Shown here: positions 1-64,000 of the stretch, piece after piece
Position numbering within the stretch: position 1 is the first letter of the stretch
How the letters are laid out: each line of letters opens with the position of its first letter
Origin: an uncultured Gammaproteobacteria bacterium
GTDB taxonomy: Bacteria > Patescibacteriota > Patescibacteriia > UBA1558 > UBA10009
Reading direction: 5' to 3'
Assembly (NCBI GenBank): GCA_964588165.1
Contig: CAZPMS010000005.1
Span: forward strand, 3,411 to 67,410
DNA length: 64,000 nt
Notes under the pieces: model-generated
Databases searched by the model: none
What the model saw: the letters and a program-made list of their open reading frames with translations, nothing else
What the model was told of the DNA's origin: nothing
Position numbers and translations under genes: made by a program

Positions 1-1
1 C

Positions 2-451
2 AAACTAATTTTGGTAAAGGATCACATTAGCAACCACTGCCCAAATCCCCTAATCGGCCCCAATGATGATAGCCTTGGTACTCGTTTTCCAGGCATGGGG
101 AATGCCTACTCACAACGCTTAAGAGATTTGGCCCAAAAAATCGCTACTGAAAAATTTGGAGCTGAATTATCTGAAGGCATCAGCATCTTCCATTTGGGCC
201 CAGGCTACGAGACGCCTGCTGAAGTTCAAGACTACATAAATCGTAAAGCTAACCTAACTACCATGAGTACCATTCCTTCAATCATTGCCGCCCAGCACAT
301 GGGGGTAGAAGTTTTAGATATTGCCAACCCAACCAACTTTGCTTGTGGTATTAATGATAGCCAGCCAAACCATGAAGAGGTTGAGGCTATGAGCAAAATA
401 ATAGAAACAGACTTAATCTCTCTGATTACGGGTGTTATTGCCCAGCTCTAA
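2..451 (+). CDS. Purine nucleoside phosphorylase family protein, C-terminal part (5' end truncated by window edge)
   Basis: Open frame running in from the window start. The translation (LIGPNDDSLGTRFPGMGNAYSQRLRDL...HLGPGYETPAEV...STIPSIIAAQHMGVEVL) matches the PNP/MTAP family-2 fold motifs. A rho-independent terminator follows. Confidence 0.7.
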   Translation, partial: KLILVKDHISNHCPNPLIGPNDDSLGTRFPGMGNAYSQRLRDLAQKIATEKFGAELSEGISIFHLGPGYETPAEVQDYINRKANLTTMSTIPSIIAAQHMGVEVLDIANPTNFACGINDSQPNHEEVEAMSKIIETDLISLITGVIAQL

Positions 452-471
452 GCATCACAACTAAACACTTT

Positions 472-502
472 CAGCCCTTTTAACACTAAGGGCTGTTTTT
501 TG
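472..502 (+). terminator. Rho-independent terminator (cagccctt-loop-aagggctg + T6)
   Basis: 8-bp GC-containing stem followed by TTTTTTG, directly after the PNP stop codon. Confidence 0.7.
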
Positions 503-515
503 TTATAATAAACCT

Positions 516-839
516 ATGAACTTCTATAGCCAAGTTTACGCCATAACAAAAAAAATACCCAAAGGCAAAGTGGCAACCTACGGACAAATTGCCGGTATGA
601 TTTCTTCACCCAGGGCAGCCATTATAGTTGGCCAAGCTTTGCATTTGGCTGATAATAAAATAAAACTGCCTTGGCAAAGAGTTATAAATTCCAAAGGTAT
701 GATTTCTACCACCTGCCTGGACCACCCTAAAGAACAACAAGCCTTCCTTTTAAGAAAAGAAGGTGTAGAAGTTAAAGAAATAGACGGCAATTATTTTATT
801 GATCTTAAAAAATACCTTTGGCAGCCGAACACATCTTGA
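516..839 (+). CDS. Alkyltransferase-like (ATL) protein. It has the MGMT-family DNA-binding domain with Trp replacing the catalytic Cys (PWQRV instead of PCHRV).
   Basis: 107 aa. Helix-turn-helix region ATYGQIAGMI plus PWQRVINSKG motif, the known ATL signature of a catalytically inactive O6-alkylguanine sensor. Confidence 0.65.
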   Translation: MNFYSQVYAITKKIPKGKVATYGQIAGMISSPRAAIIVGQALHLADNKIKLPWQRVINSKGMISTTCLDHPKEQQAFLLRKEGVEVKEIDGNYFIDLKKYLWQPNTS

Positions 840-853
840 CAGTTTAATAAATA

Positions 854-870
854 TTAGATAACTTATCTAA
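854..870. promoter_or_regulatory. Perfect 8-1-8 palindrome TTAGATAAcTTATCTAA upstream of the GC-rich ORF at 993
   Basis: Seen directly in the sequence. Operator-like dyad, about 120 nt upstream of the ORF start. Confidence 0.25.
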
Positions 871-992
871 TACTTTGCACTTTCTACATCCAAGCCACAA
901 AAGCCTGGATCAACCCACAGAACCTGCTCTAAGCCAAAAGATCAAAGAAAACTCGAGGATCTGCGGTTAGGAAAAGGTTAAGGAGACCCAAG

Positions 993-1715
993 ATGAACAC
1001 CAGCGGCAGTATAGATTGGAATGAAGCCGGCAGAGGCTTCAACATCGTCAACCAATTTCTTAGTAAAATCAATACGACATTAAAACACTGCTTTTTAGGT
1101 GTCGACCTAGAACTAATTGAATGGCTAGTAAATGGAGGCAAACACGTACTTATTGAACATGTCAAACAGATGGCCCAAACTTTTCTTGGTAATGCTCTAA
1201 CCAGGAATGTCCGCAAAACACATATGATGGTCAATCTGTCCTCACCACTGTCTCACCCAATCTATAGAACTGAAGTTGCCTTGAATGACCTAATAGAGGG
1301 TGATGGAAAATGGATCACTTTCTATCGCAATAGAAAGGGCCAACCAATGATCAAGTACTCAGACGGTAAATGGAGAATAATTAAACTCGTTCCCGTCAAA
1401 GACAGAATGGGCTCTCAGAAAATTCCAAGGTCAAAAGCCCCTTCTCTGCTAGAAGAAGGCGAAGAGCTTATAAACTTGCACATTTTGGTTGCCCTGACAT
1501 CCAACAAATCTGTCATTCCAATCACCTGGACAACTGAAGGAAAACATGGTAGCCAACTCCGCCGAATCTTTTTCTTGGGCAACCATGACACCGGCATATC
1601 CGAACTCGAAACCTACTGGCTAGAGGGTTATTTGCAAGATCCCCGCATTCGGCATGAAGATCAAGGCTCAAACTTCAAAAATAAGGATTGGCTGGCTGTA
1701 ACTGTGGCTGCCTAA
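993..1715 (+). CDS. Hypothetical protein. Compositionally atypical (GC-richer) orphan ORF with a strong SD (AAGGAG, 7-nt spacer).
   Basis: 240-aa ORF with no motif I recognise. GC content is visibly higher than in flanking genes. A terminator hairpin follows it. Confidence 0.5.
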   Translation: MNTSGSIDWNEAGRGFNIVNQFLSKINTTLKHCFLGVDLELIEWLVNGGKHVLIEHVKQMAQTFLGNALTRNVRKTHMMVNLSSPLSHPIYRTEVALNDLIEGDGKWITFYRNRKGQPMIKYSDGKWRIIKLVPVKDRMGSQKIPRSKAPSLLEEGEELINLHILVALTSNKSVIPITWTTEGKHGSQLRRIFFLGNHDTGISELETYWLEGYLQDPRIRHEDQGSNFKNKDWLAVTVAA

Positions 1716-1735
1716 TCACCTAAAGACATTTACTG

Positions 1736-1767
1736 CCTTGATCAGAAACTGATCAAGGCTTTTTTTG
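1736..1767 (+). terminator. Rho-independent terminator (ccttgatcag-aaa-ctgatcaagg + T7)
   Basis: Perfect 10-bp stem followed by CTTTTTTTG. Confidence 0.7.
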
Positions 1768-1845
1768 TAAAAAATACCTTTGGCATCCTAAAAAGATGAA
1801 GTAATATACTCATCTACTTCATCTTGACCCGCCGATTCGGCAGGG

Positions 1846-1874
1846 TTGACAGAAAAGCCATAATCTGCTAATAT
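1846..1874 (+). promoter_or_regulatory. Sigma70-like promoter (TTGACA-17 nt-TAATAT) for the 3D-domain gene
   Basis: Consensus -35 with a 17-nt spacer and a near-consensus -10, about 55 nt upstream of the ATG at 1930. Confidence 0.45.
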
Positions 1875-1929
1875 TATCTAATTCCCAAATATATAAGGGA
1901 ATTTTTAAATACCCGAAATTAATAATATT

Positions 1930-2475
1930 ATGGCTAAAATAAAGCAAAAATTCATCAAAAAAAGCCTTATTATGCTGGATAAAATCCTGCCAGTATTCTT
2001 ACTGGTGGTTATTATAACCCTATCAATGCCACACTTAAGTTTGGCTTCTGGGTTAGTAGATGTGCCAGCTACTCCTCAATTACCATATATTGCCGGTAAA
2101 ATTGAGTACTTAAAGGCTTATAGTTATCATATTCCCAGATTACCCGGTACGGCTGAAAAAAGGGAAGCCAGATACACCTATAAAATCTGGATGACTGCTT
2201 ATAACAGTTTGCCTGGCCAAACTGATAGCACTCCTTGTATTACCGCTTCTGGCATGGATGTTTGTGAACGCGACCGTGAAGATATTATTGCTACCAACTT
2301 TTTAAGGTTGCCGTTTGGCACTAAAGTTAGATTCCCGGAACTTTATGGTTCAAAAATCTTTACTGTCCAAGATAGAATGAATTCCAGGTATTGGAAAAAT
2401 GCTGATATTTGGCTAAAAGATTATGCTGAAGCTAAAAGCTTTGGTAGAAAATGGACCACTATTGAAATATTTTAA
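1930..2475 (+). CDS. Secreted 3D-domain (MltA/RlpA-like double-psi beta-barrel) cell-wall-binding protein
   Basis: N-terminal TM/signal segment. The C-terminal region (TPCITASGMDV...IIATNFLRLPFGTKVRF) resembles the 3D/DPBB domain. Confidence 0.5.
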   Translation: MAKIKQKFIKKSLIMLDKILPVFLLVVIITLSMPHLSLASGLVDVPATPQLPYIAGKIEYLKAYSYHIPRLPGTAEKREARYTYKIWMTAYNSLPGQTDSTPCITASGMDVCERDREDIIATNFLRLPFGTKVRFPELYGSKIFTVQDRMNSRYWKNADIWLKDYAEAKSFGRKWTTIEIF

Positions 2476-2500
2476 ACTTAAAGTTGCTTAGATACAAAAA

Positions 2501-2526
2501 ATCCCAGATTTATCTGGGATTTTTTA
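2501..2526 (+). terminator. Rho-independent terminator (atcccagat..atctgggat + T5)
   Basis: Inverted repeat plus T-run after the stop of the 3D-domain gene. Confidence 0.65.
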
Positions 2527-2641
2527 ATCATTCTGTTAATAACTCTGTTAATAACGTGGTATTGCATTAATATATATACTATAATAATAAAATAAAGGTC
2601 GAATAATAAAATATAATTTATAAATAATAAATAAAAAAATA

Positions 2642-3178
2642 ATGAATAAAAAACTATTAGTAGCTATTTTTTCTATTATTCTTTTTGTAACTTTAATTTT
2701 TGTGGGCAGTGTATATGCAATCGGATATTTGGAAGTAAGCTTAAGCGATGACACGCCTCCCGGAGGCTTTATTTCTCCTACCTCCACCAATGTCGCTTTT
2801 GTTAGTGTAGATTTTACAAATACAGCCAGTAGTACCGAAGCCATTACGATTGAAGATATTGCTTTCAAAAATTATGGAACATCTTCCTCTACAAATCAAG
2901 TGCTATCTAGATGGTATCTCTATGATGATACGGGTCTGATCGCCTCTTCTACCGATTATCTTACCCCTAAAATAGCCGTCTTCTATGATATTAATTACGT
3001 CATTCCAACAAGCACTGTAAAAACCTTAACCTTTAAAGGAGACCTGGGAAATGGCGCAACTTCAAGCGAAACTATAATAGTCGGAATTAATAATGAAAGC
3101 TTTATCAATACCTCACCTACCAGCACCGAAATATTCGGAGAATTCCCAATTATAGGTAATACCTTTACTATTGAATAA
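2642..3178 (+). CDS. Secreted Ser/Thr-rich hypothetical protein
   Basis: 178 aa with an N-terminal signal/TM segment. The remainder is rich in S/T and predicted extracellular. No recognised domain. Confidence 0.5.
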   Translation: MNKKLLVAIFSIILFVTLIFVGSVYAIGYLEVSLSDDTPPGGFISPTSTNVAFVSVDFTNTASSTEAITIEDIAFKNYGTSSSTNQVLSRWYLYDDTGLIASSTDYLTPKIAVFYDINYVIPTSTVKTLTFKGDLGNGATSSETIIVGINNESFINTSPTSTEIFGEFPIIGNTFTIE

Positions 3179-3200
3179 TAGCATCAGAAAGCTCAAAAAT

Positions 3201-3228
3201 CCCCGGTAATCTTACCGGGGATTTTTTG
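3201..3228 (+). terminator. Rho-independent terminator (ccccggta-atct-taccgggg + T6)
   Basis: 8-bp GC stem plus ATTTTTTG. Confidence 0.7.
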
Positions 3229-3249
3229 ATTTGGTCGAGCTAAACTCGA

Positions 3250-3324
<75 letters not shown>

Positions 3325-3441
3325 ACGCTTTTTGGGCCACTTGCTGTGTCCGCCTTTGGCGGAGCTACGTGGCTATTTTGTCACCGTTGACTATAGCAAA
3401 GCTGGCTGTAAAAATCAAGAATAAAATGCTAAGATAACTTT

Positions 3442-3936
3442 ATGAAAAAAGCCTTATTAATCATTGATGTCCAAAATTATTTTATCAATAAATGGACCCA
3501 AAATGTGCCCCAAAAAATAGTTAAACTAATTGAAGAAGATGATTTTCCTATTATCATTTTCACTAAATTCGTAAATACGCCAGACAGCCATTTTGTTAAA
3601 CAATTCAACTATACAGAATGTACCAAGCCGCCTTATACCGATATAGTGGCTGATCTTTTACCTTGGGTTAAAAAGGATAACGTTTTTGTCAAAAATACTT
3701 ATTCTTCTTTTTTTGATTCTGAGTTTACCAACTATCTTAAAAAGAAAAAAATTGAGGAGCTGATAATTGTTGGGCTTGATACAGAAAATTGCGTGCTAAC
3801 AAATTCTAGGGCTGCTTTTGATAACGGCTATAAAGTTTCTGTGGTGGCCAACTGTTGCGGCAGTTCAACAAGTGGTGATGAAATGCATAAAGCTGCCTTG
3901 GAAATAATAAAAAATAATATAGGTGATGTAATTTAA
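3442..3936 (+). CDS. Isochorismatase-family cysteine hydrolase
   Basis: 164 aa. The LLIIDVQNYF ... IIVGLDTENCVLTNSRAAFDNGYKV pattern is typical of the isochorismatase-like fold, including the catalytic Cys region. Confidence 0.6.
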   Translation: MKKALLIIDVQNYFINKWTQNVPQKIVKLIEEDDFPIIIFTKFVNTPDSHFVKQFNYTECTKPPYTDIVADLLPWVKKDNVFVKNTYSSFFDSEFTNYLKKKKIEELIIVGLDTENCVLTNSRAAFDNGYKVSVVANCCGSSTSGDEMHKAALEIIKNNIGDVI

Positions 3937-3960
3937 TTTAAAACATTTATAAATGAAAAG

Positions 3961-4090
3961 TAGGACTGGGGGGTCTGGGGACGGGGCTTAACGCCAAGAC
4001 AAAATCTTTAGAAGCTTAATAAAGCTGAGAGTTAATTTTCGCCCCCAGGGGTTTTTGGTCCTTTTTGGCCGCAAAAAGGGCATAAAGAAA
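3961..4090. repeat. Copy A of a ~130-bp repeated intergenic element (second copy at 12861-12995), ending 3 nt before the polA ATG. Contains the 8-4-8 palindrome CCTTTTTG-GCCG-CAAAAAGG.
   Basis: Direct comparison of the two copies by eye shows a shared GC-rich 5' part (ctggggRcgGcgCTTArCGCCAAGACAAAAT), a shared AGCTGAGAGyTAATT block and a shared GGTTTTTGGTCCTTTTTG-N4-CAAAAAGG 3' part. Confidence 0.6.
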
Positions 4091-4092
4091 GT

Positions 4093-6828
4093 ATGTCTAA
4101 TAAATTTAAAAAAAAGTTTGTAATTATCGACGGTAATGCCCTATTACACAGGGCTTTTCATGCCTTACCGCCCATGACCACTAAAGATGGCACTCTGGTT
4201 AATGCTGCTTACGGTTTTACTTCAATCCTATTAAAAATTATTAAAGAATTACAGCCAGATTATTTATGTGCATCTTTTGATAGGAAAGGTACTACCCTAC
4301 GGGCTGAAGAATTTGCCGAATATAAAGCCCAAAGAAAAAAACAGCCGGATGAACTTTATGCTCAAATTCCGATTATAGAAAATATTTTAGAGGCTTTTAA
4401 TATCCCGGTAATTGATTCTGAAAAAGCAGGCTACGAAGCAGATGATGTTATTGGCACAGTTGTAACTAAACTGACTAAAAGCAATCCTGATATAATCAAC
4501 CTAATAGTGACTGGTGATTTGGATGCTTTGCAGTTGGTAAATAAAAACGTGGAAGTTTTTACTCTTAAAAAAGGTATTTCCGATACTATTACCTATGGCA
4601 TAAAAACTGTTGAAGATAGATACGGAATTAAACCAGAACAATTAATAGATTACAAAGCTTTACGCGGTGACCCATCTGATAATATTCCTGGTGTAAAAGG
4701 TATCGGCGAAAAAACTGCTACTAATTTAATTAAAGAATTCGGCAGTTTGGAAAATCTTTATAAAAAATTTGATAAGGCTGATCTTAAAGATAGAACCAAA
4801 CAACTTCTCAAAGAGAATAAAGACGAAGCTTTTTTAAGTAAAAAACTGGTTACCATTCAAACTGATCTACCTACTAACTTTAAGCTTAAAGATACTAAAA
4901 TTGAAGGCATTAACGGACCGGCCGTAGTTAAACTGTTTACCGAGTTGGAATTTAGAAGCTTAATGAATAAAATTCCTACTGAAGTTGAGGGTATAAAAAA
5001 ACAAGGACAAGATACAATGGAATTTGTAACTTTAGAAACTAAGACTGATGATAAATTTAAATATCAATTAATAAATACTGATGATAAATTTGATAAATTC
5101 CTAAATGATTTAAAAAAACAAAAGGAATTCGCTATTGATACCGAAACTACTTCGCTGGACGTTTGGCAAGCCAAGCTTTTAGGCATCAGTTTTTCTTGGA
5201 AAAAAGATACTGCCTTTTATATTGCCAAACCAACCAACCAATGGTTAAAACAATTAAAACCAATTCTGGAGGATGAGAATATCAAAAAAGTAGGCCATCA
5301 TTTAAAATACGATTATGAAATTTTAATGCAACATGATATTTACTTAAAAGGAATTGGTTTCGACACTTTACTGGCTGCTTACCTTTTAACTTCCGGTTCC
5401 AGAAATCTAGGTTTAGACGATCTGGTTTTTGCCGAACTGGGTTATAGGATGAAACCAATTGAAGACTTAATTGGTTCAAAAGGCAAAAATCAATTAACCA
5501 TGGATAAAGTGCCAGTTGACCAAGTTAGCTGGTATGCCTGTGAAGATGCTGACTTTACCTTAAAACTGGCCAAAGAACTAAAACCTAGGTTAGAAAAAAT
5601 TTCTGATATTGGACTCTTGGAAAAACTGGAGCTGCCAATTATTCCAGTGCTGGCCGACATGGAACAGCAAGGCATTAAAATTGATAAAGGATTTTTAAAA
5701 AAACTGGATCAAGAATTCACCAAGAAGATAAAAAAAGTTAAAGAAAAAATATATAAACTTTCGGGTGCTGAGTTTAATATTGCCTCTCCCCTTCAACTTA
5801 AAGAAATTTTATTTGCCAAACTGGAGATTGATTCCAAAGGGCTTAAAAAAACTAAAACCGGCATTTCTACCGCAGCTGGTGAATTGGAAAAAATGAAAGA
5901 TAGGCACGAAATTATTCCGCTTATTTCTGAATTTAGGGAATATAGTAAATTACAAAATACTTATACCAAGGCTTTATCTAAACTGACTGATAAAAATGAT
6001 AGAATCCATACCAGCTTTAACCAAACAGTTACAGCTACCGGCCGATTTTCTTCTTCTAACCCTAATCTGCAAAACATTCCTATTAGAACGGAATTGGGTA
6101 GAGAAATAAGAAAAGCTTTTGTAGCTGAATCAGGCATGGCTTTAATGGCTGCCGACTATTCACAAATTGAACTAAGAACCATTGCTTCGTTGGCAAATGA
6201 CGACAAGATGATTGCTTCATTTAAAAAAGACGAGGATATCCATGCCCGAACAGCCGCCACCATAAATAAAATTGATATTAGCGAAGTTACCAGCCAACAA
6301 AGGCGGGCCGCTAAAGAAGTAAACTTTGGAGTTATTTACGGCCTGGGCTCAACCGGCCTGGCCCAGCGAACCGGCATTACCAGGCCAGAGGCTAAAGAAT
6401 TTATTAATAAATATTTTAAACTTTACCCTAAGGTAAAAAATTGGCTGGATGAAACCAAACAAATTGCAGCTAGAGATGGCTTTGTAGAAACCTTACTGGG
6501 CCGGAGAAGATATCTGCCAGATATTAATTCCGGCGTGCAAATGATTAGAGCAGCTGCCGAACGAATGGCCATTAATGCTCCTATCCAGGGTACAGCCGCA
6601 GATTTACTTAAAATGGCGATGATTAAAATTCATAACCAACTGCCTGATATTTCAGCCAAATCCAAAATGCTCTTAACTGTCCATGATGAACTGGTTTTTG
6701 AAGTGCCTAAGAATGAAGTTGACAAGGTATCTAAATTCATTAAAAATACAATGGAAAACATCTATACCTTAAAAGTTCCCATTAAGGTTGATGTCCATTC
6801 AGCAAATAACTGGGGTGACTGCAAGTAA
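4093..6828 (+). CDS. polA: DNA polymerase I
   Basis: 911 aa covering the 5'-3' exonuclease domain, the 3'-5' exo-like domain, polymerase motif B (RRAAKEVNFGVIYG) and motif C (HDE). Confidence 0.97.
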   Translation: MSNKFKKKFVIIDGNALLHRAFHALPPMTTKDGTLVNAAYGFTSILLKIIKELQPDYLCASFDRKGTTLRAEEFAEYKAQRKKQPDELYAQIPIIENILEAFNIPVIDSEKAGYEADDVIGTVVTKLTKSNPDIINLIVTGDLDALQLVNKNVEVFTLKKGISDTITYGIKTVEDRYGIKPEQLIDYKALRGDPSDNIPGVKGIGEKTATNLIKEFGSLENLYKKFDKADLKDRTKQLLKENKDEAFLSKKLVTIQTDLPTNFKLKDTKIEGINGPAVVKLFTELEFRSLMNKIPTEVEGIKKQGQDTMEFVTLETKTDDKFKYQLINTDDKFDKFLNDLKKQKEFAIDTETTSLDVWQAKLLGISFSWKKDTAFYIAKPTNQWLKQLKPILEDENIKKVGHHLKYDYEILMQHDIYLKGIGFDTLLAAYLLTSGSRNLGLDDLVFAELGYRMKPIEDLIGSKGKNQLTMDKVPVDQVSWYACEDADFTLKLAKELKPRLEKISDIGLLEKLELPIIPVLADMEQQGIKIDKGFLKKLDQEFTKKIKKVKEKIYKLSGAEFNIASPLQLKEILFAKLEIDSKGLKKTKTGISTAAGELEKMKDRHEIIPLISEFREYSKLQNTYTKALSKLTDKNDRIHTSFNQTVTATGRFSSSNPNLQNIPIRTELGREIRKAFVAESGMALMAADYSQIELRTIASLANDDKMIASFKKDEDIHARTAATINKIDISEVTSQQRRAAKEVNFGVIYGLGSTGLAQRTGITRPEAKEFINKYFKLYPKVKNWLDETKQIAARDGFVETLLGRRRYLPDINSGVQMIRAAAERMAINAPIQGTAADLLKMAMIKIHNQLPDISAKSKMLLTVHDELVFEVPKNEVDKVSKFIKNTMENIYTLKVPIKVDVHSANNWGDCK

Positions 6829-6865
6829 ACTTGAAATTTAAAATTATAAATTTAAAATTTTTTAA

Positions 6866-7813
6866 ATGTTTCTATTCTTACACGGCGAAGATAGTTATCG
6901 TTCGCAAAAAAAACTTAATGAAATAACGGCTAAATTTAAAGAAAAAACTGACCCAACAGGTATAAATATAAATACTTTTTACGGGAAAGATTTTGATATT
7001 GAAAAATTTAATACTGCCTCCAGCCAATCCGGGTTTTTAGTAACTAAAAGATTAATAATTGTAAAAAACTTATTAACCAGTAAGCCTAAAAAGGATCTGG
7101 CCGGACAATTAACTGAATTATTAAAAAATTTAAAAGGCAGCGATAACATTTATATCTTTTGGGAACAAGGCAGCCCCGATAAACGTACGGCTTTATTTAA
7201 ACTTCTCAATAAAGAAAAAAAATACGTCCAGGAATTCAAGGCTTTGGAATACAAAGAACTAGCCGATTGGTTAAAAAATTATTTAAAAGAAGCCGGCAGT
7301 AAAATGACTACTTCGGCTCAACAACTTCTTTTATCTTTTACTGATAACAACTTATGGCAACTGGCCAATGAAGTTGATAAACTGGTAGCTTATAAAAAGA
7401 ACGAAGAAATTACCGAAGAAGATGTTAAACAAATGGTAACGGCCAAGGTTTATGAAAATATTTTCGGCTTAACTGATGCTATTGCCACAGGTGACAAAAA
7501 AAAGAGCCTGCAACTTTTGCAAGAACAGTTCCAGGCGGGCTTAAATGAACAATATGTTTTAACCATGATAATCAGGCAGTTTAGAATTTTGGCCCAACTT
7601 AAACCTTTGGCGGAAAAATATCCGGAATATCAGATCACCAAAGAGACTAAGCTTCATCCCTTTGTGGTTAAAAAAACCTTACCTCAAGTTAAAAAGTTTA
7701 CCGAAGAAAAAATAATAAAGATCTATGATCTGCTTAGCAATCTAGACAGAAAATTCAAATCTACTAAACTTTCTCCGCAAACCTTGATTGATTTGTTTAT
7801 AATGAAGATTTAA
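6866..7813 (+). CDS. holA: DNA polymerase III delta subunit
   Basis: 315 aa. The N-terminus (MFLFLHGEDSYRSQKKL) and overall architecture are typical of HolA. It sits directly downstream of polA. Confidence 0.75.
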   Translation: MFLFLHGEDSYRSQKKLNEITAKFKEKTDPTGININTFYGKDFDIEKFNTASSQSGFLVTKRLIIVKNLLTSKPKKDLAGQLTELLKNLKGSDNIYIFWEQGSPDKRTALFKLLNKEKKYVQEFKALEYKELADWLKNYLKEAGSKMTTSAQQLLLSFTDNNLWQLANEVDKLVAYKKNEEITEEDVKQMVTAKVYENIFGLTDAIATGDKKKSLQLLQEQFQAGLNEQYVLTMIIRQFRILAQLKPLAEKYPEYQITKETKLHPFVVKKTLPQVKKFTEEKIIKIYDLLSNLDRKFKSTKLSPQTLIDLFIMKI

Positions 7814-7847
7814 TTTAAGAAACTAAAAAACCTTGCTCAATATGTGG

Positions 7848-7867
7848 GAACGCGCCACGGCGCGTTC
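7848..7867. terminator. GC-rich hairpin (gaacgcgc-cacg-gcgcgttc) between the convergent genes holA and rpsT. Likely bidirectional terminator.
   Basis: Perfect 8-bp GC stem. T-rich tracts lie on both sides within about 20 nt. Confidence 0.5.
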
Positions 7868-7898
7868 ATACGTTTGAAGGCAAGATTTTTTTATTTAT

Positions 7899-8165
7899 TT
7901 ATTTCTTGGAAGTTTTGGTTTTTTTAGCAAGCCTAGATTTTCTCCTGTTGGCTGTGCCTTTCTTTAACCAGCCAGACTTTACGGCTTTATCAGCGGCTTT
8001 CTGGAACTTTTTGGTTAGTTCCTTTACTTCATCAGATTTACCGGCATCTACGGCTTTTAAAGTCTTTTTAATTAAATCCTTTAAGTTCTTTTTTTCAGCT
8101 GAATTTTTAGCAGTTAACTTTTTAGTTTGCCTTAAGGCTTTCTTAGCAGAATTTGTATTTGGCAT
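7899..8165 (-). CDS. rpsT: 30S ribosomal protein S20
   Basis: 88 aa. The highly basic sequence MPNTNSAKKALRQTKKLTAKN... is a characteristic S20 signature. Confidence 0.9.
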   Translation of the reverse strand: MPNTNSAKKALRQTKKLTAKNSAEKKNLKDLIKKTLKAVDAGKSDEVKELTKKFQKAADKAVKSGWLKKGTANRRKSRLAKKTKTSKK

Positions 8166-8248
8166 ATTTTTGAATTATGTATTAATATTATACTAGATGT
8201 GAGAGTTAAAAAGATTCTAGCATTTTACATTAAATAAATCAAGTCCTT

Positions 8249-8494
8249 ATGAAAACAGAATATTTAACCTATAATGAGCAACGTTTAATTGCCGAGGATT
8301 TATATAATATTTCTGACTCTATTGAAGCTTGCGATAGGCTGGAGAAAAACTATAACATTAAAATAAAACCGGGCCGTTCAGTTAAACTAAACAGCTTTGC
8401 CCGCAAGCTGGATAAAACCAGATTTTTAAATTCAGAAATTGAAAAGGCTATCAAAAGACATTCTGGACATAAAGTAAGTTTAAGAAAACTCTAA
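8249..8494 (+). CDS. Hypothetical small protein (81 aa)
   Basis: Clean ORF followed by a hairpin. No recognised domain. Confidence 0.4.
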   Translation: MKTEYLTYNEQRLIAEDLYNISDSIEACDRLEKNYNIKIKPGRSVKLNSFARKLDKTRFLNSEIEKAIKRHSGHKVSLRKL

Positions 8495-8538
8495 ATAAAA
8501 ATCCGCTGAGTTTTAATCTCAACGGATAAATGACTTGA

Positions 8539-8832
8539 TCATTCGACAACTTTTACGTTCCAGAATAAATTGGATCTAAGGTTATATTCCAGCATAGCGC
8601 CTGTAGAATCAACTACGGTAGCCACTGTAGGACTCCAGGCACCCCTCTCAAGGTTTTTTACTTCCACTACTGCTGGGTTTACCAAGCTGATGACATTAAG
8701 CGCCCTCGAACTGTTGACCCAAAAATCACCCGTAAAAAATATTTCTGCTCCGCCAATAATAATTACACCAATCACAACGAAAACCAGTACAATCAACAAT
8801 TCGCTCAAGGCAAAGCCAGGCCTGCTCTTCAT
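8539..8832 (-). CDS. Type IV pilin / pseudopilin with prepilin N-terminal cleavage-methylation motif
   Basis: KSRPGFALSELLIVLVFVVIGVI is a class III signal (G|F-x-L-x-E-L-L-I-V) followed by a hydrophobic helix. Confidence 0.75.
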   Translation of the reverse strand: MKSRPGFALSELLIVLVFVVIGVIIIGGAEIFFTGDFWVNSSRALNVISLVNPAVVEVKNLERGAWSPTVATVVDSTGAMLEYNLRSNLFWNVKVVE

Positions 8833-8873
8833 GTTTCCCTCTTGTTAAATGATCTAAATGTTAACTACCAAAG

Positions 8874-10040
8874 TTAATCATATTTTAAATTTTGGGTCAA
8901 GTTAGCGTTTATTTTTTCTAAAGCCTCTAGAGGTTTTATTAAATATTTTGAGTAATTGTCTTTAGTTAAATTTTCTAATTGAATTGCCTTACTGACATTA
9001 AAATCGCCGATGGCGGTTCTTTTTAATTCTTCAAGAATTGCTCCAGTTCCAAGTTTTTGACCAATATCATATGCTAAAGTTCTAATATATGTACCTGTTG
9101 AACATTTAACCCTAAGATTGATGATTGATGATTGATGATCAAAATTTAATAACTCTAAATTATAAATTTCAATCTCACCTGGCTTTCGTTCCACTTCCTT
9201 ACCTTTACGAGCTAATTCATATAATTTCTTTCCTTGAATTTTTTTTGCCGAATACATCGGCGGTAACTGCTGTTGCTTACCTATAAAAGAATTAATGACT
9301 TCATTAATTTTTAATTTTGTTTTGTCATTTTGACTTTTAATTTTTGACTTTTGAATTTGACCAGTACGGTCATATGTATCCGAAGTCACTCCTAATCTAA
9401 CCTCTGCCTCATACTCTTTAGCTAAAACATCAAAAAGTCCAACCATTTTAGTTGCCTTGCCCACAGCACAAATTAACAGGCCAGTAGCAAACGGATCTAA
9501 AGTTCCGGTATGTCCAATCTGTTTTATTTTTAAGATTGACCGCAGTTTTGCCACCACATCATGCGAAGTCCAACCATCTTCTTTATCTATCAGCAAAAAT
9601 CCAGACTGGCTATCTTCAACAGACTTTCTAATTTTTTTACCTTTACAAACTTCTTCTTTAAATACTTCCAACCTTTCTATACTAAAAAATAGATTTGAAT
9701 TTGCACGTAATTCATTCAATTCCGCCAAATGGGATTGCTGGTCATAGCCCAAAGCAATCACTTGCGAATTTTCTTCCCTGATGATTTTATATGGATCTTT
9801 TTCATCACCCAAAACTAGTTTGTAGTGAGTAGGTTTTAGTGAGTAGCTTAATAGCTTTTTTAAATTTTCTAATCTTTGTTTTTCATTAAAAAATGGCTGT
9901 TTACCCTTGGCTTTAATCACATTCTTATCCCTAGCTATAACCACAACCAAAAAATCTCCAAATTCTTTGGCTTGTTTAATTAAATTGATATGTCCGGGAT
10001 GGATTATATCAAACGTACCTGCTATAAGAACTTTTTTCAT
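8874..10040 (-). CDS. truB: Fusion protein: N-terminal RibL/TagD-like cytidylyltransferase (FAD synthase-like) domain plus C-terminal tRNA pseudouridine(55) synthase TruB
   Basis: N-terminus AGTFDIIHPGHINLI carries the (H/T)xGH nucleotidyltransferase motif. The C-terminal half (GHTGTLDPFATGLLICAVGKATK ... CSTGTYIRTLAYDIG) is TruB. Contains an in-frame (gattgat)x3 repeat. Confidence 0.8.
   Translation of the reverse strand: MKKVLIAGTFDIIHPGHINLIKQAKEFGDFLVVVIARDKNVIKAKGKQPFFNEKQRLENLKKLLSYSLKPTHYKLVLGDEKDPYKIIREENSQVIALGYDQQSHLAELNELRANSNLFFSIERLEVFKEEVCKGKKIRKSVEDSQSGFLLIDKEDGWTSHDVVAKLRSILKIKQIGHTGTLDPFATGLLICAVGKATKMVGLFDVLAKEYEAEVRLGVTSDTYDRTGQIQKSKIKSQNDKTKLKINEVINSFIGKQQQLPPMYSAKKIQGKKLYELARKGKEVERKPGEIEIYNLELLNFDHQSSIINLRVKCSTGTYIRTLAYDIGQKLGTGAILEELKRTAIGDFNVSKAIQLENLTKDNYSKYLIKPLEALEKINANLTQNLKYD
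9116..9139. repeat. Heptamer tandem repeat (gattgat)x3.4 inside the truB domain. Encodes HQSSIIN on the minus strand.
   Basis: Seen directly. Shares a 23-nt identical string (in reverse complement) with 38896-38923. Confidence 0.8.
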
Positions 10041-10185
10041 ATTTAAAATTTTATTATTTTATTTGTCATCCCGGGCGGACCCGCCAATGCGGCGGATAGT
10101 TGAGGGATTGACAAAATAGTTATTATAAGCTAATTTTATATATTCTTTTGAACCTTTTAACCAAGGAATACAAGGAGATTTTGAC

Positions 10186-10614
10186 ATGCGCATTTTTTAC
10201 GATTTAGTGTTTCTAGTGGCAGGAATATTGATAGGAGTAATGATTATTACTCTTATAAATATCTATAGCGACCAAAACGAGCTCTGCCCACTATGCCGAA
10301 TACAAGATGTTCAAGAAGAGATGGATAGAAATGATCATTTTGATTCATTGGCCAACATTGTCCAAAACATGAACCCGGAAATAGTTGTGGACGACAGTAG
10401 TCGAACGGTTATCAGTCTGTTCAAATATATGCCTCACGGTAGCCGGACTTTAGCGATTATTTCTACTGATACAGAAGAGGGCTTTGTAATTATCTGTGAG
10501 GGAATATTACATGATACGCTAGCAGCTACTGGGCTGGGGATAGGTGATATAATGACGGAAGTTGAACACAATACGTTTTTACAAATTACCAAGTGGCTCA
10601 ATAATCAAAGATAA
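10186..10614 (+). CDS. Hypothetical membrane-anchored protein. GC-richer orphan with a strong SD.
   Basis: 142 aa with one N-terminal TM segment. AAGGAG lies 7 nt upstream of the ATG. No recognised domain. Confidence 0.45.
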   Translation: MRIFYDLVFLVAGILIGVMIITLINIYSDQNELCPLCRIQDVQEEMDRNDHFDSLANIVQNMNPEIVVDDSSRTVISLFKYMPHGSRTLAIISTDTEEGFVIICEGILHDTLAATGLGIGDIMTEVEHNTFLQITKWLNNQR

Positions 10615-10645
10615 TCTCCTCCGCCTCCTTAACTAAACCCGACTA

Positions 10646-12757
10646 CTACAGTTGGGTTTTTAATTTTTTAAGCTGTTTTATTTTATCTCTTAACTCGGCC
10701 GCTTTTTCAAATTCCAAATTTTCAGCAGCCAGCTTCATCTCATTTACTAAACCATTAACAATTCTTCTTAATTCATCTTTAGGAATAGTTTTGTAATCTT
10801 TTAATTCCTCCCTTTTTGTAGCCAGGAGTGACTTAGCAGACCTGGCTTTAATATCTTTAGGGCTAAACTTAAGGCTATCGCCTACTTCTTTTTCAATCGA
10901 CTTAGGTTTTATCTTATGTTCTTTATTAAAATCTTCTTGGATATGGCGCCTACGCTCCACTTCACCAATTGCCCGTTTCATGGAACCTGTCATCTTATCA
11001 GCATACATTATTACCCTGCCCTCTTGGTGACGAGCGGCTCGGCCCATGGTTTGGATTAACGAAGTTTCTGACCGTAGGAAACCCTCCTTATCGGCATCTA
11101 AGATTGCTACTAATGTTACTTCGGGTAAATCCAAGCCTTCTCGCAATAAATTGATGCCTACCAAAACATCAACCTTGCCCATTCTTAAATCCCTTAAAAT
11201 ATCCAAACGTTCTAAAGTATTTATTTCGGAATGAAGATAGTGGGATTTGATTTTAAGTTCTTTGAGATATTCACTAATCTCTTCAGCCAGCCTTTTAGTT
11301 AGGGTGGTTACCAAAACCCGTTGTTTGTTTTTAATAGTTTTCTTAATCTCTTCCAATAAATTATCCAGTTGATTATCAGTTGGCCTGATTTCTATAGCTG
11401 GATCCAATAAACCGGTTGGCCTGATAACTTGCTGGGTAACAGCCGATGATGGATTATGGATTATAGATTCTAAATCTTTCTTATCAACCAACTCCTTCAT
11501 CAGATTTCCGACTTTAACTTTCTTGGTCTTTACTCCGGATTGGCGATATTCATAAGCAGCCGGTGTAGCCGAAACATAAACTACTTTATTTATATGTTTG
11601 GCAAATTCAGCAAACTTTAAAGGGCGGTTATCCAGGGCCGAAGGCAGCCTAAAGCCAAAATCTATTAAAGTCTGTTTTCTGGATCTGTCACCGTTATACA
11701 TGCCGTTAATTTGCGGAACCGTCATGTGCGATTCATCAATAAACATTAAAAAATCGTCTGGGAAAAAATCCATTAAAGTTGCTGCCTGCTCTCCGGGCTT
11801 ACGGCCGGTTAAATACCTGGAATAATTTTCTATGCCATTGCAGTAGCCTACTTCTTCCATCATTTCCAAATCATAATTGGTTCGCTGCTCTATCCTTTGT
11901 GCTTCTATTAATAAATTTTTACTTTTTAAATATTCAACTCGCTCTTCCATATCTTTCCTTATTTGAACAAATGAACTTTTTAACCTTTCTTCCGGAGTTA
12001 CAAAATGCTTACCTGGAAAAATATCATACTGGATCATGGGTTTTGGATCATGGGTTATTCTTTTCCCTGTTATATAATCTACTTTTGATAAAATCTCAAT
12101 CTTATCACCATCAAATTCTATTCTGATGATTTGATTTTTCTCTTCCACCGGAAATACTTCCACTGTATCGCCTCTTACTCTAAAGTTGCCCCGATAAAAA
12201 CCTTCATCATTCCTAGTATATTGTAATTCAGTTAAGTTCCTTAAAAACTTATCTCTCTTTTTAATGTTGCCCACCTTTAATTTAATACTCATGTTTTCAT
12301 AATCAGTTGGCGATCCTAATCCATAGATGCAAGAAACCGAAGCTACAATAATAACATCTTTTCTGGTTAGCAAAGCATTGGTAGAAGCATGCCTTAAGCG
12401 CTCAATCTCTTCATTAATATCTGCTTCCTTTTCTATATAGGTGTCAGTAGAAGGCTTATAGGCTTCTGGTTGGTAATAATCGTAGTAGCTGACAAAATAA
12501 TGTACCGAGTTATTAGGGAAAAATTCCCTGAATTCTGAAGCTAGCTGGGCCGCCAAAGTTTTGTTATGGGAAATAATTAAAGTGGGTTTTTGGACTTTTT
12601 GGATAATATTAGCCATGGTAAACGTTTTACCACTTCCGGTCACGCCCAAAAGCGTCTGGTGCTTTTTGCCAGCTTCTATGCCGCGAATCAACTTCTTAAT
12701 TGCTTGAGGTTGATCACCCGTAGGTTTGAAATTAGATTTTAATTTAAAACTACCCAT
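10646..12757 (-). CDS. uvrB: Excinuclease ABC subunit B
   Basis: 703 aa with Walker A ([10 protein letters not shown]), helicase motifs and the C-terminal UvrB/UvrC interaction helix. Confidence 0.97.
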
Positions 12758-12814
12758 ATGTTTATTTAACTGTCACCCTGAGCAAAGCCGAAGGGTTGAA
12801 TTTCATAGTTTATG

Positions 12815-12845
12815 AATAATAGCATTGACCCTATCTAATTTCAAT
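12815..12845 (-). promoter_or_regulatory. Candidate uvrB promoter (minus strand TTGAAA-17 nt-TATTAT)
   Basis: Reverse complement of 12816-12844. About 60 nt upstream of the uvrB start. Confidence 0.35.
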
Positions 12846-12860
12846 ATTAAATAACTAAAC

Positions 12861-12995
12861 ATGAATAGAGAGTCAGGGGCCTGGGGGCGGCGCTTAGCGC
12901 CAAGACAAAATAATAAAAGATAAACAGAGCTGAGAGCTAATTGGCGCCCCTAGTGGTTTTTGGTCCTTTTTGCCACCAAAAAGGACAAGTGAATT
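12861..12995. repeat. Copy B of the ~130-bp repeated element (see 3961-4090). Contains CCTTTTTG-CCAC-CAAAAAGG.
   Basis: About 75-80% identity to copy A over its length, with the palindrome arms perfectly conserved. Lies between the uvrB promoter and the 3' end of the orphan gene at 13064-13480. Confidence 0.6.
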
Positions 12996-13002
12996 GATTT
13001 TT

Positions 13003-13038
13003 AAGACCAAAAAAAGAGCGGTTGGGACTTACCGCTCT
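13003..13038 (-). terminator. Terminator for the minus-strand orphan gene (gagcggt-tgggactt-accgctc hairpin, then a T-run on the minus strand)
   Basis: 7-bp stem. On the minus strand the hairpin is followed by TTTTTTTGG. Confidence 0.5.
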
Positions 13039-13063
13039 AAGCTGGATTATGAAAATAAAAAAT

Positions 13064-13480
13064 CTATTTGTTGTCTGGTGCAAGCTTACAAATTATATCA
13101 AACTTATCTAGAATTCCTCCACCAGGACAAGCCTTATCTACTGCTTGAATAATACTAGCCAAAGAATTATATACATCTTTTACGGCCCAGTTTGGCAACT
13201 CGTGAGTACCACTTAGCCACCTGTCCTTTTTAACAGGCACCATAACCCACAAACGTGAAACAGTTCCTGATCGACCCGGAACTCTGTCCTCCGCCAGCTT
13301 TAGAGAAACCAACCTACAACTAGTTGGTGTGACATTTTTCACCTTTTGAGGAAAAACATCTCTAAAAGGAACTATACAATCGTCCAAAAAACCCATCACT
13401 CTTCGAATGGCAGCCCTTTGACGATCAAGTTCTTCAGCTCCACGAAGAAATAGCTCAACATCAACCGCGTTTGTATTCAT
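13064..13480 (-). CDS. Hypothetical protein. GC-rich orphan ORF with a strong SD (AAGGAG, 5-nt spacer), 138 aa from the internal Met.
   Basis: The track ORF is 13064-13555. The Met with RBS ggagattacaATG at 13480 is the probable start. No recognised domain. GC content is clearly above neighbouring DNA. Confidence 0.45.
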   Translation of the reverse strand: MNTNAVDVELFLRGAEELDRQRAAIRRVMGFLDDCIVPFRDVFPQKVKNVTPTSCRLVSLKLAEDRVPGRSGTVSRLWVMVPVKKDRWLSGTHELPNWAVKDVYNSLASIIQAVDKACPGGGILDKFDIICKLAPDNK

Positions 13481-13671
13481 TGTAATCTCCTTATCCCGTG
13501 TCCGGGATGTTTGGCATGTCGGCCTTGTTAATGTCCCGTATTTGCTACAATCCAACTTTTATATTTTAAACTTATATATTATTTTGTCAATTTATTTTTA
13601 AATCTAAGACAAAAAAATCTCATATAAAAAACTTCCACCTGGTGGCAGAAGCTAGCTATGATTTATAGCTA

Positions 13672-14205
13672 TTAGTTTTGCGGAATTCCATGCAGCCTTA
13701 ATTGTATTCCACCGTAATAATCCAGCAACATAATTATGGCTGACCATAGTCCAGCAACAATTACTGTGGCCCAAAAATTTACCAGGGCAATCAAAGGCAG
13801 TAAATGCCAGACATCAAAAATGCTAAGATGTTTTAATTTCTGCTTACTCACAATTATCGAAACTATTGACGGACCTAGTAAATAAATAACTCCCAAGGGG
13901 TAAAAAAAACTTACATATTTGTAACATGAATATGCTACGACTGCCCCTATAGTAATTGCATTGGCCCAAGCATCAGTGTCATAGCTACCCAATCTTCCCT
14001 CAACACAAGGCAATACATTATCATCATCGGAAGGATCATATTTTCCGTACATATTAGAAAAAACAATCCCCATAACTAACCAAGCAGGGCCAAAAAATGC
14101 CATAGCTTTGAATATGACCGACAAGTCTGGGATAGAAGTTTCACCAAAAGTCATCAAAAAAGCCATAAGCAACCACATTACTACAAAAAAGCCTGGCGAA
14201 ATCAT
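13672..14205 (-). CDS. Polytopic membrane protein, function unknown
   Basis: 177 aa with four or five predicted TM helices. No recognised motif. Confidence 0.45.
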   Translation of the reverse strand: MISPGFFVVMWLLMAFLMTFGETSIPDLSVIFKAMAFFGPAWLVMGIVFSNMYGKYDPSDDDNVLPCVEGRLGSYDTDAWANAITIGAVVAYSCYKYVSFFYPLGVIYLLGPSIVSIIVSKQKLKHLSIFDVWHLLPLIALVNFWATVIVAGLWSAIIMLLDYYGGIQLRLHGIPQN

Positions 14206-14409
14206 GACTCTTCCTTCCGTTAAACTTTTTAAATGTGCTGTGAGACTTTTACCTTATATTATAGATGCTCCACTGTCAATTGATTTTTAAGCCCAAAATT
14301 GCTACATTTATAAACATAGATAGCACGGATTAAATCACTGATTGACGCGAATCTATCCGCGGACATCAGCGAAAATCTGCGATCTAAATTAGCGTTATCC
14401 GCGATAAAT

Positions 14410-14994
14410 ATGATTTCTTATCTAAAAGGTACAGTTTTAACCAAAAAAACCAAATATTTAATTTTGTTGGTAGATAATATTGGCTACCAAATTTTTACCA
14501 ATGAAAAAACCTTAAACAGTTTAAAAGAGGATGACGAAGCTTCATTATATATACACCATCATGTTACGGAAAATTCTCAAGAACTTTATGGATTTACTGC
14601 CCTGCCTGAATTGGAATTGTTTAAAAACCTTATTTCCATTTCCGGGGTTGGCCCTAAAAGCGCCATTAATGTTTTGGCTACTTCTTCGGTAGAAGATGTT
14701 ATCCAGGCAATCCTGGCTGAAGATCCAGCCTTGTTAAAAACCGTTTCCGGTATTGGAACTAAAACCGCCGAAAGGATTGTAGTAGAACTTAAATCTAAAA
14801 TCGGTTCACTTTATAAAGAATCAACCGGTAATGAAATTTCTGCAGCTACGCCAAAAGATGTAGAAATTATAGAAGCCTTGCTTGGTTTGGGTTACAACCG
14901 TAAAGAAATAATAGATACCATTAAACAAATTCCTGCCGATATTACAGATACTTCAGAAAAAATCAAAGCAGCTCTTAAATTACTGGCAAAATAA
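14410..14994 (+). CDS. ruvA: Holliday junction DNA helicase subunit RuvA
   Basis: 194 aa. The N-terminus (MISYLKGTV), the helix-hairpin-helix pair (ISGVGPKSAINVL, VSGIGTKTAERIV) and the C-terminal domain III fit RuvA. Confidence 0.9.
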   Translation: MISYLKGTVLTKKTKYLILLVDNIGYQIFTNEKTLNSLKEDDEASLYIHHHVTENSQELYGFTALPELELFKNLISISGVGPKSAINVLATSSVEDVIQAILAEDPALLKTVSGIGTKTAERIVVELKSKIGSLYKESTGNEISAATPKDVEIIEALLGLGYNRKEIIDTIKQIPADITDTSEKIKAALKLLAK

Positions 14995-15003
14995 AATAGC
15001 CTT

Positions 15004-15120
15004 GCCACCTAATGTCATTCTGGAGCGAGTGAAACGAACGATAGAATCTCTATCTTTTTAAAACATAGACTCTATCACTTCACTGCGTTTCGTTCCAGAG
15101 TGACAATGAAAAAAGCAAGG
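15004..15120. repeat. ~115-bp imperfect palindrome between ruvA and the FemAB gene, built from two inverted copies of the motif TGTCAyTCTGGArCG...GTGAAG..ATAGArTCT
   Basis: The arms TGTCATTCTGGA / TCCAGAGTGACA and the inner near-palindromes GATAGAATCTCTATC / ATAGACTCTAT are seen directly. A third related copy lies at 40154-40190. Confidence 0.5.
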
Positions 15121-15130
15121 CTAAGTACTT

Positions 15131-16150
15131 ATGCAATTAAAAACCCTAAACCAAAACGAGCTAGACTCATTTGTGGCTGCCCAACCAAACAGCCAGCTGC
15201 TCCAATCTTATAACTGGAGCCAATTCCAAAAACTTACCGGACACCAAGCTTGGAACTTTGGTGTTTTTGAAAATGATAAGCTAATAGCTTCGGTCAGTTT
15301 AATCAGCCACCAGCTGCCTTTAAATAAAGGTTACCTTTATTGCCCACGCGGACCGGTGTTTGATGAAAGTTTAGCTGATGATAAAAAAGGGGAAGCTTTA
15401 AAAATAATTTTAGGCAAAGCCCGCGACTTAACCATTCAAACCAAACAGTCTGAAGAAATCTTTTTTAGACTAGAACCGATTTTTGAATTTACTAATTCAA
15501 AAATCGCCCCGAGCGAAGTCGAGGGGCCTAAAATTATAAAATCGACGCCCATCCAACCAAAAGATACTTTACTCTTAAACCTAGATGAACCAGTCGAAAA
15601 ACTCCTTTCAAACATGCACCAAAAAACCAGATACAACATTAAAGTTGCCCAAAAACATAATATAAAAATAAAACAGTCTGATGATTTTAATAAAGTTTGG
15701 CCAGTCTTCCAAAAAACTTCCCAGCGGGATAAATTCAGCCTTCATCCTAAAAAATATTACTTAAAAATGCTAAAAACTGTGCCGGAAATTAAACTCTTTT
15801 GCGCTTTTAAAGATAATGCTATAATAGCCGGGAATTTAGTTAGTGCCTTTGGTGACACTGTTACTTATTTACATGGAGCTTCTGACTATAATTACCGCAA
15901 TTTAATGGCTCCTAACCTACTACAATGGGAGGTAATAAAACAAGCTAAAGACCAAAGTTTTAAATACTATGATTTCCACGGTGTAGCTCCAGACGATGAT
16001 AAAAACCACCCCTGGTACGGAATAACCAGATTTAAAAAAGGCTTTGGCGGTAATGTTAAAAACTATCCCGGAACCTTTGACTTTATTTACGAATCTGGCT
16101 GGTATAAAATTTATAAAGTTTTTAGAAAGTTAAATAGACTAAGAAGATAA
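15131..16150 (+). CDS. FemAB-family aminoacyltransferase (peptidoglycan cross-bridge formation / lipid II amino acid transferase)
   Basis: 339 aa. The N-terminal region (SYNWSQFQ ... LISHQLPLNKGYLYCPRGPVFD) and its length fit the FemAB/FmhB-type fold. Confidence 0.6.
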   Translation: MQLKTLNQNELDSFVAAQPNSQLLQSYNWSQFQKLTGHQAWNFGVFENDKLIASVSLISHQLPLNKGYLYCPRGPVFDESLADDKKGEALKIILGKARDLTIQTKQSEEIFFRLEPIFEFTNSKIAPSEVEGPKIIKSTPIQPKDTLLLNLDEPVEKLLSNMHQKTRYNIKVAQKHNIKIKQSDDFNKVWPVFQKTSQRDKFSLHPKKYYLKMLKTVPEIKLFCAFKDNAIIAGNLVSAFGDTVTYLHGASDYNYRNLMAPNLLQWEVIKQAKDQSFKYYDFHGVAPDDDKNHPWYGITRFKKGFGGNVKNYPGTFDFIYESGWYKIYKVFRKLNRLRR

Positions 16151-16194
16151 TTAAATTTACTCGCTACTAGCTATGTGCTACTAGCTAAAATAAT

Positions 16195-16920
16195 ATGATT
16201 AGCAAAGTTGTAGTTTCAGCTGCCGGCAGGGGTACTAGGATGCTCCATTTAGGCAAACAAAAGCCCAAACATTTAATTGAAATTAATGGCAAGCCTTTTT
16301 TGTATTACCTGTTAAATAATTTAAAGCAGGCCGGCTTTACCGAAATCATCATGATCATCGGCTACAAAAAAGAGTTAATGGAAGATTTTTTGAATAAATT
16401 CAACGGCACTTTCAACATTACCATTATTAACCAATTTAATAAGTTAGGAAATAAATATGGCACTGCTTGCCCTATTGAATGCCTTAAAGATGTTATTAGA
16501 AGAGACGAAAGCTTTGTTTCTGTTTGCGGCGATAATTTATATTCAGTAGCCGACCTTAATAAAATGTTTATTGATGATGAATTTACTTACGTTGGCGGGT
16601 TAAAACATCCAGACCCGAACAGATACGGCGTTTTAATCAGAAACGGTGAAGACTACTTAGAAAAAATTATTGAAAAACCAACCACTTATGTAGGCAATTT
16701 AATTAATACCGGTCTCTATAAATTTACCCCTTCAGTTTTTAAACGCCTGCCTAATATTTCCAAATCCATTAGGGGTGAATATGAAATAACTGATGTTATA
16801 AATTTACTGGCTAAAGAAAAAAGAGTTAAAATAAAAGAAATCCAGGATTACTGGCTGGATTTTGGCCGGCCACAGGATGTGCAAACCATCAGCGAATTTT
16901 TAAATAATAATAACGTTTAA
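16195..16920 (+). CDS. Sugar-phosphate nucleotidyltransferase (NTP_transferase fold)
   Basis: Signature of the RmlA/GlmU-N family: VSAAGRGTRMLHLGKQKPKHLIEINGKPFLYY (GxGTRxxP...PK). Confidence 0.7.
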   Translation: MISKVVVSAAGRGTRMLHLGKQKPKHLIEINGKPFLYYLLNNLKQAGFTEIIMIIGYKKELMEDFLNKFNGTFNITIINQFNKLGNKYGTACPIECLKDVIRRDESFVSVCGDNLYSVADLNKMFIDDEFTYVGGLKHPDPNRYGVLIRNGEDYLEKIIEKPTTYVGNLINTGLYKFTPSVFKRLPNISKSIRGEYEITDVINLLAKEKRVKIKEIQDYWLDFGRPQDVQTISEFLNNNNV

Positions 16921-16938
16921 TAAAAAGTTGGGATAAAA

Positions 16939-17003
16939 TTAGGATGCTAGAATGCTAGTTTACTGACATCCTAACCTCCTGACATCCTAACCTCCTAAAT
17001 ACT
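16939..17003 (+). promoter_or_regulatory. Conserved promoter/leader module, copy 1: extended -10 (TGcTAGAAT) plus two tandem CATCCTAACCTCCT boxes ending 7 nt before the ATG
   Basis: ttAGGATGCTAGAATGCTAGTTTACT..GACATCCTAACCTCCTGACATCCTAACCTCCTaaatactATG. Near-identical modules occur at 23144-23207 and 61314-61395. Confidence 0.5.
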
Positions 17004-17360
17004 ATGAGAAAATATCAAGCCGAACATGCAAGGTTGGAGCAATATAAAAAAAGTGGTTTAAAAACCACAGAAAAAGCTGCCGATAGCATTGCTACCTGGT
17101 CTGGCTCTTGGAATTTTTTAATGCTCCATATTATTTGGTTTGCTTTGTGGCTGGCGCTCCAACTGAATGTTGGGCTACTTACTTTAATAGTATCCCTAGA
17201 AGCCATTATCTTAATGAATGTTTTATTAATGGCCCAAACCAGACAAGCTAAAAAAGATGACTTAAGAGACGAAGCCGATTACCAGGCCGATAAGCATACA
17301 GCCGATAAAATGGATGAACTAATTAGGACTATTAAAAGAATCGAAAAAAAGATTAAATGA
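17004..17360 (+). CDS. DUF1003-family membrane protein
   Basis: 118 aa. The conserved WSGSWNFLMLHIIWFALW segment and two TM helices are typical of DUF1003. Confidence 0.6.
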   Translation: MRKYQAEHARLEQYKKSGLKTTEKAADSIATWSGSWNFLMLHIIWFALWLALQLNVGLLTLIVSLEAIILMNVLLMAQTRQAKKDDLRDEADYQADKHTADKMDELIRTIKRIEKKIK

Positions 17361-17480
17361 ATCGAAAAAGTTTGCGGTTCGTAAAAAGTTAGAGCAGTCA
17401 GCGCGGTATGCGTAAATTCGCTTACATTACATACCGCACGAACCTACACGAACTTATCACTAACCACTGACATCTAAAAA

Positions 17481-18773
17481 ATGAAAGAATTAATTAAAAA
17501 AATGTTACCGCCGTTTATCTTGAGCTGGTATCACAAAATACTGGCTCTTTTAGCTATGGCTGTTTATAGTAATCCATCAAATAAACTTATAGTTATTGGC
17601 GTAACCGGCACCAATGGTAAATCATCAGTAGTTAATTTAATTGGTGATGTTTTGGAGAAAACCGGCTACAAAGTTGCCTGGAGCTCTACTGTTAACTTTA
17701 AAATAGCCGGTAAGGATTGGCTGAATAATAAAAAGATGACCATGTTGGGCCGGTTCCAAACCCAAAAATTTTTAAAGCAGGCTGTCCAGGTAGAATGTAA
17801 ATATGCTGTTATAGAAACTTCTTCCGAAGGCATAAAGCAGTTTAGGCACCTGGGTATTAATTATGATATTGCCGTTTTTACCAACTTAACTCCGGAACAT
17901 ATAGAATCACACGGCGGATTTGATAATTATAAAAAAGCTAAAGGAGAACTTTTCAAACATCTAACTTCCAAAACTAAAAAAACCATTAGTGGTAAACAAA
18001 TTGATAAAGTTATTGTTGCCAATAATGACGATGAATATGCCCAATACTTTTTAAACTTTAAAGCAGATAAAAAAATTACCTTCTCTATTGATCAGCATTC
18101 TGACTTTAAGGCTACTGATGTAAAGCTTGAATCCAATGGTTCATGGTTCATGGTTCATGGTTCATCATTTAAAACCAATCTCTTGGGTAAAGTAAATATC
18201 TATAATTACTTGGCAGCCATTGCCGTAGCAAAAAGCCAAAACATTGATGATAAAAAAATTAAACAAGCCCTGCTGACATATCAAGGTATACCTGGACGGT
18301 TTGAGTTTATAAAAACTGACCAAGGCTTTAAAGTAATGGTAGATTATGCACCTGAACCGGAATCATTAAAACAACTTTATAATACTTTAAAAATATTTAA
18401 CTTTAATAAAATAATTCATGTATTGGGTTCTTGCGGCGGCGGACGTGATGTAAGCCGGCAACCTGTTTTAGGAAAAATGGCTGCTGAAAATTCTGATTAT
18501 GTAATTATAACCAACGAAGACCCCTACGATGATGATCCTCAAAAAATAATTGATAACGTAGCCACAGGCGCTGAAGCCAACGGCAAAACTTTAGATAAAG
18601 ATTTATTTAAAATTTTAGACAGACACGAAGCCATTAAAAAAGCTTTATCACTTGCAACTGATGACGACTTGGTTTTAATAACTGGCAAAGGTTCAGAACA
18701 ATACATTTGTGTAGCTGGCAACAAAAAAATCCCCTGGGATGACAGAGAGGTGGTTAGAAAGTTGTTAAAATAA
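17481..18773 (+). CDS. murE: Mur ligase family protein, MurE-like (UDP-N-acetylmuramoyl-tripeptide synthetase)
   Basis: 430 aa with the P-loop VIGVTGTNGKSS and the middle and C-terminal Mur ligase domains. Contains an in-frame (tggttca)x4 repeat. Confidence 0.75.
   Translation: MKELIKKMLPPFILSWYHKILALLAMAVYSNPSNKLIVIGVTGTNGKSSVVNLIGDVLEKTGYKVAWSSTVNFKIAGKDWLNNKKMTMLGRFQTQKFLKQAVQVECKYAVIETSSEGIKQFRHLGINYDIAVFTNLTPEHIESHGGFDNYKKAKGELFKHLTSKTKKTISGKQIDKVIVANNDDEYAQYFLNFKADKKITFSIDQHSDFKATDVKLESNGSWFMVHGSSFKTNLLGKVNIYNYLAAIAVAKSQNIDDKKIKQALLTYQGIPGRFEFIKTDQGFKVMVDYAPEPESLKQLYNTLKIFNFNKIIHVLGSCGGGRDVSRQPVLGKMAAENSDYVIITNEDPYDDDPQKIIDNVATGAEANGKTLDKDLFKILDRHEAIKKALSLATDDDLVLITGKGSEQYICVAGNKKIPWDDREVVRKLLK
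18137..18164. repeat. Heptamer tandem repeat (tggttca)x4 inside murE. Encodes GSWFMVHGSS.
   Basis: Seen directly. The same heptamer is repeated at 39311-39329 and once more at 39862-39876 inside the O-antigen ligase gene. Confidence 0.8.
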
Positions 18774-18784
18774 AATAAATATAT

Positions 18785-19435
18785 TTATTAAAACAGGGTC
18801 AATTAATTTGATTCTGTTTTATGTCTAAGAAAAATTATGATCAATTTTATCGTCAATCCCATAGATTAAAAGGATTTGATTATTCTTCACCTGGTTTTTA
18901 TTTTGTAACAATTTGCACAAATGGTCGTTTAAATTTTTTTGGTCAAATCAATAAAAACAAAATTAAATATTTTAAAATAGGTTTAGTTGCCAAAAAATTT
19001 TGGTTAGAAATCCCAAATCATTATCCATTTATCAAATTAGATGAATTTATTGTAATGCCTAACCATATTCATGGAATTATTGTTATTGGTAAATCAAACA
19101 ACGTAGCGACGTGCAATTGCCCGTCGCTACAAATTAATCCAAAAATGGATTTACGGCATTACAATAAATTTTATAAAACACAATCTAAAAACCTATCAGC
19201 CATTATTCGTGGTTATAAATCATCTGTAAAAAAATACGCTAACGTGAATAATTTGGAATTTAACTGGCAATCAAGATTTTACGACAGGATAATTAGAAAT
19301 GAGGAAGAATTATATAAAATTCAACAATACATAATAGATAATCCAATCAATTGGAAAAATGATAGAAATAATATAAATAAATAGCTGCCTGCACCGTACC
19401 AGTAAACGAAGTGAACTTGGTGCGGTGTGGATAAC
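18785..19435 (+). mobile_element. Putative IS200-like element (Y1 transposase gene flanked by subterminal hairpins rather than terminal inverted repeats)
   Basis: Left hairpin AAAACAG-N17-CTGTTTT at 18787-18817. Right GC-rich hairpin CACCGTACCA-N16-TGGTGCGGTG at 19394-19432. The IS200/IS605 family is known to use hairpin ends. The boundaries are inferred, not proven. Confidence 0.35.
18821..19384 (+). CDS. IS200/IS605-family Y1 (HUH) transposase-like protein (TnpA / RAYT-like)
   Basis: 187 aa with the HUH motif (MPNHIHGIIVIG) and a C-terminal ...SRFYDRIIRNEEELYKIQQYIIDNP block typical of the Y1_Tnp (IS200-like) domain. Confidence 0.7.
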   Translation: MSKKNYDQFYRQSHRLKGFDYSSPGFYFVTICTNGRLNFFGQINKNKIKYFKIGLVAKKFWLEIPNHYPFIKLDEFIVMPNHIHGIIVIGKSNNVATCNCPSLQINPKMDLRHYNKFYKTQSKNLSAIIRGYKSSVKKYANVNNLEFNWQSRFYDRIIRNEEELYKIQQYIIDNPINWKNDRNNINK

Positions 19436-19510
19436 TTCCTTAATAACCACCTATTTAAGCCTCAAAATCTCCTATTTTTAGCCAAATCGGTCTAAAAAAC
19501 CATAATTTTC

Positions 19511-19540
19511 TTGACAAAACAATTTCAATATATCTATAAT
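19511..19540 (+). promoter_or_regulatory. rpoB promoter P1 (TTGACA-18 nt-TATAAT)
   Basis: Consensus hexamers, seen directly. Confidence 0.5.
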
Positions 19541-19585
19541 ATTTTGGCTAAGATAAGCCATTTTTTTAATTATTGCTAAAAATCC

Positions 19586-19614
19586 TTGACAAAAACTTAT
19601 TTTTGATGTATCAT
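19586..19614 (+). promoter_or_regulatory. rpoB promoter P2 (TTGACA-17 nt-TATCAT)
   Basis: Consensus -35 with a good -10, about 110 nt upstream of the rpoB ATG. Confidence 0.5.
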
Positions 19615-19660
19615 CTGCCTATGTTTAGTACTCTAGCTGTGTAAAACAGCACATAAATTA

Positions 19661-19690
19661 CCCTTTCAAAAGCCAAAGGGTTATATTTTT
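19661..19690 (+). promoter_or_regulatory. Hairpin plus T-rich tract in the rpoB leader (cccttt-caaaagcc-aaaggg ttatattttt). Possible attenuator.
   Basis: 6-bp stem followed by a U-rich run, lying between the promoters and the rpoB start. Confidence 0.25.
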
Positions 19691-19721
19691 GTCTAATTTT
19701 AATCCACTTTTTTCATAATTT

Positions 19722-22700
19722 ATGCCTCACATCGCCCCGGAGCGCAAATATTTTACTGAGTCAAAAAGAGCCATCCCCTTACCTGACCTTATAGAGGTTC
19801 AAAAAAAATCCTATAAATGGTTTTTTGAGACTGGCTTAAAAGAACTCTTTGATGAAATTTCACCAATTAAAGATTTTATCGGCAGGAACCTAGAACTATA
19901 TTTTGACGGCTATTATTTGGATGAGCCAAAATTTGACGAGATAACAGCCAGATCTAAAAATATTACTTACGAAGCGCCACTAAGGGTTAAAACCAGATTG
20001 GTTAACGAAAGAACCGGCGAAGTAAAAGAACAAGAAGTTTATCTTGGTGATTTTCCTTTAATGACCAACCGAGGCACTTTTATTATTAATGGCGTAGAAC
20101 GTGCAGTAGTCTCCCAGCTTATTAGAAGCGCGGGGGTCTTTTTTGCTTCCGAAAATTACAGGGGCAAACGGCTTTATGGCGCCAAAATTATTCCTAACCG
20201 CGGCGCTTGGCTGGAACTGGAAACTGATTCCAACCAAGTTATTTATGTAAAGATAGACCGTAAGAGAAAAATTCCTATTACTTCTTTACTGCGAGCTTTT
20301 GGCATTGCTTCGAATGAAAAAATGATAGAAATGTTTGAAGAATCAGAAACTTTGCCGGATGTTAATTATACCGAAAGCACTTTGGCTAAAGATATAACCA
20401 CAACTGAAGAAGAAGGCTTGATTGAAGTTTACAAAAGAATCAGGCCGGGCGACCTAGCTACTCCAGATAATGCCAAGTCATTAATCTATTCTATGTTCTT
20501 TAATTTTGATAGGTACGATTTTGGCGTAGTGGGCAGATATAAATTAAATAAGAAATTTAACGAAAAGCTTCCTATTAATAAAGAAACTAGAATTTTAAGG
20601 ATAGAAGACTTAACTAAAATTATTAAAGAAATCATCCGTTTAAATATTACCCAAGATCCAGCTGATGATATTGATCACTTGGGCAACAGAAGGGTAAGGG
20701 CAGTGGGCGAACTGGTCCAGAATAAATTCAGGATTGGCTTGGCCAGAATGGAAAGGATTATTAAGGATAGAATGAGTACCATGGATATCCATACTTTAAC
20801 TCCCAACCAGCTTATTAATGCCAGGCCGGTTATCGGTTCCATAAAAGAGTTCTTTATGAGCTCCCAGCTTTCCCAGTTTATGGACCAAACTAATCCTTTG
20901 GCCGAACTTGAACATAAAAGAAGGCTTTCTGCCATGGGCCCAGGCGGACTCTCCCGTGAACGTGCAGGTTTTGAAGTAAGAGACGTCCATAGAACTCACT
21001 ATGGCAGGATCTGCCCTATCGCCACTCCAGAAGGCCCAAACATTGGCTTAGTTGGCCATCTTTCCTGTTATGGAAGAGTTAATGATTACGGCTTTATTGA
21101 AACTCCTTTTAGAAAAGTTCTGCATGATATAGATAATGATCCCAAAATAACTGCCGGTAAAATCGCCAGGCAAGATATTATTGAACCAGAATCAAAACAA
21201 GTATTGGTTAAAGGAGGCGATAAAATTGATGAAAAAAGCGCCAAGGAATTGGCTAAGAACAAAAACATTATTAAAATACCTATTAAGCCGATAGCAACCA
21301 ACGAGATTGAATATTTAGACGCTTTTACCGAAGAACGCTTTACTACCTCAGCAGCTACCGTTCCTTTAAAGGAAGAGGGGTATTTTGTAAATGATTACGC
21401 CGAAATGAGAATCCACGGACGGCCCTCATTTGCTCCGGTTCATAAAATTGATTATTTAGATGTGGCTCCTAACCAAATTATTTCTGTAGCTACCTCTTTA
21501 ATTCCTTTCCTGGAACACGATGATGCCGTTAGAGCTTTAATGGGAACCAATATGCAACGGCAAGCTGTATCTCTAGTTAAGCCAGAAGCTCCAATTATCG
21601 GTACTGGTATGGAAAATAGAGCCGCTAAAGATTCCGGACAAGCAATCGTTGCCGAAGAAGACGGCGAAGTTACCCTGGTGCAGGGAGATAAAGTTGTTAT
21701 CCAGCCAAAAAATGACGATGCCCATGAATATCAATTAGGCAAATTTGTCCGTTCCAATGCCTCTACCTGTATGAATAACCATCCCTTGGTAGATAAAGGT
21801 GAAAAAATTAAAAAAGGCGATATTATTGCCGATGGTGCTGCCACCGATAGAGGAGAGCTGGCTTTGGGGCAAAATGTTTTGGTAGCTTTTATGGCTTGGG
21901 AAGGCGGCAATTACGAAGACGCTATTTTAATCTCCGAAAGGCTGGTCCGAAAAGATAAATTCACTTCTATCCATATTGAAGACTATTCAATTGATGTCAG
22001 GGATACTAAGCTTGGCCCGGAAGTTGTTACACGGGATATTCCAAATGTTTCCGAAGAAAAATTAAAAGATTTAGATGAAGAAGGTGTTATCAGAGTTGGC
22101 GCCAATATTACAGCCGGAGATATTTTAGTGGGCAAAATAACTCCCAAGGGAGAAACCGAACTTTCTGCTGAAGAAAAGTTGCTCCGAGCTATCTTTGGTG
22201 AAAAAGCCAAAGACGTTAGAGACACCTCGCTTTATTTGGAACACGGCGAACACGGCAAGGTTATTGATATTAAAATTTTCTCCAGAAAATCGGGTGATAA
22301 ACTGCCGGCCGGAGTTATTAAAACCATCCAAGTAACAATCGCCCAGCTAAGAAAAATCCAACCCGGCGATAAGTTAGCAGGCAGGCATGGCAATAAGGGT
22401 GTTATTTCCAGAATTGTACCTATAGAAAACATGCCTTTCTTAAAAGATGGTACGCCGGTTGATATTATTTTAAATCCACTTGGCGTTATTTCCAGAATGA
22501 ACTTAGGACAGCTTTTAGAAACTCATTTGGGAATGGCAGCTAAAAAACTAAATTATACTGTAGCCTCCCCGGCTTTAGACGGTGTGCCGGTTGGTGATAT
22601 TAGAAAAGAATTAGATAGAGCTGGCTTCCCAGCAGACGGTAAAATCCAGCTTTATGACGGCCGTACCGGCGAAGCTTTCAATAAAAAAACAACTGTGGGC

Positions 22701-23132
22701 ATTATTTACATGCTTAAGCTTAACCATATGGTTGAAGATAAAATCCACCAAAGGTCTATCGGGCCATACTCCTTGGTAACCCAGCAGCCGCTTGGCGGAA
22801 AAGCCCAGGGTGGTGGCCAACGTTTTGGCGAAATGGAAGTTTGGGCCCTAGAAGCCTATGGCGCAGCCCATACTCTGCAAGAAATTCTGACCATTAAATC
22901 AGACGATGTGCCCGGACGATCCAAGGCTTATGAATCAATTATCAAAGGAGAGCCTATTACTAAATTGAATATCCCCGAATCATTTAATGTTTTAACCAGA
23001 GAACTAAAAGGCCTGTGTTTAGATGTAGAACTTATTAAAGAAAAAAAGCTAAAACCAGAAGTTAAAGCTGATAAAAAGGAAAGTAAGAAAGATAATAAAA
23101 CAGAAAAAGAAAAAGTAAAAAAAGAAAAATAA
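19722..23132 (+). CDS. rpoB: DNA-directed RNA polymerase subunit beta
   Basis: 1136 aa with the conserved RpoB blocks throughout, for example [17 protein letters not shown] and [13 protein letters not shown]. Confidence 0.99.
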
Positions 23133-23143
23133 ATTAAGATAAT

Positions 23144-23207
23144 AAGAATGCTAGAATGTCAGTTTACTATCGTTCTAACCTCCTAGCATCCTAACCTTCT
23201 ATTAAAT
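23144..23207 (+). promoter_or_regulatory. Conserved promoter/leader module, copy 2, between rpoB and rpoC (extended -10 TGcTAGAAT plus CATCCTAACCTTCT box before the ATG)
   Basis: taAGAATGCTAGAATGTCAGTTTACT...TAGCATCCTAACCTTCTattaaatATG. Compare 16939-17003 and 61314-61395. Confidence 0.5.
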
Positions 23208-26200
23208 ATGCCAAATCCCTCTTCTACAAAAACAACTTTTATGTCCGATTTCTCGGTACCTGCTTTAGAATTTGACGGCATTCGTTTAAAAATCGCTTCG
23301 CCCGAACAAATTCATAAGTGGTCCCATGGTGAAGTTTTAAAGCCGGAAACAATAAACTACCGTACTCAAAAACCTGAAAAAGACGGCTTATTTTGTGAAA
23401 AGATTTTTGGACCCTCCAAAGATTGGGAGTGTTATTGCGGCAAATATAAACGCATTCGTTATAAAGGAATTGTTTGTGATAAGTGCGGGGTAGAAGTTAC
23501 CAGATCAATTGTCAGGCGTGAAAGAATGGGAAATATTGATTTAGCTGCCCCAGTTTCTCATATCTGGTTCCTGCGGGGCATCCCTTCAAAAATAGGCTTG
23601 GTATTGGATTTATCCATTCAAGAACTGGAAAAAATAATTTACTTCGCTTCTTTTATTATTTTAAATGTAGATGAAGAACTAAAAATCCAAACTTTGGAAC
23701 AAATTAAAGGCGAATTAAAAAACAAAAAAAAGGCTGTAGAAAAAGAGTTTGAGCAAAAATTAGATGAACTCAATAAAAAGAAAGCTGAAAGCAAAAAATT
23801 AAATTTTGATAAAGAACTTCAACTTTTAGATGATATTAAAAACGAAAAAATTAAAACATTAGAAACGGCGGCCGACCAGGCTAAAAAAGAATTAAGAGAT
23901 CTAAAACCGTTTAAAATAATTTCAGAAAGTATCTACCAAGATCTATCCTTAAAATATGGCCATGTGTTTGAAGCCGGAATTGGTGCCGAAGCTATCCGCA
24001 AATTACTTACCGATATTAATCTTTCAAAACATGCTAAAGACCTAGACAAGCAAATTGCCGAAGCTATACCTTCTAAAAAGAAAAAGCTAATCAGAAGGGC
24101 CAAGCTGGTTAAAAGCCTGTTGGTTAACAAAATTAGGCCGGAATGGATGATTCTAAATGTGGTACCGGTTATTCCGCCGGATCTTAGGCCAATTGTCCAA
24201 CTGGATGGCGGCCGTTTTGCCACCTCCGACCTTAATGATCTCTATCGCAGAGTAATTAACCGTAATAACCGTCTTAAACGCCTAAAAGAGCTTAAGGCCC
24301 CTGAAGTTATTCAAAGAAATGAAAAAAGGATGCTCCAAGAAGCAGTTGATGCCCTGATAGATAACAGCGCCAGAAGAGGTAAAACAGTTACCGCTTCTAC
24401 CGGACAAAAAAGGATGCTTAGAAGCATCGCTGATATGCTTAAGGGTAAGCAAGGCAGATTTAGGCAAAACTTACTTGGTAAAAGAATCGACTATTCCGGT
24501 CGTAGCGTAATTGTTATCGGACCAAAAATGGGCATGGACCAATGCGGATTGCCCAAAACTATGGCCTTGGAGTTATTTAGACCATTTGTTATCTCCCAAC
24601 TTATTAGCAGAGAAATTGTCCATAACGTTAGAAGTGCCAACCGCTATATTGAGCAAGACCACGAAGAAGTTTGGGATATTTTAGAAGAAATTACCAATAA
24701 ATCACATGTTTTCTTAAACCGGGCGCCTACTTTGCACAGACTAGGCATTCAAGCTTTCCAGCCTATATTAATTGAAGGCAAGGCCATCCAGATCCATCCG
24801 ATGGTTTGCAGGGCTTTTAATGCTGATTTTGACGGCGACCAAATGGCTGTCCATGTACCCATTACCGAAGAAGCCAAAGAAGAAGCTGCCGAAATAATGC
24901 TTTCTACTAAAAACCTACTTAAGCCGGCCACCGGCGAACCGGTAACCACTCCTGACCAAGATATTGTTTGGGGCTGTTATTACCTTACCTTTATAAATCC
25001 CGGACAGGATAAGCCTAAACAACATTTTACTGATGAAAATGAAGCTAAAACCGCCCATGCACTTAAAAAAATCAGGCTTCATGACCGCATTGCCTTGCCT
25101 ATTAACAATAAACTTACCGAGACCACAATCGGTAGAGTTATTTTTAACGAAATTGTCCCTGAAAAACTCAAATTCGTTAACCAAGATATGACCTCTAAAG
25201 ATCTTAAACAGCTGGTTGCAAAATCTTTAGAAATTAATGGCTTTAAAGATTCGGTAAAATTTTTAGACCAGCTTAAAAAATTAGGTTATGAAACAATTAC
25301 TGCTTCTGGCCTTTCTTGGGGCATGAATGATATTCCAACGGTAGACCAAAAACCAGAAATCATTGCCAAGGGAGAAAAACAGGTAGAACAAATCCAAGAA
25401 CAATTTGAACAAGGCTTGCTTACTAATAAAGAACGCTATGTTAAAGTTATAGAAGTTTGGAATGGCATTAAAGATGAAATTACCGAACTTTCCAAAACCT
25501 CTTTTGATACTTCTAGTTCCCTATATTCAATTATTAATTCCGGTGCCAGAGGTTCTTGGGCCCAAATGATTCAGATAATGGGCATGAAAGGCATGGTTAT
25601 TAACCCAGCCGGTGAAATTATTGAGCTGCCGGTTAAAGCTAACTTCCATGAAGGCTTGGATGTGTTAGAATACTTTATTTCTACTCATGGTACCAGAAAA
25701 GGCTTATCAGATACTGCCTTAAGAACAGCCAATGCCGGTTATTTAACCAGAAGGTTAGTTGATGTTTCCCAAGATTTGGTAGTTATCGAAACCGACTGTA
25801 AAGATAAAATAGGCCTCACAATTACTAAAAAAGAGGCTGATGATATGGGAGAAACTTTAGCCAACTTAGCGTGGGGCAGAACTCTAATGGAAGATATAGT
25901 TGATTCTAAAACAAAGAAAGTTATTGTTAAAAAGGGAGAAATTGTTAACCAAGAACATTTAAGACAACTGGAGGGGGTTGAAATAGATTCATCTATACGT
26001 GTCCGTTCGCTAATGACCTGCCAATCTGTTAGGGGTGTTTGCCAAAAATGTTATGGTTTTGATTTAGGCTTTAATAAGCCAGTTGCTATGGGTGTGGCCG
26101 TAGGTATTGTAGCTGCCCAAAGCATTGGTGAACCCGGCACCCAACTTACCATGAGAACCTTCCATACTGGCGGTGTGGCTGGTGCTGATATTACCCAAGG

Positions 26201-27089
26201 CTTACCCAGAGTAGAAGAATTATTTGAAGCACGTCCGCCAAAGAAAAAAGCTATTGTATCTGAAGTTAAAGGTACAGTTATGGTTGATAAAGAAACTCCT
26301 ACTGGAATAAGAGTTCAAAGAATAATTAAAATTAAATATCACGGAGAAATAAAAGAAGATATCCCTTATAACGAAGATTATGATCTATTAATAAAAGACG
26401 GCAAAACCGTTAAAGCCGGTGATTTACTTTTAAAACATAAATCCAAGGAAAATAAAATTGTAAAAGCAGCTTTTGATGGCACAATAAAAGTTGAGGCAGA
26501 TAACCTAAAAATTATCTCTAATGAAGAAGCTCTGCAAGAGGTAATTATTCCACCTGGCTATGCTTTGTGGGTTAAAGATGGTGACTTGGTTATTCCTGGC
26601 CAATCACTTACTGAAGGCAGTATTAATTTACAAGAACTTTATAAATACCAAGGTATACAAGCTGTCCAAAAATATATTATTAAAGAAATTTTGTATATCT
26701 ACTCTTCTCAAGGACAAAGATTAAACGCCAAACATGTTGAAGCAATTGTAAGGCAAATGTTCTCCAGAATTTACCTTAAAGATGCTGGCGATACTGCCTT
26801 ACTGCCTGGTGAAATTGTCACCAGATCCCAATTTATGGAAGAAAATATTAAAGCTAAAGAAAAAGGCGGACAAGAAGCCACAGGCGAATATTTACTTTTG
26901 GGCATTACCAAAGCTTCCCTTACAACCGATAGCTTCCTTTCTGCTGCTTCTTTCCAAGAAACTGCCAGAGTTTTAATTGATGCAGCCATTACCGGTAAAG
27001 TTGACCGGCTAAGAGGGCTTAAAGAAAATGTTATTATCGGCAGGCTTATCCCGGCTGGGACCGGCTACAATATTAAAGAAAAAAAATAA
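23208..27089 (+). CDS. rpoC: DNA-directed RNA polymerase subunit beta'
   Basis: 1293 aa with the catalytic NADFDGD motif, a zinc-binding Cys cluster near the N-terminus and conserved C-terminal blocks. Confidence 0.99.
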
Positions 27090-27111
27090 TCTGCAACTTA
27101 AATAATTAAAA

Positions 27112-27149
27112 CAGCCCCGCCTCTCGCGAGAGGCGGGGCTGTTTTTTAA
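27112..27149 (+). terminator. Strong rho-independent terminator after rpoC (cagccccgcctctc-gcg-agaggcggggctg + T6)
   Basis: Perfect 14-bp GC-rich stem followed by TTTTTT. Confidence 0.85.
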
Positions 27150-27170
27150 ATAATATTGCTGGTCAAAAAT

Positions 27171-28178
27171 TTAATAAGCTGAATCGAAAAAATTCCAGAT
27201 AGTCTTACTTTCTAAATTATACCAAACATGGGTGCCACCAATAATAGTATAAAAAACTACTGGAGCATCGCAACCCTCATAAGTTTTAATAATTACATCA
27301 AAACCTTGAACAGTCTTGTTTTCTGAATTTGAGCCGGTACAATTATTAAATTCGGCAAATAAATCTGCAATTTCTGGAGCCGATAAAGTTTCATCAGTTC
27401 CCATATAAGGTGTAGTAGTATCAGCAGTGCCATGGATATAAACTAAAGGTATTGGTACATAGTTTTCTGGTTCTTGAGAAGCGCTTGGAACTGCGGTTGA
27501 AACTAAGCCGCCGCCATTAAAATATCCAGGTAATTCAGCAATTAATTTCTGAGTCATGCCGCCGCCATTAGAAAACCCGGTTACATAAATTCTACTTTCA
27601 TTGATGGATAAAATAGCTGTTATTTGTTCAACCATGGTTCTAAAAAAAGTTATATCATCAATATTATTGGCAGTGCCATAACCATCTCCCCTGGTGGTAT
27701 TCCACCCTGTTGTCTTATAGCCTGGATCAATTGCTGGAATACGAAAATCCAAATTGGCAGAAAAACTATAGCCTAAAGCCTGCGGATAAACTACAATAAA
27801 ATTGTTTTGGTCAGATTGTTGGGTAAAACCGGACTTCTCATGCATTTTAACAGCTGCTCCGCTTGTACCATGAAGATTAAACAGCAGGGGATAATCTTGG
27901 GCGCTTGAATAATTTTCCGGTAAATGGAGATAAAACAGCCTTTCAATTTCACCGTGATTCATGTCATCAACTAGCATTCTAACCTCAAAAGTTCTCTGTG
28001 CATAAGGAGAAACCGTATAACTGGCGCTGGTAATCTTCCCTGCTCCTTGGCCGCCAAAAAGTGACTCAATTAAAGAATCCCTGCTATAGCCAGGATCAAT
28101 AACATTAAGCATAACCACTAAAGCTATCATGGTAAAAATAGCAATCCCCCCTATTACTAAGTAATTTTTTTGGATCAT
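27171..28178 (-). CDS. Secreted alpha/beta-hydrolase esterase (PHB-depolymerase / LpqC-like family)
   Basis: 335 aa with an N-terminal TM/signal segment, a GxSxG nucleophile elbow (TGFSNGGGMT) and the upstream LHGTSG motif. Confidence 0.55.
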   Translation of the reverse strand: MIQKNYLVIGGIAIFTMIALVVMLNVIDPGYSRDSLIESLFGGQGAGKITSASYTVSPYAQRTFEVRMLVDDMNHGEIERLFYLHLPENYSSAQDYPLLFNLHGTSGAAVKMHEKSGFTQQSDQNNFIVVYPQALGYSFSANLDFRIPAIDPGYKTTGWNTTRGDGYGTANNIDDITFFRTMVEQITAILSINESRIYVTGFSNGGGMTQKLIAELPGYFNGGGLVSTAVPSASQEPENYVPIPLVYIHGTADTTTPYMGTDETLSAPEIADLFAEFNNCTGSNSENKTVQGFDVIIKTYEGCDAPVVFYTIIGGTHVWYNLESKTIWNFFDSAY

Positions 28179-28276
28179 AGTTTATTTATGTTAGTTAGTT
28201 ATTAAAGACTACTTATTAATATAAATACATTTTGCGAATTTTGTAAAGCACATAATAAAATAAATAATTAAAAAAC

Positions 28277-28305
28277 CGACTCTTAAATGAATCGGTTTTA
28301 TGATT
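28277..28305 (-). terminator. Terminator for the orphan gene at 28325-28711 (aaccga-loop-tcggtt, then a T-run on the minus strand)
   Basis: Hairpin immediately 3' of the stop codon on the minus strand. Confidence 0.4.
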
Positions 28306-28324
28306 GAAAAAGAAAATTTTATTA

Positions 28325-28711
28325 CTATCTTTTCTCCTCAGTATTCACTTCAAAAATACTAAAAGCATCAGAGTAGGGCCCCATAAACAAAAAGGCTGTC
28401 TTTGTTTCACCTTCTAGCTTTAAATAGGCTCCAGGACCTTTTACTCCATAAGGTCCATAAGGAGGCGGAAATTGTTTTATTTCAACCTCCATTAACTCCA
28501 CAGTAAAATTGCTTTGTATAGCAACTTCAGCTTTCAACCTTAACAAAGCACTCCGATGAAGCCGGTGGCCATATATTAAAGGATTGATAAGATTAAGATA
28601 TGAGATGGTGGAAAGTTTTTCTGGTGGCAACTCCACTTTAGCCATACAAGCAATAATCTGACCCCACTCGTTAGGGTGTCGCTCAATAAATGCAGAATAG
28701 TCTTGATCCAT
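28325..28711 (-). CDS. Hypothetical protein. Cassette gene 1, GC-richer orphan with a strong SD (AAGGAAGGAG).
   Basis: 128 aa with no recognised domain. Part of three consecutive minus-strand orphan genes, each with its own terminator. Confidence 0.45.
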   Translation of the reverse strand: MDQDYSAFIERHPNEWGQIIACMAKVELPPEKLSTISYLNLINPLIYGHRLHRSALLRLKAEVAIQSNFTVELMEVEIKQFPPPYGPYGVKGPGAYLKLEGETKTAFLFMGPYSDAFSIFEVNTEEKR

Positions 28712-28800
28712 CTTACTTCTCCTTCCTTGACCAACGGCCTTTTATTACAAAGAACTTTTTTCTCTCAAAATCCACTTTTTAAAAATGAACTTTGGAAGAA

Positions 28801-28823
28801 AGGCGAGAATAAATTTCTCGCCT
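28801..28823 (-). terminator. Hairpin aggcgagaa-taaat-ttctcgcct, terminator of cassette gene 2. A paralogous copy lies at 29301-29323.
   Basis: 9-bp stem about 25 nt 3' of the stop codon of the gene at 28848-29195. The hairpin sequence is repeated downstream of the next gene. Confidence 0.45.
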
Positions 28824-28847
28824 CCGGAATGGAAAACGTAGAAAACT

Positions 28848-29195
28848 CTACTGATGTAATCTGGCATGAGCTTGCCTGCCTCGCTCTGTTGGTTGTGTGC
28901 CGCGAAACAGGGTCGCCATACTAACATCTTGCTGACGCATAACATCTATTTGCCTGTCTTGGTCCTCAACAAGCTTTTGAAGCCGAACAACCTTGGCTTC
29001 CAAATCTTTGCGAGATATAACTACAAAAATACCTAAAGGTAAACCTATTACCATCAACGCTATTCCAGCAGTCGCGCAATCTCTCGCAAAATTGACTTCA
29101 TACCCCAGTGTAAAACCTGGAATAATAATCAATAAAAGGCCGATACAAGCTACAGAAAAACAAACTACTTTATCTGATACAGTGCTCCTCTTCAT
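28848..29195 (-). CDS. Hypothetical membrane protein with C-terminal coiled-coil. Cassette gene 2, GC-richer orphan with a strong SD.
   Basis: 115 aa with two TM helices and a charged helical tail (RLQKLVEDQDRQIDVMRQQD). Confidence 0.45.
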   Translation of the reverse strand: MKRSTVSDKVVCFSVACIGLLLIIIPGFTLGYEVNFARDCATAGIALMVIGLPLGIFVVISRKDLEAKVVRLQKLVEDQDRQIDVMRQQDVSMATLFRGTQPTERGRQAHARLHQ

Positions 29196-29212
29196 CTTCC
29201 TATCCCCTTGTT

Positions 29213-29230
29213 TTAGCTATTTCTAGCCAA
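29213..29230. promoter_or_regulatory. Operator-like palindrome TTAGCTA-TTTC-TAGCCAA in the leader of cassette gene 2 (one mismatch from TTGGCTA-N4-TAGCCAA)
   Basis: Lies immediately upstream of the SD on the minus strand. Part of a ~45-nt leader conserved with the gene-3 leader (GATTGTwCATTTCArGTTAAwTTTGGCTArAAATAGCyAAAACA). Confidence 0.4.
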
Positions 29231-29300
29231 ATTTAACTGAAATGAACAATCGCTTTTCCCTTTCAAAATTTACTTCTTTTTGAAATAAACTTTGAAAGGA

Positions 29301-29323
29301 AGGCGAGAAATTCATTCTCGCCT
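29301..29323 (-). terminator. Hairpin aggcgaga-aattcat-tctcgcct, terminator of cassette gene 3 and paralogue of 28801-28823
   Basis: 8-bp stem about 55 nt 3' of the stop codon of the gene at 29380-29661. Confidence 0.45.
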
Positions 29324-29379
29324 TCGAGGTAGAGGAAGACAGGAAATAATTAAATTTATTAGCTCGACGGGGATTTTGA

Positions 29380-29661
29380 TTACTTAACAACCGGCCCTGT
29401 AATCACCTTTTTAATTACAAAATATGTTTGAGGACCAAGTCCAGCTTTGGGCTTCGGTAGCTGAATTTCAAATTTCCTAGGCCCATCAATTAACTGCCTA
29501 ACTTGCGGATTGAGTCTAACTCCGCTCTGCTCAACAGAAAATTTGGTTATAGCGGCTGTCAATTGCCAGATATTTAATTCATGAACAACCAACTGTTCCT
29601 CGGCAAACTTACCATTCTGAAAAATCCAAAAAACAATAGTAAACTTTCGTTTCTGTTCCAT
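29380..29661 (-). CDS. Hypothetical protein. Cassette gene 3, GC-richer orphan with SD CAGGAGAG.
   Basis: 93 aa with no recognised domain. Confidence 0.45.
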   Translation of the reverse strand: MEQKRKFTIVFWIFQNGKFAEEQLVVHELNIWQLTAAITKFSVEQSGVRLNPQVRQLIDGPRKFEIQLPKPKAGLGPQTYFVIKKVITGPVVK

Positions 29662-29678
29662 CTGTCTACTCTCCTGTT

Positions 29679-29696
29679 TTGGCTATTTTTAGCCAA
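29679..29696. promoter_or_regulatory. Perfect palindrome TTGGCTA-TTTT-TAGCCAA in the intergenic region shared by cassette gene 3 and the divergent TrmB-like regulator
   Basis: Perfect 7-4-7 dyad directly abutting the SD of the gene at 29380-29661. Confidence 0.45.
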
Positions 29697-29851
29697 ATTA
29701 ACTTGAAATGTACAATCTTTTCTCTTTAATAAAACATCATAGCTTTTATTCTACGAGTGGCCAATATGACCCTATGGTGATTAATACCACCTTGACTTTA
29801 TTAATAAAAAATACTACCCTAACTATGGATAGTCTATTAATTTTTAAAATA

Positions 29852-30601
29852 ATGTCAGTAGAAATTCTTCAACAACTAGGTCTTTCCCCTAACGAAGCCA
29901 AAATATATGAGGCTCTTTTGGATTTGAATGAATCCGGAGTAGGAGAAATTTCTTCCAAAGCCGAAATTCATCGGAGGAATGTTTATGACGCCATAAATAG
30001 ATTAATTGATAAAGGTTTAATTTTTCCAATCTTAACTAAAGGCGAAAATTTGTATTCACCGGTAGACCCGGGCAAGCTTTCTGAACTTATTAAAGAAAAA
30101 GAAGTGGGCTTAGAAAAAATAATGCCTGATTTAAGAAAACGTTACGAAGAAAGAGTAGCCAAACAAGAAGCCTACATGTACAAAGGCCTGGAAGGTTTTA
30201 AAAATTACATGCGAGATATTTTAAGAGTTGGCGAGGATGTTTATTTTATCGGGGCCAAACTGGGCTGGTTTGACCCAAGAATAAAAATATTTACCGAACA
30301 ATTTTTAAAAGAAGCTAAGCGCAAAGAGATCACTTTTCATCATATTTTTGATGTTATTGTTAAAGAAAAGGGTAAAGATATTATAAAAAATTTAGAAACA
30401 CCACATAAATTTATGCCAGCCGAATACTCAACCGAATCAGCTGTAGATATTTTTGGTGATTATGTAGTAACCTTTACTGGCTTGGATCTTAAAAAGATTG
30501 ATGTCGGGGTTACTATGTTTGTTTTAAAAGACCAAAAATTAGCAGAAAGTTATAAAACTTGGTTTAAATTCATTTATGATAAATGTCCTGAAATCAATTA
30601 A
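29852..30601 (+). CDS. TrmB-family transcriptional regulator (winged HTH). The start is uncertain and the track ORF begins at 29708.
   Basis: LGLSPNEAKIYEALLDLNESGVGEISSKAEIHRRNVYDAINRLIDKGLI is a typical TrmB N-terminal wHTH. Met49 of the track ORF, placing the HTH near the N-terminus, was chosen as the most likely start. Confidence 0.6.
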   Translation: MSVEILQQLGLSPNEAKIYEALLDLNESGVGEISSKAEIHRRNVYDAINRLIDKGLIFPILTKGENLYSPVDPGKLSELIKEKEVGLEKIMPDLRKRYEERVAKQEAYMYKGLEGFKNYMRDILRVGEDVYFIGAKLGWFDPRIKIFTEQFLKEAKRKEITFHHIFDVIVKEKGKDIIKNLETPHKFMPAEYSTESAVDIFGDYVVTFTGLDLKKIDVGVTMFVLKDQKLAESYKTWFKFIYDKCPEIN

Positions 30602-30610
30602 TTCAACTCT

Positions 30611-31009
30611 ATGAAAATTTACTGCCTAAGGCTAAGGCCGGGACAAGATTTAAAAAAAGAATTAGCAAATTTTGTGGTGGAAAAAAATATTCAAGCCGGC
30701 TTTATAGTTACTACTGTCGGTAGTTTTAAAAAGGCTTGTTTAAGAATGGCTAATGGAAAAGAAACTAAAATTTTTAAAAAAAAGTTTGAAATAACTTCAC
30801 TGGTTGGCACACTTTGTAAAGATGGGCTGCACTTACACGTAAGCTTATCAGATAAAAAAGGAAGGTGTTTAGGCGGGCACTTAAAAGATGGTTGTATAAT
30901 ATATACCACCGCAGAGATTATTATTGGTGATAGTACTGACTACGTTTTTACCAGAAAATTTGATTCCCAAACAAATTTTAAAGAACTTATTATAAAAAAC
31001 AATGATTGA
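30611..31009 (+). CDS. DUF296 / PPC-domain protein
   Basis: 132 aa. The pattern RLRPGQDL ... GSFKKACLR ... FEITSLVGTL ... GLHLHVSLSD..G...GGHL is characteristic of the PPC (DUF296) fold. Confidence 0.6.
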   Translation: MKIYCLRLRPGQDLKKELANFVVEKNIQAGFIVTTVGSFKKACLRMANGKETKIFKKKFEITSLVGTLCKDGLHLHVSLSDKKGRCLGGHLKDGCIIYTTAEIIIGDSTDYVFTRKFDSQTNFKELIIKNND

Positions 31010-31418
31010 TAAACTATTTGTAGCCACTAAAGCCTTTATAGTTTTTGATGGTAAAATTTTAATCCTTAAAGAGTCAGCCAAATATGCAGATGGTGCCAAT
31101 GCCGGAAGATTTGATGTGGTTGGTGGTAGAGTAAACCCCGGTGAAAGATTTGATGAAGGTTTAAAAAGAGAAACCAAAGAAGAAACCGGACTTGATGTTG
31201 AAATCGGCAAGCCTTTTTTTGCCAATGAGTGGCGTCCGGTTGTACGAGGAGAGTATTGGCAGATTGTGGGCATGTTCTTTGAATGCCAAGCCAATGCTGA
31301 TAAAGTTACCCTAAGCGACGATCATGATGAATTTAAATGGATTAATCCAGATGATTTTAAAAAATATAATTTAATTGATAATCTAATACCGGCTTTTAGT
31401 GCCTATTTAAACAAATAA
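31002..31418 (+). CDS. NUDIX hydrolase
   Basis: Nudix box GGRVNPGERFDEGLKRETKEETGLDV. Confidence 0.8.
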   Translation: MIDKLFVATKAFIVFDGKILILKESAKYADGANAGRFDVVGGRVNPGERFDEGLKRETKEETGLDVEIGKPFFANEWRPVVRGEYWQIVGMFFECQANADKVTLSDDHDEFKWINPDDFKKYNLIDNLIPAFSAYLNK

Positions 31419-31485
31419 CACCAAAAAGGGCCCTTAAAAAGGGCTTTTAAAATTGGCTTAAAAGTGTTAAAATTAGCCTATTAAT

Positions 31486-33882
31486 ATGGCAAAAAAACGC
31501 AAACGTAAATATAAAAAAAGGAAGAAAAAAGATGAGCTGGATGAATTTGAAAGTCTTGTTTCTTCAGAAACAAAAAAAAGCATAGCTATTATTATCATTT
31601 TGGTGATAGCTTTTTTAACCATACTCTCTTTATTTGATCTAGCCGGAGCATTTGGCGGTTTTATTAAACAAGCCATGGGCTCAATTTTAGGCTGGGGCCT
31701 TTTTATTTTCCCCATTATCCTCCTTATTTTAGGTTACTATATGCTAAGGCCGGAAAAATACCAAATAAAGCCCAGCAATTACTTAGGATTTTTTCTGCTT
31801 ATTTTAAGCTACTCCGGAATTTTCCAATTTATTAAAGATTTTAATATAGACACTTTCTACACCACAAACTCTGGTGGTGGATTCTTAGGCTTTTTTATTT
31901 TTATGCCCCTGCAAAAAATTATGGGTTCTTGGGCAGGCCTAATTGTTCTGTTGGCTCTTTTATTTATATCTATCCTGATCTCCTTTAATACCAGCCTTGG
32001 CAGTATGGCTAAAAAACTTAACTTTATTAAATTAATTAAAAGCCGGATTACATCTGATCAAGATGAAGAAGACTGGGAATCCGATGAAGACCAAATAGAG
32101 CCGGATGAAGAAGACTGGGAAGGAGAAGCAGAGGAAGATGAAGAAGAATCCTCTGATGACTCCGAAGAAGAGGAAACTGAATTTACCAAGAAAAAAATTC
32201 AACCGACAAAAATCAAAAAAACCAAAGGCAGCATCCCGGATGGTATCAATGTCACTTTTGCCCAAGGTAAAAACCAAAGAGTAGAGGTTCCCTTAAGCTT
32301 TCTGGAATCCAGGAAAGGCAAGCCCACCAGTGGCGATATTAAAAACAATATAGAAATTATTGAGGCAACTTTAGAAAACTTCGGTATCCCGGTAGAAATG
32401 GGAGAAGTAAACGTAGGCCCAACAGTTACCCAATTTACCCTTAAGCCACATCAAGGAATTAAACTTTCTAGGATAACCGGTCTGCAAAATGATCTGGCCC
32501 TAGCATTAGCTGCTCACCCTATTAGAATCGAAGCTCCTATACCTAAAAAATCCTTGGTTGGCATAGAAGTGCCGAATCAAAGCATAGCCATTGTAAAATT
32601 AAAAGATGTTTTAACCAGCAAACAATTTGCAAAAAAGAAAGCTAACCTTAAAATATGCTTAGGAGAGGATGTCAGCGGAAAATCATGGGTGGCCGACTTA
32701 ACCTCCATGCCTCATATGCTAATTGCCGGCGCTACCGGTTCTGGAAAATCAGTTTGCATTAATAACGTTATTATCAGTTTGTTATACCAATACTCACCTC
32801 AACAGCTAAGGTTGATTATGGTAGACCCTAAAAAAGTTGAACTAACTAATTACAACGGCATCCCCCATCTTTTAACTCCTGTAATTACTGAAGTTGATAA
32901 AACCATCAATGCCTTAAGGTGGGCTGTTAAAGAAATGGATGAAAGGTTTAGGCTGTTAAATTCCGTAGGCAAAAGAAATATCGAAGCCTACAACAGCAGT
33001 GTTTTAATTAATAAACTGCCTTATATAGTAATAATTATAGATGAATTGGCCGATTTAATGGCTGTAGCTGCCAGAGATGTAGAGGCAGCTATTGTCAGGC
33101 TTTCCCAAATGGCCAGAGCAGTGGGCATCCACTTAGTAGTGGCTACCCAAAGGCCTTCAGTTAATGTAATTACCGGCCTAATTAAAGCTAATGTACCGGC
33201 CAGGATTGCCTTTGCAGTAGCTTCTTCAGTTGATTCCAGGACTATTCTAGATTCATCTGGTGCTGAAAAACTTTTAGGAAAGGGCGATTTGCTATTTACT
33301 ACAGCAGAAATATCAAAGCCACGTAGAATTCAAGGAGCCTATCTTTCGGATGAAGAAATTGAACGTGTAATTAATTTTTGGCAATCACAGGCTGATCCTG
33401 ACTATGTTGATGATGTTACCGAAGGCCAAAGCCGTTTTGCCGCTCCAGGCTTTAGCGGTTCCGATAACGGCGATGAGCTCTTAGAAGAGGCTAAAGATGT
33501 AGTTATGAAAGCTGGTAAAGCTTCTGCCTCCTTATTACAAAGACGCTTAAGAGTTGGCTATGCCAGGGCCGCCAGAATTTTAGATCTCTTGGAAGAAATG
33601 GGAATTATTGGCCCGGCCGAAGGAGCTAAGCCCAGAGAAATTTTAATAAGCGATGATGAAATATTAGGCATCCCAACGGAAACCACCGAGGCTTACAATG
33701 AAGAAGAATCCGAGGATGATAATGATGACGATGATTCAGCTGAACTAGATGAAGATGAACCTGATGACGAGGACAATCAAGACGATGAGATCGAAGAAGA
33801 AGAAATTGATGATGAAGACGAGGAAGGAACCGATGAGCCTGATGAAGATGATGAAGAGGAAAAAGAAGAAAACTCAAAATAA
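31486..33882 (+). CDS. ftsK: DNA translocase FtsK
   Basis: 798 aa with N-terminal TM helices, an acidic linker, a RecA-like motor (LIAGATGSGKSV) and a gamma-like wHTH (LLQRRLRVGYARAARILDLLEEMGIIGP). An ~85-residue D/E-rich C-terminal tail is unusual. Confidence 0.9.
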   Translation: MAKKRKRKYKKRKKKDELDEFESLVSSETKKSIAIIIILVIAFLTILSLFDLAGAFGGFIKQAMGSILGWGLFIFPIILLILGYYMLRPEKYQIKPSNYLGFFLLILSYSGIFQFIKDFNIDTFYTTNSGGGFLGFFIFMPLQKIMGSWAGLIVLLALLFISILISFNTSLGSMAKKLNFIKLIKSRITSDQDEEDWESDEDQIEPDEEDWEGEAEEDEEESSDDSEEEETEFTKKKIQPTKIKKTKGSIPDGINVTFAQGKNQRVEVPLSFLESRKGKPTSGDIKNNIEIIEATLENFGIPVEMGEVNVGPTVTQFTLKPHQGIKLSRITGLQNDLALALAAHPIRIEAPIPKKSLVGIEVPNQSIAIVKLKDVLTSKQFAKKKANLKICLGEDVSGKSWVADLTSMPHMLIAGATGSGKSVCINNVIISLLYQYSPQQLRLIMVDPKKVELTNYNGIPHLLTPVITEVDKTINALRWAVKEMDERFRLLNSVGKRNIEAYNSSVLINKLPYIVIIIDELADLMAVAARDVEAAIVRLSQMARAVGIHLVVATQRPSVNVITGLIKANVPARIAFAVASSVDSRTILDSSGAEKLLGKGDLLFTTAEISKPRRIQGAYLSDEEIERVINFWQSQADPDYVDDVTEGQSRFAAPGFSGSDNGDELLEEAKDVVMKAGKASASLLQRRLRVGYARAARILDLLEEMGIIGPAEGAKPREILISDDEILGIPTETTEAYNEEESEDDNDDDDSAELDEDEPDDEDNQDDEIEEEEIDDEDEEGTDEPDEDDEEEKEENSK

Positions 33883-33941
33883 AAATAAAATAGTAACTAA
33901 AAAGTTAAAAATTATCTTTTAACTCTATTTTTACATCTACT

Positions 33942-34670
33942 ATGACCGGCTTCATTCAAAAAAAATTACCAACCACTAAAAGCTTGCCCGAAATTATTAA
34001 AGAAGAAAGGCAAAAACATGGGCTTACAGTTGAACAACTATCTTTTAAAACTAAAATTTCTGTCAAATACCTAGAAGCTTTTGAAAAGGGCCACTACCAA
34101 CTTTTACCGGGTGAAGTTTATACTAAACAATTTATTAAAAATCTGGCAAAACTTTTTCATCTCAATGAAAAAAATCTTCAAAACATCTACCAAAAAGAAA
34201 AAAAGAGCCAGCCAACTTTAATAAATATAAACCGGCATCCTAAAAAAGAACTAAAAACCGGCCACTGGCTTTCTCCAAAAAGCATCAGAAATTTTTTAAT
34301 CGTACTTATTATTATTGCTTTCAGCAGTTATTTTGGTTTTGAAATTAAAAATATTTTCACTCCCCCGTCTTTAGAAATATATTCACCCCTAAGCCAAACA
34401 ATTACCACCGAATCCAATATAGAAATTAAAGGCAAAACCGAACCCGAAAGTACTGTTTTAATAAACCAGCAAGAAATCCTTACAGACCCAGAAGGCAATT
34501 TTACCCAAATAGTGGATTTGACTATTGGCTTAAATGTCTTTAAAATTTCAGCAGGTAAAAAACACAGTAAAATAAATGAAATTACCATTTCTATACTTAG
34601 AAAGCCCTCTATAACTGCGGGGGCAAATCTAGAAATAGGAGGAAATCAGCACAGGGTTGTTAATAATTAA
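33942..34670 (+). CDS. RodZ-like helix-turn-helix membrane protein
   Basis: N-terminal XRE-type HTH ([23 protein letters not shown]) followed by a single TM and a beta-rich C-terminus, as in RodZ. Confidence 0.55.
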
Positions 34671-34681
34671 ACAACGATTTT

Positions 34682-35710
34682 ATGTCAAAAAATGAAGAAA
34701 AAGACCTAAAAAAAGAGCAAAGCTCAAAAAAAACAGAAGCAGCCAGCCAGGCTATTGAACAAATCAGGGACAAATTTGGCGAGGGTTCCATAATGAAATT
34801 CGGTGACGCCAAATCGCTTAATATAGAAGCCGTGCCTACCGGCTGCCTTTCATTAGATATTGCCTTAGGCGTAGGCGGGGTGCCAAGAGGCAGAATTATT
34901 GAAATCTATGGACCGGAAGCTTCCGGCAAAACCACTCTTTCTCAACACATTGCATCTGAAGTCCAAAAAATGGGCGGTACAGCCGCTTTTATTGATGCTG
35001 AGCATGCTCTGGATCCGGAATATGCAAAAAAAATAGGTATTAATGTAGATGAACTTTTAATCTCCCAGCCGGATACCGGCGAGCAGGCTCTGGAAATTGC
35101 TGAAACCTTAGTTAGATCCAATGCCGTTGATGTGGTAGTAATTGATTCAGTAGCCGCATTGGTGCCAAAAGCAGAAATTGAAGGGGAGATGGGTGATAGG
35201 CATGTAGCCCTGCAAGCCAGATTAATGAGCCAAGCTTTAAGGAAACTTTCCGGCATAATTTCTAAAACCAATACCGTGGTTATCTTTATTAACCAGATTA
35301 GATTAAAGATTGGCGTCTTCTTTGGCAACCCGGAAACCACACCTGGAGGCATGGCCTTAAAATTTTATTCTTCAGTTAGAATAGAAGTAAGGCGGGCTGC
35401 CCAAATTAAAAAAGGCGACCAGATTATCGGCAATCGGGTAAAAGCCAAAGTGGTTAAAAATAAAGTGGCCGCTCCCTTTAAGAATACCGAATTTGATATT
35501 ATGTATAATGAGGGTATTTCCATTAGTGGCGATGCTTTAGATACCGGCGTTAATCTGGGCGTTCTAAGCAAATCAGGCAATACTTATTCTTATGGTGAAA
35601 CCAAACTTGGCGTTGGCCGAGAAAATGCCAAACAATTCCTGCGAGAAAATCCTAAAATGATTGCTGAAATAAAAAAGAAAGTTTGGGATAAAGTGAAATC
35701 GGAAGAATAA
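34682..35710 (+). CDS. recA: Recombinase RecA
   Basis: 342 aa with Walker [11 protein letters not shown] and L1/L2 loop regions conserved. Confidence 0.98.
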
Positions 35711-35728
35711 AAAAATAATATATCTTTA

Positions 35729-35760
35729 AAACCGATTTACTAAATGTGAATCGGTTTTTG
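35729..35760 (+). terminator. Rho-independent terminator after recA (aaccga..tcggtt + T5)
   Basis: Hairpin plus a U-tract about 20 nt after the stop. Confidence 0.55.
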
Positions 35761-36092
35761 TTTTAAAAATAATGATATTTAATATTAAAAATGAATTGAT
35801 TTCTGCGAGTCTTGAAAAATTTATAGAATTTGGAGCGGTAAGCAAAAAATAGAATTTTCTTTTGTTTGACGAACTAAGCCCGAGCCTAAACTAAGGCGAA
35901 GGGCGAAGGAGGAGTTAGAAAATTCCTTTGCTGAAGTAAACAAATTCCTTAAATTTTTCGTGGCTCGCGCTTTTGGCACCACCTTTTCTAAAAAGGTGGT
36001 ATAAAACTAGAAACTAACAAAAAAATAAGTAAACAAAAACCCGCTTTCAAAAGAAAACGGGTATAAAATACAAACATAATTTGTAAATCAAA

Positions 36093-37562
36093 ATGAAATA
36101 CGGAAACTGGCTAAACCTCTGCTTTATTGTTAAAATAACCTTATTATTTATGGAACAAACTAAAAAAATCGCCCGCAACACAATTTGGCAGGTAATTGGT
36201 AAAATAATCGGAACTGCCCTTGGAGTTGTAACTATTGGTTTACTCACCAGATACTTAGGTACAGAAGATTTTGGCCTCTACACCACAGCCGTAGCTTTTA
36301 TGCAGTTTTTTGGCGTGCTGGTAGATATGGGCCTATATTTGATTTGCCTTAAAGAAATCTCAGCCAAGCCGGACAAAGAAAACTTTATATTAAGTAATAT
36401 TTTCACCATAAGAGTAATTTCAGCCATCATATTTATGGGCGGCGGTACACTGCTAATTTTCTTATTCCCCTACCCAATGGTGGTAAAACTTTCGGCTGCT
36501 ATTGTCAGTTTGTCATTCTTTTTCATGACGTTGGTACAGACTTTGACATCAGTTTTCCAAAAATATTTAAAAATGGGCCAAGTGGCCATAGCTGAAGTTG
36601 TTGGTAGGTTTGGTTTTTTAATTGTGATTCTGCTTTTTGTTTTTTATAAAGGAAATCTGCCAGCCTTAATGTGGGGCAATGTTGTAAATACCTTTATTTA
36701 TTTTATTATCCTTTGGTTTTTAATAAAACGATACGTAAAAATTAAATGGGCCTGGGATTTTGAATATTGGAAAGTGGTTTTTAAAAAAAGCTGGCCCATT
36801 GCCCTAGGCGTTGCTTTTAATTTAGTCTATTTTAGAGCTGATACTATTATCCTTTCTTTATTTAAACCAGCAACTGATGTAGGAATATATGGCGCCCCTT
36901 ACAAAATCCTGGAAATTATTGCCACCTTCCCCCATATGTTTATGGGGCTGGTTATGGCACCTCTAACTGCCGCCTGGATTGCCGGCAATTTAGATAAATT
37001 TAAAAACATTACCCAAAAAACTTTTGACTTTTTTATAATCATTCTGGTGCCGATGGTTTTGGGTACTCTACCGCTGGCTGGAGGCATTATGAAACTAATT
37101 GCTGGGGAAGAATTTACAGTTTCTGGTCCGATCCTTTCCATATTGATGCTGGCCACCGGTATTATCTTTTTAGGAATTTTGATGACCTATATAATTGTGA
37201 TTTTAGATAAGCAAAAAGCTATGCTTAAATATTTTTTAATAGCAGCGATCCTAGCTTTAATCGGCTACTTTATTTTTATCCCTAAATATTCTTACTTTGG
37301 CGCTGCCTGGGTAACGGTGGTTATAGAAGGCTTTATTGTAATAACCTCATGGTTGATATTTTATAAATATGCCAAAATTAAACTTTCCTTAAAAATCTTT
37401 TTCAAAAGCCTGGTGGCCGGATTGATTATGATGCTGGCTATTTACCAACTGCCTGGCTTGCATATTTTATTAAATATCCTAATTGGAGCTGTAATTTATG
37501 GCTTAATTATGATAATTACAAAAGGAATTGACAAAAAATTGCTTAGTGATATAGTCAAATAG
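36093..37562 (+). CDS. Polysaccharide/oligosaccharide flippase (MOP superfamily, Wzx/MurJ-like). The probable true start is the internal Met near 36150.
   Basis: 489 aa with about 12-14 TM helices and an N-terminal ARNTIWQVIGKIIG motif typical of Wzx-type flippases. Confidence 0.65.
   Translation: MKYGNWLNLCFIVKITLLFMEQTKKIARNTIWQVIGKIIGTALGVVTIGLLTRYLGTEDFGLYTTAVAFMQFFGVLVDMGLYLICLKEISAKPDKENFILSNIFTIRVISAIIFMGGGTLLIFLFPYPMVVKLSAAIVSLSFFFMTLVQTLTSVFQKYLKMGQVAIAEVVGRFGFLIVILLFVFYKGNLPALMWGNVVNTFIYFIILWFLIKRYVKIKWAWDFEYWKVVFKKSWPIALGVAFNLVYFRADTIILSLFKPATDVGIYGAPYKILEIIATFPHMFMGLVMAPLTAAWIAGNLDKFKNITQKTFDFFIIILVPMVLGTLPLAGGIMKLIAGEEFTVSGPILSILMLATGIIFLGILMTYIIVILDKQKAMLKYFLIAAILALIGYFIFIPKYSYFGAAWVTVVIEGFIVITSWLIFYKYAKIKLSLKIFFKSLVAGLIMMLAIYQLPGLHILLNILIGAVIYGLIMIITKGIDKKLLSDIVK
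37528..37555 (+). promoter_or_regulatory. Promoter TTGACA-16 nt-TATAGT embedded in the 3' end of the flippase gene. It is duplicated at 38121-38148.
   Basis: A 32-bp identical string ATTGACAAAAAATTGCTTAGTGATATAGTCAA occurs at both positions, each about 40-45 nt upstream of a small membrane protein gene. Confidence 0.45.
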
Positions 37563-37597
37563 ATTTTCGCACTTTCAAAACCACAAAGGAGATAGAG

Positions 37598-38071
37598 ATG
37601 TCTGAAATTGCCACAGGCTCCGCATCTGTAGTAAGTGAAGGCGAGATGAACTTTTGGTTATTGTTTGTGTCGCTCGCAACCGTTATTCTTTGTACCGGCT
37701 ATGCCTTTTTCCCTGGTAGTTTTGTTAATATGAATCTGTACATAAGTGCCGGATTATTTCTTTTTGAAGGCGTAATGGTTCATACCAAACTAAACTCCCT
37801 CTATAAAACCCTCTTCAAAGAGAATGAGTGGCAAAGCGGCATGAAATCTAAAATACTAAAAGATGAAATGGCAAAATGCGTATCAATCTCAAACTTTATA
37901 ATGATAATAACTGCAATCATTGTCAGTGGACATTTTCTCCATTTGCTCTTTGGCTTCTTTGGCCTTGAAGTTAACTGGCTGCCCAAGGTCTTTATTTCAT
38001 TCGGAGTTATTATTAACTTAATTTTCTACTACCTATTGTTTTACCCGCTGCTAAATAGGGCTAGAAGTTAG
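37598..38071 (+). CDS. Small 4-TM membrane protein, paralog 1
   Basis: 157 aa with SD AAGGAG. Weak similarity to the next gene (YAF...AGLFLFEG vs YAF...SGLLFAIEG). Confidence 0.5.
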   Translation: MSEIATGSASVVSEGEMNFWLLFVSLATVILCTGYAFFPGSFVNMNLYISAGLFLFEGVMVHTKLNSLYKTLFKENEWQSGMKSKILKDEMAKCVSISNFIMIITAIIVSGHFLHLLFGFFGLEVNWLPKVFISFGVIINLIFYYLLFYPLLNRARS

Positions 38072-38086
38072 TTTAACCTAATAACC

Positions 38087-38112
38087 AACCGTTCAACATT
38101 GAACGGTTTTTT
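38087..38112 (+). terminator. Terminator (ccgttcaa..ttgaacgg + T6). It is duplicated at 38583-38610.
   Basis: Seen directly. Confidence 0.65.
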
Positions 38113-38120
38113 ATTAAAAA

Positions 38121-38148
38121 TTGACAAAAAATTGCTTAGTGATATAGT
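38121..38148 (+). promoter_or_regulatory. Duplicated copy of the TTGACA-16-TATAGT promoter
   Basis: Identical 32-bp string as at 37527-37558. Confidence 0.45.
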
Positions 38149-38187
38149 CAAGTAAATAGTAACTTAACATAACCTAAGGAGAGAACT

Positions 38188-38547
38188 ATGTGGAAACTTG
38201 GAGTGGTCCTCAGCTTGCTAGCCATGATTATCTGCGGCGTCTATGCTTTCGGCATTATTAATCTCCCCCCGGCAATCAGCGGCTTGTTATTTGCCATTGA
38301 AGGTAGTGTAATCACCGTTCTACTTATCAAAGAATCTAAGGCTAATGATGAGCCATTCACTAAATTCACTCTTGCTGCAATAGCCTTTTTCTGCGGATTT
38401 CTGACCGTTGCCATTGTCGGCTGTCATTTTTGGAAGCCACAACTTTTTGCCAGCGCAGGCTTTATAATTAAACTGATTATTTATCTTATAATTACATCGC
38501 TTCCTAAGCCTACGCCACTTCCTGGTACTGAAAAATTTTCAAACTAA
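38188..38547 (+). CDS. Small 4-TM membrane protein, paralog 2
   Basis: 119 aa with SD AAGGAGAG. Confidence 0.5.
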   Translation: MWKLGVVLSLLAMIICGVYAFGIINLPPAISGLLFAIEGSVITVLLIKESKANDEPFTKFTLAAIAFFCGFLTVAIVGCHFWKPQLFASAGFIIKLIIYLIITSLPKPTPLPGTEKFSN

Positions 38548-38582
38548 CTAAAGAAGCAGTCATCTGCTTAAAACTAACATTC

Positions 38583-38610
38583 AACCGTTCAACTCTGAAC
38601 GGTTTTTTAT
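38583..38610 (+). terminator. Terminator (ccgttca-actc-tgaacgg + T6)
   Basis: Paralogous to 38087-38112. Confidence 0.65.
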
Positions 38611-38645
38611 TTGAAAAATAAGCTCTGGCGGGGTAAAATATAACC

Positions 38646-40085
38646 ATGTTTTACTACCTTTTTATTATCATTTTCTACCTGTTATTTGCCTATCTTTGTG
38701 CTAAAAACATCCGCTGGGGTATTTATACAGTTGTAGCCTTACTGCCAACTTATTTGATAAGATATACTGTTTTTGGCATCCCAGGAACTTTACTGGAAGG
38801 CATGATCTGGATTTTATTTATTGTCTGGCTAATCAAATTAAAGCAGGAAAAAAACCTAAGCTTTAATCCTTTAGTTTGGATAAAAAATATATTTAATCAT
38901 CAATCATCAATCATCAATCATAATCCCGTCCCTGATAAACTCAAACTGCCCTTGATTCTATTCCTAATCGCCTCCACCTTCGCCACATTTATTTCCACCA
39001 ATCAACTGGCTGCAGCCGGTATTTGGAAAGCTTATTTTATAGAACCCCTGCTGTTTTTTATAGTTTTTATCTACACAATAAAAAACCCGGTCCACTTTAA
39101 AAAAGCTGTTAGATTTTTAGGGCTAACTGTTTTAGCTATTGGCGTATTTGCAGTAATTCAAAAACTGACTGGGGTGTTAATTTCTAATCCTTTTTGGGCA
39201 GACGAAGCTACTAGGCGAATAACCACCTTTTTCGGCTATCCTAATGCCAATGCTTTATTTGTAGCCCCTGTCTTACTTTTATTAATAGGAAACTTAATTT
39301 CTGATTATAGTTCATGGTTCATGGTTCATAAAAATAACTCGTTATCCATAAACCATAAACTCTGGTGGATTATCTATTATATTATTTGCATTATACTTGG
39401 CACACTGACAATCATTTTTGCCAAATCCACCGGCGGCCTAATCGGGCTCGTTGCCGGCTTAATCTTTTTCTTAATTTTTTATAAAAAAACTAGGTTATTT
39501 ACCTTACTGGCTATTTTGATAATAAGTGCCGGATTGAATTTTTCGACCGGGATTAAAAATAAAATAACTGATACTTTTGCTACCACTTCACAAACCCATT
39601 TACCCTTGGATGCTTCTGATATTCATATGAGATCACAGCAATGGCGCGAAGCTTCTCAAATGCTTATGGATACGCCTGTTTTTGGAGCAGGCTTGGCCGG
39701 TTACCAAAATTTAATGGTTCCCTACCACCAAAATCCGCATGTAGAAATCTATCTATACCCCCATAACTTTTTCTTAAACTTTTGGACAGAAACCGGCTTG
39801 CTTGGCTTAGTTTCAATTATTTGGATTTTATTTGTCTTCTTTTGGTTAGGCCATAGATCATGGTTCATGAATAATAAGAACAACCCAAAGCCCATAAACC
39901 ATAATCAAATATTGACTTTAACGACCAGCATGGCTATGATAACGCTCCTGGTCCACGGCCTGGTTGATGTGCCATATTTTAAAAATGACTTATCATTTTT
40001 ATTCTGGATAATTATAGGCTTGATGATAGTTATATATAATCAATCACGAATAAACACAAATGGTTCACCAATAACTCACAAATAA
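38646..40085 (+). CDS. O-antigen ligase / polymerase-like membrane protein (Wzy_C domain)
   Basis: 479 aa, polytopic, with a PHNFFLNFWTETGLLGLVSIIWIL motif region typical of WaaL/Wzy-like proteins. Carries three in-frame heptamer-repeat insertions. Confidence 0.55.
   Translation: MFYYLFIIIFYLLFAYLCAKNIRWGIYTVVALLPTYLIRYTVFGIPGTLLEGMIWILFIVWLIKLKQEKNLSFNPLVWIKNIFNHQSSIINHNPVPDKLKLPLILFLIASTFATFISTNQLAAAGIWKAYFIEPLLFFIVFIYTIKNPVHFKKAVRFLGLTVLAIGVFAVIQKLTGVLISNPFWADEATRRITTFFGYPNANALFVAPVLLLLIGNLISDYSSWFMVHKNNSLSINHKLWWIIYYIICIILGTLTIIFAKSTGGLIGLVAGLIFFLIFYKKTRLFTLLAILIISAGLNFSTGIKNKITDTFATTSQTHLPLDASDIHMRSQQWREASQMLMDTPVFGAGLAGYQNLMVPYHQNPHVEIYLYPHNFFLNFWTETGLLGLVSIIWILFVFFWLGHRSWFMNNKNNPKPINHNQILTLTTSMAMITLLVHGLVDVPYFKNDLSFLFWIIIGLMIVIYNQSRINTNGSPITHK
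38896..38923. repeat. Heptamer tandem repeat (aatcatc)x3.5 inside the O-antigen ligase gene. Encodes HQSSIINH.
   Basis: Shares a 23-nt identical string with the reverse complement of 9116-9139 in truB. Confidence 0.8.
39311..39329. repeat. Heptamer repeat (tggttca)x2.5. Encodes SSWFMVH.
   Basis: Same unit as in murE (18137-18164). A further single unit at 39862-39876 encodes SWFM. Confidence 0.75.
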
Positions 40086-40153
40086 CGCACTAATTTGTGC
40101 GTCATCTGTGAAAAATTAGTGAGCAACGGTGTTATCTGTATAATAAAAAGGAC

Positions 40154-40190
40154 TGTCATTCTGGAACATAAGCAATAGAATCTTGGCTAC
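40154..40190. repeat. Third copy of the TGTCATTCTGGA...ATAGAATCT motif, just upstream of tRNA-Ser
   Basis: ctGTCATTCTGGAacataagcaATAGAATCTtgg. Compare 15015-15056. Confidence 0.4.
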
Positions 40191-40201
40191 GGATAAATAA
40201 C

Positions 40202-40291
40202 GGAAGCGTGCCGGAGTGGTTTAACGGGACAGTTTCGAAAACTGTTGTGCCTTTACAGGCACCGAAGGTTCGAATCCTTCCGCTTCCGCCA
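40202..40291 (+). tRNA. tRNA-Ser (anticodon CGA)
   Basis: 90-nt cloverleaf with acceptor GGAAGCG/CGCTTCC, a long variable arm, T-arm GGTTCGAATCC and encoded CCA. Confidence 0.85.
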
Positions 40292-40382
40292 ATTTACAAT
40301 TTCAGTATTTTAAAAAAGAAATCGCCGCACGCCAAAGCCCCATTTTGCAACAATTTAGTATAATTAACTTAACCATAAAATT

Positions 40383-41867
40383 ATGGAACAAGAATTTCAA
40401 CAACAACCACAACAAATAGAACAAAATCCTAATGCTCCGACCCCAACACCTAAACCAAAAAGTAAGCTGGCTATTTTTATTTTCGTTGCAACGATTATTT
40501 TAATAATCGAGGTTATAGTTATCTATTTACTCGTCACAGAAAAGCAGATCCCAACTGAGCAAAACCAAAACCCCGTCGTCTCTCAAACTAGTTTATCCAA
40601 TCAATTCAATAGTGAAGAGTTAGGTATTTTATTTTCCTATCCAAAAAAATGGGGCGAGGTTTCAAAAATTACTTCTGCCCATATTCATTCCAAGCCCTTT
40701 GATTTAATACACTCTTTCAACTTCAATTCAAACCCATCAATTTCAATGAGTGTAAAGTTCCTTGATGAACCCGAGGTATTTAGACAGCACGCTGATGTAT
40801 TAAAAGAAAAGTCTAATCCGAGACAGGAATTTTGTAAAGAAAATTTGGTATATAGCGCGCCAAAAGATAATGAAAATCCGAACAAACAACACTCCGCTTT
40901 TAGGCAATTTGGGACTTTTAGCTTTGGTACTTGTGATTATCAATATATTTCTTTCATAGGGGCTAAAAAAGTCTCCGATCCTTCTAGCTTGGTTGAACAA
41001 GACATAACAGCGAAAAGTTCACAAATAGAAATTACGAAAACTTATGTAATCCCCGTAGAAAATCTCCTATATTCACCGCTGTTTCTAACCATTAAACTGT
41101 CCCCCATTCAATCTGACGATTATTGTTTAACTGAAATGCCAAACTACCCGCCTCCAAGTCAAAAAAAAGTGATGAAAAGCTTCTCTTGCATTACATACGG
41201 AGACAAAACATTGATTGAAAATGCAATAACTGAATTTGAAAGCAGTGAATCGAACAATAAGATACAACAACTGTTGGGCTCAATGGCAATTAGCGATGTT
41301 GCAAAACAAAATGCTCTAAATTTTGTTGGATCATATTTTGAGACAAAGACTTCTTATTTTAACGACAAATTAGGAATCGAATTCGATTATCCAACAATTC
41401 TTCCCGATCCGGTGTTGGAGGAAAACGAAAGATCAATAAGCATTGATGATTTTGAAATAGTTGAGGTGATCTCTCGCCAAGACGCTGCTAATATCGAAAA
41501 ATCAGCAGCAGAATGCGAAGGTATGTGTTTTGGTCCTTCCATAACAGTGGAAGAATGGGATCTACATTTAGATATTCTAACAAAAAATATCATCGACAAA
41601 GAAGAATGTAGCGAATGTGTCTCAATAACCACAATGGGGAATAATAAATTTCTGGTTTTATTTCAAGGAAAAGCAGGTTATTCTGGACACCCTGGTAAAA
41701 GATACATAACTTACCAAAATGGCAAACGCTTTGAGTTTAATGGTTTTCAAAATTTATTTACTTTAGGAACAGAATTTACACTTGCTGAGTTTAATATGAT
41801 GTCTGAAGAAAGCTTAATGCAAAAGATTATAAAGGATATTATTGTAAGCACTTCCTTCAACGAATAG
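40383..41867 (+). CDS. Hypothetical membrane-anchored extracellular protein
   Basis: 494 aa with a Q/P-rich N-terminus and a single TM anchor. The remainder is predicted outside. No recognised domain. Confidence 0.5.
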   Translation: MEQEFQQQPQQIEQNPNAPTPTPKPKSKLAIFIFVATIILIIEVIVIYLLVTEKQIPTEQNQNPVVSQTSLSNQFNSEELGILFSYPKKWGEVSKITSAHIHSKPFDLIHSFNFNSNPSISMSVKFLDEPEVFRQHADVLKEKSNPRQEFCKENLVYSAPKDNENPNKQHSAFRQFGTFSFGTCDYQYISFIGAKKVSDPSSLVEQDITAKSSQIEITKTYVIPVENLLYSPLFLTIKLSPIQSDDYCLTEMPNYPPPSQKKVMKSFSCITYGDKTLIENAITEFESSESNNKIQQLLGSMAISDVAKQNALNFVGSYFETKTSYFNDKLGIEFDYPTILPDPVLEENERSISIDDFEIVEVISRQDAANIEKSAAECEGMCFGPSITVEEWDLHLDILTKNIIDKEECSECVSITTMGNNKFLVLFQGKAGYSGHPGKRYITYQNGKRFEFNGFQNLFTLGTEFTLAEFNMMSEESLMQKIIKDIIVSTSFNE

Positions 41868-41897
41868 TTCGTACCCACTCGCCCCTCATAAAATATT

Positions 41898-42689
41898 ATG
41901 AATCATAAAAAATTTGCCATTAAACTAGCCCTTCAGGCCGGTAAAATTATAAAGAAAAATTTTACCCTAAATATGCAAACAGAATATAAAAAGGGTGATT
42001 TTTCTTCTGTAACCAAAACTGATTATAAAATTAACGATCTGGTAATTCAATCCATTGAAAAATATTTTCCTTCTCATAGTGTTTTAGCTGAAGAAAAAAG
42101 TAATTTAAAAGATAGTGAATATGTTTGGGTTTGTGATCCGGTAGACGGCACAATCGCTTTTGCCCATGGGTTTCCTTTATCTACATTCTCATTGGCTTTA
42201 GTAAAAAATGGTGAGCCCATACTTGGAGTAGCCTATGACCCTTTCCAAAAAAGATTATTTTTTGCAGAAAAAGGCAAGGGAACCTATTTGAATAATAAAA
42301 AAATAAATGTACCTCAAATTAATAATTTTGAAGGCTCAGTTGGTGCTTTTGAAATGTGGAATAAAGCTAAATATGATGTTTTTAAATTAGCTGAATATCT
42401 AGAAATGAACAAAATAGTCAAAACAGTTAAATTATGTTCCATTGTTAACCCCTCGGTTCTAGTTTCTAACGGTGAATTATTATTTACAATTTTCCCACAC
42501 ACTACAGCCCATGATGCGGCTGCTATAAAAATTATTGTAGAAGAAGCCGGTGGCAGATTTACGGATATTTTTGGCAACGAGCAAAGATATGACAAATCAA
42601 TAAACGGTTTTATAGCCTCCAATGGTATGGTTCATGATAAACTGGTTGAACTATCAAAAAAATTAGTTACTATCAATAAAAGTAGTTAA
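41898..42689 (+). CDS. Inositol monophosphatase family protein (SuhB-like)
   Basis: WVCDPVDGTIAFAHGFP is the DPIDGT metal-binding motif. Confidence 0.75.
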   Translation: MNHKKFAIKLALQAGKIIKKNFTLNMQTEYKKGDFSSVTKTDYKINDLVIQSIEKYFPSHSVLAEEKSNLKDSEYVWVCDPVDGTIAFAHGFPLSTFSLALVKNGEPILGVAYDPFQKRLFFAEKGKGTYLNNKKINVPQINNFEGSVGAFEMWNKAKYDVFKLAEYLEMNKIVKTVKLCSIVNPSVLVSNGELLFTIFPHTTAHDAAAIKIIVEEAGGRFTDIFGNEQRYDKSINGFIASNGMVHDKLVELSKKLVTINKSS

Positions 42690-42725
42690 AGGTTTTAAAA
42701 TATGGACATAGCTTGGAAAAAAATT

Positions 42726-43361
42726 ATGAAAACTATAAAAAAACCACATATCCTATTATGTACAGCTATGTTTTTTGTGCTTATTTTAGCTGGCTGTTCA
42801 TTAGCCTCAACAAACATTCAAGAAACTCAAAAACCAGTCGAAAAATCAAATCAAACACCACCTGTTTCAGAAACACAGCCAGAAATAATGGAAGAAACAA
42901 GCCAGACAGCTAAGTATAAAATAGAATTTATTGCCGAATGGAGTTCAAAAACCCATTCTGACTTTTATCCGCTGGAAGCTCATTTTTCACCGTTCGTAGC
43001 CTACTCGCATAATGGCTCTAACGAAGCAGCAATTTTTTCCCTAGGAAAAATTCCAACTGCCGGCGTAGAGGAAATGTCAGAATCAGGTGATCCAAATATA
43101 CTAATTAATGAAATCCGAAATAAAATTAATTCTGGTCTGGCTTACGCACAAACAAAAGGCAGTAGAATTGACTCTCCCGGGAATGATATTTCTGAATTAA
43201 ATTTTTCTCAAGAATATAGTTTTATTACTTTCGTTAGCATGCTGGCGCCAAGCCCTGACTGGTTTGTTGCCGGTTCAGTTAATTTATTAGAAGGAAATAA
43301 ATGGATAGAAAGAATAGAAATTAATCTAAAAACTTATGATTCCGGTGGCGATAGCGGCTAA
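42726..43361 (+). CDS. Putative lipoprotein, function unknown. The start is uncertain by a few codons and the track ORF begins at 42702.
   Basis: The N-terminus (MKTIKKPHILLCTAMFFVLILAGCS) carries a lipobox (LAGC). Confidence 0.5.
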   Translation: MKTIKKPHILLCTAMFFVLILAGCSLASTNIQETQKPVEKSNQTPPVSETQPEIMEETSQTAKYKIEFIAEWSSKTHSDFYPLEAHFSPFVAYSHNGSNEAAIFSLGKIPTAGVEEMSESGDPNILINEIRNKINSGLAYAQTKGSRIDSPGNDISELNFSQEYSFITFVSMLAPSPDWFVAGSVNLLEGNKWIERIEINLKTYDSGGDSG

Positions 43362-43461
43362 AAATTAACCTCAAAAGACCAAGATTCAAATCCAAAACAA
43401 ACAGTTACAGTTTTTGATGAATCCCTACAAAATCTTGGTAAAATTATTTTAACTAAAATTA

Positions 43462-44205
43462 ATGAATAAAATCCTTCTTCAAATAAAAAAAGAACTGAAG
43501 AAAAATATTGATCTTGAATATAAGAAAGGATCAATTAATTTTTTTAAGGAGCCCATTAAACTTTACGGCGTTCGCTCGCCTGAACTTAAAAAAATAAAAT
43601 CAAAATTTTGGCCAGAAGTAAAACTTCTTTCTAAAGCTGATTTTATCAAACTGACCGAATCTTTATTCAAATCAAATTTAAATGAGGAATTCTCGCTTGG
43701 CTGTGGCTGGCTGTATAAACGGATTGATGAATTTAATAAAAATGACTTTAAACTAATGGAAGGCTGGCTTAAAAAATATGTAACTAACTGGGCTATGTGT
43801 GATGATTACTGCACTCATCCGCTCGGTTACCTTATTTATAAATATCCAGAATTTATTAAACAAACCAAACTTTGGACCAAATCCAAAAACCGTTGGGTTA
43901 AACGAGCGGCAGCCGTAAGCCACATTCACCCAACTAAAATGGGTAGCCCATTCTTTAATAATATTATTAAAAATAAAAAGAAATTTTTAAACGATATTTT
44001 TTATACTGCTGACCGGTTGTTGCTAGATAATGATGATCTGGTACAAAAAGGCTATGGCTGGATGTTAAAAGAAGCTACCAATCTTTTCCAAAAAGATATT
44101 TTTAATTATGTAATAAAAAATAAAGATACTATGCCCCGGACCGCTCTTAGATACGCCATAGAAAAAATGCCTGCGAATCTTAAAAAACGAGCTATGACGA
44201 AATAG
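43462..44205 (+). CDS. DNA alkylation repair protein (AlkC/AlkD-like HEAT-repeat glycosylase family)
   Basis: 247 aa. The ...NWAMCDDYCTHPLGY ... KNRWVKRAAAVS pattern is typical of the DNA_alkylation family. Confidence 0.55.
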   Translation: MNKILLQIKKELKKNIDLEYKKGSINFFKEPIKLYGVRSPELKKIKSKFWPEVKLLSKADFIKLTESLFKSNLNEEFSLGCGWLYKRIDEFNKNDFKLMEGWLKKYVTNWAMCDDYCTHPLGYLIYKYPEFIKQTKLWTKSKNRWVKRAAAVSHIHPTKMGSPFFNNIIKNKKKFLNDIFYTADRLLLDNDDLVQKGYGWMLKEATNLFQKDIFNYVIKNKDTMPRTALRYAIEKMPANLKKRAMTK

Positions 44206-44308
44206 CATCCTAAATTATATAATATAAATACGTCGTATAATCTGCGGCGTTATTTTATTTTTCAACCTTTACTAAACTAGAGTAAATATTGTATAATTAT
44301 TTATATTT

Positions 44309-45172
44309 ATGCAAAAAATACGCAAAGCAATAATACCAGTAGCCGGATTTGGCACCAGATTTTTACCGGCCACTAAAGCCCAGCCCAAAGAAATGCTACC
44401 CATAGTAGATAAGCCGGCAATTCAATACATTGTAGAGGCGGCTGCACAGTCTGGCATAACTGAAATTATCATTGTAACCAGCGGCAACAAGCGGGCCGTA
44501 GAAGACCACTTTGACCGTTCTCCAGAACTGGAAAAATGGCTGGCCAAGGTTAAAAAAAACAGCCTATTAAAAGAATTAAGAGTCATTCCCAGAATGGCTA
44601 ATTTCGTTTATATAAGACAAAAAGGCGGTTATGGAAATGGCACACCAGTTTTAAACGCCAAACCCCTAATTGGTGATGAGCCTTTTGCAGTTTTTTGGGG
44701 GGATGAATTTTTTGTCAGCAAAAAACCTTGGGTAAAACAAATGATAGAAGTCTATGAAAAATACCAAGATCCTGTTTTATCTTTAGTAAAAACTGACAAA
44801 GAAGGACAGGGAAGATACGGCATTATTGACGGTCCGGAAGTGGAAAAAAGAGTCTATCAAATAAATAATATAACTGAAAAACCAGGGGCACAAAAAGCCA
44901 AATCCAACCTAGCGGTGGTCGGTGGTTATATTTTAACTCCGGAAATTTTTAAAATTCTGGAAAAAACCAAACCTGGCAAAGATGGCGAGCTTTGGTTAGC
45001 TGATGCCATAGATGTGCTTACAAAAAAAAGGTCTGTCTATGGCAAGCAGATAGAAGGCAAACTTTATGATGCTGGAACAATTTTAGGCTGGCTTAAAGCC
45101 AATGTAGATCTGGCCCTGGATCATCCTAAAATAAATGGCGAGTTCAAAAAATATATAAATAAAATAAAATAG
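44309..45172 (+). CDS. galU: UTP--glucose-1-phosphate uridylyltransferase
   Basis: [39 protein letters not shown] is the canonical GalU N-terminus. Confidence 0.85.
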   Translation: [287 protein letters not shown]

Positions 45173-46546
45173 ATGATCAAAAATTTCAAAATATTCACAT
45201 TAATAATCTTAACAGTAGTTGTTAGTACTTCCGGTTTTTCTTGCAAATTATTCCCTTCTAAAGATGTTCCTGAATCTTTAACAAAAACCACTGAACTTAC
45301 CTATTGGGGAGTTTGGGATGATAGCGACTATTTAAAGCCGGTTATCACTGATTTTCAAGCACTGCATCCTAATATAAAAATTACTTATAAAAAATTCCGC
45401 TTCTCTGAATATGAACAAAAGCTATTAGAAGCTTGGGCCGAAGATAGGGGTCCGGATATTTACAGTGTTCCGGCTTCTTGGCTTAAAAAATACCAAAGCC
45501 GCATTACTCCCCAGCCGGAAAGTGTTAGTTTAGCCTTTAGGGAAGTTAAAAAAACTCTGGGCAAAACAGAAATCAATACTGTAGTACGATCGGTACCAAT
45601 TTTTAAAACAAATGATATTAAAAGCCAGTTTGTTGATGTGGTTTATGATAATGTAGTAATAGACAACCAAATTTACGGACTGCCGTATAGTGTAGATACT
45701 TTAATCCTCTATTATAACCGGGACTTACTAGACAGTGCTGGTTTAGCTACTCCGCCTGTTACCTGGACAGGAGTTAAAGAAGCAACTAAAGCTCTTACCC
45801 AAATAGACCAAAATAATAACTTAATTCAAACGGGCGTGGCTATGGGCACTTCGGATAATATTCCCCATGCTGTAGATATAGTTTCACTCTTAATGATGCA
45901 AAACGGCACAGTAATGGTAAATGCCAAGGGCCAGGCTGCTTTCCACCAGCCTGCTTCCGGAGAAAAAGGCTACTTCCCAGGGCAAGAAGCCCTTAGATTC
46001 TATACAGACTTTGCCGATCCTATTAAAGAAGTCTACAGCTGGAACAGCCGGCAACCAGATGCTTTAGACGCTTTTATTTCCGGTCAGGCCGCCATGATGT
46101 TTGGCTACTCCTACCATCTGCCGGTAATAAAAGCCCGGTCTCCCAAGTTGGATATAGGTCTTGCGCCAATGCCTCAAATCCAGGGCGCAGCTAAATCAAT
46201 TAATTACACCGATTATTGGGTAGAAACAGTTTCACATAAATCAAGGAGTGCCGAAATTGCGTGGGGCTTTTTAAATTTTGCTGCCAACCAAAATGAAGTA
46301 ACCAAATATTTAGAAAAAGCCAAAAAACCCTCTGCCCTTAGGTCTTTAATTATAAGCCAAAAAGAAGATCCGGAATTGGCTGTTTTTGCCAACCAAACTT
46401 TAACGGCCGAACACTGGTACAGAGGCAATGATGCTTTAAAAATGCAGGAAATTTTTGAAGAATTAATAGAAGATTTTCCAGATTCAACAGAGCCGTACAA
46501 ACTTTTGGAATATGCTGCTGCCAGAATTAACCAAACTTTAAAATGA
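45173..46546 (+). CDS. ABC transporter extracellular solute-binding protein (family 1, carbohydrate type), lipoprotein
   Basis: 457 aa. The signal ends in FSC (lipobox-like). Overall length and motif spacing fit an SBP_bac_1 protein. Confidence 0.6.
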   Translation: MIKNFKIFTLIILTVVVSTSGFSCKLFPSKDVPESLTKTTELTYWGVWDDSDYLKPVITDFQALHPNIKITYKKFRFSEYEQKLLEAWAEDRGPDIYSVPASWLKKYQSRITPQPESVSLAFREVKKTLGKTEINTVVRSVPIFKTNDIKSQFVDVVYDNVVIDNQIYGLPYSVDTLILYYNRDLLDSAGLATPPVTWTGVKEATKALTQIDQNNNLIQTGVAMGTSDNIPHAVDIVSLLMMQNGTVMVNAKGQAAFHQPASGEKGYFPGQEALRFYTDFADPIKEVYSWNSRQPDALDAFISGQAAMMFGYSYHLPVIKARSPKLDIGLAPMPQIQGAAKSINYTDYWVETVSHKSRSAEIAWGFLNFAANQNEVTKYLEKAKKPSALRSLIISQKEDPELAVFANQTLTAEHWYRGNDALKMQEIFEELIEDFPDSTEPYKLLEYAAARINQTLK

Positions 46547-47319
46547 CTGTGGTAAAAAAAAGTAAATTTTTAATTTTAAGCTTTTTAATTTTAAGCTTTT
46601 TAATTTTACCTAATATTTCTTACGCCCAACTTTTGCCGGCCTGCACAGCCACTGGCAATTGCGGCATCTGCGATATTATAGATACAGCAGTTAAAATATT
46701 CAGGTGGCTCTTGGGTATTTTAGGTGGCACCGCCTTGTTCTTACTTGTCTGGCACGGTTTTGGCTGGCTGACTTCTATCGGCAATAAAGAAAAAATAGAA
46801 GCCACCCGAAAAGCTTTACTAAGTACTGTTGTTGGCATAATAATAATTTTGGCCAGCTGGATTATAGTAAATATTGTTTTGGTAATTTTACTAACCCCGC
46901 CCGAAAGCGTTAATCCTATCCAAACGGTTTTTTCTAATTCCAACAAATGGTATGAATATTGCACCGGCGCCAATACAACCGTTTGCACCGGCAAAGGAGA
47001 GGGCTCTCCTTGTAGGCAAGGGCAATTTTGTTTAACCAGGTGCACTGAATGGGAAACAAAGGGAGAAGGCTCAACTAATCCAATTATACAATGTGTGGAT
47101 AAAAGAACTGGTATGGCAGAAAAATTTAACTGCGGCCTAACTGATTATTATGGACCACCAGATGGCGCTAAATTTGAAAGTGCCTGCGAATTTTGGTCAA
47201 CTCACCCACAATACGAAGATTACCAATGCCTAACAAGTTCAAACTGCACTACGGGTAAAATCCTAGGCAGTGAATATTGTACAAAGGCCGACTTAACCTG
47301 CTGTTTTCCAAATAATTAA
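46543..47319 (+). CDS. Pilin-like array member P0: signal peptide, two TM helices and conserved loop (GFGWLTSIGNKEKIEATRKAL), plus a Cys-rich (~17 Cys) extracellular C-terminal domain
   Basis: 258 aa. Overlaps the SBP stop by 4 nt. Has a 15-nt tandem repeat in the signal region and the same TM-loop-TM core as the ten downstream paralogs. Confidence 0.7.
   Translation: MTVVKKSKFLILSFLILSFLILPNISYAQLLPACTATGNCGICDIIDTAVKIFRWLLGILGGTALFLLVWHGFGWLTSIGNKEKIEATRKALLSTVVGIIIILASWIIVNIVLVILLTPPESVNPIQTVFSNSNKWYEYCTGANTTVCTGKGEGSPCRQGQFCLTRCTEWETKGEGSTNPIIQCVDKRTGMAEKFNCGLTDYYGPPDGAKFESACEFWSTHPQYEDYQCLTSSNCTTGKILGSEYCTKADLTCCFPNN
46567..46609. repeat. 15-nt tandem repeat (tttttaattttaagc)x2.8 encoding LILSFLILSFLIL in the P0 signal peptide
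   Basis: Seen directly. Confidence 0.8.
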
Positions 47320-47337
47320 ATTTTAAAATAGTTTTTT

Positions 47338-47679
47338 ATGAAAAATATTTACAAAATCAGTTTATTCTTCTGCCTGCTTACTTTATTCTTAAGCATGGCC
47401 GGCCCAGCTTTAGCTCAAGCCTTAGACAACCCCCTCGGCAACAATGTTTTGGGGCCCCAAGAACTGTACGGCCGGCTTATATTCAGCTTTATGGGTATTA
47501 CCGGAGTTATTGCTTTATTAATGTTTTTAGTTGGCGGTTTCCAGTGGATGACGGCCGCTGGCAATGCTGAACGGGTAAAAAAAGGAAGGGATACTTTAAT
47601 GTGGGCCATCTTAGGGCTGGTGGTAATTTTTTCCAGTTATGCAATTTTAAGAACCATCTTTGAAACTCTTAAATTCTAA
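47338..47679 (+). CDS. Pilin-like array member P1 (VirB2/TrbC-like topology: signal peptide plus two TM with a short basic loop)
   Basis: 113 aa. Core LMFLVGGFQWMTAAGNAERVKKGRDTLMWAILGLVVIF. Confidence 0.75.
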   Translation: MKNIYKISLFFCLLTLFLSMAGPALAQALDNPLGNNVLGPQELYGRLIFSFMGITGVIALLMFLVGGFQWMTAAGNAERVKKGRDTLMWAILGLVVIFSSYAILRTIFETLKF

Positions 47680-47838
47680 ATAGTAAAACATAGAAAAATA
47701 TTGTATAATAAAGATAGTTTAATAATTAGTTATCCACATAATAAATATTTTATATATTAAAAAAATAAATCAATATTGAAACTTACTTAAAATACTTTGG
47801 TTTAAGTGGATTCAATAATTAAGAAAGGGGGTGAAGAA

Positions 47839-48219
47839 ATGAAAAAATTCTTAACCAAAAAAAATGTTCTTTCACTGGCTGGCTTAACTCTAGGGCTTAT
47901 GCCGGCAGTAGTTTCTGCCCAAGCATCTTTAGGAATTGAGGCTGCTGCCAGTACTGGTTTAGGTTCAAGAGACCTTAAAGATACCATTACATCTGTTTTA
48001 AATGTTTTATTGGGTTTCTTGGGTATTATTGCTGTCATTGTTATTTTACTTGGTGGCTTTAAGTGGATGACTGCAGGTGGTAACGAAGATAAAGTTGCTG
48101 AAGCTAAAAAACTTATTGGCGCAGGTATTGTCGGTTTAGTTATTATCTTAGCAGCTTACGCTATCGCTATTTACGTTATCAATACTATTTCAACGGCTAC
48201 AGTAGATATAGGAGGATAG
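47839..48219 (+). CDS. Pilin-like array member P2
   Basis: 126 aa from the Met with the strong RBS AGGGGGTGAAGAA-ATG (track ORF starts at 47806). Core ILLGGFKWMTAGGNEDKVAEAKKLIGAGIVGLVII. Confidence 0.75.
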   Translation: MKKFLTKKNVLSLAGLTLGLMPAVVSAQASLGIEAAASTGLGSRDLKDTITSVLNVLLGFLGIIAVIVILLGGFKWMTAGGNEDKVAEAKKLIGAGIVGLVIILAAYAIAIYVINTISTATVDIGG

Positions 48220-48287
48220 TGGCTGTATAGACTTAAGAGACTTAGATATTTAGTATTCTATTTAACTTGAATACAATTTAGACAAAT

Positions 48288-48319
48288 CCTCCTGAAGTGT
48301 ATTATTCTTCTTCAGGAGG
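48288..48319 (+). other. 10-bp perfect hairpin cctcctgaag-N12-cttcaggagg between P2 and P3. Its 3' arm contains an AGGAGG SD-like sequence.
   Basis: Seen directly. No T-run follows. The hairpin lies about 30 nt upstream of the P3 start. Confidence 0.4.
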
Positions 48320-48351
48320 AAAGTGTAGATTGTATAAGCCACAATAATAGA

Positions 48352-48810
48352 ATGGACTTCCTCTTTAAAAACAAAAAAAATATAAAAAAGGGTATCTTTA
48401 CCCTATTTTTATTATTGGTTGCTGTTTCTATGATGCCTATCAATGTCAGTGCCGAAACTGATGTTGCCGATGTTGCCGAAGATTTTTTAACCAACGTAGC
48501 CCAGCAAGGCGGAGTAATCCAAGATCCGCAATCAGCTCCCACGGCAGCCCAACTAATTGGCATAAAAATAAAAACCATTCTTAATTTTGTAGGAGTTATC
48601 TTTTTTATTTTAGTTATTTATGGTGGAATAATCTGGATGACAGCCAGTGGCAATGAAGAACAAGTGCAAAAAGCCGTAAAAATATTCAAAGGGGCAGTTA
48701 TTGGAATTATTGTAGTAATACTTGCCTACCTATTAACTAATTATGTTGTTTTTAAAATATCTGATCTAAACCAAATTAGCGAGCCAACTATTGAAGAAGA
48801 TCCTATATAA
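48352..48810 (+). CDS. Pilin-like array member P3
   Basis: 152 aa. Core VIYGGIIWMTASGNEEQVQKAVKIFKGAVIGIIVVILAY. Confidence 0.75.
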   Translation: MDFLFKNKKNIKKGIFTLFLLLVAVSMMPINVSAETDVADVAEDFLTNVAQQGGVIQDPQSAPTAAQLIGIKIKTILNFVGVIFFILVIYGGIIWMTASGNEEQVQKAVKIFKGAVIGIIVVILAYLLTNYVVFKISDLNQISEPTIEEDPI

Positions 48811-48821
48811 TCCTAAACAAA

Positions 48822-49187
48822 ATGAAAAAAGGTCATAAAATTCTACTAATTCTCACTATGGTAAGCCTGGTTTTTTGCCTGGCAAAATTTTCTTTAGCTG
48901 CAGAAATTGATGATGTAATTACTGACTTGGATAATGTTGCAGGACAGGCTAAAATAAACCAAGAGGTTACAACCTTTGAAATTATAGGTACTTTTATTAA
49001 AACTTTTCTTACTTTTATAGGGGCTATTTTTTTACTGTTAATGGTTTATGGCGGGGTTAAATGGATGATGGCCAGCGGCAACGAAGAGAAGATTAAGCAG
49101 GCTTCTGACCTAATTTCCAAAGCAATTATTGGCCTAATTATCATTATCATGGCTTATTTACTAACTAACTATTTTATTTTTAGATAA
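48822..49187 (+). CDS. Pilin-like array member P4
   Basis: 121 aa. Core MVYGGVKWMMASGNEEKIKQASDLISKAIIGLIIIIMAY. Confidence 0.75.
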   Translation: MKKGHKILLILTMVSLVFCLAKFSLAAEIDDVITDLDNVAGQAKINQEVTTFEIIGTFIKTFLTFIGAIFLLLMVYGGVKWMMASGNEEKIKQASDLISKAIIGLIIIIMAYLLTNYFIFR

Positions 49188-49188
49188 T

Positions 49189-49641
49189 ATGAAAACTATA
49201 AAACTAATTTTGCTTATTTTCGCCATAACAGCCCTCTTAAATCCGCCGCTAATAGCCAATGCGCAAGAAAAGGATTTTGCCTGCCCCTATGATACTTTTG
49301 AGGAATGCCAAGAATGGGCACTAGGGCAAGTTGGTGAAACCAGCGGCTATGGCGAGCCCGGGCCCGTTTCTGAAGAGCTTATTGCCCAAAGAGTTGGCCA
49401 AATTATTAGTCTTGTTTTAGGCTTTTTAGGAGTTATATTTTTATTTTTAATAGTTTACTCTGGCGTCCAATGGATGACAGGCGGTGGTAATGACGAAAGG
49501 ATTACTAAAGCAAAAAAAAGAATGATCCAAGCAGTTATTGGTTTGGCTATTACTGTTTCTGCTTTTGTTTTAACAAACTTTATTATAGATAGGCTTCAGC
49601 CCAATATTACCAATAATATAAATGAAGAAGAGCCCATTTAA
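49189..49641 (+). CDS. Pilin-like array member P5
   Basis: 150 aa. Core IVYSGVQWMTGGGNDERITKAKKRMIQAVIGLAITVSAF. The ectodomain contains CPYDTFEEC. Confidence 0.75.
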   Translation: MKTIKLILLIFAITALLNPPLIANAQEKDFACPYDTFEECQEWALGQVGETSGYGEPGPVSEELIAQRVGQIISLVLGFLGVIFLFLIVYSGVQWMTGGGNDERITKAKKRMIQAVIGLAITVSAFVLTNFIIDRLQPNITNNINEEEPI

Positions 49642-49652
49642 TAAATAAAATT

Positions 49653-50024
49653 ATGAAATTAATATTAAAATCTGCCATAATCTTAATTCTTATTACCTTT
49701 AGTTTTTCTTTGGTTGTACAAGCGCAGGTAAATACTGATTTAGTTAGCGACGCCGCTGGAGGCGCCGGCTTTGATACTAGCCAAAGTGATGAAACTATTG
49801 CCCAAAGAGTAGGTGCTATTATTAGTATAATTCTAAGTTTTGTCGGAACAATCTTCTTTATTTTAGTGATTGTATCCGGCATTCAATGGATGACAGCCGG
49901 CGGCAACGAAGAAAAGGTTACCAAAGCCCGCACCAGATTGGTCCAAGCTTCTATTGGCCTGGCTATTACTGTGGCTGCCTACTTTATCACCTGGTTTATC
50001 AGTAATACCTTAGGGGCAGTTTAA
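49653..50024 (+). CDS. Pilin-like array member P6
   Basis: 123 aa. Core VIVSGIQWMTAGGNEEKVTKARTRLVQASIGLAITVAAY. Confidence 0.75.
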   Translation: MKLILKSAIILILITFSFSLVVQAQVNTDLVSDAAGGAGFDTSQSDETIAQRVGAIISIILSFVGTIFFILVIVSGIQWMTAGGNEEKVTKARTRLVQASIGLAITVAAYFITWFISNTLGAV

Positions 50025-50043
50025 ATAAACTTTAAGGCTATAT

Positions 50044-50709
50044 ATGGATAAAAAACTTCTAAAAAGAGTATTGCTATCTTTAATTATAGGTATTTTTTTA
50101 GTTGGGGGTTCTATTTTTGCCCAAGATATTGGTTTAGGCAACACACTTGATATAGTGGCCGATTCTGCCGGCGTCCAAACCAATGTTACTGATCCAACCC
50201 TGCCAGATACCATTATTGGCGCCATAATTACCTGGGTGTTAGGCTTTATTGGCGTACTATTTTTAAGTTTTATTATTTTTGCCGGCTACCAATGGATGAC
50301 AGCCGGCGGCAATGAGGAAAAAGTGGATAAATCTAAAAAAAGAATTATCAGTTCAGTTATCGGCCTGGCTTTAGTCTTTTTCGCTTTTATAATTTCCAAT
50401 CTTATTTTTGAATTCTTTTATGAACAAACTAACAAACAATATGATCAAGGTCCTGAATATGGCGAAGGCCAAATGATTAGTTGTGAAAATAATTCTGATT
50501 GCCCAATAGACCAGCCAGTTTGTACTGAAAGTGGCATTTGGAAATTCTGCTCTTGCAACAACAATTCTGATTGTATAGGCGTCCCTGGCAAGCCAATCTG
50601 CGGTGAAATTGCCTTAAGAATCAACCGCTGTGTAGAATGTGCCAACGATAATAATTGTGCCGAAGGAGAATATTGCGATTTAACTACTTATACTTGTGAA
50701 GAGGAATAA
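50044..50709 (+). CDS. Pilin-like array member P7 with a Cys-rich C-terminal extension (~12 Cys)
   Basis: 221 aa. Core IIFAGYQWMTAGGNEEKVDKSKKRIISSVIGLALVFFAF, then ...CENNSDCPIDQPVCTESGIWKFCSCNNNSDC... Confidence 0.75.
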   Translation: MDKKLLKRVLLSLIIGIFLVGGSIFAQDIGLGNTLDIVADSAGVQTNVTDPTLPDTIIGAIITWVLGFIGVLFLSFIIFAGYQWMTAGGNEEKVDKSKKRIISSVIGLALVFFAFIISNLIFEFFYEQTNKQYDQGPEYGEGQMISCENNSDCPIDQPVCTESGIWKFCSCNNNSDCIGVPGKPICGEIALRINRCVECANDNNCAEGEYCDLTTYTCEEE

Positions 50710-50713
50710 GTTT

Positions 50714-51601
50714 ATGTTTTATAAAAAAATTACAAAATTTGGCTGGTTAATAATTATTTTGGCTTTTATTTTTTTAATTTCTGCCCAATCTAGCCAAGCT
50801 GCCTTCCAAGATGATAATCAAAATTTTTTAGAGAAAGCTGGCCTTTCAGCCAGTTACAGAACAGCTGAACAAGGACAGGAAGGTTATATAAATCCCATAA
50901 TCGCCAACTCTATTAACACCATAATCGGTTTTATTGGTGTAATTTTTCTACTTTTGGTAATTTATTCCGGTATCCAATGGATGGCCTCTGGAGGAAATGA
51001 AGAAACCATTGCCAAAGCCAGAAAAAGAGTCATTAACGGTACCATCGGGGTAGGCTTAACTTTAGCCGCTTTTATTGTAACCAACTTAGTTTACAATTTC
51101 TTTGATGAAAGATTTCTAAAAGAACCGGGTGCCGGCCCTCAATCACCACCTTATTTTGAAGAAGTAGACTGTGTTACCGATGCCCAATGCTCTGATAGAA
51201 TTGGGCCGATTTCCGGCAATCCTTATCTATGTGATGAGGGTAGAGGTTTTTGTGTGGAGTGTTTGTTTGATGCTGACTGTAATGATTCCAATTATGAATG
51301 TAATACAACCTACGGATTATGTGTTCCCAGAGACGGCTTAAGTTGCAATAGTATTGCTGTAAGAGATTATTGCATTTCTAATGCTGATTGTAGGTGGGAA
51401 ACCGCTCATGGAAATAGAACGGCTTGGGAAGATCAAGAAGGCACCTGTGTATCAATAGATGAATATCTTTGTGATAGCCAATGTTCTAACAATACACCTT
51501 ACTGCCTTGAGGATGAAAACACCTGTGTTAGGTGCACTCAACAAAGTGATTGTGGCTTGATTGGCTGGTGCACGCCTGATAATGAATGTTTCTTTGATTA
51601 A
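50714..51601 (+). CDS. Pilin-like array member P8 with a long Cys-rich C-terminal extension (~24 Cys)
   Basis: About 295 aa from the Met with RBS GAGGAATAAGTTT-ATG (track ORF starts at 50696). Core VIYSGIQWMASGGNEETIAKARKRVINGTIGVGLTLAAF, then repeated C-x-DC / CxxC modules. Confidence 0.75.
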   Translation: MFYKKITKFGWLIIILAFIFLISAQSSQAAFQDDNQNFLEKAGLSASYRTAEQGQEGYINPIIANSINTIIGFIGVIFLLLVIYSGIQWMASGGNEETIAKARKRVINGTIGVGLTLAAFIVTNLVYNFFDERFLKEPGAGPQSPPYFEEVDCVTDAQCSDRIGPISGNPYLCDEGRGFCVECLFDADCNDSNYECNTTYGLCVPRDGLSCNSIAVRDYCISNADCRWETAHGNRTAWEDQEGTCVSIDEYLCDSQCSNNTPYCLEDENTCVRCTQQSDCGLIGWCTPDNECFFD

Positions 51602-51605
51602 TAAT

Positions 51606-51992
51606 ATGAAAAATATCTTAAAAAAAATTACATCTTTAATTTCCATTTGGTTGGTTTTCCCTCTTACTGTTTTAGCGGTCCAGTCTTCTAAAAACAGGCT
51701 GGACGATATTGCACCTTCGGCCGGTTTTGAAACTTCTCCAAATAGCATCCAAGGAATAATTGTAAGCGTTATAACTTATGCCCTGGGTTTTGTTGGAATA
51801 GTATTTTTAATTTTAATGATTTATTCAGGCACCCAATGGATAGCCGCCGGAGGCAACGAAGACATAATTACCAAAGCCAAGAGCAGGTTTAAGCAGGCAG
51901 TTATCGGCTTTGTGGTTATTGGTATTGCTTATGGTCTTACAATTTTAATTGTTAAATTATTAGAAGCTTCTACCTCCAATACTTATTTATAA
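51606..51992 (+). CDS. Pilin-like array member P9
   Basis: 128 aa from the internal Met (track ORF 51561). Core MIYSGTQWIAAGGNEDIITKAKSRFKQAVIGFVVIGIAY. Confidence 0.75.
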   Translation: MKNILKKITSLISIWLVFPLTVLAVQSSKNRLDDIAPSAGFETSPNSIQGIIVSVITYALGFVGIVFLILMIYSGTQWIAAGGNEDIITKAKSRFKQAVIGFVVIGIAYGLTILIVKLLEASTSNTYL

Positions 51993-51993
51993 T

Positions 51994-52593
51994 ATGAATT
52001 TTCTAAAGAAACTAATTATCCCTATAAATATCGCAATAAGTTTTTTAATAAGCAAGGTTGCACTAGCGCAAAATACTGATCCGCTGTCCAGACTGCAAAG
52101 AACGGGCTTGGGCGCCAGCTTACCCGATACCGAGGCCGACCCCCAGAGAATAATTGTTAATATTGTTGTTTATATTTTAGGTTTTGTAGCTATATTTTTC
52201 TTGGGCAGCATTATTTACGCCGGCTACCAATGGATGGCTTCTGGAGGTAACGAAGAAAATATTTCCAAAGCTAAGAATAGGTTAAAAAATTCAATTATTG
52301 GCATAGTTATAATTGTCAGTTCTTATACCGTTACTTTATTTGTTAATGATGCAATATATAAGGCCACTTGCACTGACGGTTATTACTGTCCTCCATCTAG
52401 GCCACAAGAAACTGGTGAGTGCGGCACTGATGCCGACTGTGAAGACTATTTTGGCAGTGATAATTGGGGCTGTAATAAATATAATAGCTGTATGGATAAT
52501 TCTTGCTCTGGCGATAATGCTGATGAATATTGTTATGAAATTTTCAGCGAAGAACATGTTTGCCAAGATAATCGCTGTAGAATTCCCGATTAA
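51994..52593 (+). CDS. Pilin-like array member P10 with a Cys-rich C-terminal extension (~14 Cys)
   Basis: 199 aa. Core IIYAGYQWMASGGNEENISKAKNRLKNSIIGIVIIVSSY, then CTDGYYCPPS...CGTDADCEDY... Confidence 0.75.
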   Translation: MNFLKKLIIPINIAISFLISKVALAQNTDPLSRLQRTGLGASLPDTEADPQRIIVNIVVYILGFVAIFFLGSIIYAGYQWMASGGNEENISKAKNRLKNSIIGIVIIVSSYTVTLFVNDAIYKATCTDGYYCPPSRPQETGECGTDADCEDYFGSDNWGCNKYNSCMDNSCSGDNADEYCYEIFSEEHVCQDNRCRIPD

Positions 52594-52669
52594 TTCCAGT
52601 TATTCAAAAAACAGATTATTTAAATAATTTGTTTTTTTGTTTGAATAAAGCTAAAATATAGTCATATTT

Positions 52670-54673
52670 ATGACAAAAATTACTAATTTCTTCAACAAAA
52701 ACCAAAAAAAGTTTCTTTGGTTCTTTATTATTTTCTATTTTATTGCTTTTTCCCTAATCTGCATTTGGAAATACTACCAGTTTGGCTATAATGGGCTGGA
52801 TCTGGCCATTTTTAACCAAGTTTTTTACAATAGTGCTCAGGGCAACCTATTCCAGTTCACTATCCACCCGGGCCTATATCTAGGCGACCATTTCGCCCTG
52901 ATTATCCCACTACTGCTGCCTTTTTATCTCCCTTTCCAGCACCCAATTAATCTTTTAATCTTACAATCTTTAATCTTAGCTCTCTCGGCCTGGCCAATTT
53001 TTTTAATAGCTAAAAATGTTCTAAGCGCTAAAGTGTGGCCATTAATAATAGCCCTGGCTTGGCTTTTAAATCCTTTTGTCCATAATATAAATTTATTTGA
53101 ATTCCACCTGCTGCCTTTTGCTATTTTCTTTTTACTGTTTACTTTTTATTTTTACCAGAAAAAAAACTTTTTGGCATTTTTATTATTTGGCGTTTTGGCC
53201 TTGCTGGTTAGAGAAGATGTTTCTTTGGTATTTTTTATGTTTTCTATTTTAGCTCTTTTTGAAAGAAGAAAACTAAAATGGATTTTAGCACCAGCTTTAG
53301 TTTCTATTTTATGGTTTTTAATGGCCATTAAATTCACCTCCTACTTTACCCCTTCTGGTAATTACAAATTTTTGTATTACTATTCCTGGTTGGGCCAAAG
53401 CCCTAGTGAAATGTTTATAAACTTTTTCGCCTATCCCCTAAATACCTTAAAGCATGTTTTTTCCTTTAATAATATTTTATTTACTCTAACCATGCTTTTG
53501 CCTTTTACATTTTTGAATTTGATAAAATCCCGTTACTTATTGTTGGCTCTGCCGATTTTTTTACAAATTATTTTAGGTGGCAGTTCTAATTCCACTATTG
53601 CTTTAAAGCTCCACTATACATCTTTATTTCTACCGGCCTTATTTATAAGTTTAATTTATGGCTTAAAACAATTATTAAGTCCGGATAATAACAAACGGCA
53701 TCTTATTTTTTTAAATAAATATAAAAAACTGGTTATAATAATTTTAACAGTAGCAACTGTTTATACTTGCTTAACTTTAGGGCCGGTGGTTCCTTTGGTA
53801 AAAGCCATAGCCAATGCTGATAACTTACAAGAATTTAATCAATTAAGGTCAGAGTTTGTAAAAACTATATCAAAAAATGAAAGCCTGGTTGCCACTTATG
53901 ATTTTTTAACCCCTTTATCGGGCAGAGAAAAAGTTTATTCCCACCATTATACTTTTATTGGTAAAATGCAATTTACTGATATAAACTATCAACCGCCAGA
54001 AGATGTGGAAACCTTTTTAGTTAATTATGATGATTTATTAACCTATGCCGTCCAGTTCCCCAACAGCAGCCAATGGCAAGCTTATTATAAAGAAGGTGAT
54101 AATAATTTAAGAAAATTGATTCAAGAAAGAAACTTAAAAGTTAATAAAATAGCTGACTCTTATGTGCTGCTTACAAAAAACGGCAATCCTGATATAAATT
54201 TATTTCAAAAAGAAAAACAGTTTTCCAACATAAAAAATAAACAAATTACTAATATTGATAACAAAATTGAATTTCTTGGCTGGAGCCCTATTACCAATTA
54301 CTCATTACCAATTACTCATTACCAATTACTCCCAATTTCCCTATACTTTAAGGCTTTAAATGAATTAGATGAAAATTACCAGTTAAAACTTTCTGTAAAA
54401 AATAAAAACGGGCAAATTGTCCATTCCAAACTTTACCCCTTAGCCTACGGCCTTTACCCAACTTCTGACTGGCAAACTAATGAAGTTATTAAAATTAACT
54501 ACTGGTTTTTAATGCCGGAAAAATTACCAAAAGATGATTATATAATTGAACTTGAGCTTTTAAGCTATAAAGGCTATTTAACACTTGATGGCATTAGATC
54601 CACTGTAATAAAAATTACCAAAGAAGAAGTTTTAAAGCCATCCATTCAATTAACTAATTATTTTCACCATTAA
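52670..54673 (+). CDS. DUF2079-like polytopic membrane protein (putative GT-C-type glycosyltransferase)
   Basis: 667 aa. The N-terminal YQFGYNGLDLAIFNQVFYNSAQG motif resembles DUF2079. About 10 TM helices plus a large C-terminal extracellular domain. Contains a 14-nt x3 in-frame repeat. Confidence 0.5.
   Translation: MTKITNFFNKNQKKFLWFFIIFYFIAFSLICIWKYYQFGYNGLDLAIFNQVFYNSAQGNLFQFTIHPGLYLGDHFALIIPLLLPFYLPFQHPINLLILQSLILALSAWPIFLIAKNVLSAKVWPLIIALAWLLNPFVHNINLFEFHLLPFAIFFLLFTFYFYQKKNFLAFLLFGVLALLVREDVSLVFFMFSILALFERRKLKWILAPALVSILWFLMAIKFTSYFTPSGNYKFLYYYSWLGQSPSEMFINFFAYPLNTLKHVFSFNNILFTLTMLLPFTFLNLIKSRYLLLALPIFLQIILGGSSNSTIALKLHYTSLFLPALFISLIYGLKQLLSPDNNKRHLIFLNKYKKLVIIILTVATVYTCLTLGPVVPLVKAIANADNLQEFNQLRSEFVKTISKNESLVATYDFLTPLSGREKVYSHHYTFIGKMQFTDINYQPPEDVETFLVNYDDLLTYAVQFPNSSQWQAYYKEGDNNLRKLIQERNLKVNKIADSYVLLTKNGNPDINLFQKEKQFSNIKNKQITNIDNKIEFLGWSPITNYSLPITHYQLLPISLYFKALNELDENYQLKLSVKNKNGQIVHSKLYPLAYGLYPTSDWQTNEVIKINYWFLMPEKLPKDDYIIELELLSYKGYLTLDGIRSTVIKITKEEVLKPSIQLTNYFHH
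54290..54331. repeat. 14-nt tandem repeat (attaccaattactc)x3. Encodes NYSLPITHYQLLPI, in-frame.
   Basis: Seen directly. Confidence 0.8.
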
Positions 54674-56309
54674 AAATTACTTTAAAGATATTTGCCTTGC
54701 CTTCTTGCCAGACCGGAAGAAGGTAGTTTTTTTCAAATGGATTAAAATCCCCTATTAAATCCTCAAGGTGGCCAAAAAACAGATAGTCTATACCCCCTTG
54801 CTTTAACCATCTCTCTTTTAGATCATCCGCCTGGTTAGTGCTAAAGAAAAAATTATTAACATTATTTTTTTTATCCAGCCAATTGGCAGTTTGGTGGCCA
54901 TGGCCAATATAAACCGTGCGGGCGCTGTAAGCCGGAATGATATTTCCTGTAGCCGGGGCGGCAAGAATTACCTCATTCTTTTCTATGTTTACCTTAAACC
55001 ACTTTATTGCCTGAAAATTTTCCCTAGGAATGTGGATAGGATAACGCTTCCATAAAATTAAAACCATCTCGGCCCCTAAAAAGAAAATGTTTGAACTAAT
55101 TAGTAAAATTAAAATTAATTGAATAAACGCTGACTTGTAACCAAAGCTTTTAAATAATTTTTTTTCATTTAAAAATTTAATAACTACTATTAAACCTACT
55201 ACAGCAATTATTACCATTGGCATGTGCAAGCCATTAGACATTCTTCTTTGAAACTGCACAGGTAAAAAAAGTAAGAACCAGCTCACTACAGACCAGATAG
55301 ATAAAAAGAATAGATATTTATTTTTGCCCTTTAATGTTTTCCTGATAGCTATAATATAAAATATAAATATTAAACCATAACCAATAAAATAATTAATTAT
55401 TTTAGGCGAAAGGGTTACATTTTGGATCAGCCACTCTTTAAAAATCGGGTTAGCAAGCTGTAGCCAAAAAAAATAAAAACCGGCCATAAACCCAAATAGG
55501 CTCAAAATTATTATCTTCAAAAAAATCTTACTAAAAAACTTTTTTAATTTTAAAGATTTAATAATAAACCAAGTACCTATCACTGAAAAAATAATAAATA
55601 AATCGTAAGGGTGGATCAAACCCAGTAATAAAACTAACAAGCCCATTATAATAACTTCTAACAATTTAGACTTAACCAGCCTTTCTATAGTCCACCAAAA
55701 TATAATTAAAATCAAAATTTGGGATAATATAAAAAGCGGCGAATGGCTTATAGTTAAAAATGTATTGGCTTCAGAGGCCCACAAATCTGTACCCACGTGC
55801 TCATATAAATAACTATAATGCCAGTTAGAACTAATGGTAAAAATACCCAAACCAGAACCAAAACATAAAATTAAGAAGCCAATTTTGCGCCATTTAACTT
55901 TAATAAATATTTTTGACAACAATAAATATAATAAAAACAATAAAATAAAGCCGAATACCAGCCTCGCCAAATGAAAAATTATTATAGTAGGCAAGCCAGT
56001 TAATTTAGCTATAAAGCCAAGACTAAACCACAGAGGGGAAAATAATCCGGTATTTTGCAGCTCGGAAGTATAAAGATTCTTTAATAAAAAACTTCCTTGC
56101 CTTGCATCCTCTATCTGAGAAAAATAAACCATCTTATCGGCTCCACCAACAAAGCCCGAACCTGTATAAAATAACTCACTATTACTGCTTAATAAACCAA
56201 ATACCAAGGGTATTGAACTTATCAGCAGAGTTAATAAAATAACCAAATATAAAAATCTTTTTTCTGATTTTTTTAATCTTTTATAAATTTTCTGCCAAAT
56301 TTTTAACAT
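54654..56309 (-). CDS. Polytopic membrane protein, function unknown (possible envelope glycosyltransferase/YfhO-like)
   Basis: 551 aa with about 12 TM helices and a C-terminal soluble domain. No firm family assignment from sequence alone. Confidence 0.45.
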   Translation of the reverse strand: MLKIWQKIYKRLKKSEKRFLYLVILLTLLISSIPLVFGLLSSNSELFYTGSGFVGGADKMVYFSQIEDARQGSFLLKNLYTSELQNTGLFSPLWFSLGFIAKLTGLPTIIIFHLARLVFGFILLFLLYLLLSKIFIKVKWRKIGFLILCFGSGLGIFTISSNWHYSYLYEHVGTDLWASEANTFLTISHSPLFILSQILILIIFWWTIERLVKSKLLEVIIMGLLVLLLGLIHPYDLFIIFSVIGTWFIIKSLKLKKFFSKIFLKIIILSLFGFMAGFYFFWLQLANPIFKEWLIQNVTLSPKIINYFIGYGLIFIFYIIAIRKTLKGKNKYLFFLSIWSVVSWFLLFLPVQFQRRMSNGLHMPMVIIAVVGLIVVIKFLNEKKLFKSFGYKSAFIQLILILLISSNIFFLGAEMVLILWKRYPIHIPRENFQAIKWFKVNIEKNEVILAAPATGNIIPAYSARTVYIGHGHQTANWLDKKNNVNNFFFSTNQADDLKERWLKQGGIDYLFFGHLEDLIGDFNPFEKNYLLPVWQEGKANIFKVIFNGENN

Positions 56310-56312
56310 TCT

Positions 56313-57290
56313 TTATTTTTTTAAATATTTATACCACTTATCAACTATTTTCTTGCCAAGCCAAATTCCTAAAACAGCCACAAGCAAGCCCCCGACCCAA
56401 TCAATTAAATAATGCCATCTTAAATAGAGGGTGGCCATCCATAATAAAAGGACTAATGGAATATGCAGATAGTAAAAATACTTAAAGAACCTTTCTTTTC
56501 TTAAATATTTCCAAGCTAAAAACAGCCACACAAACGTTATACCAAAATGCAAGCTAGGAAAACAATGAAAATATCCTCTAGAAAAAGTATAGGCTGAAGA
56601 TAAATCATCAGATTGAATGTAGGGCTGACAGTTTGATAAAACTAAATCTTTATTAAAAAGATCCTGCTGATACAAAATTGGCCCCAAGCAAGGAACCAAG
56701 ATGTATCCGACTAAACCTAAATAGCAGGCAATAATCACAGAGGTTAAAACAGTATCAAAAACTTTTTTACCTTTAACCAAAAAATAAATCATTGGATCTA
56801 CGAGAAAAAAAACAAAATACAGATTATATGACCAAGCCATAAGATCAGTTAATTTAGGATGAATTATTTTTTCAAACAATAGGGCAATATCATTACCCAA
56901 AAGCATAAAGCGGTCAATCACAACTAAAAAATAATCAAATTCATAACTGTTTATAAGATGGGTGATATCATGAATAGAATCATAAATATATAGAAAAATA
57001 AAAAAAGGTATGGCTTTAATAAAAAATTCAAAAGTTAGTTTAGCGGAAAGCCCTAATAACTGCTTAATTGATGACCATTTATTGGTTTTAAAAATTATCT
57101 GGTAATTAAAAGCCATGCCAAAAAATCCAATTACTCCATAAACTAATATTAAAAAAATGTAGGTATCTCTTGCCCTCCTTAAGGGCAGGCCATAATAGTT
57201 ATATAATAGAATAATAGATATCAAAGCAATAAAGCTCACCCAAAAAATCGGTGAAAAATATTTTTTAACTATATTTTTTACTTTAATCAT
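56313..57290 (-). CDS. PAP2-superfamily membrane protein (lipid phosphatase / phosphotransferase-like)
   Basis: PAP2 motifs C2 (FPSLHFG) and C3 (RWHYLIDWVGG) are in the expected spacing. Confidence 0.55.
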   Translation of the reverse strand: MIKVKNIVKKYFSPIFWVSFIALISIILLYNYYGLPLRRARDTYIFLILVYGVIGFFGMAFNYQIIFKTNKWSSIKQLLGLSAKLTFEFFIKAIPFFIFLYIYDSIHDITHLINSYEFDYFLVVIDRFMLLGNDIALLFEKIIHPKLTDLMAWSYNLYFVFFLVDPMIYFLVKGKKVFDTVLTSVIIACYLGLVGYILVPCLGPILYQQDLFNKDLVLSNCQPYIQSDDLSSAYTFSRGYFHCFPSLHFGITFVWLFLAWKYLRKERFFKYFYYLHIPLVLLLWMATLYLRWHYLIDWVGGLLVAVLGIWLGKKIVDKWYKYLKK

Positions 57291-58162
57291 AAATCATTGG
57301 GAATTAAAAAATCTGTATAAATTCCGTAAATCCGGTTATATTTAAATATGTTCTTATTATTTATAGAATAAACAAAGATTGGTGTGTTAAGCTGGTCTAG
57401 GCCATCAACTAAAACATTGTCTACAATACTTACAGGTAACGCTATGGCTGAAATAGGATATTGCTGAATAAATTTATTCAAACTTTCTGTTGAATAGTTT
57501 CTTTTATATAAAGAAAGGATTATTTTATCAAAACCTAGTTTTCTGGCCTTATAATACTGGCTAAAACTAAAAATTTGTGGAATAAACTTACTTTTATAAT
57601 CTAAAGCCCGAAGGCTAATTTCCTTTAAAATTTTAATATTATTTAAAATGCTTGTATCTGTAATAATATATACATCTGGCTTATCTTTTAACCAATCTAC
57701 TAATTGGCTTAAACTTATTTGTGTCAAATTATTAACCATTTTAAGATCTTCAAACTCCGATAGGCTCAATCTGCCAGGCTTAGCAGAAAATAATCTTTCC
57801 ATACTTTTGTTCCAGTCGTGGATTAGAACCAATTTATCATCAGAAGTCCATTCAAAATCTACTTCTATAAATTTAAATCCATTTTGATAACTCTTTTCTA
57901 AAGCTTCTAAAGAATTGGAATAGGTTAACCCATCTATAGCTCCTCCGGCATGTGCCACAAGCTCATCTATTTCAAAATTACTATCAAAATTATTAAAAGC
58001 ATCTATGTCCTTAAGACTAAGATAAGTTAATTCTAACTTCTCAAAAAAATATTTATTAAGCGAAAAAAAATCAAATTTAAAGCTGGTGGCAAAAATTGTA
58101 AATAAAACCAATAAAAGAAGAAGAAACAAATTTATTCTATGCACAAAACCACTAATAGGCAT
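57287..58162 (-). CDS. Glycerophosphodiester phosphodiesterase / PI-PLC-X-like phosphodiesterase domain protein
   Basis: LVAHAGGAIDGLTYSNSLEALEKSYQNGFKFIEVDFEWTSDDKLVLIHDW fits the GDPD-like TIM-barrel N-terminal signature. Confidence 0.5.
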   Translation of the reverse strand: MPISGFVHRINLFLLLLLVLFTIFATSFKFDFFSLNKYFFEKLELTYLSLKDIDAFNNFDSNFEIDELVAHAGGAIDGLTYSNSLEALEKSYQNGFKFIEVDFEWTSDDKLVLIHDWNKSMERLFSAKPGRLSLSEFEDLKMVNNLTQISLSQLVDWLKDKPDVYIITDTSILNNIKILKEISLRALDYKSKFIPQIFSFSQYYKARKLGFDKIILSLYKRNYSTESLNKFIQQYPISAIALPVSIVDNVLVDGLDQLNTPIFVYSINNKNIFKYNRIYGIYTDFLIPNDL

Positions 58163-58169
58163 TTTAAAA

Positions 58170-59750
58170 TTAAATTACCTGATAAATTATAGCCTCGCTA
58201 TCCTCATAAACTTTTTCAAAATCCAGATGGTACCGCAATAGGCGGTTTAAATCTACGTGCTGTTTGTCTAAAAATATATAGTCCGCTTTAAAATCCTCTT
58301 TTACTATTTGTTTTAATTGTTGGTATTGCTTGCCTAAAGATACATCAACATAAAGCCAATATTTATTGCGGTCATTTTCAAACATAAAAGTCGGATCCAG
58401 GCCGGTTAGATATAAATTATGGCTGTTGTGATAAAAAAGTGAAGGGAAATCATCCCAATCGGCATTAAATACTATGGTGCCAGGTGGAGTATTAAGCCTT
58501 AGCCACTCTGCAGACTTTTGATAATGGCTTAAATTCCAACCTCCTTGCATATCTTTTTTTACGGCAATTAAATCGCTGGGAATTTGTAAAATAAAAACTG
58601 CTCCCAAAACCAAAAATATAATTCCGAAAAAGGCTTGCCAGCCAATATTCATTAAAACGCCTAAGCGGAACCTGGAAAGTTTTTTTAAGTAATCACTAAA
58701 ACTAAAGGCTGAAAAAAATATAACGATAGGTATAAAAAATTCAATATTTCTTCTTGATTTCAAAGTAAAAACTAAAAAAATAATGGCTAAAACTGCCCAA
58801 ACCCAAGAATAGATTGAAGATTTCCTAAAAGTTAATATAAATAATAAAATACTTATTACCAGCAAAGCACAGGCTAAGGGCGCATCTGAAATTAAATTCC
58901 AAAAACCATAAGGGTACCATTCTCCGCCAACACCAATAATATTCTGGTAGTTAACTAAAGCTATCTTAACTATCTGCTGCCAATAAAAATCTAAATTTTG
59001 GGGAAAATATGGGTTTATAATAATGCCCCCAGCCAAACCTAAAATAACATAGCCAAAGCCTTGATAAAAAATGGTTTTCTTTTTTACTCTAAAGACATTT
59101 TTTATTTTAAACCAAATTGATTCTTCCAGCTTCAATTTTTCTAAAATCCAAGAAATAAAAACATAGGCTATTGCCATTAGTAAAATTAAAGGCCATCCCC
59201 CATAAAGCCAAACTGAAAAAAAAGAAATTAATGTCAACCACAGCCATTTTTGATGGGTTAAAAAATAAAATGCCAATAAAAAGAAAATTAAAAAAACAGC
59301 CGGAGCCTTAACCAAACTTGCCCTAAAAAGCCATGGCTGGCTGACTAATAAAAAAATTATAAAAAGAAACGGAGCCTTAATTTGAAATTTTTTAAATATC
59401 CAATAAATTATTAAAACCAATAAAGATGCAAAAAATACGGTAGCTAATTTTACGCCTATCAGGGGATCTGTTATTTTAACAAAGGGCACCAATAGTAAAT
59501 GGTATAGGAAATGATGGTCTACATAATTATTTTTTAAATCAGTTTCCTGAAGCCAAGGGAATTGATGCAATATCTCCCCCTCACTTAAAAACGTTGCCAC
59601 TTTAGCGTGGTAAAAAGAGTCCGGTTCAGGCAAAGTAGGGCTGGCCTGGAGCCAAGAAAACAAAACCAGAGCAATTGTAAAAACTAAAAAATAATCAAAA
59701 AAATATTTCCTGTTTATTTTTCTACAAAATGACCAAAAGTCTTTAAACAT
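58170..59750 (-). CDS. Large polytopic membrane protein, function unknown (possible GT-C-like)
   Basis: 526 aa with about 13 TM helices. Confidence 0.45.
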   Translation of the reverse strand: MFKDFWSFCRKINRKYFFDYFLVFTIALVLFSWLQASPTLPEPDSFYHAKVATFLSEGEILHQFPWLQETDLKNNYVDHHFLYHLLLVPFVKITDPLIGVKLATVFFASLLVLIIYWIFKKFQIKAPFLFIIFLLVSQPWLFRASLVKAPAVFLIFFLLAFYFLTHQKWLWLTLISFFSVWLYGGWPLILLMAIAYVFISWILEKLKLEESIWFKIKNVFRVKKKTIFYQGFGYVILGLAGGIIINPYFPQNLDFYWQQIVKIALVNYQNIIGVGGEWYPYGFWNLISDAPLACALLVISILLFILTFRKSSIYSWVWAVLAIIFLVFTLKSRRNIEFFIPIVIFFSAFSFSDYLKKLSRFRLGVLMNIGWQAFFGIIFLVLGAVFILQIPSDLIAVKKDMQGGWNLSHYQKSAEWLRLNTPPGTIVFNADWDDFPSLFYHNSHNLYLTGLDPTFMFENDRNKYWLYVDVSLGKQYQQLKQIVKEDFKADYIFLDKQHVDLNRLLRYHLDFEKVYEDSEAIIYQVI

Positions 59751-59829
59751 ATGCCTATTTTACCTTATTTTGGGGCAAAAATAAAGAAAAATCCGCTGGT
59801 TTGGCGGATTAATATTTAGCTAAATATTT

Positions 59830-60852
59830 TTATTTTTTCAATTTTCTTTTAAAATAATTCACCCAGGGAACTTGATTGGGGTTAACTTGATTATTTTTTG
59901 CTAATTGATATGAAAGTAAGCTGCCTAAAATTAACATTTCCACTGATTGTTCCAGTTTATTGCCTAAAAATTCCATGTGTTGGTATTTTATTTTCTGTTT
60001 AGCTAAAACCTCCTCAGTTATTTTAAACCGTTTTTGATTCCTTAAATGGTAATCGGTTGAATTAAAGAAAAGAAAATATAAACTTTGGCGGTTAGATTTA
60101 GGAAAAGTTAAACCCTCCAACAAATGATGGTTAAGTTCAGGAATAGGATAATACAATGTGGTTTGTTTGGCTGACTCATTTATTTGATTAGCCATTATGT
60201 GGGCATTGCCCAATAAATGCTCGGCAGAAATTATTACCGGAATCTTGCCTGATAACTTTTTAGCCAACTGATTTACCAAGGCTCTTTTTGTATTTTTTTT
60301 ATAATTATCTTCGGTTGATTTTCTAAATTGGTTGATTTGAGTGGCTGAAATTTTAATTTTTCCGATTTTCTTAAGTACAGCCAAAATTGAACCTATAAAA
60401 TAGCCAGTTCCCATTCTGGGTTGGCCCGAAGGGTTATTAATGGGATCAAATTTATACAGTGGCCAGTTATTCCTTTTGGCCATAGTTGCCAGTTGGCCAC
60501 CCGAGGTGATAACTACAACCTTACATTTAAGTTTCTTAGCCTGCTTGCCAGCTGATAAAACTTCCTCAGTTGATCCTGAATAACTTAATAAAAAAACCAA
60601 AGTTTTGCTGTCCACAAACTTTGGCAGATTATAATCTCTTACTTGGCTGATAGATGATTTTATTTCCTGGCCAAAAAGGTTGCTAACTAAATCAACCGGT
60701 AATTGTGAGCCGCCCATACCACAAGTAACAATTCTATTTATTGACCGGTAAGTTTTAGGTAATTTGATTTGTCCAGCCTCTTTAAATGACTGTTTTACCT
60801 GTTCACCAAGTAGCCTAATTGATTCTAGGTAGTTTTTTTCCGCTTTCTTCAT
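59830..60852 (-). CDS. Bifunctional phosphoglucose/phosphomannose isomerase (SIS domain)
   Basis: ITCGMGGSQLPVD ... FLLSYSGSTEEVL ... VVVITSGGQL, the archaeal-type PGI/PMI pattern. Confidence 0.6.
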   Translation of the reverse strand: MKKAEKNYLESIRLLGEQVKQSFKEAGQIKLPKTYRSINRIVTCGMGGSQLPVDLVSNLFGQEIKSSISQVRDYNLPKFVDSKTLVFLLSYSGSTEEVLSAGKQAKKLKCKVVVITSGGQLATMAKRNNWPLYKFDPINNPSGQPRMGTGYFIGSILAVLKKIGKIKISATQINQFRKSTEDNYKKNTKRALVNQLAKKLSGKIPVIISAEHLLGNAHIMANQINESAKQTTLYYPIPELNHHLLEGLTFPKSNRQSLYFLFFNSTDYHLRNQKRFKITEEVLAKQKIKYQHMEFLGNKLEQSVEMLILGSLLSYQLAKNNQVNPNQVPWVNYFKRKLKK

Positions 60853-60908
60853 AAAATTATTATATCAGAATTAATGTTTTTTTACCAAAGAAAAAACCAC
60901 TGAAAATT

Positions 60909-61190
60909 TCAGTGGCCCATAGCTTTTGTGGTACTTCGACCCTTTGCAGCCAGTTCAAAAAAACGATGCAGTAAAACAGCAATAACAATAGCTACCAAGA
61001 AAGGCCCCACATACAATGCTTCGTTTTGTACTTTATCTGGCAGCTTCAAACAAATACTTATTGTAAAAGGCCAGATTAATAAAAAATTGATAACAGTCGG
61101 CCATATAGGGGCTTTCTTTTTAACCCTAGAAATTATTAAGCCGACAACTACTAATACACCGATCAAAATCAAAGGGATGTAGAAAAGCAT
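60909..61190 (-). CDS. Small membrane protein (93 aa), unknown
   Basis: Three predicted TM helices. Confidence 0.4.
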   Translation of the reverse strand: MLFYIPLILIGVLVVVGLIISRVKKKAPIWPTVINFLLIWPFTISICLKLPDKVQNEALYVGPFLVAIVIAVLLHRFFELAAKGRSTTKAMGH

Positions 61191-61313
61191 TTTCTCCTCC
61201 TTGGATCTGGTTGTAAATTACGTTTATACTATAAATTAACCATAAATAGCTAATTTGTCAGAAAAAATTCCTTGATTTCTCAACCCAAAAAAGTTAAAAT
61301 AGATACGTTTAAT

Positions 61314-61395
61314 AAGGATGCTAAAATGTCAGTTTTAAAATTATTACAACTTTAACTGACATCCTAATTTCCTGGTATCCTAACCTCCTAACTCT
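61314..61395 (+). promoter_or_regulatory. Conserved promoter/leader module, copy 3 (extended -10 TGcTAAAAT, 9-bp hairpin ATGTCAGTT/AACTGACAT, then CATCCTAATTTCCT and TATCCTAACCTCCT boxes before the yebC ATG)
   Basis: aAGGATGCTAAAATGTCAGTTTT...AACTGACATCCTAATTTCCTGGTATCCTAACCTCCTaactctATG. Confidence 0.5.
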
Positions 61396-62100
61396 ATGTC
61401 AGGACATAATAAATGGTCAAAAATTAAAAGAAAAAAGGGCATAGCTGATGCCAAGAGGTCGGCCAATTTTACCAAACTTGCCAACATAATTTCCGTAGCT
61501 GCCAGGGGAGGCAGTGATCCGGAAATGAATTTTAAATTAAGAATGGCTATTGATAAAGCCAAATCTTTTTCCTTACCAAAAGAAAATATAGAACGGGCCA
61601 TAAAACGTGGCGCCGGCGAGTTGGGAGGCAACCAGATTGAAGAAATGGTTTACGAAGGCTTTGGCCCGGAAGGCATCGCCTTAATAATTGAAGTGGTTAC
61701 CGATAATAAAAACCGGGCTTCAGCTGATGTTAAACATATTGTTTCCAAATACGGTGGTAACTTAGGCGGGCCTGGCGCTACTATGTGGATGTTTAACCAA
61801 AAAGGCGTTATTGCTTTAGATAAAAAAGAACTGGCCGATGATGAACAGTTGGAACTGATTGACACCGGAGCAGAAGATATAGAAACTGACGATGGAGTAA
61901 CAGTTTATACTTCAATTGAAAAATTTGAAACAATAAAAAGGAAGATTGATAAAATGGGCTTGCCTATTTTAGAATCTAATCTGGAATATGTGGCTAAAGA
62001 TTTAGTTAAGCCAGAAAAAGATAGCAGCCTCTTAAAACTTTTTGAAGCTTTAGATGAGTGTGATGATGTAAGTAATTTTTATTCTAATGCCGATCTCTAA
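61396..62100 (+). CDS. yebC: YebC/PmpR-family transcriptional regulator
   Basis: MSGHNKWSKIKRKKG is the canonical N-terminus, and length and architecture fit the family. Confidence 0.85.
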   Translation: MSGHNKWSKIKRKKGIADAKRSANFTKLANIISVAARGGSDPEMNFKLRMAIDKAKSFSLPKENIERAIKRGAGELGGNQIEEMVYEGFGPEGIALIIEVVTDNKNRASADVKHIVSKYGGNLGGPGATMWMFNQKGVIALDKKELADDEQLELIDTGAEDIETDDGVTVYTSIEKFETIKRKIDKMGLPILESNLEYVAKDLVKPEKDSSLLKLFEALDECDDVSNFYSNADL

Positions 62101-62572
62101 AAAACAAATTATTTTAGGAATAGATCCTGGCTTAGCCGATACTGGCTATGGAGTTATTGAAAAATTCGGACAAAACTTAAAAATGATAACTTGTGGCAGC
62201 ATTAAAACTTCAGCCAAAGATAATTTTGTTGACCGCCTGAATCAAATCCATAAAGAATTAGTAAAAATAATCAAAAAATATAAACCCGATATAGTTAGCG
62301 TAGAACAACTATTTTTTTGTAAAAATGTAAAAACCGCCCTATTGGTTGGCCAAGCCCGTGGTGTTTGTTTAATGACCATAGCCGAAAATAACCTGCCTAT
62401 TTATGAATACACCCCCCTGCAGGTTAAACAAGCTTTAACTTCTTACGGTAAGGCAGATAAAAATCAAGTTGGGCAAATGGTAAAAATTTTGCTAAAATTA
62501 AGTAAAATTCCCAAACCGGACGATGCCGCTGATGCCTTAGCAGTAGCTATTACCTGCGCCAATTCAACCTAG
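62087..62572 (+). CDS. ruvC: Crossover junction endodeoxyribonuclease RuvC
   Basis: ILGIDPGLADTGYGVI with catalytic acidic residues. Overlaps the yebC 3' end, as in the typical yebC-ruvC operon. Confidence 0.9.
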   Translation: MPISKKQIILGIDPGLADTGYGVIEKFGQNLKMITCGSIKTSAKDNFVDRLNQIHKELVKIIKKYKPDIVSVEQLFFCKNVKTALLVGQARGVCLMTIAENNLPIYEYTPLQVKQALTSYGKADKNQVGQMVKILLKLSKIPKPDDAADALAVAITCANST

Positions 62573-62595
62573 ATAAAATCCTTATTTTAAATTTA

Positions 62596-63717
62596 ATGGA
62601 AGAAGCTGAACCGTTATTAAACAACAGTTCTACCAAAATAGTGCAAACTATTCTTAAAATAATCGGTTTGATTGTTGTTCTTTATATCTTCCTTTTAAGC
62701 ATCCAAATGATGGGTGCTTCTTTTAAGCTGTTCGGCAAGGATTTGGCTGAATCCATGATGGCCATGACTTCTAACCCTTTTGTGGGTTTATTTATAGGTA
62801 TTTTGGCCACCAGCTTAATTCAAAGCTCATCAACCACCACTTCACTTATTGTTGGCTTGGTTGCCGGCGGAGCCATACCTCTGGGCAACGCCATACCTAT
62901 GATTATGGGTGCCAATGTCGGAACCTCTATCACCAATACCATTGTAAGTTTGGGCCATATTACCAGGCGAGAAGAATTTAAAAGAGCCTTTGCAGGTTCT
63001 ATAGTCCATGATTTTTTTAATTTATTAGCGGTTCTAATCCTTTTCCCTCTAGAATTAATCTTTCATCCTTTAGAAAAAATTGCCTTGTGGTTGACAGGGA
63101 TATTTATGAATGTTGGCGGCTTTACTTTTGTTTCACCAGTTAAAACCATCTTAAACCCAGCGCTCCACTTTTTAAAAGATAATATTACTTCACCCGCCTT
63201 ACTGTTAATTATTTCATTGGTTGCTCTTTTCTTTTCACTAACTTTTTTAGTAAGGTTGATGAAATCATTAATTATCGGCCGAATTGAAGTTATTGTTGAT
63301 AGTTACTTATTTAGAAATATTTCAACTGCCTTTTTACTGGGCATTATTATCACGGCAGTTTTACAAAGTAGCTCTGTTACTACCTCTTTGATTATTCCTA
63401 TGGTGGGAGCAGGAATTTTAACCGTAAGAAAAATCTATCCGTATACTTTGGGAGCTAACATAGGAACCACCATTACGGCTATTTTGGCCGCTTTAATAAC
63501 TACAGCGCCCGAAGCAATTTCAGTAGCTTTTAGCCATTTAATGTTTAATATTTTAGGTATAGTTGTAGTTACTATTTTATTAAGAGACCTGCCCATTAAA
63601 TTAGCCGAAAAAATATCCGAAATATGTTCCCATAAAAGAAGATTTGCCTTCCTTTATGTGGCTATTGCTTTTTTTATAATTCCTTTAATATTAATAACCA
63701 TAACCAAAAATATATGA
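62596..63717 (+). CDS. Na/Pi-cotransporter family protein (NptA-like)
   Basis: 373 aa, polytopic, with two internal repeats carrying ...GANVGTSITNT... / ...GANIGTTITA... motifs. Confidence 0.6.
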   Translation: MEEAEPLLNNSSTKIVQTILKIIGLIVVLYIFLLSIQMMGASFKLFGKDLAESMMAMTSNPFVGLFIGILATSLIQSSSTTTSLIVGLVAGGAIPLGNAIPMIMGANVGTSITNTIVSLGHITRREEFKRAFAGSIVHDFFNLLAVLILFPLELIFHPLEKIALWLTGIFMNVGGFTFVSPVKTILNPALHFLKDNITSPALLLIISLVALFFSLTFLVRLMKSLIIGRIEVIVDSYLFRNISTAFLLGIIITAVLQSSSVTTSLIIPMVGAGILTVRKIYPYTLGANIGTTITAILAALITTAPEAISVAFSHLMFNILGIVVVTILLRDLPIKLAEKISEICSHKRRFAFLYVAIAFFIIPLILITITKNI

Positions 63718-64000
63718 GTATATTTGATATTTTCACCAAAGAAACATTACTTAAACAAGTGGTTACTGAAATAGACCAAATGTTTAACAAAAACAAAAAA
63801 ATGTTTGAGTCGGTAACTAATTTTTTGTTTGAAGGAAAAGAAGTAAAACTGGATATTGGCAAAGAAGATAAAAAGCTAAATGTTTTTGAGATTCAAATAA
63901 GAAAAAAGGTGTTTGAACATCTTTCTATGAACCCTAAAAAAGATCTGGCTTTTTCTTTAATTATTATTGATGTAGCTAGGGATATTGAAAGGGTGGGAGA
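63714..64000 (+). CDS. PhoU-domain protein (3' end truncated by window edge)
   Basis: ATGA start/stop overlap with the cotransporter gene. Ends ...IIIDVARDIERVGD, the PhoU helix signature. Confidence 0.5.
   Translation, partial: MSIFDIFTKETLLKQVVTEIDQMFNKNKKMFESVTNFLFEGKEVKLDIGKEDKKLNVFEIQIRKKVFEHLSMNPKKDLAFSLIIIDVARDIERVG

Follow-up and report, generated by a model that had tools for sequence, protein, structure and literature searches.

A small group of genes in the analysed DNA, each headed by a strong Shine-Dalgarno (SD) sequence and scattered among core genes that have none, is probably best understood as a set of moron-like cassettes of the flexible genome that arose by insertion or by tandem duplication. 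The window, i.e. the whole stretch of 64,000 nucleotides that was analysed, has a CPR-like gene content and encodes a PolA with 66-76% identity to its nearest relatives, which are Komeilibacteria and other Patescibacteria MAGs. The genome is that of a member of the Patescibacteria (CPR) close to 'Ca. Komeilibacteria' and would initiate translation in two ways. In the core genes initiation would take place without an SD, from initiation regions that are extremely AT-rich and unstructured, some of them looking leaderless, whereas no fewer than 11 small genes, of 93-240 aa, would form compact expression cassettes, each comprising an SD-bearing 5'UTR, an ORF and an intrinsic terminator of its own, and three with a near-consensus sigma-70 promoter; the cassette SDs could base-pair with the anti-SD, which is intact in the 16S rRNA. 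Such cassettes would belong to the flexible genome as species-specific genes with atypical codons, which lie in slots that vary within a conserved order of genes and encode mostly envelope proteins, namely TM proteins and a single pilin-like one.

The SD-led class accounts for 11 of the 64 genes in the window, about one in six, with an AAGGAG-type SD 5-9 nt 5' of the ATG. A first-pass annotation had reported such SDs for six ORFs (993-1715, 10186-10614, 13064-13480, 28325-28711, 28848-29195 and 29380-29661, referred to below by their first coordinate); all six were confirmed and five more ORFs were found, namely 8539-8832, 13672-14205 and 60909-61190 on the reverse strand, together with 37598-38071 and 38188-38547. 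Exact AAGGAG lies 6-8 nt 5' of the ATG at 993 and 10186 and, on the reverse strand, at 13064-13480 and 28325, and there are variants at 28848 (AAGGGGATAGGAAG) and 29380 (AGGAG with a 9-nt spacing). The accompanying statement that core genes mostly lack an SD, for which the rpoB and recA leaders had been quoted correctly, was also borne out. In the remaining 53 genes, whose leaders are A/T-rich and G-depleted, the energy of the SD duplex is above -5 kcal/mol, the sole exception being a marginal one at the Wzy gene, yet the 16S rRNA, encoded on this contig, keeps a canonical anti-SD (3' end ...GGATCACCTCCTTTCTA). Initiation regions (-30..+30) have 25% GC and an MFE of -3.95 in the SD-less genes, compared to 40% and -7.25 in the SD-led genes (p=0.002), and an SD may be what lets the GC-richer, more structured cassette mRNAs be translated. 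The two classes also differ in annotation: all 11 SD-led genes but only 7 of the 53 SD-less genes are without a Pfam match (Fisher p=4e-8). These figures for SD use and conservation come from a sample of ~76 kb from one genome. In the relatives' loci 11 of 140 ORFs are SD-led, with a GC content 4.9% above that of their own locus (p=0.01), and SD-led ORFs are also found beside polA in three of them (L018, L020 and L023). Immediately upstream of the window, a gene for a PNP_UDP_1 enzyme is likewise SD-led and GC-rich, and the SD-led class is not purely one of orphans.

It might be asked whether these ORFs are genes at all, or frames left open by chance where intergenic DNA is locally richer in GC. 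They are known from sequence alone, homologues are available for only 1 of the 11, and in an AT-rich genome the random ORFs that happen to be long tend to be GC-richer, because stop codons are AT-rich and GC-rich stretches therefore stay open. However, whilst AAGGAG is no more frequent on the two strands of the window than expected (35 observed against a null expectation of 34), it heads ORFs of at least 90 aa, at a distance of 6-8 nt, in seven cases compared to 0.00 in 100 Markov shuffles. Strong intrinsic terminators follow all 11 SD-led ORFs, near-consensus promoters (11/12 hexamer positions) stand before only three of them (13064, 37598 and 38188), 7 of the 11 products have TM segments in coherent patterns, 993 has conserved homologues, and independent pipelines called all 11 as genes. 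The idea that they are not genes can thus hardly be right, and the SD-led ORFs are presumably expressed.

The six ORFs had also been described as GC-richer than the core, which is true of the SD-led genes as a group and was overstated for individual genes. Their GC contents, in order of position, are 43.2, 38.2, 41.7, 39.3, 42.5 and 38.7%, compared to 35.3% for polA, 40.0% for rpoB, 38.0% for rpoC and 41.6% for recA, and rpoB and recA are equally GC-rich. Mean GC is 40.1% in the SD-led and 35.3% in the SD-less genes (p ~1e-4) and GC3 is 0.372 compared to 0.304-0.309 (per-gene mean / pooled), but only 993, 8539, 13064, 28848 and 38188 exceed every SD-less gene. The difference sits at two-fold degenerate sites, where GC is 0.321 in SD-led and 0.221 in SD-less genes (p=5e-7), and in amino-acid content, whereas at four-fold degenerate sites there is no GC excess in the SD-led genes (0.355 vs 0.385). 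SD-less genes without Pfam matches have a core-like codon usage. The SD-led genes are set apart by codon usage, and their four-fold-site GC is not foreign-looking. This bears directly on the reading originally proposed, namely that the ORFs were transferred recently from SD-using donors outside the lineage and have retained the GC and the SDs of the donor, which we consider quite unlikely: the atypical codon usage and the higher bulk GC would suit it, but a four-fold-site GC that is not raised does not.

Comparison with the relatives' polA loci indicates that the SD-led ORFs lie outside the conserved backbone. Syntenic homologues were present for 13 of 16 SD-less genes but for none of five SD-led ORFs (Fisher p ~0.003, computed by hand), so that the core is syntenic, whereas the SD-led ORFs are either missing or have unrelated ORFs in their place. 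The slot-by-slot comparison covered 993, 8539, 10186 and 13064/13672. In L018 the MGMT gene adjoins g1930 with no space for the 993 ORF, and in L027 g8249 abuts truB with no space for the 8539 ORF. The truB-uvrB slot of L027, equivalent to that of 10186, holds an unrelated SD-led ORF of 155 aa that gave no alignment with 10186 even at E<=100, and the uvrB-ruvA slot, equivalent to that of 13064/13672, holds an IS200-like ORF instead. Since the relatives are distant, absence could also reflect loss or divergence past recognition. Missing syntenic ORFs are what transfer from outside donors would produce, but they must also be considered against the opposite proposal, in which the ORFs are old, fast-evolving genes of the lineage that were never acquired, whose orphan appearance is due to the rapid divergence of small envelope proteins, and in which an SD is retained because each is a monocistronic unit and has a leader that is longer and more structured. 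This proposal is improbable, if worth keeping in view. The L027 truB-uvrB ORF is SD-led and resembles 10186 in its orientation, its size and the hydrophobicity of its N-terminus, the three relatives named above also have SD-led ORFs next to polA, and the four-fold GC matches that of the core; against this must be set the failure of 10186 and its counterpart to align and the complete lack of space for 993 in L018 and for 8539 in L027.

The case for insertion, as opposed to descent in place, is clearest at 993, which is a unit of ~960 bp inserted at the 3' end of an MGMT-like gene with displacement of the native tail. A left 18-bp repeat copy (TAAAAAATACCTTTGGCA, positions 806-823, forward strand) lies within the MGMT-like gene (516-839), in its final codons; the insert (824-1767, forward strand) carries a surrogate MGMT tail, TTGACA, a palindrome, a leader, the SD, the ORF and a terminator; and the right repeat copy with the displaced native MGMT 3' end (1768-1800, forward strand) reads KKYLWHPKKMK*, which may be compared with the MGMT C-terminus ...TKHLWRPKL* of L018. 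A check for integration scars was thus positive here, with the displaced tail lying downstream and the exact 18-mer of 806-823 recurring at 1768-1785, against a null maximum of 12 for flank pairs. The cassette provides the MGMT-like gene with a new 5-codon tail, QPNTS*, and the target gene stays open. The promoter of g1930 (1846-1874) is conserved with L018. Within the unit, a leader of ~120 nt with the SD at 980-985 precedes the ORF (993-1715, forward strand), which encodes 240 aa without a TM segment and is followed by an intrinsic terminator (1735-1759, forward strand) with an 11-bp stem and T7. This terminator, already reported in the first-pass annotation, ranks above all others within the initial 20 kb, and the description of the flanks as promoter-less was roughly right, although there is a perfect TTGACA at 836-841 accompanied by a weak -10 only. 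The palindrome that had been singled out (TTAGATAAcTTATCTAA) does exist at 854-870, but about two near-matches per window are expected by chance, and it was rejected as a special signal because it is statistically ordinary. The insert (824-1767) contains a single ORF of 240 aa and no recombinase, integrase or other mobility gene. The predicted empty-site allele would read ...GATCTTAAAAAATACCTTTGGCATCCTAAAAAGATGAAGTAA and the predicted circular junction of the unit ...CAAGGCTTTTTTTGTAAAAAATACCTTTGGCAGCCGAACAC. The source population is clonal, its metagenome contigs all matching the window with an identity of at least 99.7%. The way in which the insert has disrupted the MGMT tail and substituted its own argues against a gene that was never acquired, and the same scar is a point in favour of transfer from outside the lineage.

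The origin of the 993 protein can be traced somewhat further. It had been said to match no known family, which is true of the curated libraries, but an exhaustive HMMER search gave three remote homologues (P0002-P0004; phmmer E=2.7e-7, 1.3e-4 and 2.9e-4) with 25-30% identity over ~190 aligned residues. A GTDB scan with the 993 protein gave no match. The homologues occur only in other Patescibacteria and in chromosomal contexts, and the family members, all of them SD-led, stand in unrelated contexts in five genomes, which tells both against donors outside the lineage and against vertical descent in one place. The family is associated with diversity-generating retroelements (DGRs): P0002, L103 and L104 have VR/TR pairs, mismatches between VR and TR fall at TR adenines in 23 of 23 cases for L098, 20 of 20 for L103 and 11 of 12 for L104, and the RT of L098 has an LGNLTSQ motif. 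At 993 itself the C-terminus retains W-L and A-V-x-x-A remnants, whereas the family's conserved 5'UTR hairpin is not recognisable. A search for a TR partner of 1500-1760 (relaxed blastn and an adenine-blind scan of the window, and blastn against the neighbouring contig stretches L001 and L015) returned only the self match, no RVT_1 was found among the window genes by precomputed Pfam annotations or our own Pfam scans, and no IMH-like 3' end was seen in the window, L001 or L015. The 993 protein is a divergent relative of DGR variable proteins, one that has apparently ceased to be diversified, and is by inference a ligand-binding accessory protein. DGR variable proteins probably move between Patescibacteria genomes as SD-led units.

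Besides insertion, shown at 993 by a cassette that has recombined into the 3' end of an MGMT-like gene, a second route is indicated by cassettes that lie side by side. On the reverse strand, the cassette at 28777-29258 (ORF 28848-29195, 115 aa, two TM segments and a charged tail) and that at 29277-29724 (ORF 29380-29661, 93 aa, soluble) have in common a shell of promoter/5'UTR (29193-29258 and 29659-29724) and terminator (28777-28826 and 29277-29326), and their proteins are unrelated. On the forward strand, the cassette at 37528-38108 (ORF 37598-38071, 157 aa, multi-TM; promoter TTGACA-16-TGnTATAGT at 37528-37555, SD at 37586-37591, terminator at 38087-38108) is followed by a tandem sister at 38121-38604 (ORF 38188-38547, 119 aa, multi-TM; promoter at 38121-38148, SD at 38176-38181, terminator at 38583-38604), the two promoters being identical over 33 nt and the proteins 27% identical. 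At least two cassette pairs, 28848/29380 and 37598/38188, thus come from local duplication and not from independent transfers, the two members of each pair having promoter and terminator in common, and after tandem duplication the ORFs would have diverged to an extreme degree or been replaced. Duplication in place is a further point against outside donors. Sister cassettes with conserved promoters and proteins that are 27% identical or cannot be aligned imply very fast divergence of the ORFs, which is a point in favour of unacquired, fast-evolving genes. Integron-type cassettes were considered and rejected, as there is no common attC-like repeat and several units have their own promoters.

The other cassettes conform to the same plan. 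Directly downstream of truB, with which it appears to be co-transcribed, an SD-led ORF of 97 aa (8539-8832, reverse strand, terminator 8501-8527) has a putative type IV pilin-like N-terminus (RPGFALSELLIVL). In type IV pilins and pseudopilins a class III signal motif, G-F-x-L-x-E, stands at the N-terminus before a hydrophobic helix; the sequence here is MKSRPGFALSELLIVLVFVVIGV, residues 3-39 form a hydrophobic segment, and Pfam N_methyl was not matched at E<=0.1. The ORF at 10186-10614 (forward strand, 142 aa) has an N-terminal TM anchor, an SD at 10172-10177 and a terminator at 10635-10659, that at 28325-28711 (reverse strand, 128 aa, soluble) has an SD at 28719-28724 and a terminator at 28272-28299, and the cassette at 60894-61202 (reverse strand) consists of an SD, AAGGAGG, at 61196-61202, an ORF of 93 aa with ~3 TM segments (60909-61190) and a terminator at 60894-60918. 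Two further reverse-strand ORFs form a block at 12992-14291: 13064-13480 (138 aa, soluble; promoter TTGACA-16-TAAAAT at 13563-13590, SD at 13487-13492, terminator at 13015-13038) and 13672-14205 (177 aa, four hydrophobic segments; SD GGAAGGAAG, terminator at 13630-13653). A 14-bp direct repeat (AATTGATTTTTAAG) at 12992-13005 and 14278-14291 brackets the block and is suggestive of a scar, the null maximum being 12 and the result marginal after 14 flank pairs tested. When direct repeats were sought around every cassette, a clear one was found only at 993 and none at the others bar this marginal case; none flanked the relatives' SD-led ORFs, and one family member of 993 (L102) has a marginal 13-bp flanking repeat. 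Hints of cassette exchange were noted in that shells are better conserved than cargo and that repeats of 13-18 bp occur at two 993-family members.

Searches for donors produced little. None of the 11 SD-led ORFs had a significant match in Pfam, NCBIfam, PHROGs or PADLOC, and every orphan falls in a 90% cluster of 1-2 members, all from the same population; orphan status was assessed by exhaustive HMMER for 993 and by curated libraries and 90% clusters only for the other ten. In phage libraries that are poor in CPR phages, and that could therefore have missed a source of this kind, tblastn against INPHARED found no match for 993, 13064, 28325, 10186 or 29380 and IMG/VR scans were empty; PLSDB plasmids had no match for 993. 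Five IMG/VR matches to the 18-mer repeat were rejected as chance, because the similarity stops at the ends of the 18-mer. No phage genes were found near the cassettes, the neighbours being chromosomal core genes such as polA, uvrB, rpoBC and recA. Of the proposal of recent acquisition from phage, plasmid or other bacteria, the position outside the backbone and the 993 scar have therefore stood, but these searches brought to light no donor that is a phage, a plasmid or outside the CPR. A promoter-ORF-terminator architecture that resembles a moron, and the L104 family member's neighbour, an ORF with a putative phage Bro-N domain (N-terminus read by eye), favour such donors, whereas PHROGs, INPHARED, PLSDB and IMG/VR were negative for the orphans searched. 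Moron-like accessory cassettes that insert or duplicate remain the probable explanation.

CPR/Patescibacteria are uncultured episymbionts whose strain-specific surface genes probably decide to which hosts they can attach, and such genes are invisible to homology-based annotation; the cassette products may have a surface or host-interaction role. If a strong SD marks accessory cassettes genome-wide, the flexible gene pool could be flagged cheaply from sequence alone, and an anti-SD that is kept yet used by a minority of genes would bear on the evolution of SD-independent initiation. The 993 cassette is a concrete case of a gene of DGR-target type moving as a ~1-kb unit without the retroelement. 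A more far-reaching version, in which SD/anti-SD pairing is reserved for mobile or duplicating shell cassettes of ~0.4-1 kb with swappable surface ORFs, exchanged across the Patescibacteria and possibly forming an anti-SD-controlled regulon, is decidedly doubtful; if true, it would mean that host-interaction genes have a translation channel of their own and that cassettes are exchanged by an undescribed system.

Several known systems invite comparison. Phage morons are independent promoter-ORF-terminator units inserted where related phages have two neighbouring genes, and the cassettes resemble them in being compact, self-contained units with accessory cargo between genes adjacent in relatives, in having their own terminator and in some cases their own promoter, and in their atypical composition and codon usage. 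They differ in residing in a bacterial chromosome and not a prophage, and as SD-led units in an SD-less backbone. Integrative islets target the 3' end of a gene, supply a surrogate end and are bounded by att direct repeats; 993 is similar in its 18-bp flanking repeat, new 5-codon tail and native tail displaced downstream, but the 960-bp insert is without an integrase. SD-poor translation has reportedly been described in Bacteroidota, and loss of the anti-SD in some Parcubacteria. In Bacteroidota the anti-SD is masked and bS21 controls its availability. The likeness to that group lies in most genes being without an SD, in A-rich, G-poor leaders and in strong SDs in a small minority, which here consists mainly of accessory genes (and PNP_UDP_1) and not, for example, of rpsU. 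The anti-SD has been lost in roughly half of Parcubacteria (PMC9297842), from which this genome differs in having kept it in the 16S rRNA. Finally, DGRs are abundant in CPR (PMC8144416, PMC11661182), and 993 is like Patescibacteria DGR targets in aligning over ~190 residues to TR/RT-paired VR proteins, in its similar length and in being SD-led, but it differs from them in its 25-30% identity and in standing without a TR, an RT or an IMH-like 3' end in the window, L001 or L015.

The contrast between genes led by an AAGGAG-type Shine-Dalgarno (SD) sequence and genes without one is real and statistically strong. When the 20 nt 5' of each of 64 gene starts were scored for pairing to ACCUCCUUA, a distinct SD-led class of 11 genes separated out, made up of the six ORFs flagged in the first-pass annotation (named here by start coordinate: 993, 10186, 13064-13480, 28325, 28848 and 29380) and five added by the scoring (37598-38071 and 38188-38547, together with 8539-8832, 13672-14205 and 60909-61190 on the minus strand). 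An exact AAGGAG lies 6-8 nt from the ATG in seven of the 11; the hexamer occurs in the window at chance level (35 copies observed, 34 expected) and precedes ORFs of at least 90 aa seven times, compared to none in 100 Markov shuffles. The remaining genes have no SD, including the quoted rpoB, rpoC, recA and polA, and the claim of an SD on the six ORFs and mostly none on the core genes is confirmed. Genes without a Pfam match comprise 11/11 of the SD-led class vs 7/53 of the SD-less genes (Fisher p=4e-8), and two further SD-led Pfam-less ORFs 5' of the window, one lipoprotein-like and one with a TM segment, show the same pattern. The class is not strictly orphan, as the PNP_UDP_1 nucleoside phosphorylase gene (11-451; full gene at 8632-9459 of the neighbouring stretch L001) is also SD-led (ACGGAGGG), with 43-44% GC, although it encodes an ordinary enzyme; it may be another acquired gene. 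An 80-aa antisense ORF over the ftsK start (31473-31715, minus strand) has an AAGGAG 4 nt from its ATG, a spacing so short that the motif is probably due to chance. The FtsK gene itself has acidic GAT/GAA-rich internal repeats (32062-32174 and 33698-33851), and runs of the heptamer CATGGTT occur within Mur-ligase and Wzy-like genes (18142-18178, 39306-39342 and 39852-39888).

Leaders of SD-less genes are rich in A between -6 and -3 and carry a T at -1 in 68% of genes; across the final eleven positions G does not exceed 6%, apart from 13% at -6. In several SD-less genes a TATAAT ends 6-7 nt 5' of the ATG, so that genes such as MGMT and PGI look leaderless, which suggests that some core genes are transcribed as leaderless mRNAs; in the promoters at 480-516 (MGMT-like gene) and 60852-60888 (PGI) it ends 6 nt before the ATG. 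The initiation regions (-30 to +30) of core genes are nearly unstructured (25% GC, MFE -3.95 kcal/mol), compared to 40% GC and -7.25 for SD-led genes (p=0.002). The anti-SD motif is absent in about half of Parcubacteria (Tsurumaki et al., PMC9297842). A canonical anti-SD is present here: the contig's own 16S rRNA terminates in ...GGATCACCTCCTTTCTA. SD-led ORFs would be translated via this retained SD/anti-SD pairing and the core genome by SD-independent initiation. A 75-nt leader repeat with tandem CATCCTAACCTCC units, in the anti-SD and not the SD sense, is found immediately 5' of the DUF1003, rpoC, yebC and PBP genes (16937-17003, 23141-23207, 61287-61395 and, on the neighbouring stretch L015, just 5' of the PBP gene at 2155-5088, minus strand), with predicted hairpins in which TTAGGATG is paired with CATCCTAA.

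A strong intrinsic terminator follows all 11 SD-led ORFs, and most of the best-scoring terminators of their regions are included among these. Near-consensus promoters (11/12 hexamer positions) lie 5' of 13064 (TTGACA-16-TAAAAT) and of both 37598 and 38188 (TTGACA-16-TGnTATAGT), whilst 8539, 41 nt 3' of truB, is probably co-transcribed with it. 5' of the 993 ORF lie a perfect -35 hexamer (836-841) and a weak -10 overlapped by a palindrome at 854-870, which had been noted earlier as a feature of this ORF and is present but statistically not unusual. None of the 11 ORFs had a match in Pfam, NCBIfam, PHROG or PADLOC, and within these collections the description of the flagged ORFs as belonging to no recognisable family holds. 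TM segments are predicted in seven of the 11, and the N-terminus of 8539 is type IV pilin-like.

The flagged ORFs had also been described as GC-richer than polA, rpoB, rpoC and recA. As a group trend this stands, with a mean GC of 40.1% for SD-led genes vs 35.3% for the others (p about 1e-4, and also for genes of up to 250 aa), but it was overstated, as rpoB (40.0%) and recA (41.6%) exceed three of the six flagged ORFs, which have only 38-39%. The GC and codon usage check that the annotation proposed gave a divided answer: SD-led genes are GC-richer at two-fold sites (0.321 vs 0.221, p=5e-7) but show no excess at four-fold degenerate sites (0.355 vs 0.385, not significant), and the difference is not a simple mutational-bias signature. 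AAG, GAG and TTG are used more and TTA and NNC less, with lower Lys and higher Val. Pfam-less SD-less genes resemble core genes, so that atypical usage tracks the SD class and not unannotated status. The GC contrast is real but modest and reflects codon usage, not GC bias as such.

The window (35.6% GC) has its closest PolA matches in 'Candidatus Komeilibacteria' and other Patescibacteria MAGs, and its gene content (tandem T4SS-pilin paralogues, DUF2079, FBPase_3, TrmB, nucleoside deoxyribosyltransferase) fits a CPR genome. The pilin-like array (46543-52593) consists of eleven tandem paralogues encoding small PF18895/TrbC proteins, with a common core of 56-107 nt in 8-9 copies. The sequence recurs at >=99.7% identity in about a dozen metagenome assemblies, and the population is therefore essentially clonal. 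Window proteins were compared by tblastn with the polA loci of relatives, among them L018 (PolA identity 66%, full length) and L027 (76%, C-terminal half). A backbone of MGMT, g1930, isochorismatase, polA, holA, rpsT, g8249, truB, uvrB, ruvA, femAB and an NTP-transferase gene is conserved; in the covered stretch 13/16 SD-less genes have syntenic homologues vs 0/5 SD-led ORFs (p about 0.003, hand-computed), so that on the presence/absence check the SD-led ORFs fall outside the conserved backbone. With g1930 directly 3' of MGMT in L018 and g8249 abutting truB in L027, these relatives offer no space for the 993 ORF and the 8539 ORF, respectively. In L027 the truB-uvrB slot is occupied by a different SD-led ORF (155 aa), with no detectable similarity to 10186. 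Variable slots of relatives also carry other mobile or accessory genes: in L027 the uvrB-ruvA slot has an IS200/Y1-transposase-like ORF (7392-7955, minus strand). A RelE/ParE-like toxin-antitoxin pair lies 3' of rpsT in L018 (7502-7907, minus strand). Across 16 Patescibacteria loci 11/140 ORFs are SD-led, with a mean GC 4.9% above their own locus (p=0.01), and the pattern is thus lineage-wide. Two copies of a GC-rich repeat, each about 125 nt long (3955-4082 and 12871-12987 on the plus strand, 81% identical), fold into a long hairpin and a further one, with two compensatory pairs. One copy stops 11 nt short of the polA ATG and the other is located between the start of uvrB and the 13064 cassette; neither Rfam families nor blastn of relatives gave a match.

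Insertion is proven once, as judged from the layout of the junctions. An exact 18-bp direct repeat, TAAAAAATACCTTTGGCA, occupies 806-823 (last codons of MGMT) and 1768-1785 (just 3' of the 993 terminator), against a null maximum of 12 for flank-pair repeats. The second copy reads on in frame as KKYLWHPKKMK*, closer to the MGMT end of L018 (TKHLWRPKL*) than is the present end, KKYLWQPNTS*, and the g1930 promoter thereafter (TTGACA...AATCTGCTAATAT) is conserved with L018; together these indicate that about 960 bp was inserted at the 3' end of MGMT. With it would have come a surrogate MGMT tail as well as a degenerate version of the promoter region, a layout expected of single-crossover or att-type integration; the insert contains no recombinase gene. 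The search for integration scars thus succeeded at 993, whilst the repeats bounding the 13064+13672 block (14 bp) and a 993 homologue on contig L102 (13 bp) are only marginally above chance.

Two pairs of neighbouring cassettes are local duplicates whose cargo has diverged. Between 37598 and 38188 the promoter is common in 33/33 bases and the terminator 82% identical, vs 27% identity (E=3e-4) for the proteins; between 28848 and 29380 the promoter/5'UTR is 77% and the terminator 78% identical, and no alignment of the proteins was obtained. With shells more conserved than cargo, the pairs run counter to the expectation for ordinary duplication. In the second pair the common 5'UTR contains a 7-4-7 palindrome, TTGGCTA-N4-TAGCCAA, at 29679-29696 (29380 cassette), with an imperfect copy at 29213-29230 (28848 cassette); it adjoins the gene for a TrmB-family regulator (29774-30601, divergently transcribed) and is a possible operator.

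The best explanation of the SD-led ORFs is that they are moron-like accessory cassettes in a CPR flexible genome, which would be gained both by insertion, with one proven case, and by duplication in place followed by divergence. The suggestion of recent horizontal acquisition is partly supported. The proposed phage, plasmid or foreign bacterial source was not found: no link from the orphans to known phages, plasmids or non-CPR bacteria emerged, in libraries in which CPR phages are poorly sampled. In the libraries now available, the pool of these genes seems to lie within Patescibacteria.

The relatives of the 993 protein lead to diversity-generating retroelements (DGRs). A word-indexed search returned only the self match; HMMER, run exhaustively against 1.84 billion cluster representatives, yielded three remote homologues of similar length (E=2.7e-7 to 2.9e-4) and a metagenome scan two more. 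All members of the family are SD-led and occur in five unrelated genomic contexts on Patescibacteria-like contigs. In three of these contigs the 3' end of the homologue is a DGR variable region (VR), with a template repeat (TR) of 123-128 nt downstream: L098 (5705-8555; target, TR and reverse transcriptase, RT), L103 (2797-3953) and L104 (1846-3028), the last two with target and TR on contigs that stop short of any RT. VR/TR mismatches fall at TR adenines in 23/23, 20/20 and 11/12 cases respectively, the RT of L098 has the motifs LGNLTSQ and YADD, and a target 5'UTR of about 150 nt is conserved, with a hairpin GCCATAGCAGAAAG/TTTCTGCTGTGGC. The 993 locus differs from these in that the hairpin is not recognisable and that searches of the window and of the examined stretches L001 and L015 revealed neither a TR-like repeat nor an RT. 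Its protein can be aligned with the DGR targets across some 190 residues (25-30% identity) and retains traces of the VR-region scaffold, whilst structure prediction gave too weak a model for fold assignment. We take 993 to be a descendant of a DGR target that now stands alone and is probably no longer diversified.

Follow-up and report, generated by a model that had tools for sequence, protein, structure and literature searches.

The window, by which we mean the whole 64-kb stretch of DNA analysed, contains two copies of an intergenic repeat, one directly before polA and the other beside the promoter region of uvrB. The structured repeat family is real and newly seen, and it is of a known general kind. 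We tentatively propose, as the leading explanation, that the element is a dispersed, non-autonomous repeat and that its transcript forms a terminator-like rod followed by a hairpin. The element has conserved ends around a variable centre, compensatory and wobble changes maintain its helices, and it is a lineage-specific insertion at two junctions that vary within this group. The positions of all parts are listed in Table 1.

Table 1. Parts of the repeat and neighbouring features in the window.
Feature	Position	Strand	Remarks
Isochorismatase-family gene	3442-3936	+	upstream of copy A; Pfam PF00857, E = 1.9e-31
Copy A of the repeat	3966-4084	+	fills the isochorismatase-polA spacer; covariance model R1, 126.7 bits
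5' G-tract, copy A	3968-3973	+	copy B 12876-12879; GGGG kept in A, B and L038
Outer helix P1, 5' strand, copy A, CUGGGGACG	3975-3983	+	pairs with 4040-4048; copy B CUGGGGGCG, 12881-12889
Inner helix, copy A, UUAAC/GUUAA	3988-3992 with 4031-4035	+	copy B UUAGC 12894-12898 with GCUAA 12936-12940
Apical region, copy A	3993-4030	+	conserved CGCCAAGACAAAAU and GCUGAGAG blocks; 17-nt stretch differing between A and B; unrelated in L038
Outer helix P1, 3' strand, copy A, CGCCCCCAG	4040-4048	+	copy B CGCCCCUAG, 12945-12953
GGUUUUUGG, copy A	4050-4058	+	U-tract 4052-4056; copy B 12955-12963; invariant in A, B and L038
Hairpin 2, copy A, GUCCUUUUUG-GCCG-CAAAAAGGGC	4058-4081	+	palindrome of the sequence-only reading; copy B 12963-12986, loop CCAC
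polA	4093-6828	+	identified by homologues
uvrB	10646-12757	-	promoter-like site 12844-12816 (minus strand), directly beside copy B
Copy B of the repeat	12874-12989	+	between uvrB promoter region and two-gene islet, divergent from uvrB; covariance model R1, 125.1 bits
14-nt direct repeat AATTGATTTTTAAG	12992-13005 and 14278-14291	+	exactly two matches in the window; flanks the two-gene islet

An earlier, sequence-only reading had described a composite element in two copies of about 75-80% identity. Both copies are present, the conserved blocks that it quoted are found in the alignment of A and B, and BLASTN revealed an identity of 81.4% over 113 nt (E = 3e-25). A repeat search within the window also groups the two copies, with 81% identity over 74 nt. 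The homology spans from about 10 nt 5' of the G-tract to GGRCA just past the palindrome. Copy A, which had been taken to end 3 nt before the polA start codon, loses its homology to copy B at about 4084 (GGGCA), 8 nt before the ATG at 4093. The 80 nt further upstream of the two copies show no significant similarity (98 of 500 shuffles score as well), and therefore no promoter is common to them. A covariance model (R1) was built from copies A and B and one outside homologue (L038). With filters off, R1 found only copies A and B across the whole window, and the next match reached 24 bits. That third match (59760-59875, minus strand) was rejected as a homologue; an ordinary terminator (AUCCGC...GCGGAU, then a U-tail) with a U/A hairpin accounts for it, which makes it an analogue. 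The GC content of the element is 49-50%, compared with 35.6% for the window, and none of the short ORFs running through it on either strand is conserved between A and B. Copy A is 100% identical in an independent ENA contig (L079) from the same organism. In this contig polA is called as two ORFs of 545 and 311 aa (6487-9211), probably owing to a frameshift or an assembly error.

The genes beside the copies had been called correctly as isochorismatase, polA and uvrB, and copy B indeed lies beside a promoter-like site of uvrB and points away from that gene. Copy A lies 40 nt after the isochorismatase stop codon, and its hairpin 2 ends 12 nt before the polA ATG. Copy B is downstream of no plus-strand gene and is followed by none. 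The nearest full-length homologue of the window PolA is 72-77% identical, and the homologues place the window in Candidatus Komeilibacteria (Patescibacteria/CPR). The window also encodes recA, ruvA, ruvC, an alkylation-repair gene, rpoB/rpoC and ftsK; the R1 scan located the element at none of the first four. No transposase, integrase, reverse transcriptase or RNA-guided nuclease is encoded in the 64 kb. Between uvrB and ruvA, starting 5 nt after copy B, there is an inserted islet of 1.29 kb. Two hypothetical genes on the minus strand (13064-13555 and 13672-14205) and a terminator of its own (13015-13038) make up this islet, which looks like a cassette insertion with a duplicated target or att core.

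From 5' to 3' the element consists of the G-tract, a long imperfect helix with a variable apex of ~35 nt, GGUUUUUGG, and a 10-bp hairpin GUCCUUUUUG/CAAAAAGGRC. In both copies the outer helix CUGGGGRCG/CGCCCCYAG is separated by an internal loop from the inner helix UUARC/GYUAA. The predicted RNA folds reach -44.1 kcal/mol for copy A (z = -2.15) and -43.8 kcal/mol for copy B (z = -2.46), moderately better than shuffles, and the fold of the L038 homologue has a z of -3.09. RNAalifold of the three sequences yields 32 pairs, four of them with changes on both sides. The outer helix in L038 is CUGGGGUAGCC/GGCUACCCCAG, in which positions 7 and 8 are changed on both sides relative to copy B (G-C to U-A and C-G to A-U). 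In the inner helix, an A-U pair of copy A is replaced by G-C in copy B (RNAalifold columns 26/67). In addition, RNAalifold pairs the G-tract (columns 4-7) with the U-tract (columns 87-90) as G.U in A, B and L038; therefore this pairing is possible only in plus-strand RNA. A local hairpin of copy B, GGCGC-UUA-GCGCC, is broken in copy A, suggesting decay.

The perfect 8-4-8 palindrome of the sequence-only reading, with its arms kept while the spacer differs, is real and extends to 10 bp. In copy A it is closed by G4058-C4081 and includes one U.G pair, with GCCG as the loop; in copy B it is closed by G12963-C12986 and is perfect, with CCAC as the loop. Homologues have loops of 4 to 8 nt and arms that vary in concert, and hairpin 2 is therefore a folded structure and no rigid dimer site of fixed spacing in DNA. 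The 18-mer GGTTTTTGGTCCTTTTTG, which includes GGUUUUUGG and is common to other lineages, is found exactly twice in the window; with up to three mismatches there are four matches against 0.30 expected.

Apart from copies A and B, only one full-length copy is known, L038, which scores 115 bits with R1. This copy has the 3' end of mutL on one side and a small convergent gene on the other; it is antisense to mutL and lies 80 nt after the small gene. Its host belongs to a different Patescibacteria lineage, the best match of its MutL (L081) being 59% identical. L038 keeps both ends of the element (GGGGUCUGGGG, and AAUUGGC...CCCCAGUGGUUUUUGG plus hairpin 2), and its interior is unrelated to A and B. 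All three full-length CPR copies adjoin DNA-repair genes (polA, uvrB and mutL), and the mutL case is independent of the selection made in the first reading of the window. By a rough estimate, only a few percent of random insertions would give L038 a repair-gene neighbour by chance. With three copies of inconsistent orientation, coincidence and a real association are indistinguishable. Four phased G-tracts (CAGGGATTATCAGGGGACATCAAGGGAAATCAGGG), a G-quadruplex-type motif, lie just upstream of the copy in L038 (6990-7045, minus strand), and the 5' ends of copies A and B are likewise unusually rich in G-runs. In L081 an IS110-type transposase (7351-8847, weak Transposase_20 match) is located 1.9 kb from mutL, beside a 1.4-kb gene-free gap.

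The insertion is evident from comparison with relatives. Five related Patescibacteria loci with syntenic polA and uvrB lack the element upstream of both genes, and BLAST, nhmmer and covariance-model searches of ~85 kb of these relatives gave no match. L081, a relative of L038 at the mutL locus, is also without it. Because the element is absent from the orthologous sites, it is an insertion. The isochorismatase-polA junction of L003 has no spacer, the stop codon of the first gene overlapping the start codon of the second. In L004 a defence island with EcoRI-methylase (restriction-modification), Fic and GmrSD genes (5402-9631) occupies this junction, exactly where the window has copy A, and other small genes are found there in L005/L006 and L080. 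Both copy sites are variable hot spots, as seen from the L004 island at the site of copy A and the islet with the 14-nt repeats abutting copy B. Reading the two copies as att sites of an island spanning polA-uvrB was rejected, since this segment is syntenic core genome in the relatives.

Based on these data, we propose a model for the element. A non-autonomous intergenic repeat of ~120 nt would have entered this Candidatus Komeilibacteria genome at two variable gene junctions, and would act as a folded single strand, most likely the plus-strand transcript. Its first part would be a long imperfect rod made of the 5' G-tract, an outer helix of 9-11 bp, an inner helix of 5 bp and the variable apex, with the 3' strand of the rod running into GGUUUUUGG to give an intrinsic-terminator-like unit. 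The U/A-rich 10-bp hairpin 2 would follow directly as the second part. The element is presumably transcribed, and it may stop or insulate transcription arriving from upstream, for copy A after isochorismatase and for L038 between convergent genes, leaving a structured end on neighbouring transcripts. Its spread may have relied on a trans-acting function encoded outside the window.

Similar to intrinsic terminators, including their tandem-hairpin forms, the element has a GC-rich helix followed by a U-tract, and two of the three CPR copies are located just after a gene end. However, the helix encloses ~56 nt instead of a loop of 3-8 nt, and there are only five U's, which start after a gap of 3 nt instead of 0-2 nt. 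The sequence of the element is conserved across lineages, whereas that of ordinary terminators is not. The terminator part of the proposal is thus atypical; a scan of the window with a simple terminator consensus did not call the element, and copy B has no plus-strand gene upstream that it could terminate. A terminator followed by a U/A hairpin that starts from the U-tail was also observed at 59760-59810, 28760-28822 and 29257-29322, all on the minus strand and at unrelated intergenic sites, and this recurrence suggests that the layout itself may be functional in these organisms. The latter two sites, 500 nt apart, carry similar terminators (GGCGAGAA...TTCTCGCC), each followed by a long U/A hairpin UUCCUUUC...GAAAGGGAA of -15 to -23 kcal/mol. 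At 59760-59875, the pairing partner of the terminator's U-tail is AAAAUAAGG, which immediately precedes the next gene.

Short dispersed structured intergenic repeats are represented by REP/BIME, bcr1 of the Bacillus cereus group, the Rickettsia palindromic elements and the Correia/ERIC-type elements, and they often act as terminators or RNA-stability elements once transcribed. Like these repeats, the present element is intergenic, multi-copy, 100-150 nt long and higher in GC than its surroundings, with stable hairpins, conserved ends, a variable centre and presence or absence at orthologous sites, and related families occur in tandem or inverted clusters. It differs from them in sharing no common sequence, in the very few copies seen and in its host, which has the streamlined genome of CPR. 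In contrast to Correia elements and MITEs it is devoid of terminal inverted repeats and target-site duplication, and in contrast to REP it has no conserved GTAG, which precedes copy A only. The MITE-like repeat suggested earlier therefore holds in part: the element is inserted and dispersed and has conserved ends around a variable centre, but not the terminal inverted repeats or the target-site duplication. The inverted repeat CTGGGGRCG...CGCCCCYAG, together with TTARC/GYTAA inside it, is internal, with ~10 conserved nt on its left and ~40 on its right. No direct repeat was found at the homology boundaries of A, B and L038, and the 64-kb window contains no parent insertion sequence or transposase. 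A REP/RAYT assignment is opposed by two copies in 64 kb and by the absence of a Y1 transposase from the window. Some of these points also weigh against the dispersed repeat that we favour: its inverted repeat is internal, with 45 conserved nt to the right, no target-site duplication is seen, genes for a transposase, reverse transcriptase or RNA-guided nuclease are missing from the window, there are only two copies in 64 kb and three full-length copies in all, and the broken local hairpin suggests that copy A is decaying. Moreover, a neutral repeat does not predict repair-gene neighbours for all three CPR copies.

In metagenomic bacteria that are unrelated and higher in GC, the last ~50 nt of the element are found again within intergenic repeats, both multi-copy and tandem. 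A metagenome scan with the exact 18-mer GGTTTTTGGTCCTTTTTG gave 72 loci, 14 of which carry the complementary arm and form about six families. The contigs with this 3' module have a GC content of 39-57%, and at least two of them (L013 and L016) could be CPR. The module of ~50 nt reads CGCNGCCAG-GGUUUUUGG-UCCUUUUUG-loop-CAAAAAGGAC; among its loci, the ~10 nt that precede the 18-mer are also similar and have the consensus CGCNGCCAG. Tandem arrays with a period of 84-124 nt are found in L022 (560-1210, minus strand) and L068 (870-1170), two copies 370 nt apart in L013 (7520-8291, minus strand) and an inverted pair in L052 (1900-2420); the other loci have single copies. The units of these four loci (~85-125 nt) are otherwise unrelated, and all end in GGUUUUUGG plus UCCUUUUUG/CAAAAAGGAC. 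Full-length module copies have a GC-rich helix that ends 1-4 nt ahead of the U-tract, and the short ~84-nt tandem units of L022 are without the 5' strand of this helix. For the tandem forms, a CRISPR, TIGR or ToxI-type array was rejected, as the 'spacers' are themselves repeated.

Variants in the arms of hairpin 2 are mostly wobble-compatible on the plus strand, with C changed to U opposite G and A to G opposite U, and L013 has U.G variants. The inverted copy in L052 shows a C-G to U-A double change and has both arms one base shorter. Together with the compensatory changes in the outer and inner helices, these variants speak in part for the RNA stem under selection that had been suggested earlier. 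The orientation of the module relative to its neighbours is mixed, and in the long intergenic regions of L013 and L016 it runs antisense to the genes on both sides. Across 15 module loci, no protein is repeatedly encoded next to the module. In L077 the module is located ~200 nt upstream of an ECF sigma / anti-sigma operon.

In an Rfam search of the window, only tRNAs reached the gathering score, the best sub-threshold E-values being at least 0.8, and Rfam matched none of 13+3 homologous loci at gathering or permissive thresholds. Plasmids and phages searched by BLAST and viral contigs searched with the hairpin pattern gave no match, and scans of genome contigs and viral contigs with the head pattern gave chance matches or none. 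A full-text literature search for the motif sequence gave no relevant paper, and the titles and abstracts retrieved on CPR repeats or structured RNAs revealed none of this kind. A rather speculative idea, to which we give little weight, is that the module is an undescribed portable structured motif, either the cis handle of a new kind of mobile RNA/ssDNA element or a site bound by some widely conserved factor; its carrier in CPR would then lie preferentially beside replication/repair genes (polA, uvrB, mutL).

Conserved 5' and 3' parts around a variable middle are also typical of sRNA paralogues. Each copy might be an independent trans-acting sRNA of ~120 nt, with the invariant single-stranded CGCCAAGACAAAAU as the seed and the rod plus U-tract as the terminator. 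Such a role would suit copy B, which stands alone and divergent from uvrB with a plausible TTGACC-17-TAAATA upstream, as well as the modules of L013 and L016 lying antisense to both neighbours in long intergenic regions and the wobble-compatible variants on the plus strand. However, the copies have no conserved promoter: the regions upstream of A and B, though containing AT-rich promoter-like strings, are not significantly similar, and a promoter scan calls none on the plus strand. The candidate seed is not conserved in L038, and its complements are not enriched in the window (21 against 14.6 expected; 7 of 100 shuffles do as well). The element is also absent from close relatives. We consider an sRNA family unlikely, if still worth weighing.

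The element might instead function as single-stranded DNA, as a recombination or transposition site of the REP/RAYT, IS200/IS605-end or attC kind, whose hairpins would serve mobility or cassette capture. Its conserved ends and variable centre fit such a site, and the lack of terminal inverted repeats and target-site duplication is also a property of HUH-transposase elements; tandem, direct and inverted clusters are seen in other lineages. Similar to integron attC sites, which are imperfect palindromes of ~60-140 nt conserved at the ends alone, the element has an outer helix, an unpaired internal loop or spacer, an inner helix and a variable tip. It is adjacent to variable gene cassettes, both window copies being located at junctions of varying cassettes or islands, with the 1.29-kb islet 5 nt after hairpin 2 of copy B. 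Despite this resemblance, the attC consensus RYYYAAC/GTTRRRY (R''/R') is not found at the ends of the element; the only match is in the inner boxes of copy A (GCTTAAC/GTTAATT), and copy B has none. The element has no integrase or cassette array and carries an extra U-tract and a second hairpin. The window encodes no Y1/HUH transposase, RAYT or integron integrase, no protein recurs at the 15 module loci, and plasmids, phages and viral contigs are without a match. In addition, GTAG is present in copy A only, and the rod is extended by G.U pairs, which require RNA. A single-stranded DNA site is, in our judgement, slightly less likely than an sRNA family.

Copy A, directly before polA with hairpin 2 ending 12 nt from the ATG, has the position of a cis-acting leader or attenuator of repair genes, in which the rod/U-tract terminator would be switched in response to a protein or ligand, and hairpin 2 would determine whether the downstream start codon is accessible. 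The polA, uvrB and mutL neighbours of the three CPR copies agree with this, as do the arms of hairpin 2, the 3' arm AAAAAGGR resembling a Shine-Dalgarno sequence and the 5' arm UCCUUU an anti-Shine-Dalgarno sequence. The other copies do not fit a leader: copy B points away from uvrB with no plus-strand gene after it, and the copy in L038 is antisense at the 3' end of mutL. Orthologous polA, uvrB and mutL loci are without the element, and L038 does not keep the interior, in which a ligand pocket would be expected. We regard a leader as improbable.

The damage-response operator of the sequence-only reading, a dsDNA site for a dimeric repressor that was favoured by perfectly conserved palindrome arms around a differing spacer and by the repair genes beside both window copies, is largely refuted and very improbable, as the spacer varies from 4 to 8 nt and the arm length changes too, the element is missing at recA, ruvA, ruvC and the alkylation-repair gene and at the five related loci, the palindrome of copy B is centred 217 nt away from the start codon of uvrB and ~130 nt past its -35 element, and conservation reaches ~90 nt beyond the palindrome. 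An SOS/LexA-type operator would be a palindrome of fixed spacing upstream of several damage-inducible genes (recA, uvr, ruv), accompanied by a repressor gene; the window ORFs scanned include no LexA-like protein, in agreement with the earlier remark that there is no LexA gene. Three other candidates were rejected. A DGR template/variable repeat pair is opposed by the lack of a reverse transcriptase, the intergenic position of both copies, the indels and the mismatches that are not restricted to adenines. A sigma-54 promoter would have GG-N10-GC, where GG-N8-GC is found. The match of GGGGTCTG to a Tn3-type end covers only 8 nt and has no inverted partner.

Other repeats were also observed in the window. 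A second family with 77-88% identity (16937-17011, 23117-23215 and 61287-61391) contains GGATGCTAGAATGTCAGTTT and tandem ACATCCTAACCTCCT units, and its copies end 4-6 nt before the start codons of an ORF at 17004, rpoC at 23208 and yebC at 61396. In these copies, the CCUCC motif reads in the sense of the anti-Shine-Dalgarno sequence. A promoter-like 39-mer, TTGACA-N17-TATAGT, is duplicated with 95% identity (37526-37564 and 38119-38157), as is a terminator (38072-38120 and 38568-38616), and together they mark tandem small transcription units ~500-600 bp apart. The region 48055-52290 comprises eight to nine tandem paralogous coding units of ~410 bp each with the motif ~WMTAGGNEE, an array of small paralogous proteins.

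The genomes of CPR/Patescibacteria are tiny and tightly packed, so a GC-rich, structure-conserving repeat between core genes is unusual. The repeat marks sites of genome plasticity and splits the isochorismatase-polA junction, which is spacer-free in one relative (L003). If the shared 3' module is no real motif, the result would still be a useful negative, in that the polA/uvrB 'operator' is no signal of a damage regulon. If the module is a real cross-lineage motif, it would be a structured element missing from Rfam, and would offer a way to learn how small repeats spread where genomes contain almost no transposases.

Follow-up and report, generated by a model that had tools for sequence, protein, structure and literature searches.

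Knowledge of dispersed heptanucleotide repeats goes back to 1990, and in 2007 they were shown to be the commonest class of long SSRs. The heptamers of cyanobacteria, called STRR, were reportedly described by Mazel in 1990, and small dispersed repeats are said to have been treated by Elhai in 2008. In most prokaryotic genomes heptanucleotides form the most abundant long-SSR class, for which polymerase slippage was proposed, at least as the original survey is cited elsewhere (Mrazek 2007, cited in PMC4679880). Families in which the same heptamer recurs at dispersed sites occur in Calothrix, Nostoc, Xanthomonas and Beggiatoaceae, and the described STRR, GGGNATC and TAACTGA families are predominantly intergenic (PMC4692102, PMC4679880). 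We note that intergenic location characterises the examples described so far and is not strictly part of the definition.

The TAACTGA unit gives stop codons in each of the three forward frames. It lies mostly a short way upstream of start codons, and a regulatory role there has been proposed; a few of its arrays do undergo translation, with LSVISYQ as the 7-aa repeat (PMC4679880). The arrays of Haemophilus hmwA are located in promoters, comprise 13–24 units and are demonstrably polymorphic (PMC8262952). Finally, Rickettsia palindromic elements, about 150 bp long, number in the dozens and code for a peptide that is conserved (PMC10969869).

Here we describe heptamer arrays placed within conserved genes of a Patescibacterium near Komeilibacteria. 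The window, i.e. the whole 64-kb stretch of DNA that was analysed, contains four perfect arrays of period 7 with a length of at least 20 nt, versus 0.00 expected from third-order Markov simulations (n = 200), and no arrays of comparable length for periods 5, 6, 8 and 9. Counting perfect tandem repeats of periods 4–24 with 2.5 copies or more and a length of 16 nt or more, the window has only six, and these arrays are four of them. All four are coding and reside in TruB, MurE and a Wzy_C/O-antigen-ligase-like gene; the gene identities are supported by Pfam (a CTP_transf_like-TruB fusion, MurE with Mur_ligase_M and Mur_ligase_C, Wzy_C and DUF2079). Two unit classes are involved, mismatched in 2 of 7 bases: AATCATC, found at positions 9116 and 38895, and CATGGTT, found at 18136, 39310 and 39858. 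An earlier note on this DNA had listed heptamer arrays and judged the presence of one heptamer in different genes hard to explain by chance; all of the cited arrays were located in the sequence, and they are not random. The note gave 3–4 copies; the copy numbers are in fact non-integer (2.9–4.3). Further decayed copies of both units were sought in the window; apart from weak traces in the C-terminal tail of Wzy, nothing convincing turned up outside the loci given here.

In TruB, the array belongs to a cytidylyltransferase-like domain fused to tRNA pseudouridine-55 synthase (388 aa, 8874–10040, minus strand; PF01467, PF01509 and PF16198), a fused protein whose homologues are found in Patescibacteria. 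The unit ATCATCA is repeated perfectly 3.4 times over 24 nt of the minus strand (9116–9139; GATTGAT, 3.4 times, on the plus strand) and encodes DHQSSIIN. The corresponding residues 301–308 lie in the beta-hairpin directly before the CS-G-TYIR motif, and comparison with orthologues reveals little change in length, with 2 aa added only. The same site in a relative (L218) is occupied by AATCCTC in 2.9 copies. The whole 24-nt string, given as 23 nt in the earlier note, is identical to part of the Wzy array at 38895–38921.

MurE (UDP-MurNAc-tripeptide synthetase, 430 aa, 17481–18773, plus strand; PF08245 and PF02875) finds its best match among solved structures in 4BUB, also a MurE (E = 4.6e-54). 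Its array, 4.3 perfect copies of ATGGTTC over 30 nt (18136–18165, plus strand), encodes GSWFMVHGS at residues 219–228; in the AlphaFold2 model (mean pLDDT 91) it corresponds to strand 220–225 and the turn of a beta-meander in the central domain. There is no net length change with respect to orthologues. Among 120 homologues, the hairpin counts 18 residues in 105 proteins, 17 in nine, 19 in one, 25 in four and 27 in one, so that its main states, 18 and 25 aa, are separated by a step of 7 aa, equal to 21 nt or three units. This fits the earlier note, which had already suggested selection to keep the frame at sites prone to slippage. The hairpins of common base length (17–18 aa) likewise show a 7-nt periodicity in their DNA. 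The units found in this hairpin differ between genomes: ATGGTTC in the window, AATCCTC in L007, AACCCTC in L008, GTCATCG alternating with GTCATCA in L010, and ATTCAAG in L145. In addition, the adjacent loop of MurE bears array-coded insertions in L145, L155, L160, L178, L205 and L209.

The Wzy_C/O-antigen-ligase-family membrane protein (479 aa, 38646–40085, plus strand; PF04932) is encoded downstream of a Polysacc_synt flippase-like gene (36093–37562), and its array sites correspond to three inter-helix loops. At site 1, AATCATC is present in 3.9 perfect copies over 27 nt (38895–38921, plus strand) and encodes NHQSSIINH, residues 84–92; it is followed by a 1-nt deletion and a decayed unit AATCCCG, and by TRF the array reaches position 38925. 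This array replaces the loop with little or no change in length compared to orthologues. Site 2 consists of 2.9 perfect copies of GTTCATG over 20 nt (39310–39329, plus strand), encoding SWFMVH (residues 222–228), and site 3 of 1.7 units, TCATGGTTCATG (39858–39869, plus strand), encoding SWFM (residues 405–408). Two relatives, L219 and L220, carry arrays at all three loop sites.

Sites 2 and 3 are moreover embedded in a common module of 52 nt, organised as TCATGGTTCATG-N22-CCATAAACCATAA. Its first copy (39307–39358, plus strand; direct-repeat family D1) encodes YSSWFMVHKNNSLSINHK, and the second (39853–39904, plus strand) encodes HRSWFMNNKNNPKPINHN, with TCATGGTTCATG at 39858–39869 and CCATAAACCATAA at 39892–39904. 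The copies are 77% identical, and both exact end blocks are kept at the same 34-nt spacing in each. The module ends are imperfect inverted heptamer arrays, matching at 10 of 12 positions as inverted repeats: the element CCATAAA, present 2.1 times at 39346–39360 (plus strand), is the inverted partner array because its reverse complement, GTTTATG, differs from the upstream GTTCATG by one base.

Other repeats of the window fall in different genes. In the DUF2079 gene, past the DUF2079 domain of the product, six heptamers alternating between ATTACCA and ATTACTC (a 14-mer repeated three times, 42 nt, 54290–54331, plus strand) encode ITNYSLPITHYQLL at residues 541–554. UvrB contains a short imperfect array on the minus strand (11445–11469), where 2.3 copies of ATAATCC precede ATCATCG and encode IIHNPSS (residues 430–438); TRF describes it as period 7 with 3.6 copies and 88% matches. 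The 15-mer present 2.8 times at 46567–46608, which the earlier note had ascribed to a gene called P0, actually lies in a T4SS_pilin-like gene (46543–47319); there it is an ordinary in-frame 5-aa repeat, FLILS three times, in the signal-peptide-like N-terminus.

Direct reading of the sequence shows TGA on the reverse strand of both heptamer units, and every coding copy uses the stop-free strand. Only one orientation is therefore readable, which results in identical peptides in different genes; the shared peptides, singled out before, thus need no special explanation. The idea that the repeats are lineage-specific insertions proved partly right: the arrays of MurE, TruB (+2 aa) and Wzy site 1 are not net insertions. 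Nor is lineage specificity a simple one, for ortholog alignment reveals that the corresponding sites in relatives carry arrays of other units.

We extended the census to 927 kb of related Patescibacteria DNA, covering around 80 loci. Perfect arrays with at least 2.85 copies amounted to 19 for period 7, one for period 6, three for period 8 and one for period 9, and about 20 of 31 arrays in the relatives fall within ORFs of more than 150 aa. The excess of period 7 in these relatives holds though periods 6 and 9 would preserve the reading frame. Orthologous loops, namely two in MurE, the TruB hairpin and three in Wzy, carry heptamer arrays made of other units, and the exact CATGGTT and AATCATC strings of the window are absent from the roughly 80 related loci.

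A wider scan across phyla was performed with the pattern ATSAAYC repeated three times. Among the matches listed, arrays of AATCATC, AACCATC and AACCATG appear in Cyanobacteria, Bacteroidota, Planctomycetota and other phyla. Perfect arrays across phyla are mostly nested inside older arrays of a one-base variant unit. Array length equals 6 modulo 7 in 103 of 253 cases; 85 of these have unit-like flanks, with the same base on both sides in 76%. We considered an insertion of fixed size as the source of the excess of 20- and 27-nt lengths (both 6 modulo 7) and rejected it, since perfect sub-arrays nested in variant-unit arrays explain this excess. In the broad sample, two arrays share their unit in 27 of 204 pairs within a locus versus 120 of 10,184 pairs between loci (p = 4e-19).

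Altogether, we think it probable that the arrays are heptanucleotide microsatellites of the LSSR/STRR type in segments coding for loops and hairpins, shaped by slippage, by the turnover of units and by a frame filter of 21 nt. The best reading of those in the window is a coding-region version of the dispersed heptanucleotide repeat class. Units would be gained and lost when replication slips or the template is switched locally, and these events would intrinsically and strongly favour the 7-nt register; within ORFs, the changes that survive would involve three units (21 nt), the stop-free strand and structurally tolerant loops. Point mutation, expansion by three units and contraction by three units may succeed one another in cycles and homogenise the array, in which case a loop can become a perfect array at unchanged length. 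Such overwriting would take no fewer than two events, one that expands the array and one that contracts it. A slip by one unit would shift the frame and presumably be purged by selection in murE and truB; with one-unit slips purged, and with 3–4 units being too short for frequent 21-nt slips, the arrays would behave as fixed sequence and not as switches. We infer the slippage events here, none being directly observed.

Slippage alone does not explain why CATGGTT is found at three loci and AATCATC at two; that a unit recurs at separate loci is general among repeat families of this kind. The bias towards same-unit pairs means that some trans-acting specificity or copying is needed, and for the loci described here occasional short-patch copying between arrays is the most likely source of the common unit. 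The 52-nt module in two Wzy loops is direct evidence for copying between sites, within one gene only.

Copying could also play the leading role. Arrays or short array-bearing modules would then be copied between loop-coding sites, and the common unit would reflect spread rather than local slippage; as possible routes one could envisage an in-frame selfish micro-element, similar to Rickettsia palindromic elements or the small dispersed repeats of cyanobacteria, or a microhomology-primed ectopic gene conversion. The module common to Wzy sites 2 and 3, with its exact, equally spaced end blocks and its imperfect inverted ends, points in this direction, and inverted array pairs are present in other phyla too (e.g. 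L029 and L051). This genome has three loci with the SWFM peptide of the CATGGTT unit; the peptide is missing from all the other homologues that were retrieved and from the related loci. Within genomes, same-unit pairs are over-represented, as stated above, and the window encodes both RecA and RuvA. We nevertheless find this account unlikely. The flanks of TruB and Wzy site 1, as well as those of MurE and Wzy site 2, share nothing past the array except TTT, and the MurE unit is obtainable in place from the conserved Asn-Gly-Ser codons, AAT GGT TCA. The 52-nt module is limited to two copies in the 64-kb window, both in the Wzy gene; it is absent from the related loci and yields 0 matches in viral contigs. 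Its predicted hairpin is weak (dG –6.5) and not significant (z = –1.76), and there are neither target-site duplications nor a transposase. Other related genomes, in turn, have different units at different loci.

About as unlikely is a dedicated form of this process, in which unit-specific templated copying between loop-coding sites would make up an in-frame selfish micro-repeat system in this lineage. If true, it would keep rewriting the surface loops of conserved and envelope proteins with both frame and loop length kept, and it would parallel, within coding regions, the puzzling dispersal of STRR-type heptamers.

The earlier note had also proposed that the repeats could act as contingency or phase-variation-like loci in envelope genes. 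On this view, one-unit slippage would toggle envelope genes, especially the Wzy_C gene, within a population. Heptanucleotide repeats do drive phase variation elsewhere, such as (ATCTTTC)n in Haemophilus hmwA promoters (PMC8262952), and the Wzy_C gene is an envelope gene with three array sites. By coordinate arithmetic, one JGI contig terminates 10 nt before the 38895 array; however, this break may equally well be due to the 24-nt TruB/Wzy duplicate confusing a short-k-mer assembler. We see no support for contingency and consider it improbable, as murE and truB are core housekeeping genes and the arrays, of just 3–4 units, are placed mid-gene and not in the promoter or the 5' coding region. In addition, the 4–8 contigs available per gene give identical proteins, with no copy-number or out-of-frame variants, and members of the 90% clusters show no frameshift or length variants at the arrays; this test of stability is weak because all same-strain assemblies are near-clonal (99.98–100% identical to the window).

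Selection at the protein level, whereby HQSSIIN and SWFMVH would be functional motifs gained convergently, could account for the same peptides in different proteins, but it is effectively refuted by DNA identity over 20–24 nt that includes synonymous sites; the peptides are merely the three reading frames of a heptamer, and orthologues differ in their peptides at these sites. An artefact of assembly or sequencing, an option named in the earlier note and suggested by the one assembly that breaks beside an array, is practically negligible, given that the independent JGI, ENA, Logan and NCBI assemblies contain identical arrays and that relatives bear arrays at orthologous sites. Two other mechanisms were dropped in the course of the analysis: a DGR, with no TR/VR pair found, and a programmed-frameshift 'slippery heptamer', whose X XXY YYZ pattern the units do not match.

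The microsatellite interpretation touches on two puzzles of the field, the preference for 7 nt and the spread of one unit to many loci. In a gene-dense CPR genome heptamer repeats are forced into coding sequence, where orthologue alignments serve as a built-in ruler: the dynamics can be read from steps of 21 nt, from units that turn over while the length stays constant, and from loops that recur as hot spots. On the practical side, heptamer arrays give conserved proteins 7-aa peptides of low complexity, and assemblies made with short k-mers can break because of them.

How, then, do these arrays compare with the known systems? With Rickettsia palindromic elements, which are in-frame MITEs (PMC10969869), they have in common repeated DNA placed in frame, in unrelated conserved genes and at positions compatible with the fold, and the 52-nt Wzy module adds inverted ends and its presence in two loops. 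Unlike in those elements, what is shared here is a tandem array of a 7-nt unit; the longer module, whose hairpin is weak, occurs only twice, in a single gene. The (ATCTTTC)n repeats of Haemophilus influenzae hmwA are similar in being heptanucleotide tandem repeats, slippage-prone in principle, and an envelope gene is among the hosts here; in contrast, the arrays of the window have 3–4 units, mid-gene positions and housekeeping hosts, with no variants seen among near-clonal contigs. The TAACTGA repeats of Beggiatoaceae, Cyanobacteria and Bacteroidetes (MacGregor 2015, PMC4679880) are likewise a genome-specific heptamer family whose orientation in ORFs is constrained by stop codons, whereas the units described here are stop-free on one strand and located mid-gene.

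The class of LSSR (Mrazek, Guo and Shah 2007) and STRR, as far as it is presented in the works that cite it, shares with the present arrays tandem 7-nt units in about 3–5 copies, longer than composition predicts, one unit recurring at dispersed loci, heptamers outnumbering other unit lengths, and slippage as the proposed origin. While those families are mainly intergenic, here all four perfect arrays are coding, in frame and within conserved genes. What further sets them apart from the described LSSR/STRR is that loops are recurrent array sites across relatives and that their host has the reduced genome of a Patescibacterium.

Perfect tandem repeats (period 4-24, 2.5 or more copies, 16 nt or longer) number just six in the 64-kb window, and four of these are heptamers of two unit classes, AATCATC and CATGGTT; the heptamer repeats that the earlier note described are thus present, as read directly from the sequence. 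The AATCATC class has two loci, GATTGAT x3.4 at 9116-9139 in TruB and AATCATC x3.9 at 38895-38921 in Wzy, and these two arrays have a 24-nt string in common. The CATGGTT class has three: ATGGTTC x4.3 at 18136-18165 in MurE, GTTCATG x2.9 at 39310-39329 in Wzy and, at 39858-39869 in the same gene, the 1.7 units TCATGGTTCATG. Compared on one strand (AATCATC against AACCATG), the units are identical at five of their seven positions. Period-7 arrays of at least 20 nt number four, against 0.00 expected from 200 third-order Markov simulations of the window, and periods 5, 6, 8 and 9 give no array of comparable length. Imperfect 7-nt tracts also occur in two intergenic spacers (AAATTTA x3.9 at 6834-6860; GCTACTA, GCTATGT, GCTACTA and GCTAAAA at 16158-16187), so heptamer periodicity extends beyond coding DNA.

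Pfam identifies the hosts as a cytidylyltransferase-like-TruB fusion (8874-10040, minus strand), MurE (17481-18773) and a Wzy_C/O-antigen-ligase-family protein (38646-40085). The N-terminal domain of the TruB fusion is PF01467, an architecture found in most of the Patescibacteria homologues returned; one ENA assembly splits this gene into calls of 128 and 240 aa. The window MurE has only 430 aa and its alignment begins at residue 89 of Thermotoga MurE 4BUB, hence most of the canonical N-terminal domain is absent. The fifth perfect repeat, a 14-mer x3 at 54290-54331 in the DUF2079 gene (52670-54673, Pfam), is an alternation of the heptamers ATTACCA and ATTACTC. The sixth, a 15-mer x2.8 at 46567-46608, had been assigned to a gene 'P0'; its actual host is a T4SS_pilin-like gene (46543-47319, Pfam), where it encodes FLILS three times at a signal-peptide-like N-terminus. 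It is an ordinary in-frame repeat, and its translation is uncertain because P0249, the representative of the protein cluster, starts downstream of it.

The closest homologues belong to Patescibacteria (CPR), near Komeilibacteria and Kerfeldbacteria. Exact proteins were found on eight contigs for MurE, four for TruB and seven for Wzy, in several JGI, ENA and Logan assemblies, with DNA 99.98-100% identical to the window, so the arrays are not assembly artefacts. Such near-identity leaves almost no power for detecting copy-number variation, and the 90%-identity clusters contain no copy-number or frameshift variant of an array. By coordinate arithmetic, the JGI contig Ga0118721_1000025 (165,580 nt) stops at 38,885 of the window, 10 nt short of the 38895 array; this is probably an assembly break, as expected if the 24-nt TruB duplicate confuses a short-k-mer assembler. 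Four short contigs from independent assemblies (L212-L215) all stop exactly at 40128, 43 nt past the Wzy stop codon and upstream of tRNA-Ser(CGA) (40202-40291), which may be a strain-variable junction beside the tRNA gene.

The expectation that the arrays are lineage-specific insertions was mostly not borne out. In MurE, an alignment of the array-encoded SNGSWFMVHGSSFKTN with orthologue SNGTTFNLQHSTYKTN needs no gap, and the TruB hairpin is only 2 aa longer than the common form. In an AlphaFold2 model (mean pLDDT 91) the MurE array covers strand 220-225 of a predicted beta-meander, together with the turn at 226-227. Among 120 homologues the hairpin measures 18 aa in 105, 17 in nine, 19 in one, 25 in four and 27 in one: four of the six longer than 18 aa have exactly 7 additional residues, or three heptamers. 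Three of these four carry heptamer arrays in their DNA, namely (AATCCTC) x3.7 in L007, (AACCCTC) x2.9 in L008 and alternating GTCATCG and GTCATCA in L010; the fourth is P0023, compared at the protein level. The common 17-18-aa hairpins are likewise 7-nt periodic in DNA, as in L133 (ACCTTCA, ACCTTCA, GCATTCA, ACCTACA) and L145 ((ATTCAAG) x3, then ATTCATG and ATTCATC). Another MurE loop, lying 12-15 residues upstream, is a second such site and bears array-coded insertions of 9-18 aa in six loci (L145, L155, L160, L178, L205 and L209).

The corresponding TruB segment reads PQSSILN, HQSSLID or HQSPIIN in relatives, and L218, from a related genome, carries (AATCCTC) x2.9 in the same hairpin; its gene also holds a second perfect array, (GAAGATC) x4.6 at 1357-1388, some 180 nt upstream. 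We read the three Wzy sites (arrays at 38895, 39310 and 39858) as inter-helix loops, since they are short stretches between hydrophobic, helix-like segments. All three are variable and several relatives have heptamer-like peptides there, with arrays confirmed in the DNA of L219 (ATCCTCA and ATCCTTA) and L220 (TCGGTCT and TTGATCT). In the C-terminal tail of Wzy, NQSRINTNGSPITHK (40027-40074), short traces of each unit are present, AATCAATCA and AATGGTTCAC, which may be decayed arrays.

We conclude that the window arrays are heptanucleotide microsatellites under a coding filter. The number of units would change by slippage or local template switching; within open reading frames one-unit slips would be purged, and we infer that only three-unit changes, on a stop-free strand and in tolerant loops, would survive. 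A gain of three units followed by a loss of three could homogenise an array and overwrite the loop at constant length, which would account for arrays that are perfect yet add no net length. The MurE unit may have its local source in the conserved Asn-Gly-Ser codons AAT GGT TCA. Both units contain TGA on the reverse strand, leaving a single translatable orientation, and this sufficiently explains the recurrence of the peptides HQSSIIN and SWFMVH.

Perfect arrays with 2.85 or more copies were counted in 927 kb of related Patescibacteria DNA, fetched around MurE: there are 19 for period 7, one for period 6, three for period 8 and one for period 9; periods 6 and 9 are frame-neutral yet rare, so a strong mutational bias to 7 nt is required. 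A cross-phylum scan for (ATSAAYC) x3, with one genome per species, finds the window's unit classes, among the matches listed, in at least Bacteroidota, Cyanobacteria, Planctomycetota, Verrucomicrobiota, Acidobacteriota and a few Patescibacteria, many in intergenic-like contexts and some in long ORFs. Among these matches (L012-L211, many phyla), 103 of 253 arrays have lengths of 6 modulo 7 (20, 27 or 34 nt), a five-fold excess, with 21 and 28 nt in deficit. Unit-like flanks surround 85 of the 103, with the same base on both sides in 76%, and about 10 have random-looking flanks; the excess thus stems mostly from expansion of a one-base variant unit inside an older array, and is a signature of mutation-plus-slippage turnover. 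In the related genome of L010 (GCA_964520395.1), UvrB holds an in-frame (TTGGAGC) x3.7 array (1679-1704), and its gene adjoins a DGR-like pair of RVT_1 reverse transcriptase and bAvd (2432-3820).

Slippage does not explain the recurrence of CATGGTT and AATCATC at several loci; neither the SWFM peptide nor either exact string occurs in the other fetched homologues or in about 80 related loci. The main rival, templated, RPE-like spread between sites, seems to us unlikely. In its favour, a 52-nt module is duplicated between Wzy sites 2 and 3 (39307-39358 and 39853-39904, 77% identity), with exact blocks TCATGGTTCATG and CCATAAACCATAA at an identical 34-nt spacing and imperfect inverted repeats at its ends: the only direct indication of site-to-site copying. 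Its hairpin is weak (z = -1.76), it has no match in viral contigs, and the window includes RecA and RuvA genes. When only unit classes outside the search pattern are counted in the broad sample (matches listed), same-unit pairs make up 27 of 204 where both arrays share a locus and 120 of 10,184 where the loci differ (p = 4e-19), so family-like unit recurrence is general to heptamer repeats. The contingency or phase-variation role proposed in the earlier note is not supported, less firmly so for the Wzy gene, given that core housekeeping genes make up two of the hosts, the arrays lie mid-gene with only 3-4 units, and no variant allele was seen among contigs of 99.98-100% identity.

Heptanucleotide microsatellites under a coding filter find their closest known class in the heptanucleotide long SSRs and STRR repeats, which the window arrays resemble in every testable defining feature except the usual intergenic location. 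Unit recurrence has likewise been reported for the dispersed STRR, GGGNATC and TAACTGA families, with no known dispersal mechanism (PMC4692102, PMC4679880). Our literature searches found no description of in-frame heptamer arrays at loop hot spots in Patescibacteria. The apparent novelty lies in the setting and what it reveals: arrays in frame at loops that are recurrent hot spots, within conserved genes of a CPR lineage, together with the 21-nt quantum and the turnover of units at constant length.

Follow-up and report, generated by a model that had tools for sequence, protein, structure and literature searches.

Why should three genes with nothing evident in common be preceded, in one small genome, by nearly the same intergenic sequence, and what might that sequence do for the genes it adjoins? 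An initial annotation of a 64,000-nucleotide stretch of DNA (the window) raised this question by describing a shared promoter and pyrimidine-rich leader module at 16939-17003, 23144-23207 and 61314-61395, upstream of the unrelated genes DUF1003, rpoC and yebC. The modules are present at all three places, and the gene identities hold, as Pfam assigns DUF1003 and YebC and the 1293-aa product is RpoC. The organism is placed in Candidatus Komeilibacteria (Patescibacteria/CPR) by its RpoC homologues. The reading we favor, with confidence that is middling at best, is that the modules are copies of a young, species-confined promoter-plus-leader cassette which would give SD-independent expression to the adjoining gene.

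The three modules lie on the plus strand and share one plan. Module 1 (16939..17003) ends at the start codon of DUF1003 (ATG 17004), module 2 (23144..23207) fills the rpoB-rpoC spacer up to the rpoC ATG at 23208, and module 3 (61314..61395) ends at the yebC ATG at 61396; a covariance model of the family, R1, scores them at 87.3, 87.7 and 83.5 bits, respectively. Each cassette is 65-85 nt long and runs from TGCTA(G/A)AAT through two 16-nt C/U-rich boxes and a further 4-7 nt to the ATG, with module 3 differing from modules 1 and 2 by a 19-nt insertion after AGTTT and otherwise keeping to the plan. Up to the start codon, module 1 reads AATTAGGATGCTAGAATGCTAGTTTACTGACATCCTAACCTCCTGACATCCTAACCTCCTAAATACT-ATG and module 2 reads AATAAGAATGCTAGAATGTCAGTTTACTATCGTTCTAACCTCCTAGCATCCTAACCTTCTATTAAAT-ATG. 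The boxes of module 1 form two perfect 16-nt units at 16963..16996 (+), where CTGACATCCTAACCTC is repeated 2.1 times with period 16 and 100% matches and contains both CATCCTAACCTCCT boxes; those of module 2 are CGTTCTAACCTCCT and CATCCTAACCTTCT (23171..23200, +), and those of module 3 are CATCCTAATTTCCT and TATCCTAACCTCCT (61360..61389, +). The number of boxes had been given as one or two and needs correcting, as every copy has two, and the distance from the last box to the ATG, given as 6-8 nt, measures 7, 7 and 6 nt in modules 1 to 3. At a finer scale, the whole of module 1, including its 'promoter' box, falls into a single 8-nt register found with TRF and a repeat finder: GATGCTAG AATGCTAG TTTACTGA CATCCTAA CCTCCTGA CATCCTAA CCTCCTAA.

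The similarity among the modules is well above the background of the window. The 21-nt left box ARGATGCTARAATGYYAGTTT has 3 matches at up to 3 mismatches compared with 0.03 expected from shuffled sequence, and the 14-nt CU box CATCCTAAYYTCCT has 9 matches at up to 2 mismatches compared with 1.84 expected, with all six of the good CU-box matches located within the modules. Modules 1 and 2 are identical at 42 of 50 nt (84%); the remaining pairs match at 29-36 of 50 positions in ungapped windows, where indels are responsible for the lower values. The downstream genes, including that of a fourth copy described below, are mutually non-homologous (DUF1003, RpoC, YebC and the Transgly/Transpeptidase protein PBP1A), and the upstream genes are also unrelated, encoding an NTP-transferase, RpoB, a 93-aa ORF on the other strand and TyrRS. 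Each downstream ORF begins at its stated ATG following an in-frame stop within the boxes, which excludes the boxes as N-terminal extensions of the downstream proteins. Upstream ORFs on the plus strand were likewise rejected, as their peptides are not conserved between copies.

We extended the survey of this species by 10 kb on each side of the window, giving about 84 kb in total. A fourth module (L133 13436-13507), about 2 kb past the window end, immediately precedes the start codon of a gene for a class-A penicillin-binding protein, PBP1A, and reads TTAGGATGTTTAGAATGTCAGTCCAAAATCCTTGCATCCTAACCTCCTAGCATCCTAGAAAT-ATG; it keeps TAGAAT without the TG (GTTTAGAAT), and its second box is truncated. 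R1, which was built from these four copies, finds exactly four in the 84 kb, and no copy in approximately 145 kb from relatives and other CPR loci. There is also a degenerate CU-box remnant, CTAACCACTGACATCTAAAAA, at 17460..17480 (+), which ends at the Mur-ligase ATG at 17481, and an exact CTAACCGCTGACA occurs in the syntenic Mur-ligase spacer of the relative L127. All four copies face a gene and adjoin its ATG with a gap of 4-7 nt, even within divergent spacers of 205 and 149 nt, for which we estimate the chance of an ATG-adjacent landing at roughly 0.003. The modules do not vary among identical strains, which are represented in several metagenomes from JGI and ENA. A search for the promoter-plus-box pattern in a metagenome contig collection that lacks this organism returned a single chance match. 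Phage origin was considered and rejected, as viral contigs contain no box match, and the three left-box matches found there are attributable to chance and stand without boxes. DnaA box, boxA and the Era-binding site matched too poorly to be retained.

Comparison with related genomes indicates how these positions looked without the cassette. Where their contigs reach, the relatives share the gene order RuvA-FemAB-NTP-transferase-(DUF1003)-Mur ligase-rpoB-rpoC, and at the rpoB-rpoC junction the module is absent from all six relatives compared, whose RpoC proteins are 76-86% identical to that of this organism. The spacer is 2 nt in the closest (L138, 86% RpoC identity; TAA-tt-ATG), 23 nt in L127, 32 nt in L137, 33 nt in L136, 61 nt in L128 and 94 nt in L129, the last counted to the conserved MPNPSS ATG. 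As this MPNPSS N-terminus is conserved in the relatives, ATG 23208 is the true rpoC start. In L143/L144, DUF1003 occupies the same place with a 4-nt gap (NTP-transferase-TAA-aaat-ATG-DUF1003), and the yebC genes of relatives L139-L142 (YebC 77-79% identical) have their own short leaders without a module. The view of the initial annotation that this is a lineage-specific, reused cassette thus agrees with its absence from every orthologous site that is covered in the seven relatives compared. These empty sites show that the modules are a derived and, as judged from sequence comparison, recent state. In two cases the cassette entered a gap of 2-4 nt between coupled genes, and in the other two it took the place of the native leader that had linked an older promoter to the ATG.

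The left box contains the extended -10-like element claimed for it, TGCTAGAAT in module 1 (16945..16953, +) and module 2 (23149..23157, +) and TGCTAAAAT in module 3 (61319..61327, +), with 50, 50 and 68 nt, respectively, between the end of the -10 and the ATG. It matches the consensus and shares a 10-mer, ATGCTAGAAT, with the -10 region AAATGCTAGAATC of the rpsT (S20) promoter of the same genome, a minus-strand TTGATT-17-TAGAAT with its -10 at 8214-8222. The general pattern TGnTAnAAT occurs at 36 sites in the window. Intergenic DNA makes up 11% of the window and contains 9 of them, each of which faces a start codon 6-68 nt away; the rpsT ATG faced by the 8214-8222 (-) site was identified separately, being absent from the gene list used for this count. 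The left box therefore fits a real promoter of this genome, and we infer promoter activity from the consensus match alone. Leaderless transcription, for which the -10 would lie about 6-7 nt before the ATG, does not describe the modules with their distances of 50-68 nt. Many other genes in the window do look leaderless, with TGnTAnAAT or TATAAT ending 6 nt before the ATG. Each octamer of the cassette also carries a weak -10-like TAAYYT, found 8-10 nt before the ATG, which is a candidate for near-leaderless transcription.

Other promoters also reach at least some of the copies. The ancestral yebC promoter, TTGATT-17-TAAAAT, lies upstream of module 3 (61272..61300, +) and is kept in relatives without the module, where tTGATTt-17-TA(A/G)AAT precedes yebC in L139 and L141/L142. 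Module 4 has a TGCTATAAT consensus approximately 50 nt farther upstream, before PBP1A. It follows from these upstream promoters that at least the yebC and PBP1A copies are transcribed as 5'UTR, a conclusion which conservation of the ancestral promoter makes certain for module 3 and which is likely for module 4. Given these promoters, the internal -10 of modules 3 and 4 may be redundant. We could not uphold the proposal that module 2 separates rpoC from rpoB transcriptionally, as a terminator-like site was looked for in the rpoB-rpoC spacer and none is present; at most, the module adds an internal promoter there.

The right half of the cassette raises the question of how translation begins. The 16S rRNA gene of the same organism lies 3.4 kb left of the window (L130 4641-6127), and its 3' end reads GGATCACCTCCTTTCTA (...GGATGGATCACCTCCTTTCTAGGGAG), terminating in ...GGAUCACCUCCUUUCUA with a canonical anti-SD. 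Because the organism's own 16S ends in GGAUCACCUCCUUUCUA, the CCUAACCUCCU of the leader boxes has anti-SD sense, as had been proposed. The reported lack of an SD was borne out as well, with no GGAG or GAGG upstream of the three ATGs; in the place of a purine-rich sequence complementary to the 16S CCUCC at 5-10 nt upstream, the leaders carry CCUCCU of the same sense. Pairing of the boxes with any part of 16S rRNA was rejected, as there is no complementary stretch of at least 7 nt. Same-sense 8-9-mers common to the boxes and 16S (TGACATCCT, CTAACCTC) are near chance by a rough estimate.

An SD is not the rule in this genome, with GGAG or GAGG before the start in 8 of 61 genes (about 13%). Ordinary leaders consist of 43% A, 33% T, 12% C and 12.5% G, whereas module leaders contain 36% C and 4% G, with only 1-2 G residues in the last 30 nt; given 36% C as opposed to 12%, the C-rich leader is not the organism's normal composition for translation start. 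Folding energies over the start region (-30..+20) are -0.9 and -0.5 kcal/mol for modules 1 and 2 compared with a genome median of -2.9, and module 3, at -6.5 kcal/mol and rank 51 of 61, is not open. The idea that the boxes merely provide an unstructured start region was set aside, as openness of this degree is common to most start regions in the AT-rich genome. An argument for competence of the start region comes from rpoC, which is an essential gene and is now preceded by the cassette only. Since rpoC once lay 2 nt from rpoB and is no longer coupled to it, we infer that the 3' part of the cassette must permit SD-independent initiation. Binding of S1 or another protein to the boxes is pure conjecture.

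A further feature of the cassette is an inverted repeat. The perfect 9-bp hairpin reported for the third copy does exist, with ATGTCAGTT at 61326-61334 and AACTGACAT at 61354-61362 (61326..61362, +), and it is not specific to that copy. It is the inner helix, and the best-preserved part, of a nested inverted repeat that is present in all copies. RNAalifold returned an identical nested structure from the three-copy and four-copy alignments, in which AGGATGCTAG (arms of 10-12 nt) pairs with CTRRCATCCT of box 2, and the octamer that follows, ATGyyAGT, pairs with ACTGACAT, where box 1 begins. With the arms in register, pairing extends to 93% of the cells of the four-copy alignment, and sliding the partner lowers this to 23-55%. 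Whole-module folds of modules 1 to 4 reach -11.5, -9.1, -22.4 and -16.9 kcal/mol (z = -1.3, -1.9, -3.9 and -2.4 relative to shuffles), and in modules 1, 2 and 4 the leaders that begin past the -10 stay unfolded. The hairpin would be expected to form only in transcripts that begin upstream of the module; read-through from rpoB and from the NTP-transferase gene could also carry it, in modules 2 and 1, respectively. Equally, the inverted repeat could be a relic of the way in which the element is copied.

Taken together, these features suggest a working model in which a cassette built of degenerate 8-nt units has been copied to positions immediately 5' of the start codons of unrelated genes, namely DUF1003, rpoC, yebC and PBP1A, with a decayed remnant before the Mur ligase. 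Its left half would be a consensus extended -10 promoter (TGCTAGAAT) and its right half two almost G-free C/U-rich boxes, such that RNA polymerase starting about 7 nt past the -10 would produce a leader of 42-60 nt without an SD. Such a leader would be unable to pair with the anti-SD, and ribosomes would load without an SD, as they must on most genes here. At rpoB/rpoC and NTP-transferase/DUF1003, translational coupling would have been replaced by an autonomous start region, probably with the addition of an internal promoter at the split gene pairs. In transcripts started farther upstream (yebC, PBP1A and rpoB read-through), the left half would fold onto the boxes as a hairpin, so that the final CCUAACCUCCU would be the one stretch left unpaired ahead of the AUG.

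A pure promoter-plus-leader model leaves the inverted repeat unexplained, and the main competing explanation begins from this feature. The modules may be a selfish, non-autonomous palindromic repeat, MITE- or REPIN-like, spread by a transposase or by hairpin-dependent copying, which survives where it is harmless, between a stop codon or promoter and an ATG, and whose promoter-like and leader traits are incidental or aid its tolerance. The imperfect terminal inverted repeat TTAGGATGCTAG ... CTAGCATCCTAA, with the pairing register described above, is what such an element would be expected to have, as are the clean empty sites in relatives, the several copies within 84 kb and the matches of R1 to the minus strand too. 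Precedents are available in Correia elements, which carry promoters and RNase III hairpins (PMC2649163), and inverted-repeat-emulating elements have been listed as a mechanism for the spread of mobile promoters (PMC3488235). However, inspection of the four junctions by eye revealed no consistent target-site duplication, with ATTAA at both ends in module 2 only, no transposase is annotated in the 84 kb, and the conserved block extends past the right arm (CCTCCTAA) to the ATG. In addition, four of four copies have the same orientation and ATG distance, which implies either selection on function or a target specific to start codons, neither of them usual for MITEs. We consider an origin as a purely selfish repeat unlikely.

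The same hairpin, if transcribed, could instead make the module a cis-regulatory 5'UTR element of a small regulon (cell wall, RNA polymerase, YebC), a reading which we regard as doubtful. An internal loop of the hairpin would expose CCUAACCUC, and its 3' tail CCUAACCUCCU, for binding by an S1-, KH- or Era-like factor that reads the 16S 3' end, or by Rho on a rut-like tract, and binding would set translation or premature termination. Modules 3 and 4 do have independent promoters upstream, of which one is conserved in relatives, the whole-module folds are below those of shuffles, and a helix followed by single-stranded (A)ACCUCCU recalls helix 45 and the anti-SD tail of the organism's own 16S; in addition, a relative whose RpoC is 79% identical has CTAACCNCTGACA again in its syntenic Mur-ligase spacer. 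Composition (36% C, 4% G) and a YC every 8 nt resemble a Rho-binding tract and fit a Rho utilization (rut) site, although the C-rich tract of about 35-45 nt is shorter than typical rut sites, which are C-rich, G-poor, unstructured and about 60-80 nt long. Against regulation by RNA structure, none of the 14-17 pairs shows a compensatory change, a count that covers four young copies only, and the loop and arm spacing varies, with the 19-nt insertion in module 3 and different arm use in module 4. A search of Rfam 15 returned only tRNAs at the gathering threshold and chance-level eukaryotic matches at E <=1, which argues against a known RNA family. The genes served have no obvious common function, and absence of the element from the orthologous genes in all relatives means that there is no conserved regulon. 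A functional minus strand is a highly improbable alternative. The reverse complement of the box, AGGAGGTTAGGATG, forms a perfect SD, spacer and ATG (AGGAGG, 5 nt, ATG, twice in module 1); the minus strand is rich in GGA motifs, and it could in principle drive mini-ORFs or act as an antisense or CsrA-type GGA-rich sponge RNA. The mini-ORFs, however, vary in length and sequence (MSGG*, MSVN*, MLGG*, and peptides of 13 and 17 aa) and were rejected as coding on this basis, the ATG is lost in two boxes (ACG, ATA), neither a promoter nor a terminator on the minus strand brackets the element, and a minus-strand role would give no reason for the constant orientation and spacing with respect to the plus-strand ATG.

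Periodic C/U-rich leaders also occur beyond this species, as seen in a scan of genome contigs with a pattern that matches (YCTAAYYT)n arrays. Among the matches listed, such arrays are common in many phyla and those within 15 nt of a start show no start-codon preference, with 8 in sense and 4 in antisense orientation. The CPR arrays among the matches listed (three loci) are all in sense orientation and end 0-18 nt before the gene start. They include the ruvA leader of a Buchananbacteria genome ((CCTAACCT) x9.5, sense), the leader of a clpB-like gene in Paceibacterota ((TTCTAACT) x14, sense) and two genes in Torokbacteria (sense), where one array shares TTCTAACCTCCTAGCA with module 2. A fourth case, the yebC leader of the Komeilibacteria relative L139, carries (CTATTAAT) x6 reaching the ATG and was found independently of the forced pattern; as the scan pattern itself imposed the 8-nt motif in three of the four CPR cases, position and orientation alone count as independent evidence. 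Short tandem repeats of other periods also occur in leaders of this window. Like the cassette, the CPR octamer arrays are G-free, 8-nt-periodic tracts of C, U and A between a -10-like element and an ATG, but they are simple, local and associated with single genes, with no dispersal, left promoter box or inverted repeat. Such leader arrays may reflect mere replication slippage in G-poor leaders. It is also conceivable, if quite improbable in our judgment, that G-free 8-nt-periodic leader arrays are an unrecognized SD-independent start signal of CPR bacteria, or a mimic of the 16S 3' end for a ribosome-associated factor. This speculative reading would draw on the recurrence of such arrays right ahead of gene starts in no fewer than five CPR lineages (Komeilibacteria twice, Torokbacteria, Buchananbacteria and Paceibacterota), often with CCUCCU, and if true it would make the cassette a mobile version of the signal that is able to take over essential genes such as rpoC.

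The consequences depend on which of these explanations applies. CPR genomes are tiny and tightly packed, yet a cassette of about 75 nt sits between rpoB and rpoC, genes that are 2 nt apart in L138. If the cassette is an active promoter and start region, it would represent a copy-and-paste expression module that rewires operons in uncultured organisms and could serve directly as an expression part in CPR genetics. As a merely tolerated repeat, it would be no more than a small mobile element of a common kind. Anti-SD-sense boxes adjacent to start codons offer a concrete, testable handle on start selection in a genome where about 85% of genes are without an SD.

Among known systems, SD-independent leaders such as S1-dependent enhancers (PMC2176067; bioRxiv 10.1101/808485) resemble the modules in the lack of an SD and in an open, G-poor leader, and the SD-blind ribosomes of Bacteroidia (PMC13000453) likewise initiate without an SD, which in the present host precedes only about 13% of genes. 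Known SD-independent enhancers, however, are A/U-rich, whereas the boxes of the modules are rich in C and reproduce the anti-SD itself. Correia repeat-enclosed elements of Neisseria, approximately 100-155 bp in length, insert at TA with duplication and in both orientations, bind IHF, and have been studied more thoroughly than other short inverted-repeat elements that give rise to promoters and RNase III hairpins (PMC2649163). Correia elements and promoter-bearing MITEs (PMC2649163, PMC10969869) are similar to the cassette in being short intergenic repeats with terminal inverted repeats, in showing filled and empty sites between related genomes, and in their ability to create a promoter for the adjacent gene and to affect mRNA through co-transcribed hairpins. 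Of the features that define MITEs, terminal inverted repeats and filled and empty sites are found here and a target-site duplication is not; unlike Correia elements, the cassette is 65-85 nt long, shows no duplication and always faces and touches an ATG.

The closest parallel is provided by putative mobile promoters (PMPs), defined as at least 50 nt at 80% or greater identity upstream of non-homologous genes (Matus-Garcia, Nijveen, van Passel 2012, PMC3488235). The modules correspond to these in comprising similar 50-100-nt upstream regions before non-homologous genes of one genome, and in conservation that stops only a few nt short of the start codon, as in the PMP family of Treponema brennaborense, which is conserved from -5 to -120 (PMC3488235). 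Modules 1 and 2 exceed the identity level and precede non-homologous genes, while indels keep the remaining module pairs under 80% in ungapped 50-nt comparisons; PMP is a bioinformatic category, and membership is silent on mechanism. Features that set the cassette apart from PMPs are its 8-nt building units, its CCUCCU boxes of anti-SD sense, its nested inverted repeat and its splitting of tightly coupled operon junctions. From sequence comparison, then, the cassette is most likely a new example of the known process of promoter propagation, close to putative mobile promoters and MITE-borne promoters, that is unusual in its 8-nt construction, its anti-SD-sense boxes and its insertion exactly at start codons, rpoBC included.

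A fourth copy of the cassette, which couples a -10-like left box to two C/U-rich (CU) boxes, was located beyond the end of the window on an overlapping locus from the same organism (L133 13436-13507, approximately window 66031-66102), where it immediately precedes the start codon of PBP1A (Transgly/Transpeptidase) and is accompanied by an additional predicted TGCTATAAT promoter at L133 13384-13392. The Mur-ligase ATG is preceded by CTAACCACTGACA (window 17460-17480), and a relative whose RpoC is 79% identical has an exact counterpart, CTAACCGCTGACA, in its syntenic spacer between NTP-transferase and Mur ligase (L127 4805-4817). The CU-box piece before the Mur ligase may predate the cassette and could have been its seed.

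In the cassette copy upstream of yebC (module 3), the leader segment CUGACAU (61355-61362) and AUGUCAG (61396-61403), which lies at the start codon of yebC, can form 7 bp, the leader-only transcript having -10.2 kcal/mol, and the upstream arm AUGUCAGUU is a competitor of this interaction. The competing pairings could act as a switch.

Many genes in the window carry a TGnTAnAAT or TATAAT hexamer that stops exactly 6 nt 5' of the ATG and lack an SD, a pattern that suggests frequent use of leaderless mRNAs in this Komeilibacteria genome. Such hexamers are found at 501-516 and 60852-60867 (-) and before the ATGs at 3442, 38646 and 58170(-)/59750; GGAG or GAGG is associated with only 8 of 61 genes.

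The window also contains a second repeated intergenic element of ~90 nt on the plus strand (3990-4082 and 12895-12987; 81% identity between copies), with the sequence GCGCCAAGACAAAAT...AGCTGAGAGyTAATT..CGCCCC.AG.GGTTTTTGGTCCTTTTTG....CAAAAAGGrCA, which terminates in a 10-bp hairpin and for which no Rfam match at the gathering threshold was found. One copy lies just 5' of the polA ATG (4093) and the other falls in the spacer separating uvrB from the next gene on the minus strand. Short tandem repeats are also present in the leaders of the NTP-transferase (TACTAGC x4, 16158-16187) and the Mur ligase (CACGAACCTA x2.7, 17437-17465), which belong to one gene cluster with a cassette-bearing gene. 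The heptamer ATGGTTC, in up to 4.3 repeats, occurs inside coding regions of the Mur-ligase gene (18136-18165) and a 479-aa ORF at 38646-40085 (39306-39342 and 39852-39888); repeats of this kind readily undergo slippage and frameshifts.

Nine tandem paralogous small ORFs of about 120-300 aa (47806-52593) share a conserved stretch translated as G.QWMTAGGNEE, and by sequence the family looks like lineage-specific secreted or surface proteins. The 16S rRNA gene and the sequence after it lie to the left of the window (L130 4641-6127 and 6429-8985, 3.4-4.8 kb away). The 16S gene has tRNAs and protein-coding genes behind it instead of a 23S gene, so the rRNA operon appears to be split.

Among the matches listed from an octamer-pattern scan (L007-L125), (YCTAAYYT)n arrays occur widely across MAGs of Bacteroidota, Acidobacteriota, Desulfobacterota, Planctomycetota and others. 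Different 7-8-nt arrays, or reverse complements of the arrays themselves, often lie alongside, and in these MAGs the octamer arrays show no clear link to start codons. In four other CPR lineages, leaders are filled right to the start codon by G-free octamer arrays with units of CTATTAAT, CCTAACCT, TTCTAACT and mixed YCCTAAYN, located in the yebC leader of a Komeilibacteria relative (L139 90-198), at Buchananbacteria ruvA (L027 5350-5430), at a Paceibacterota clpB-like gene (L021 4510-4632, minus strand) and in Torokbacteria (L034 665-720 and 7877-7925, both minus strand).
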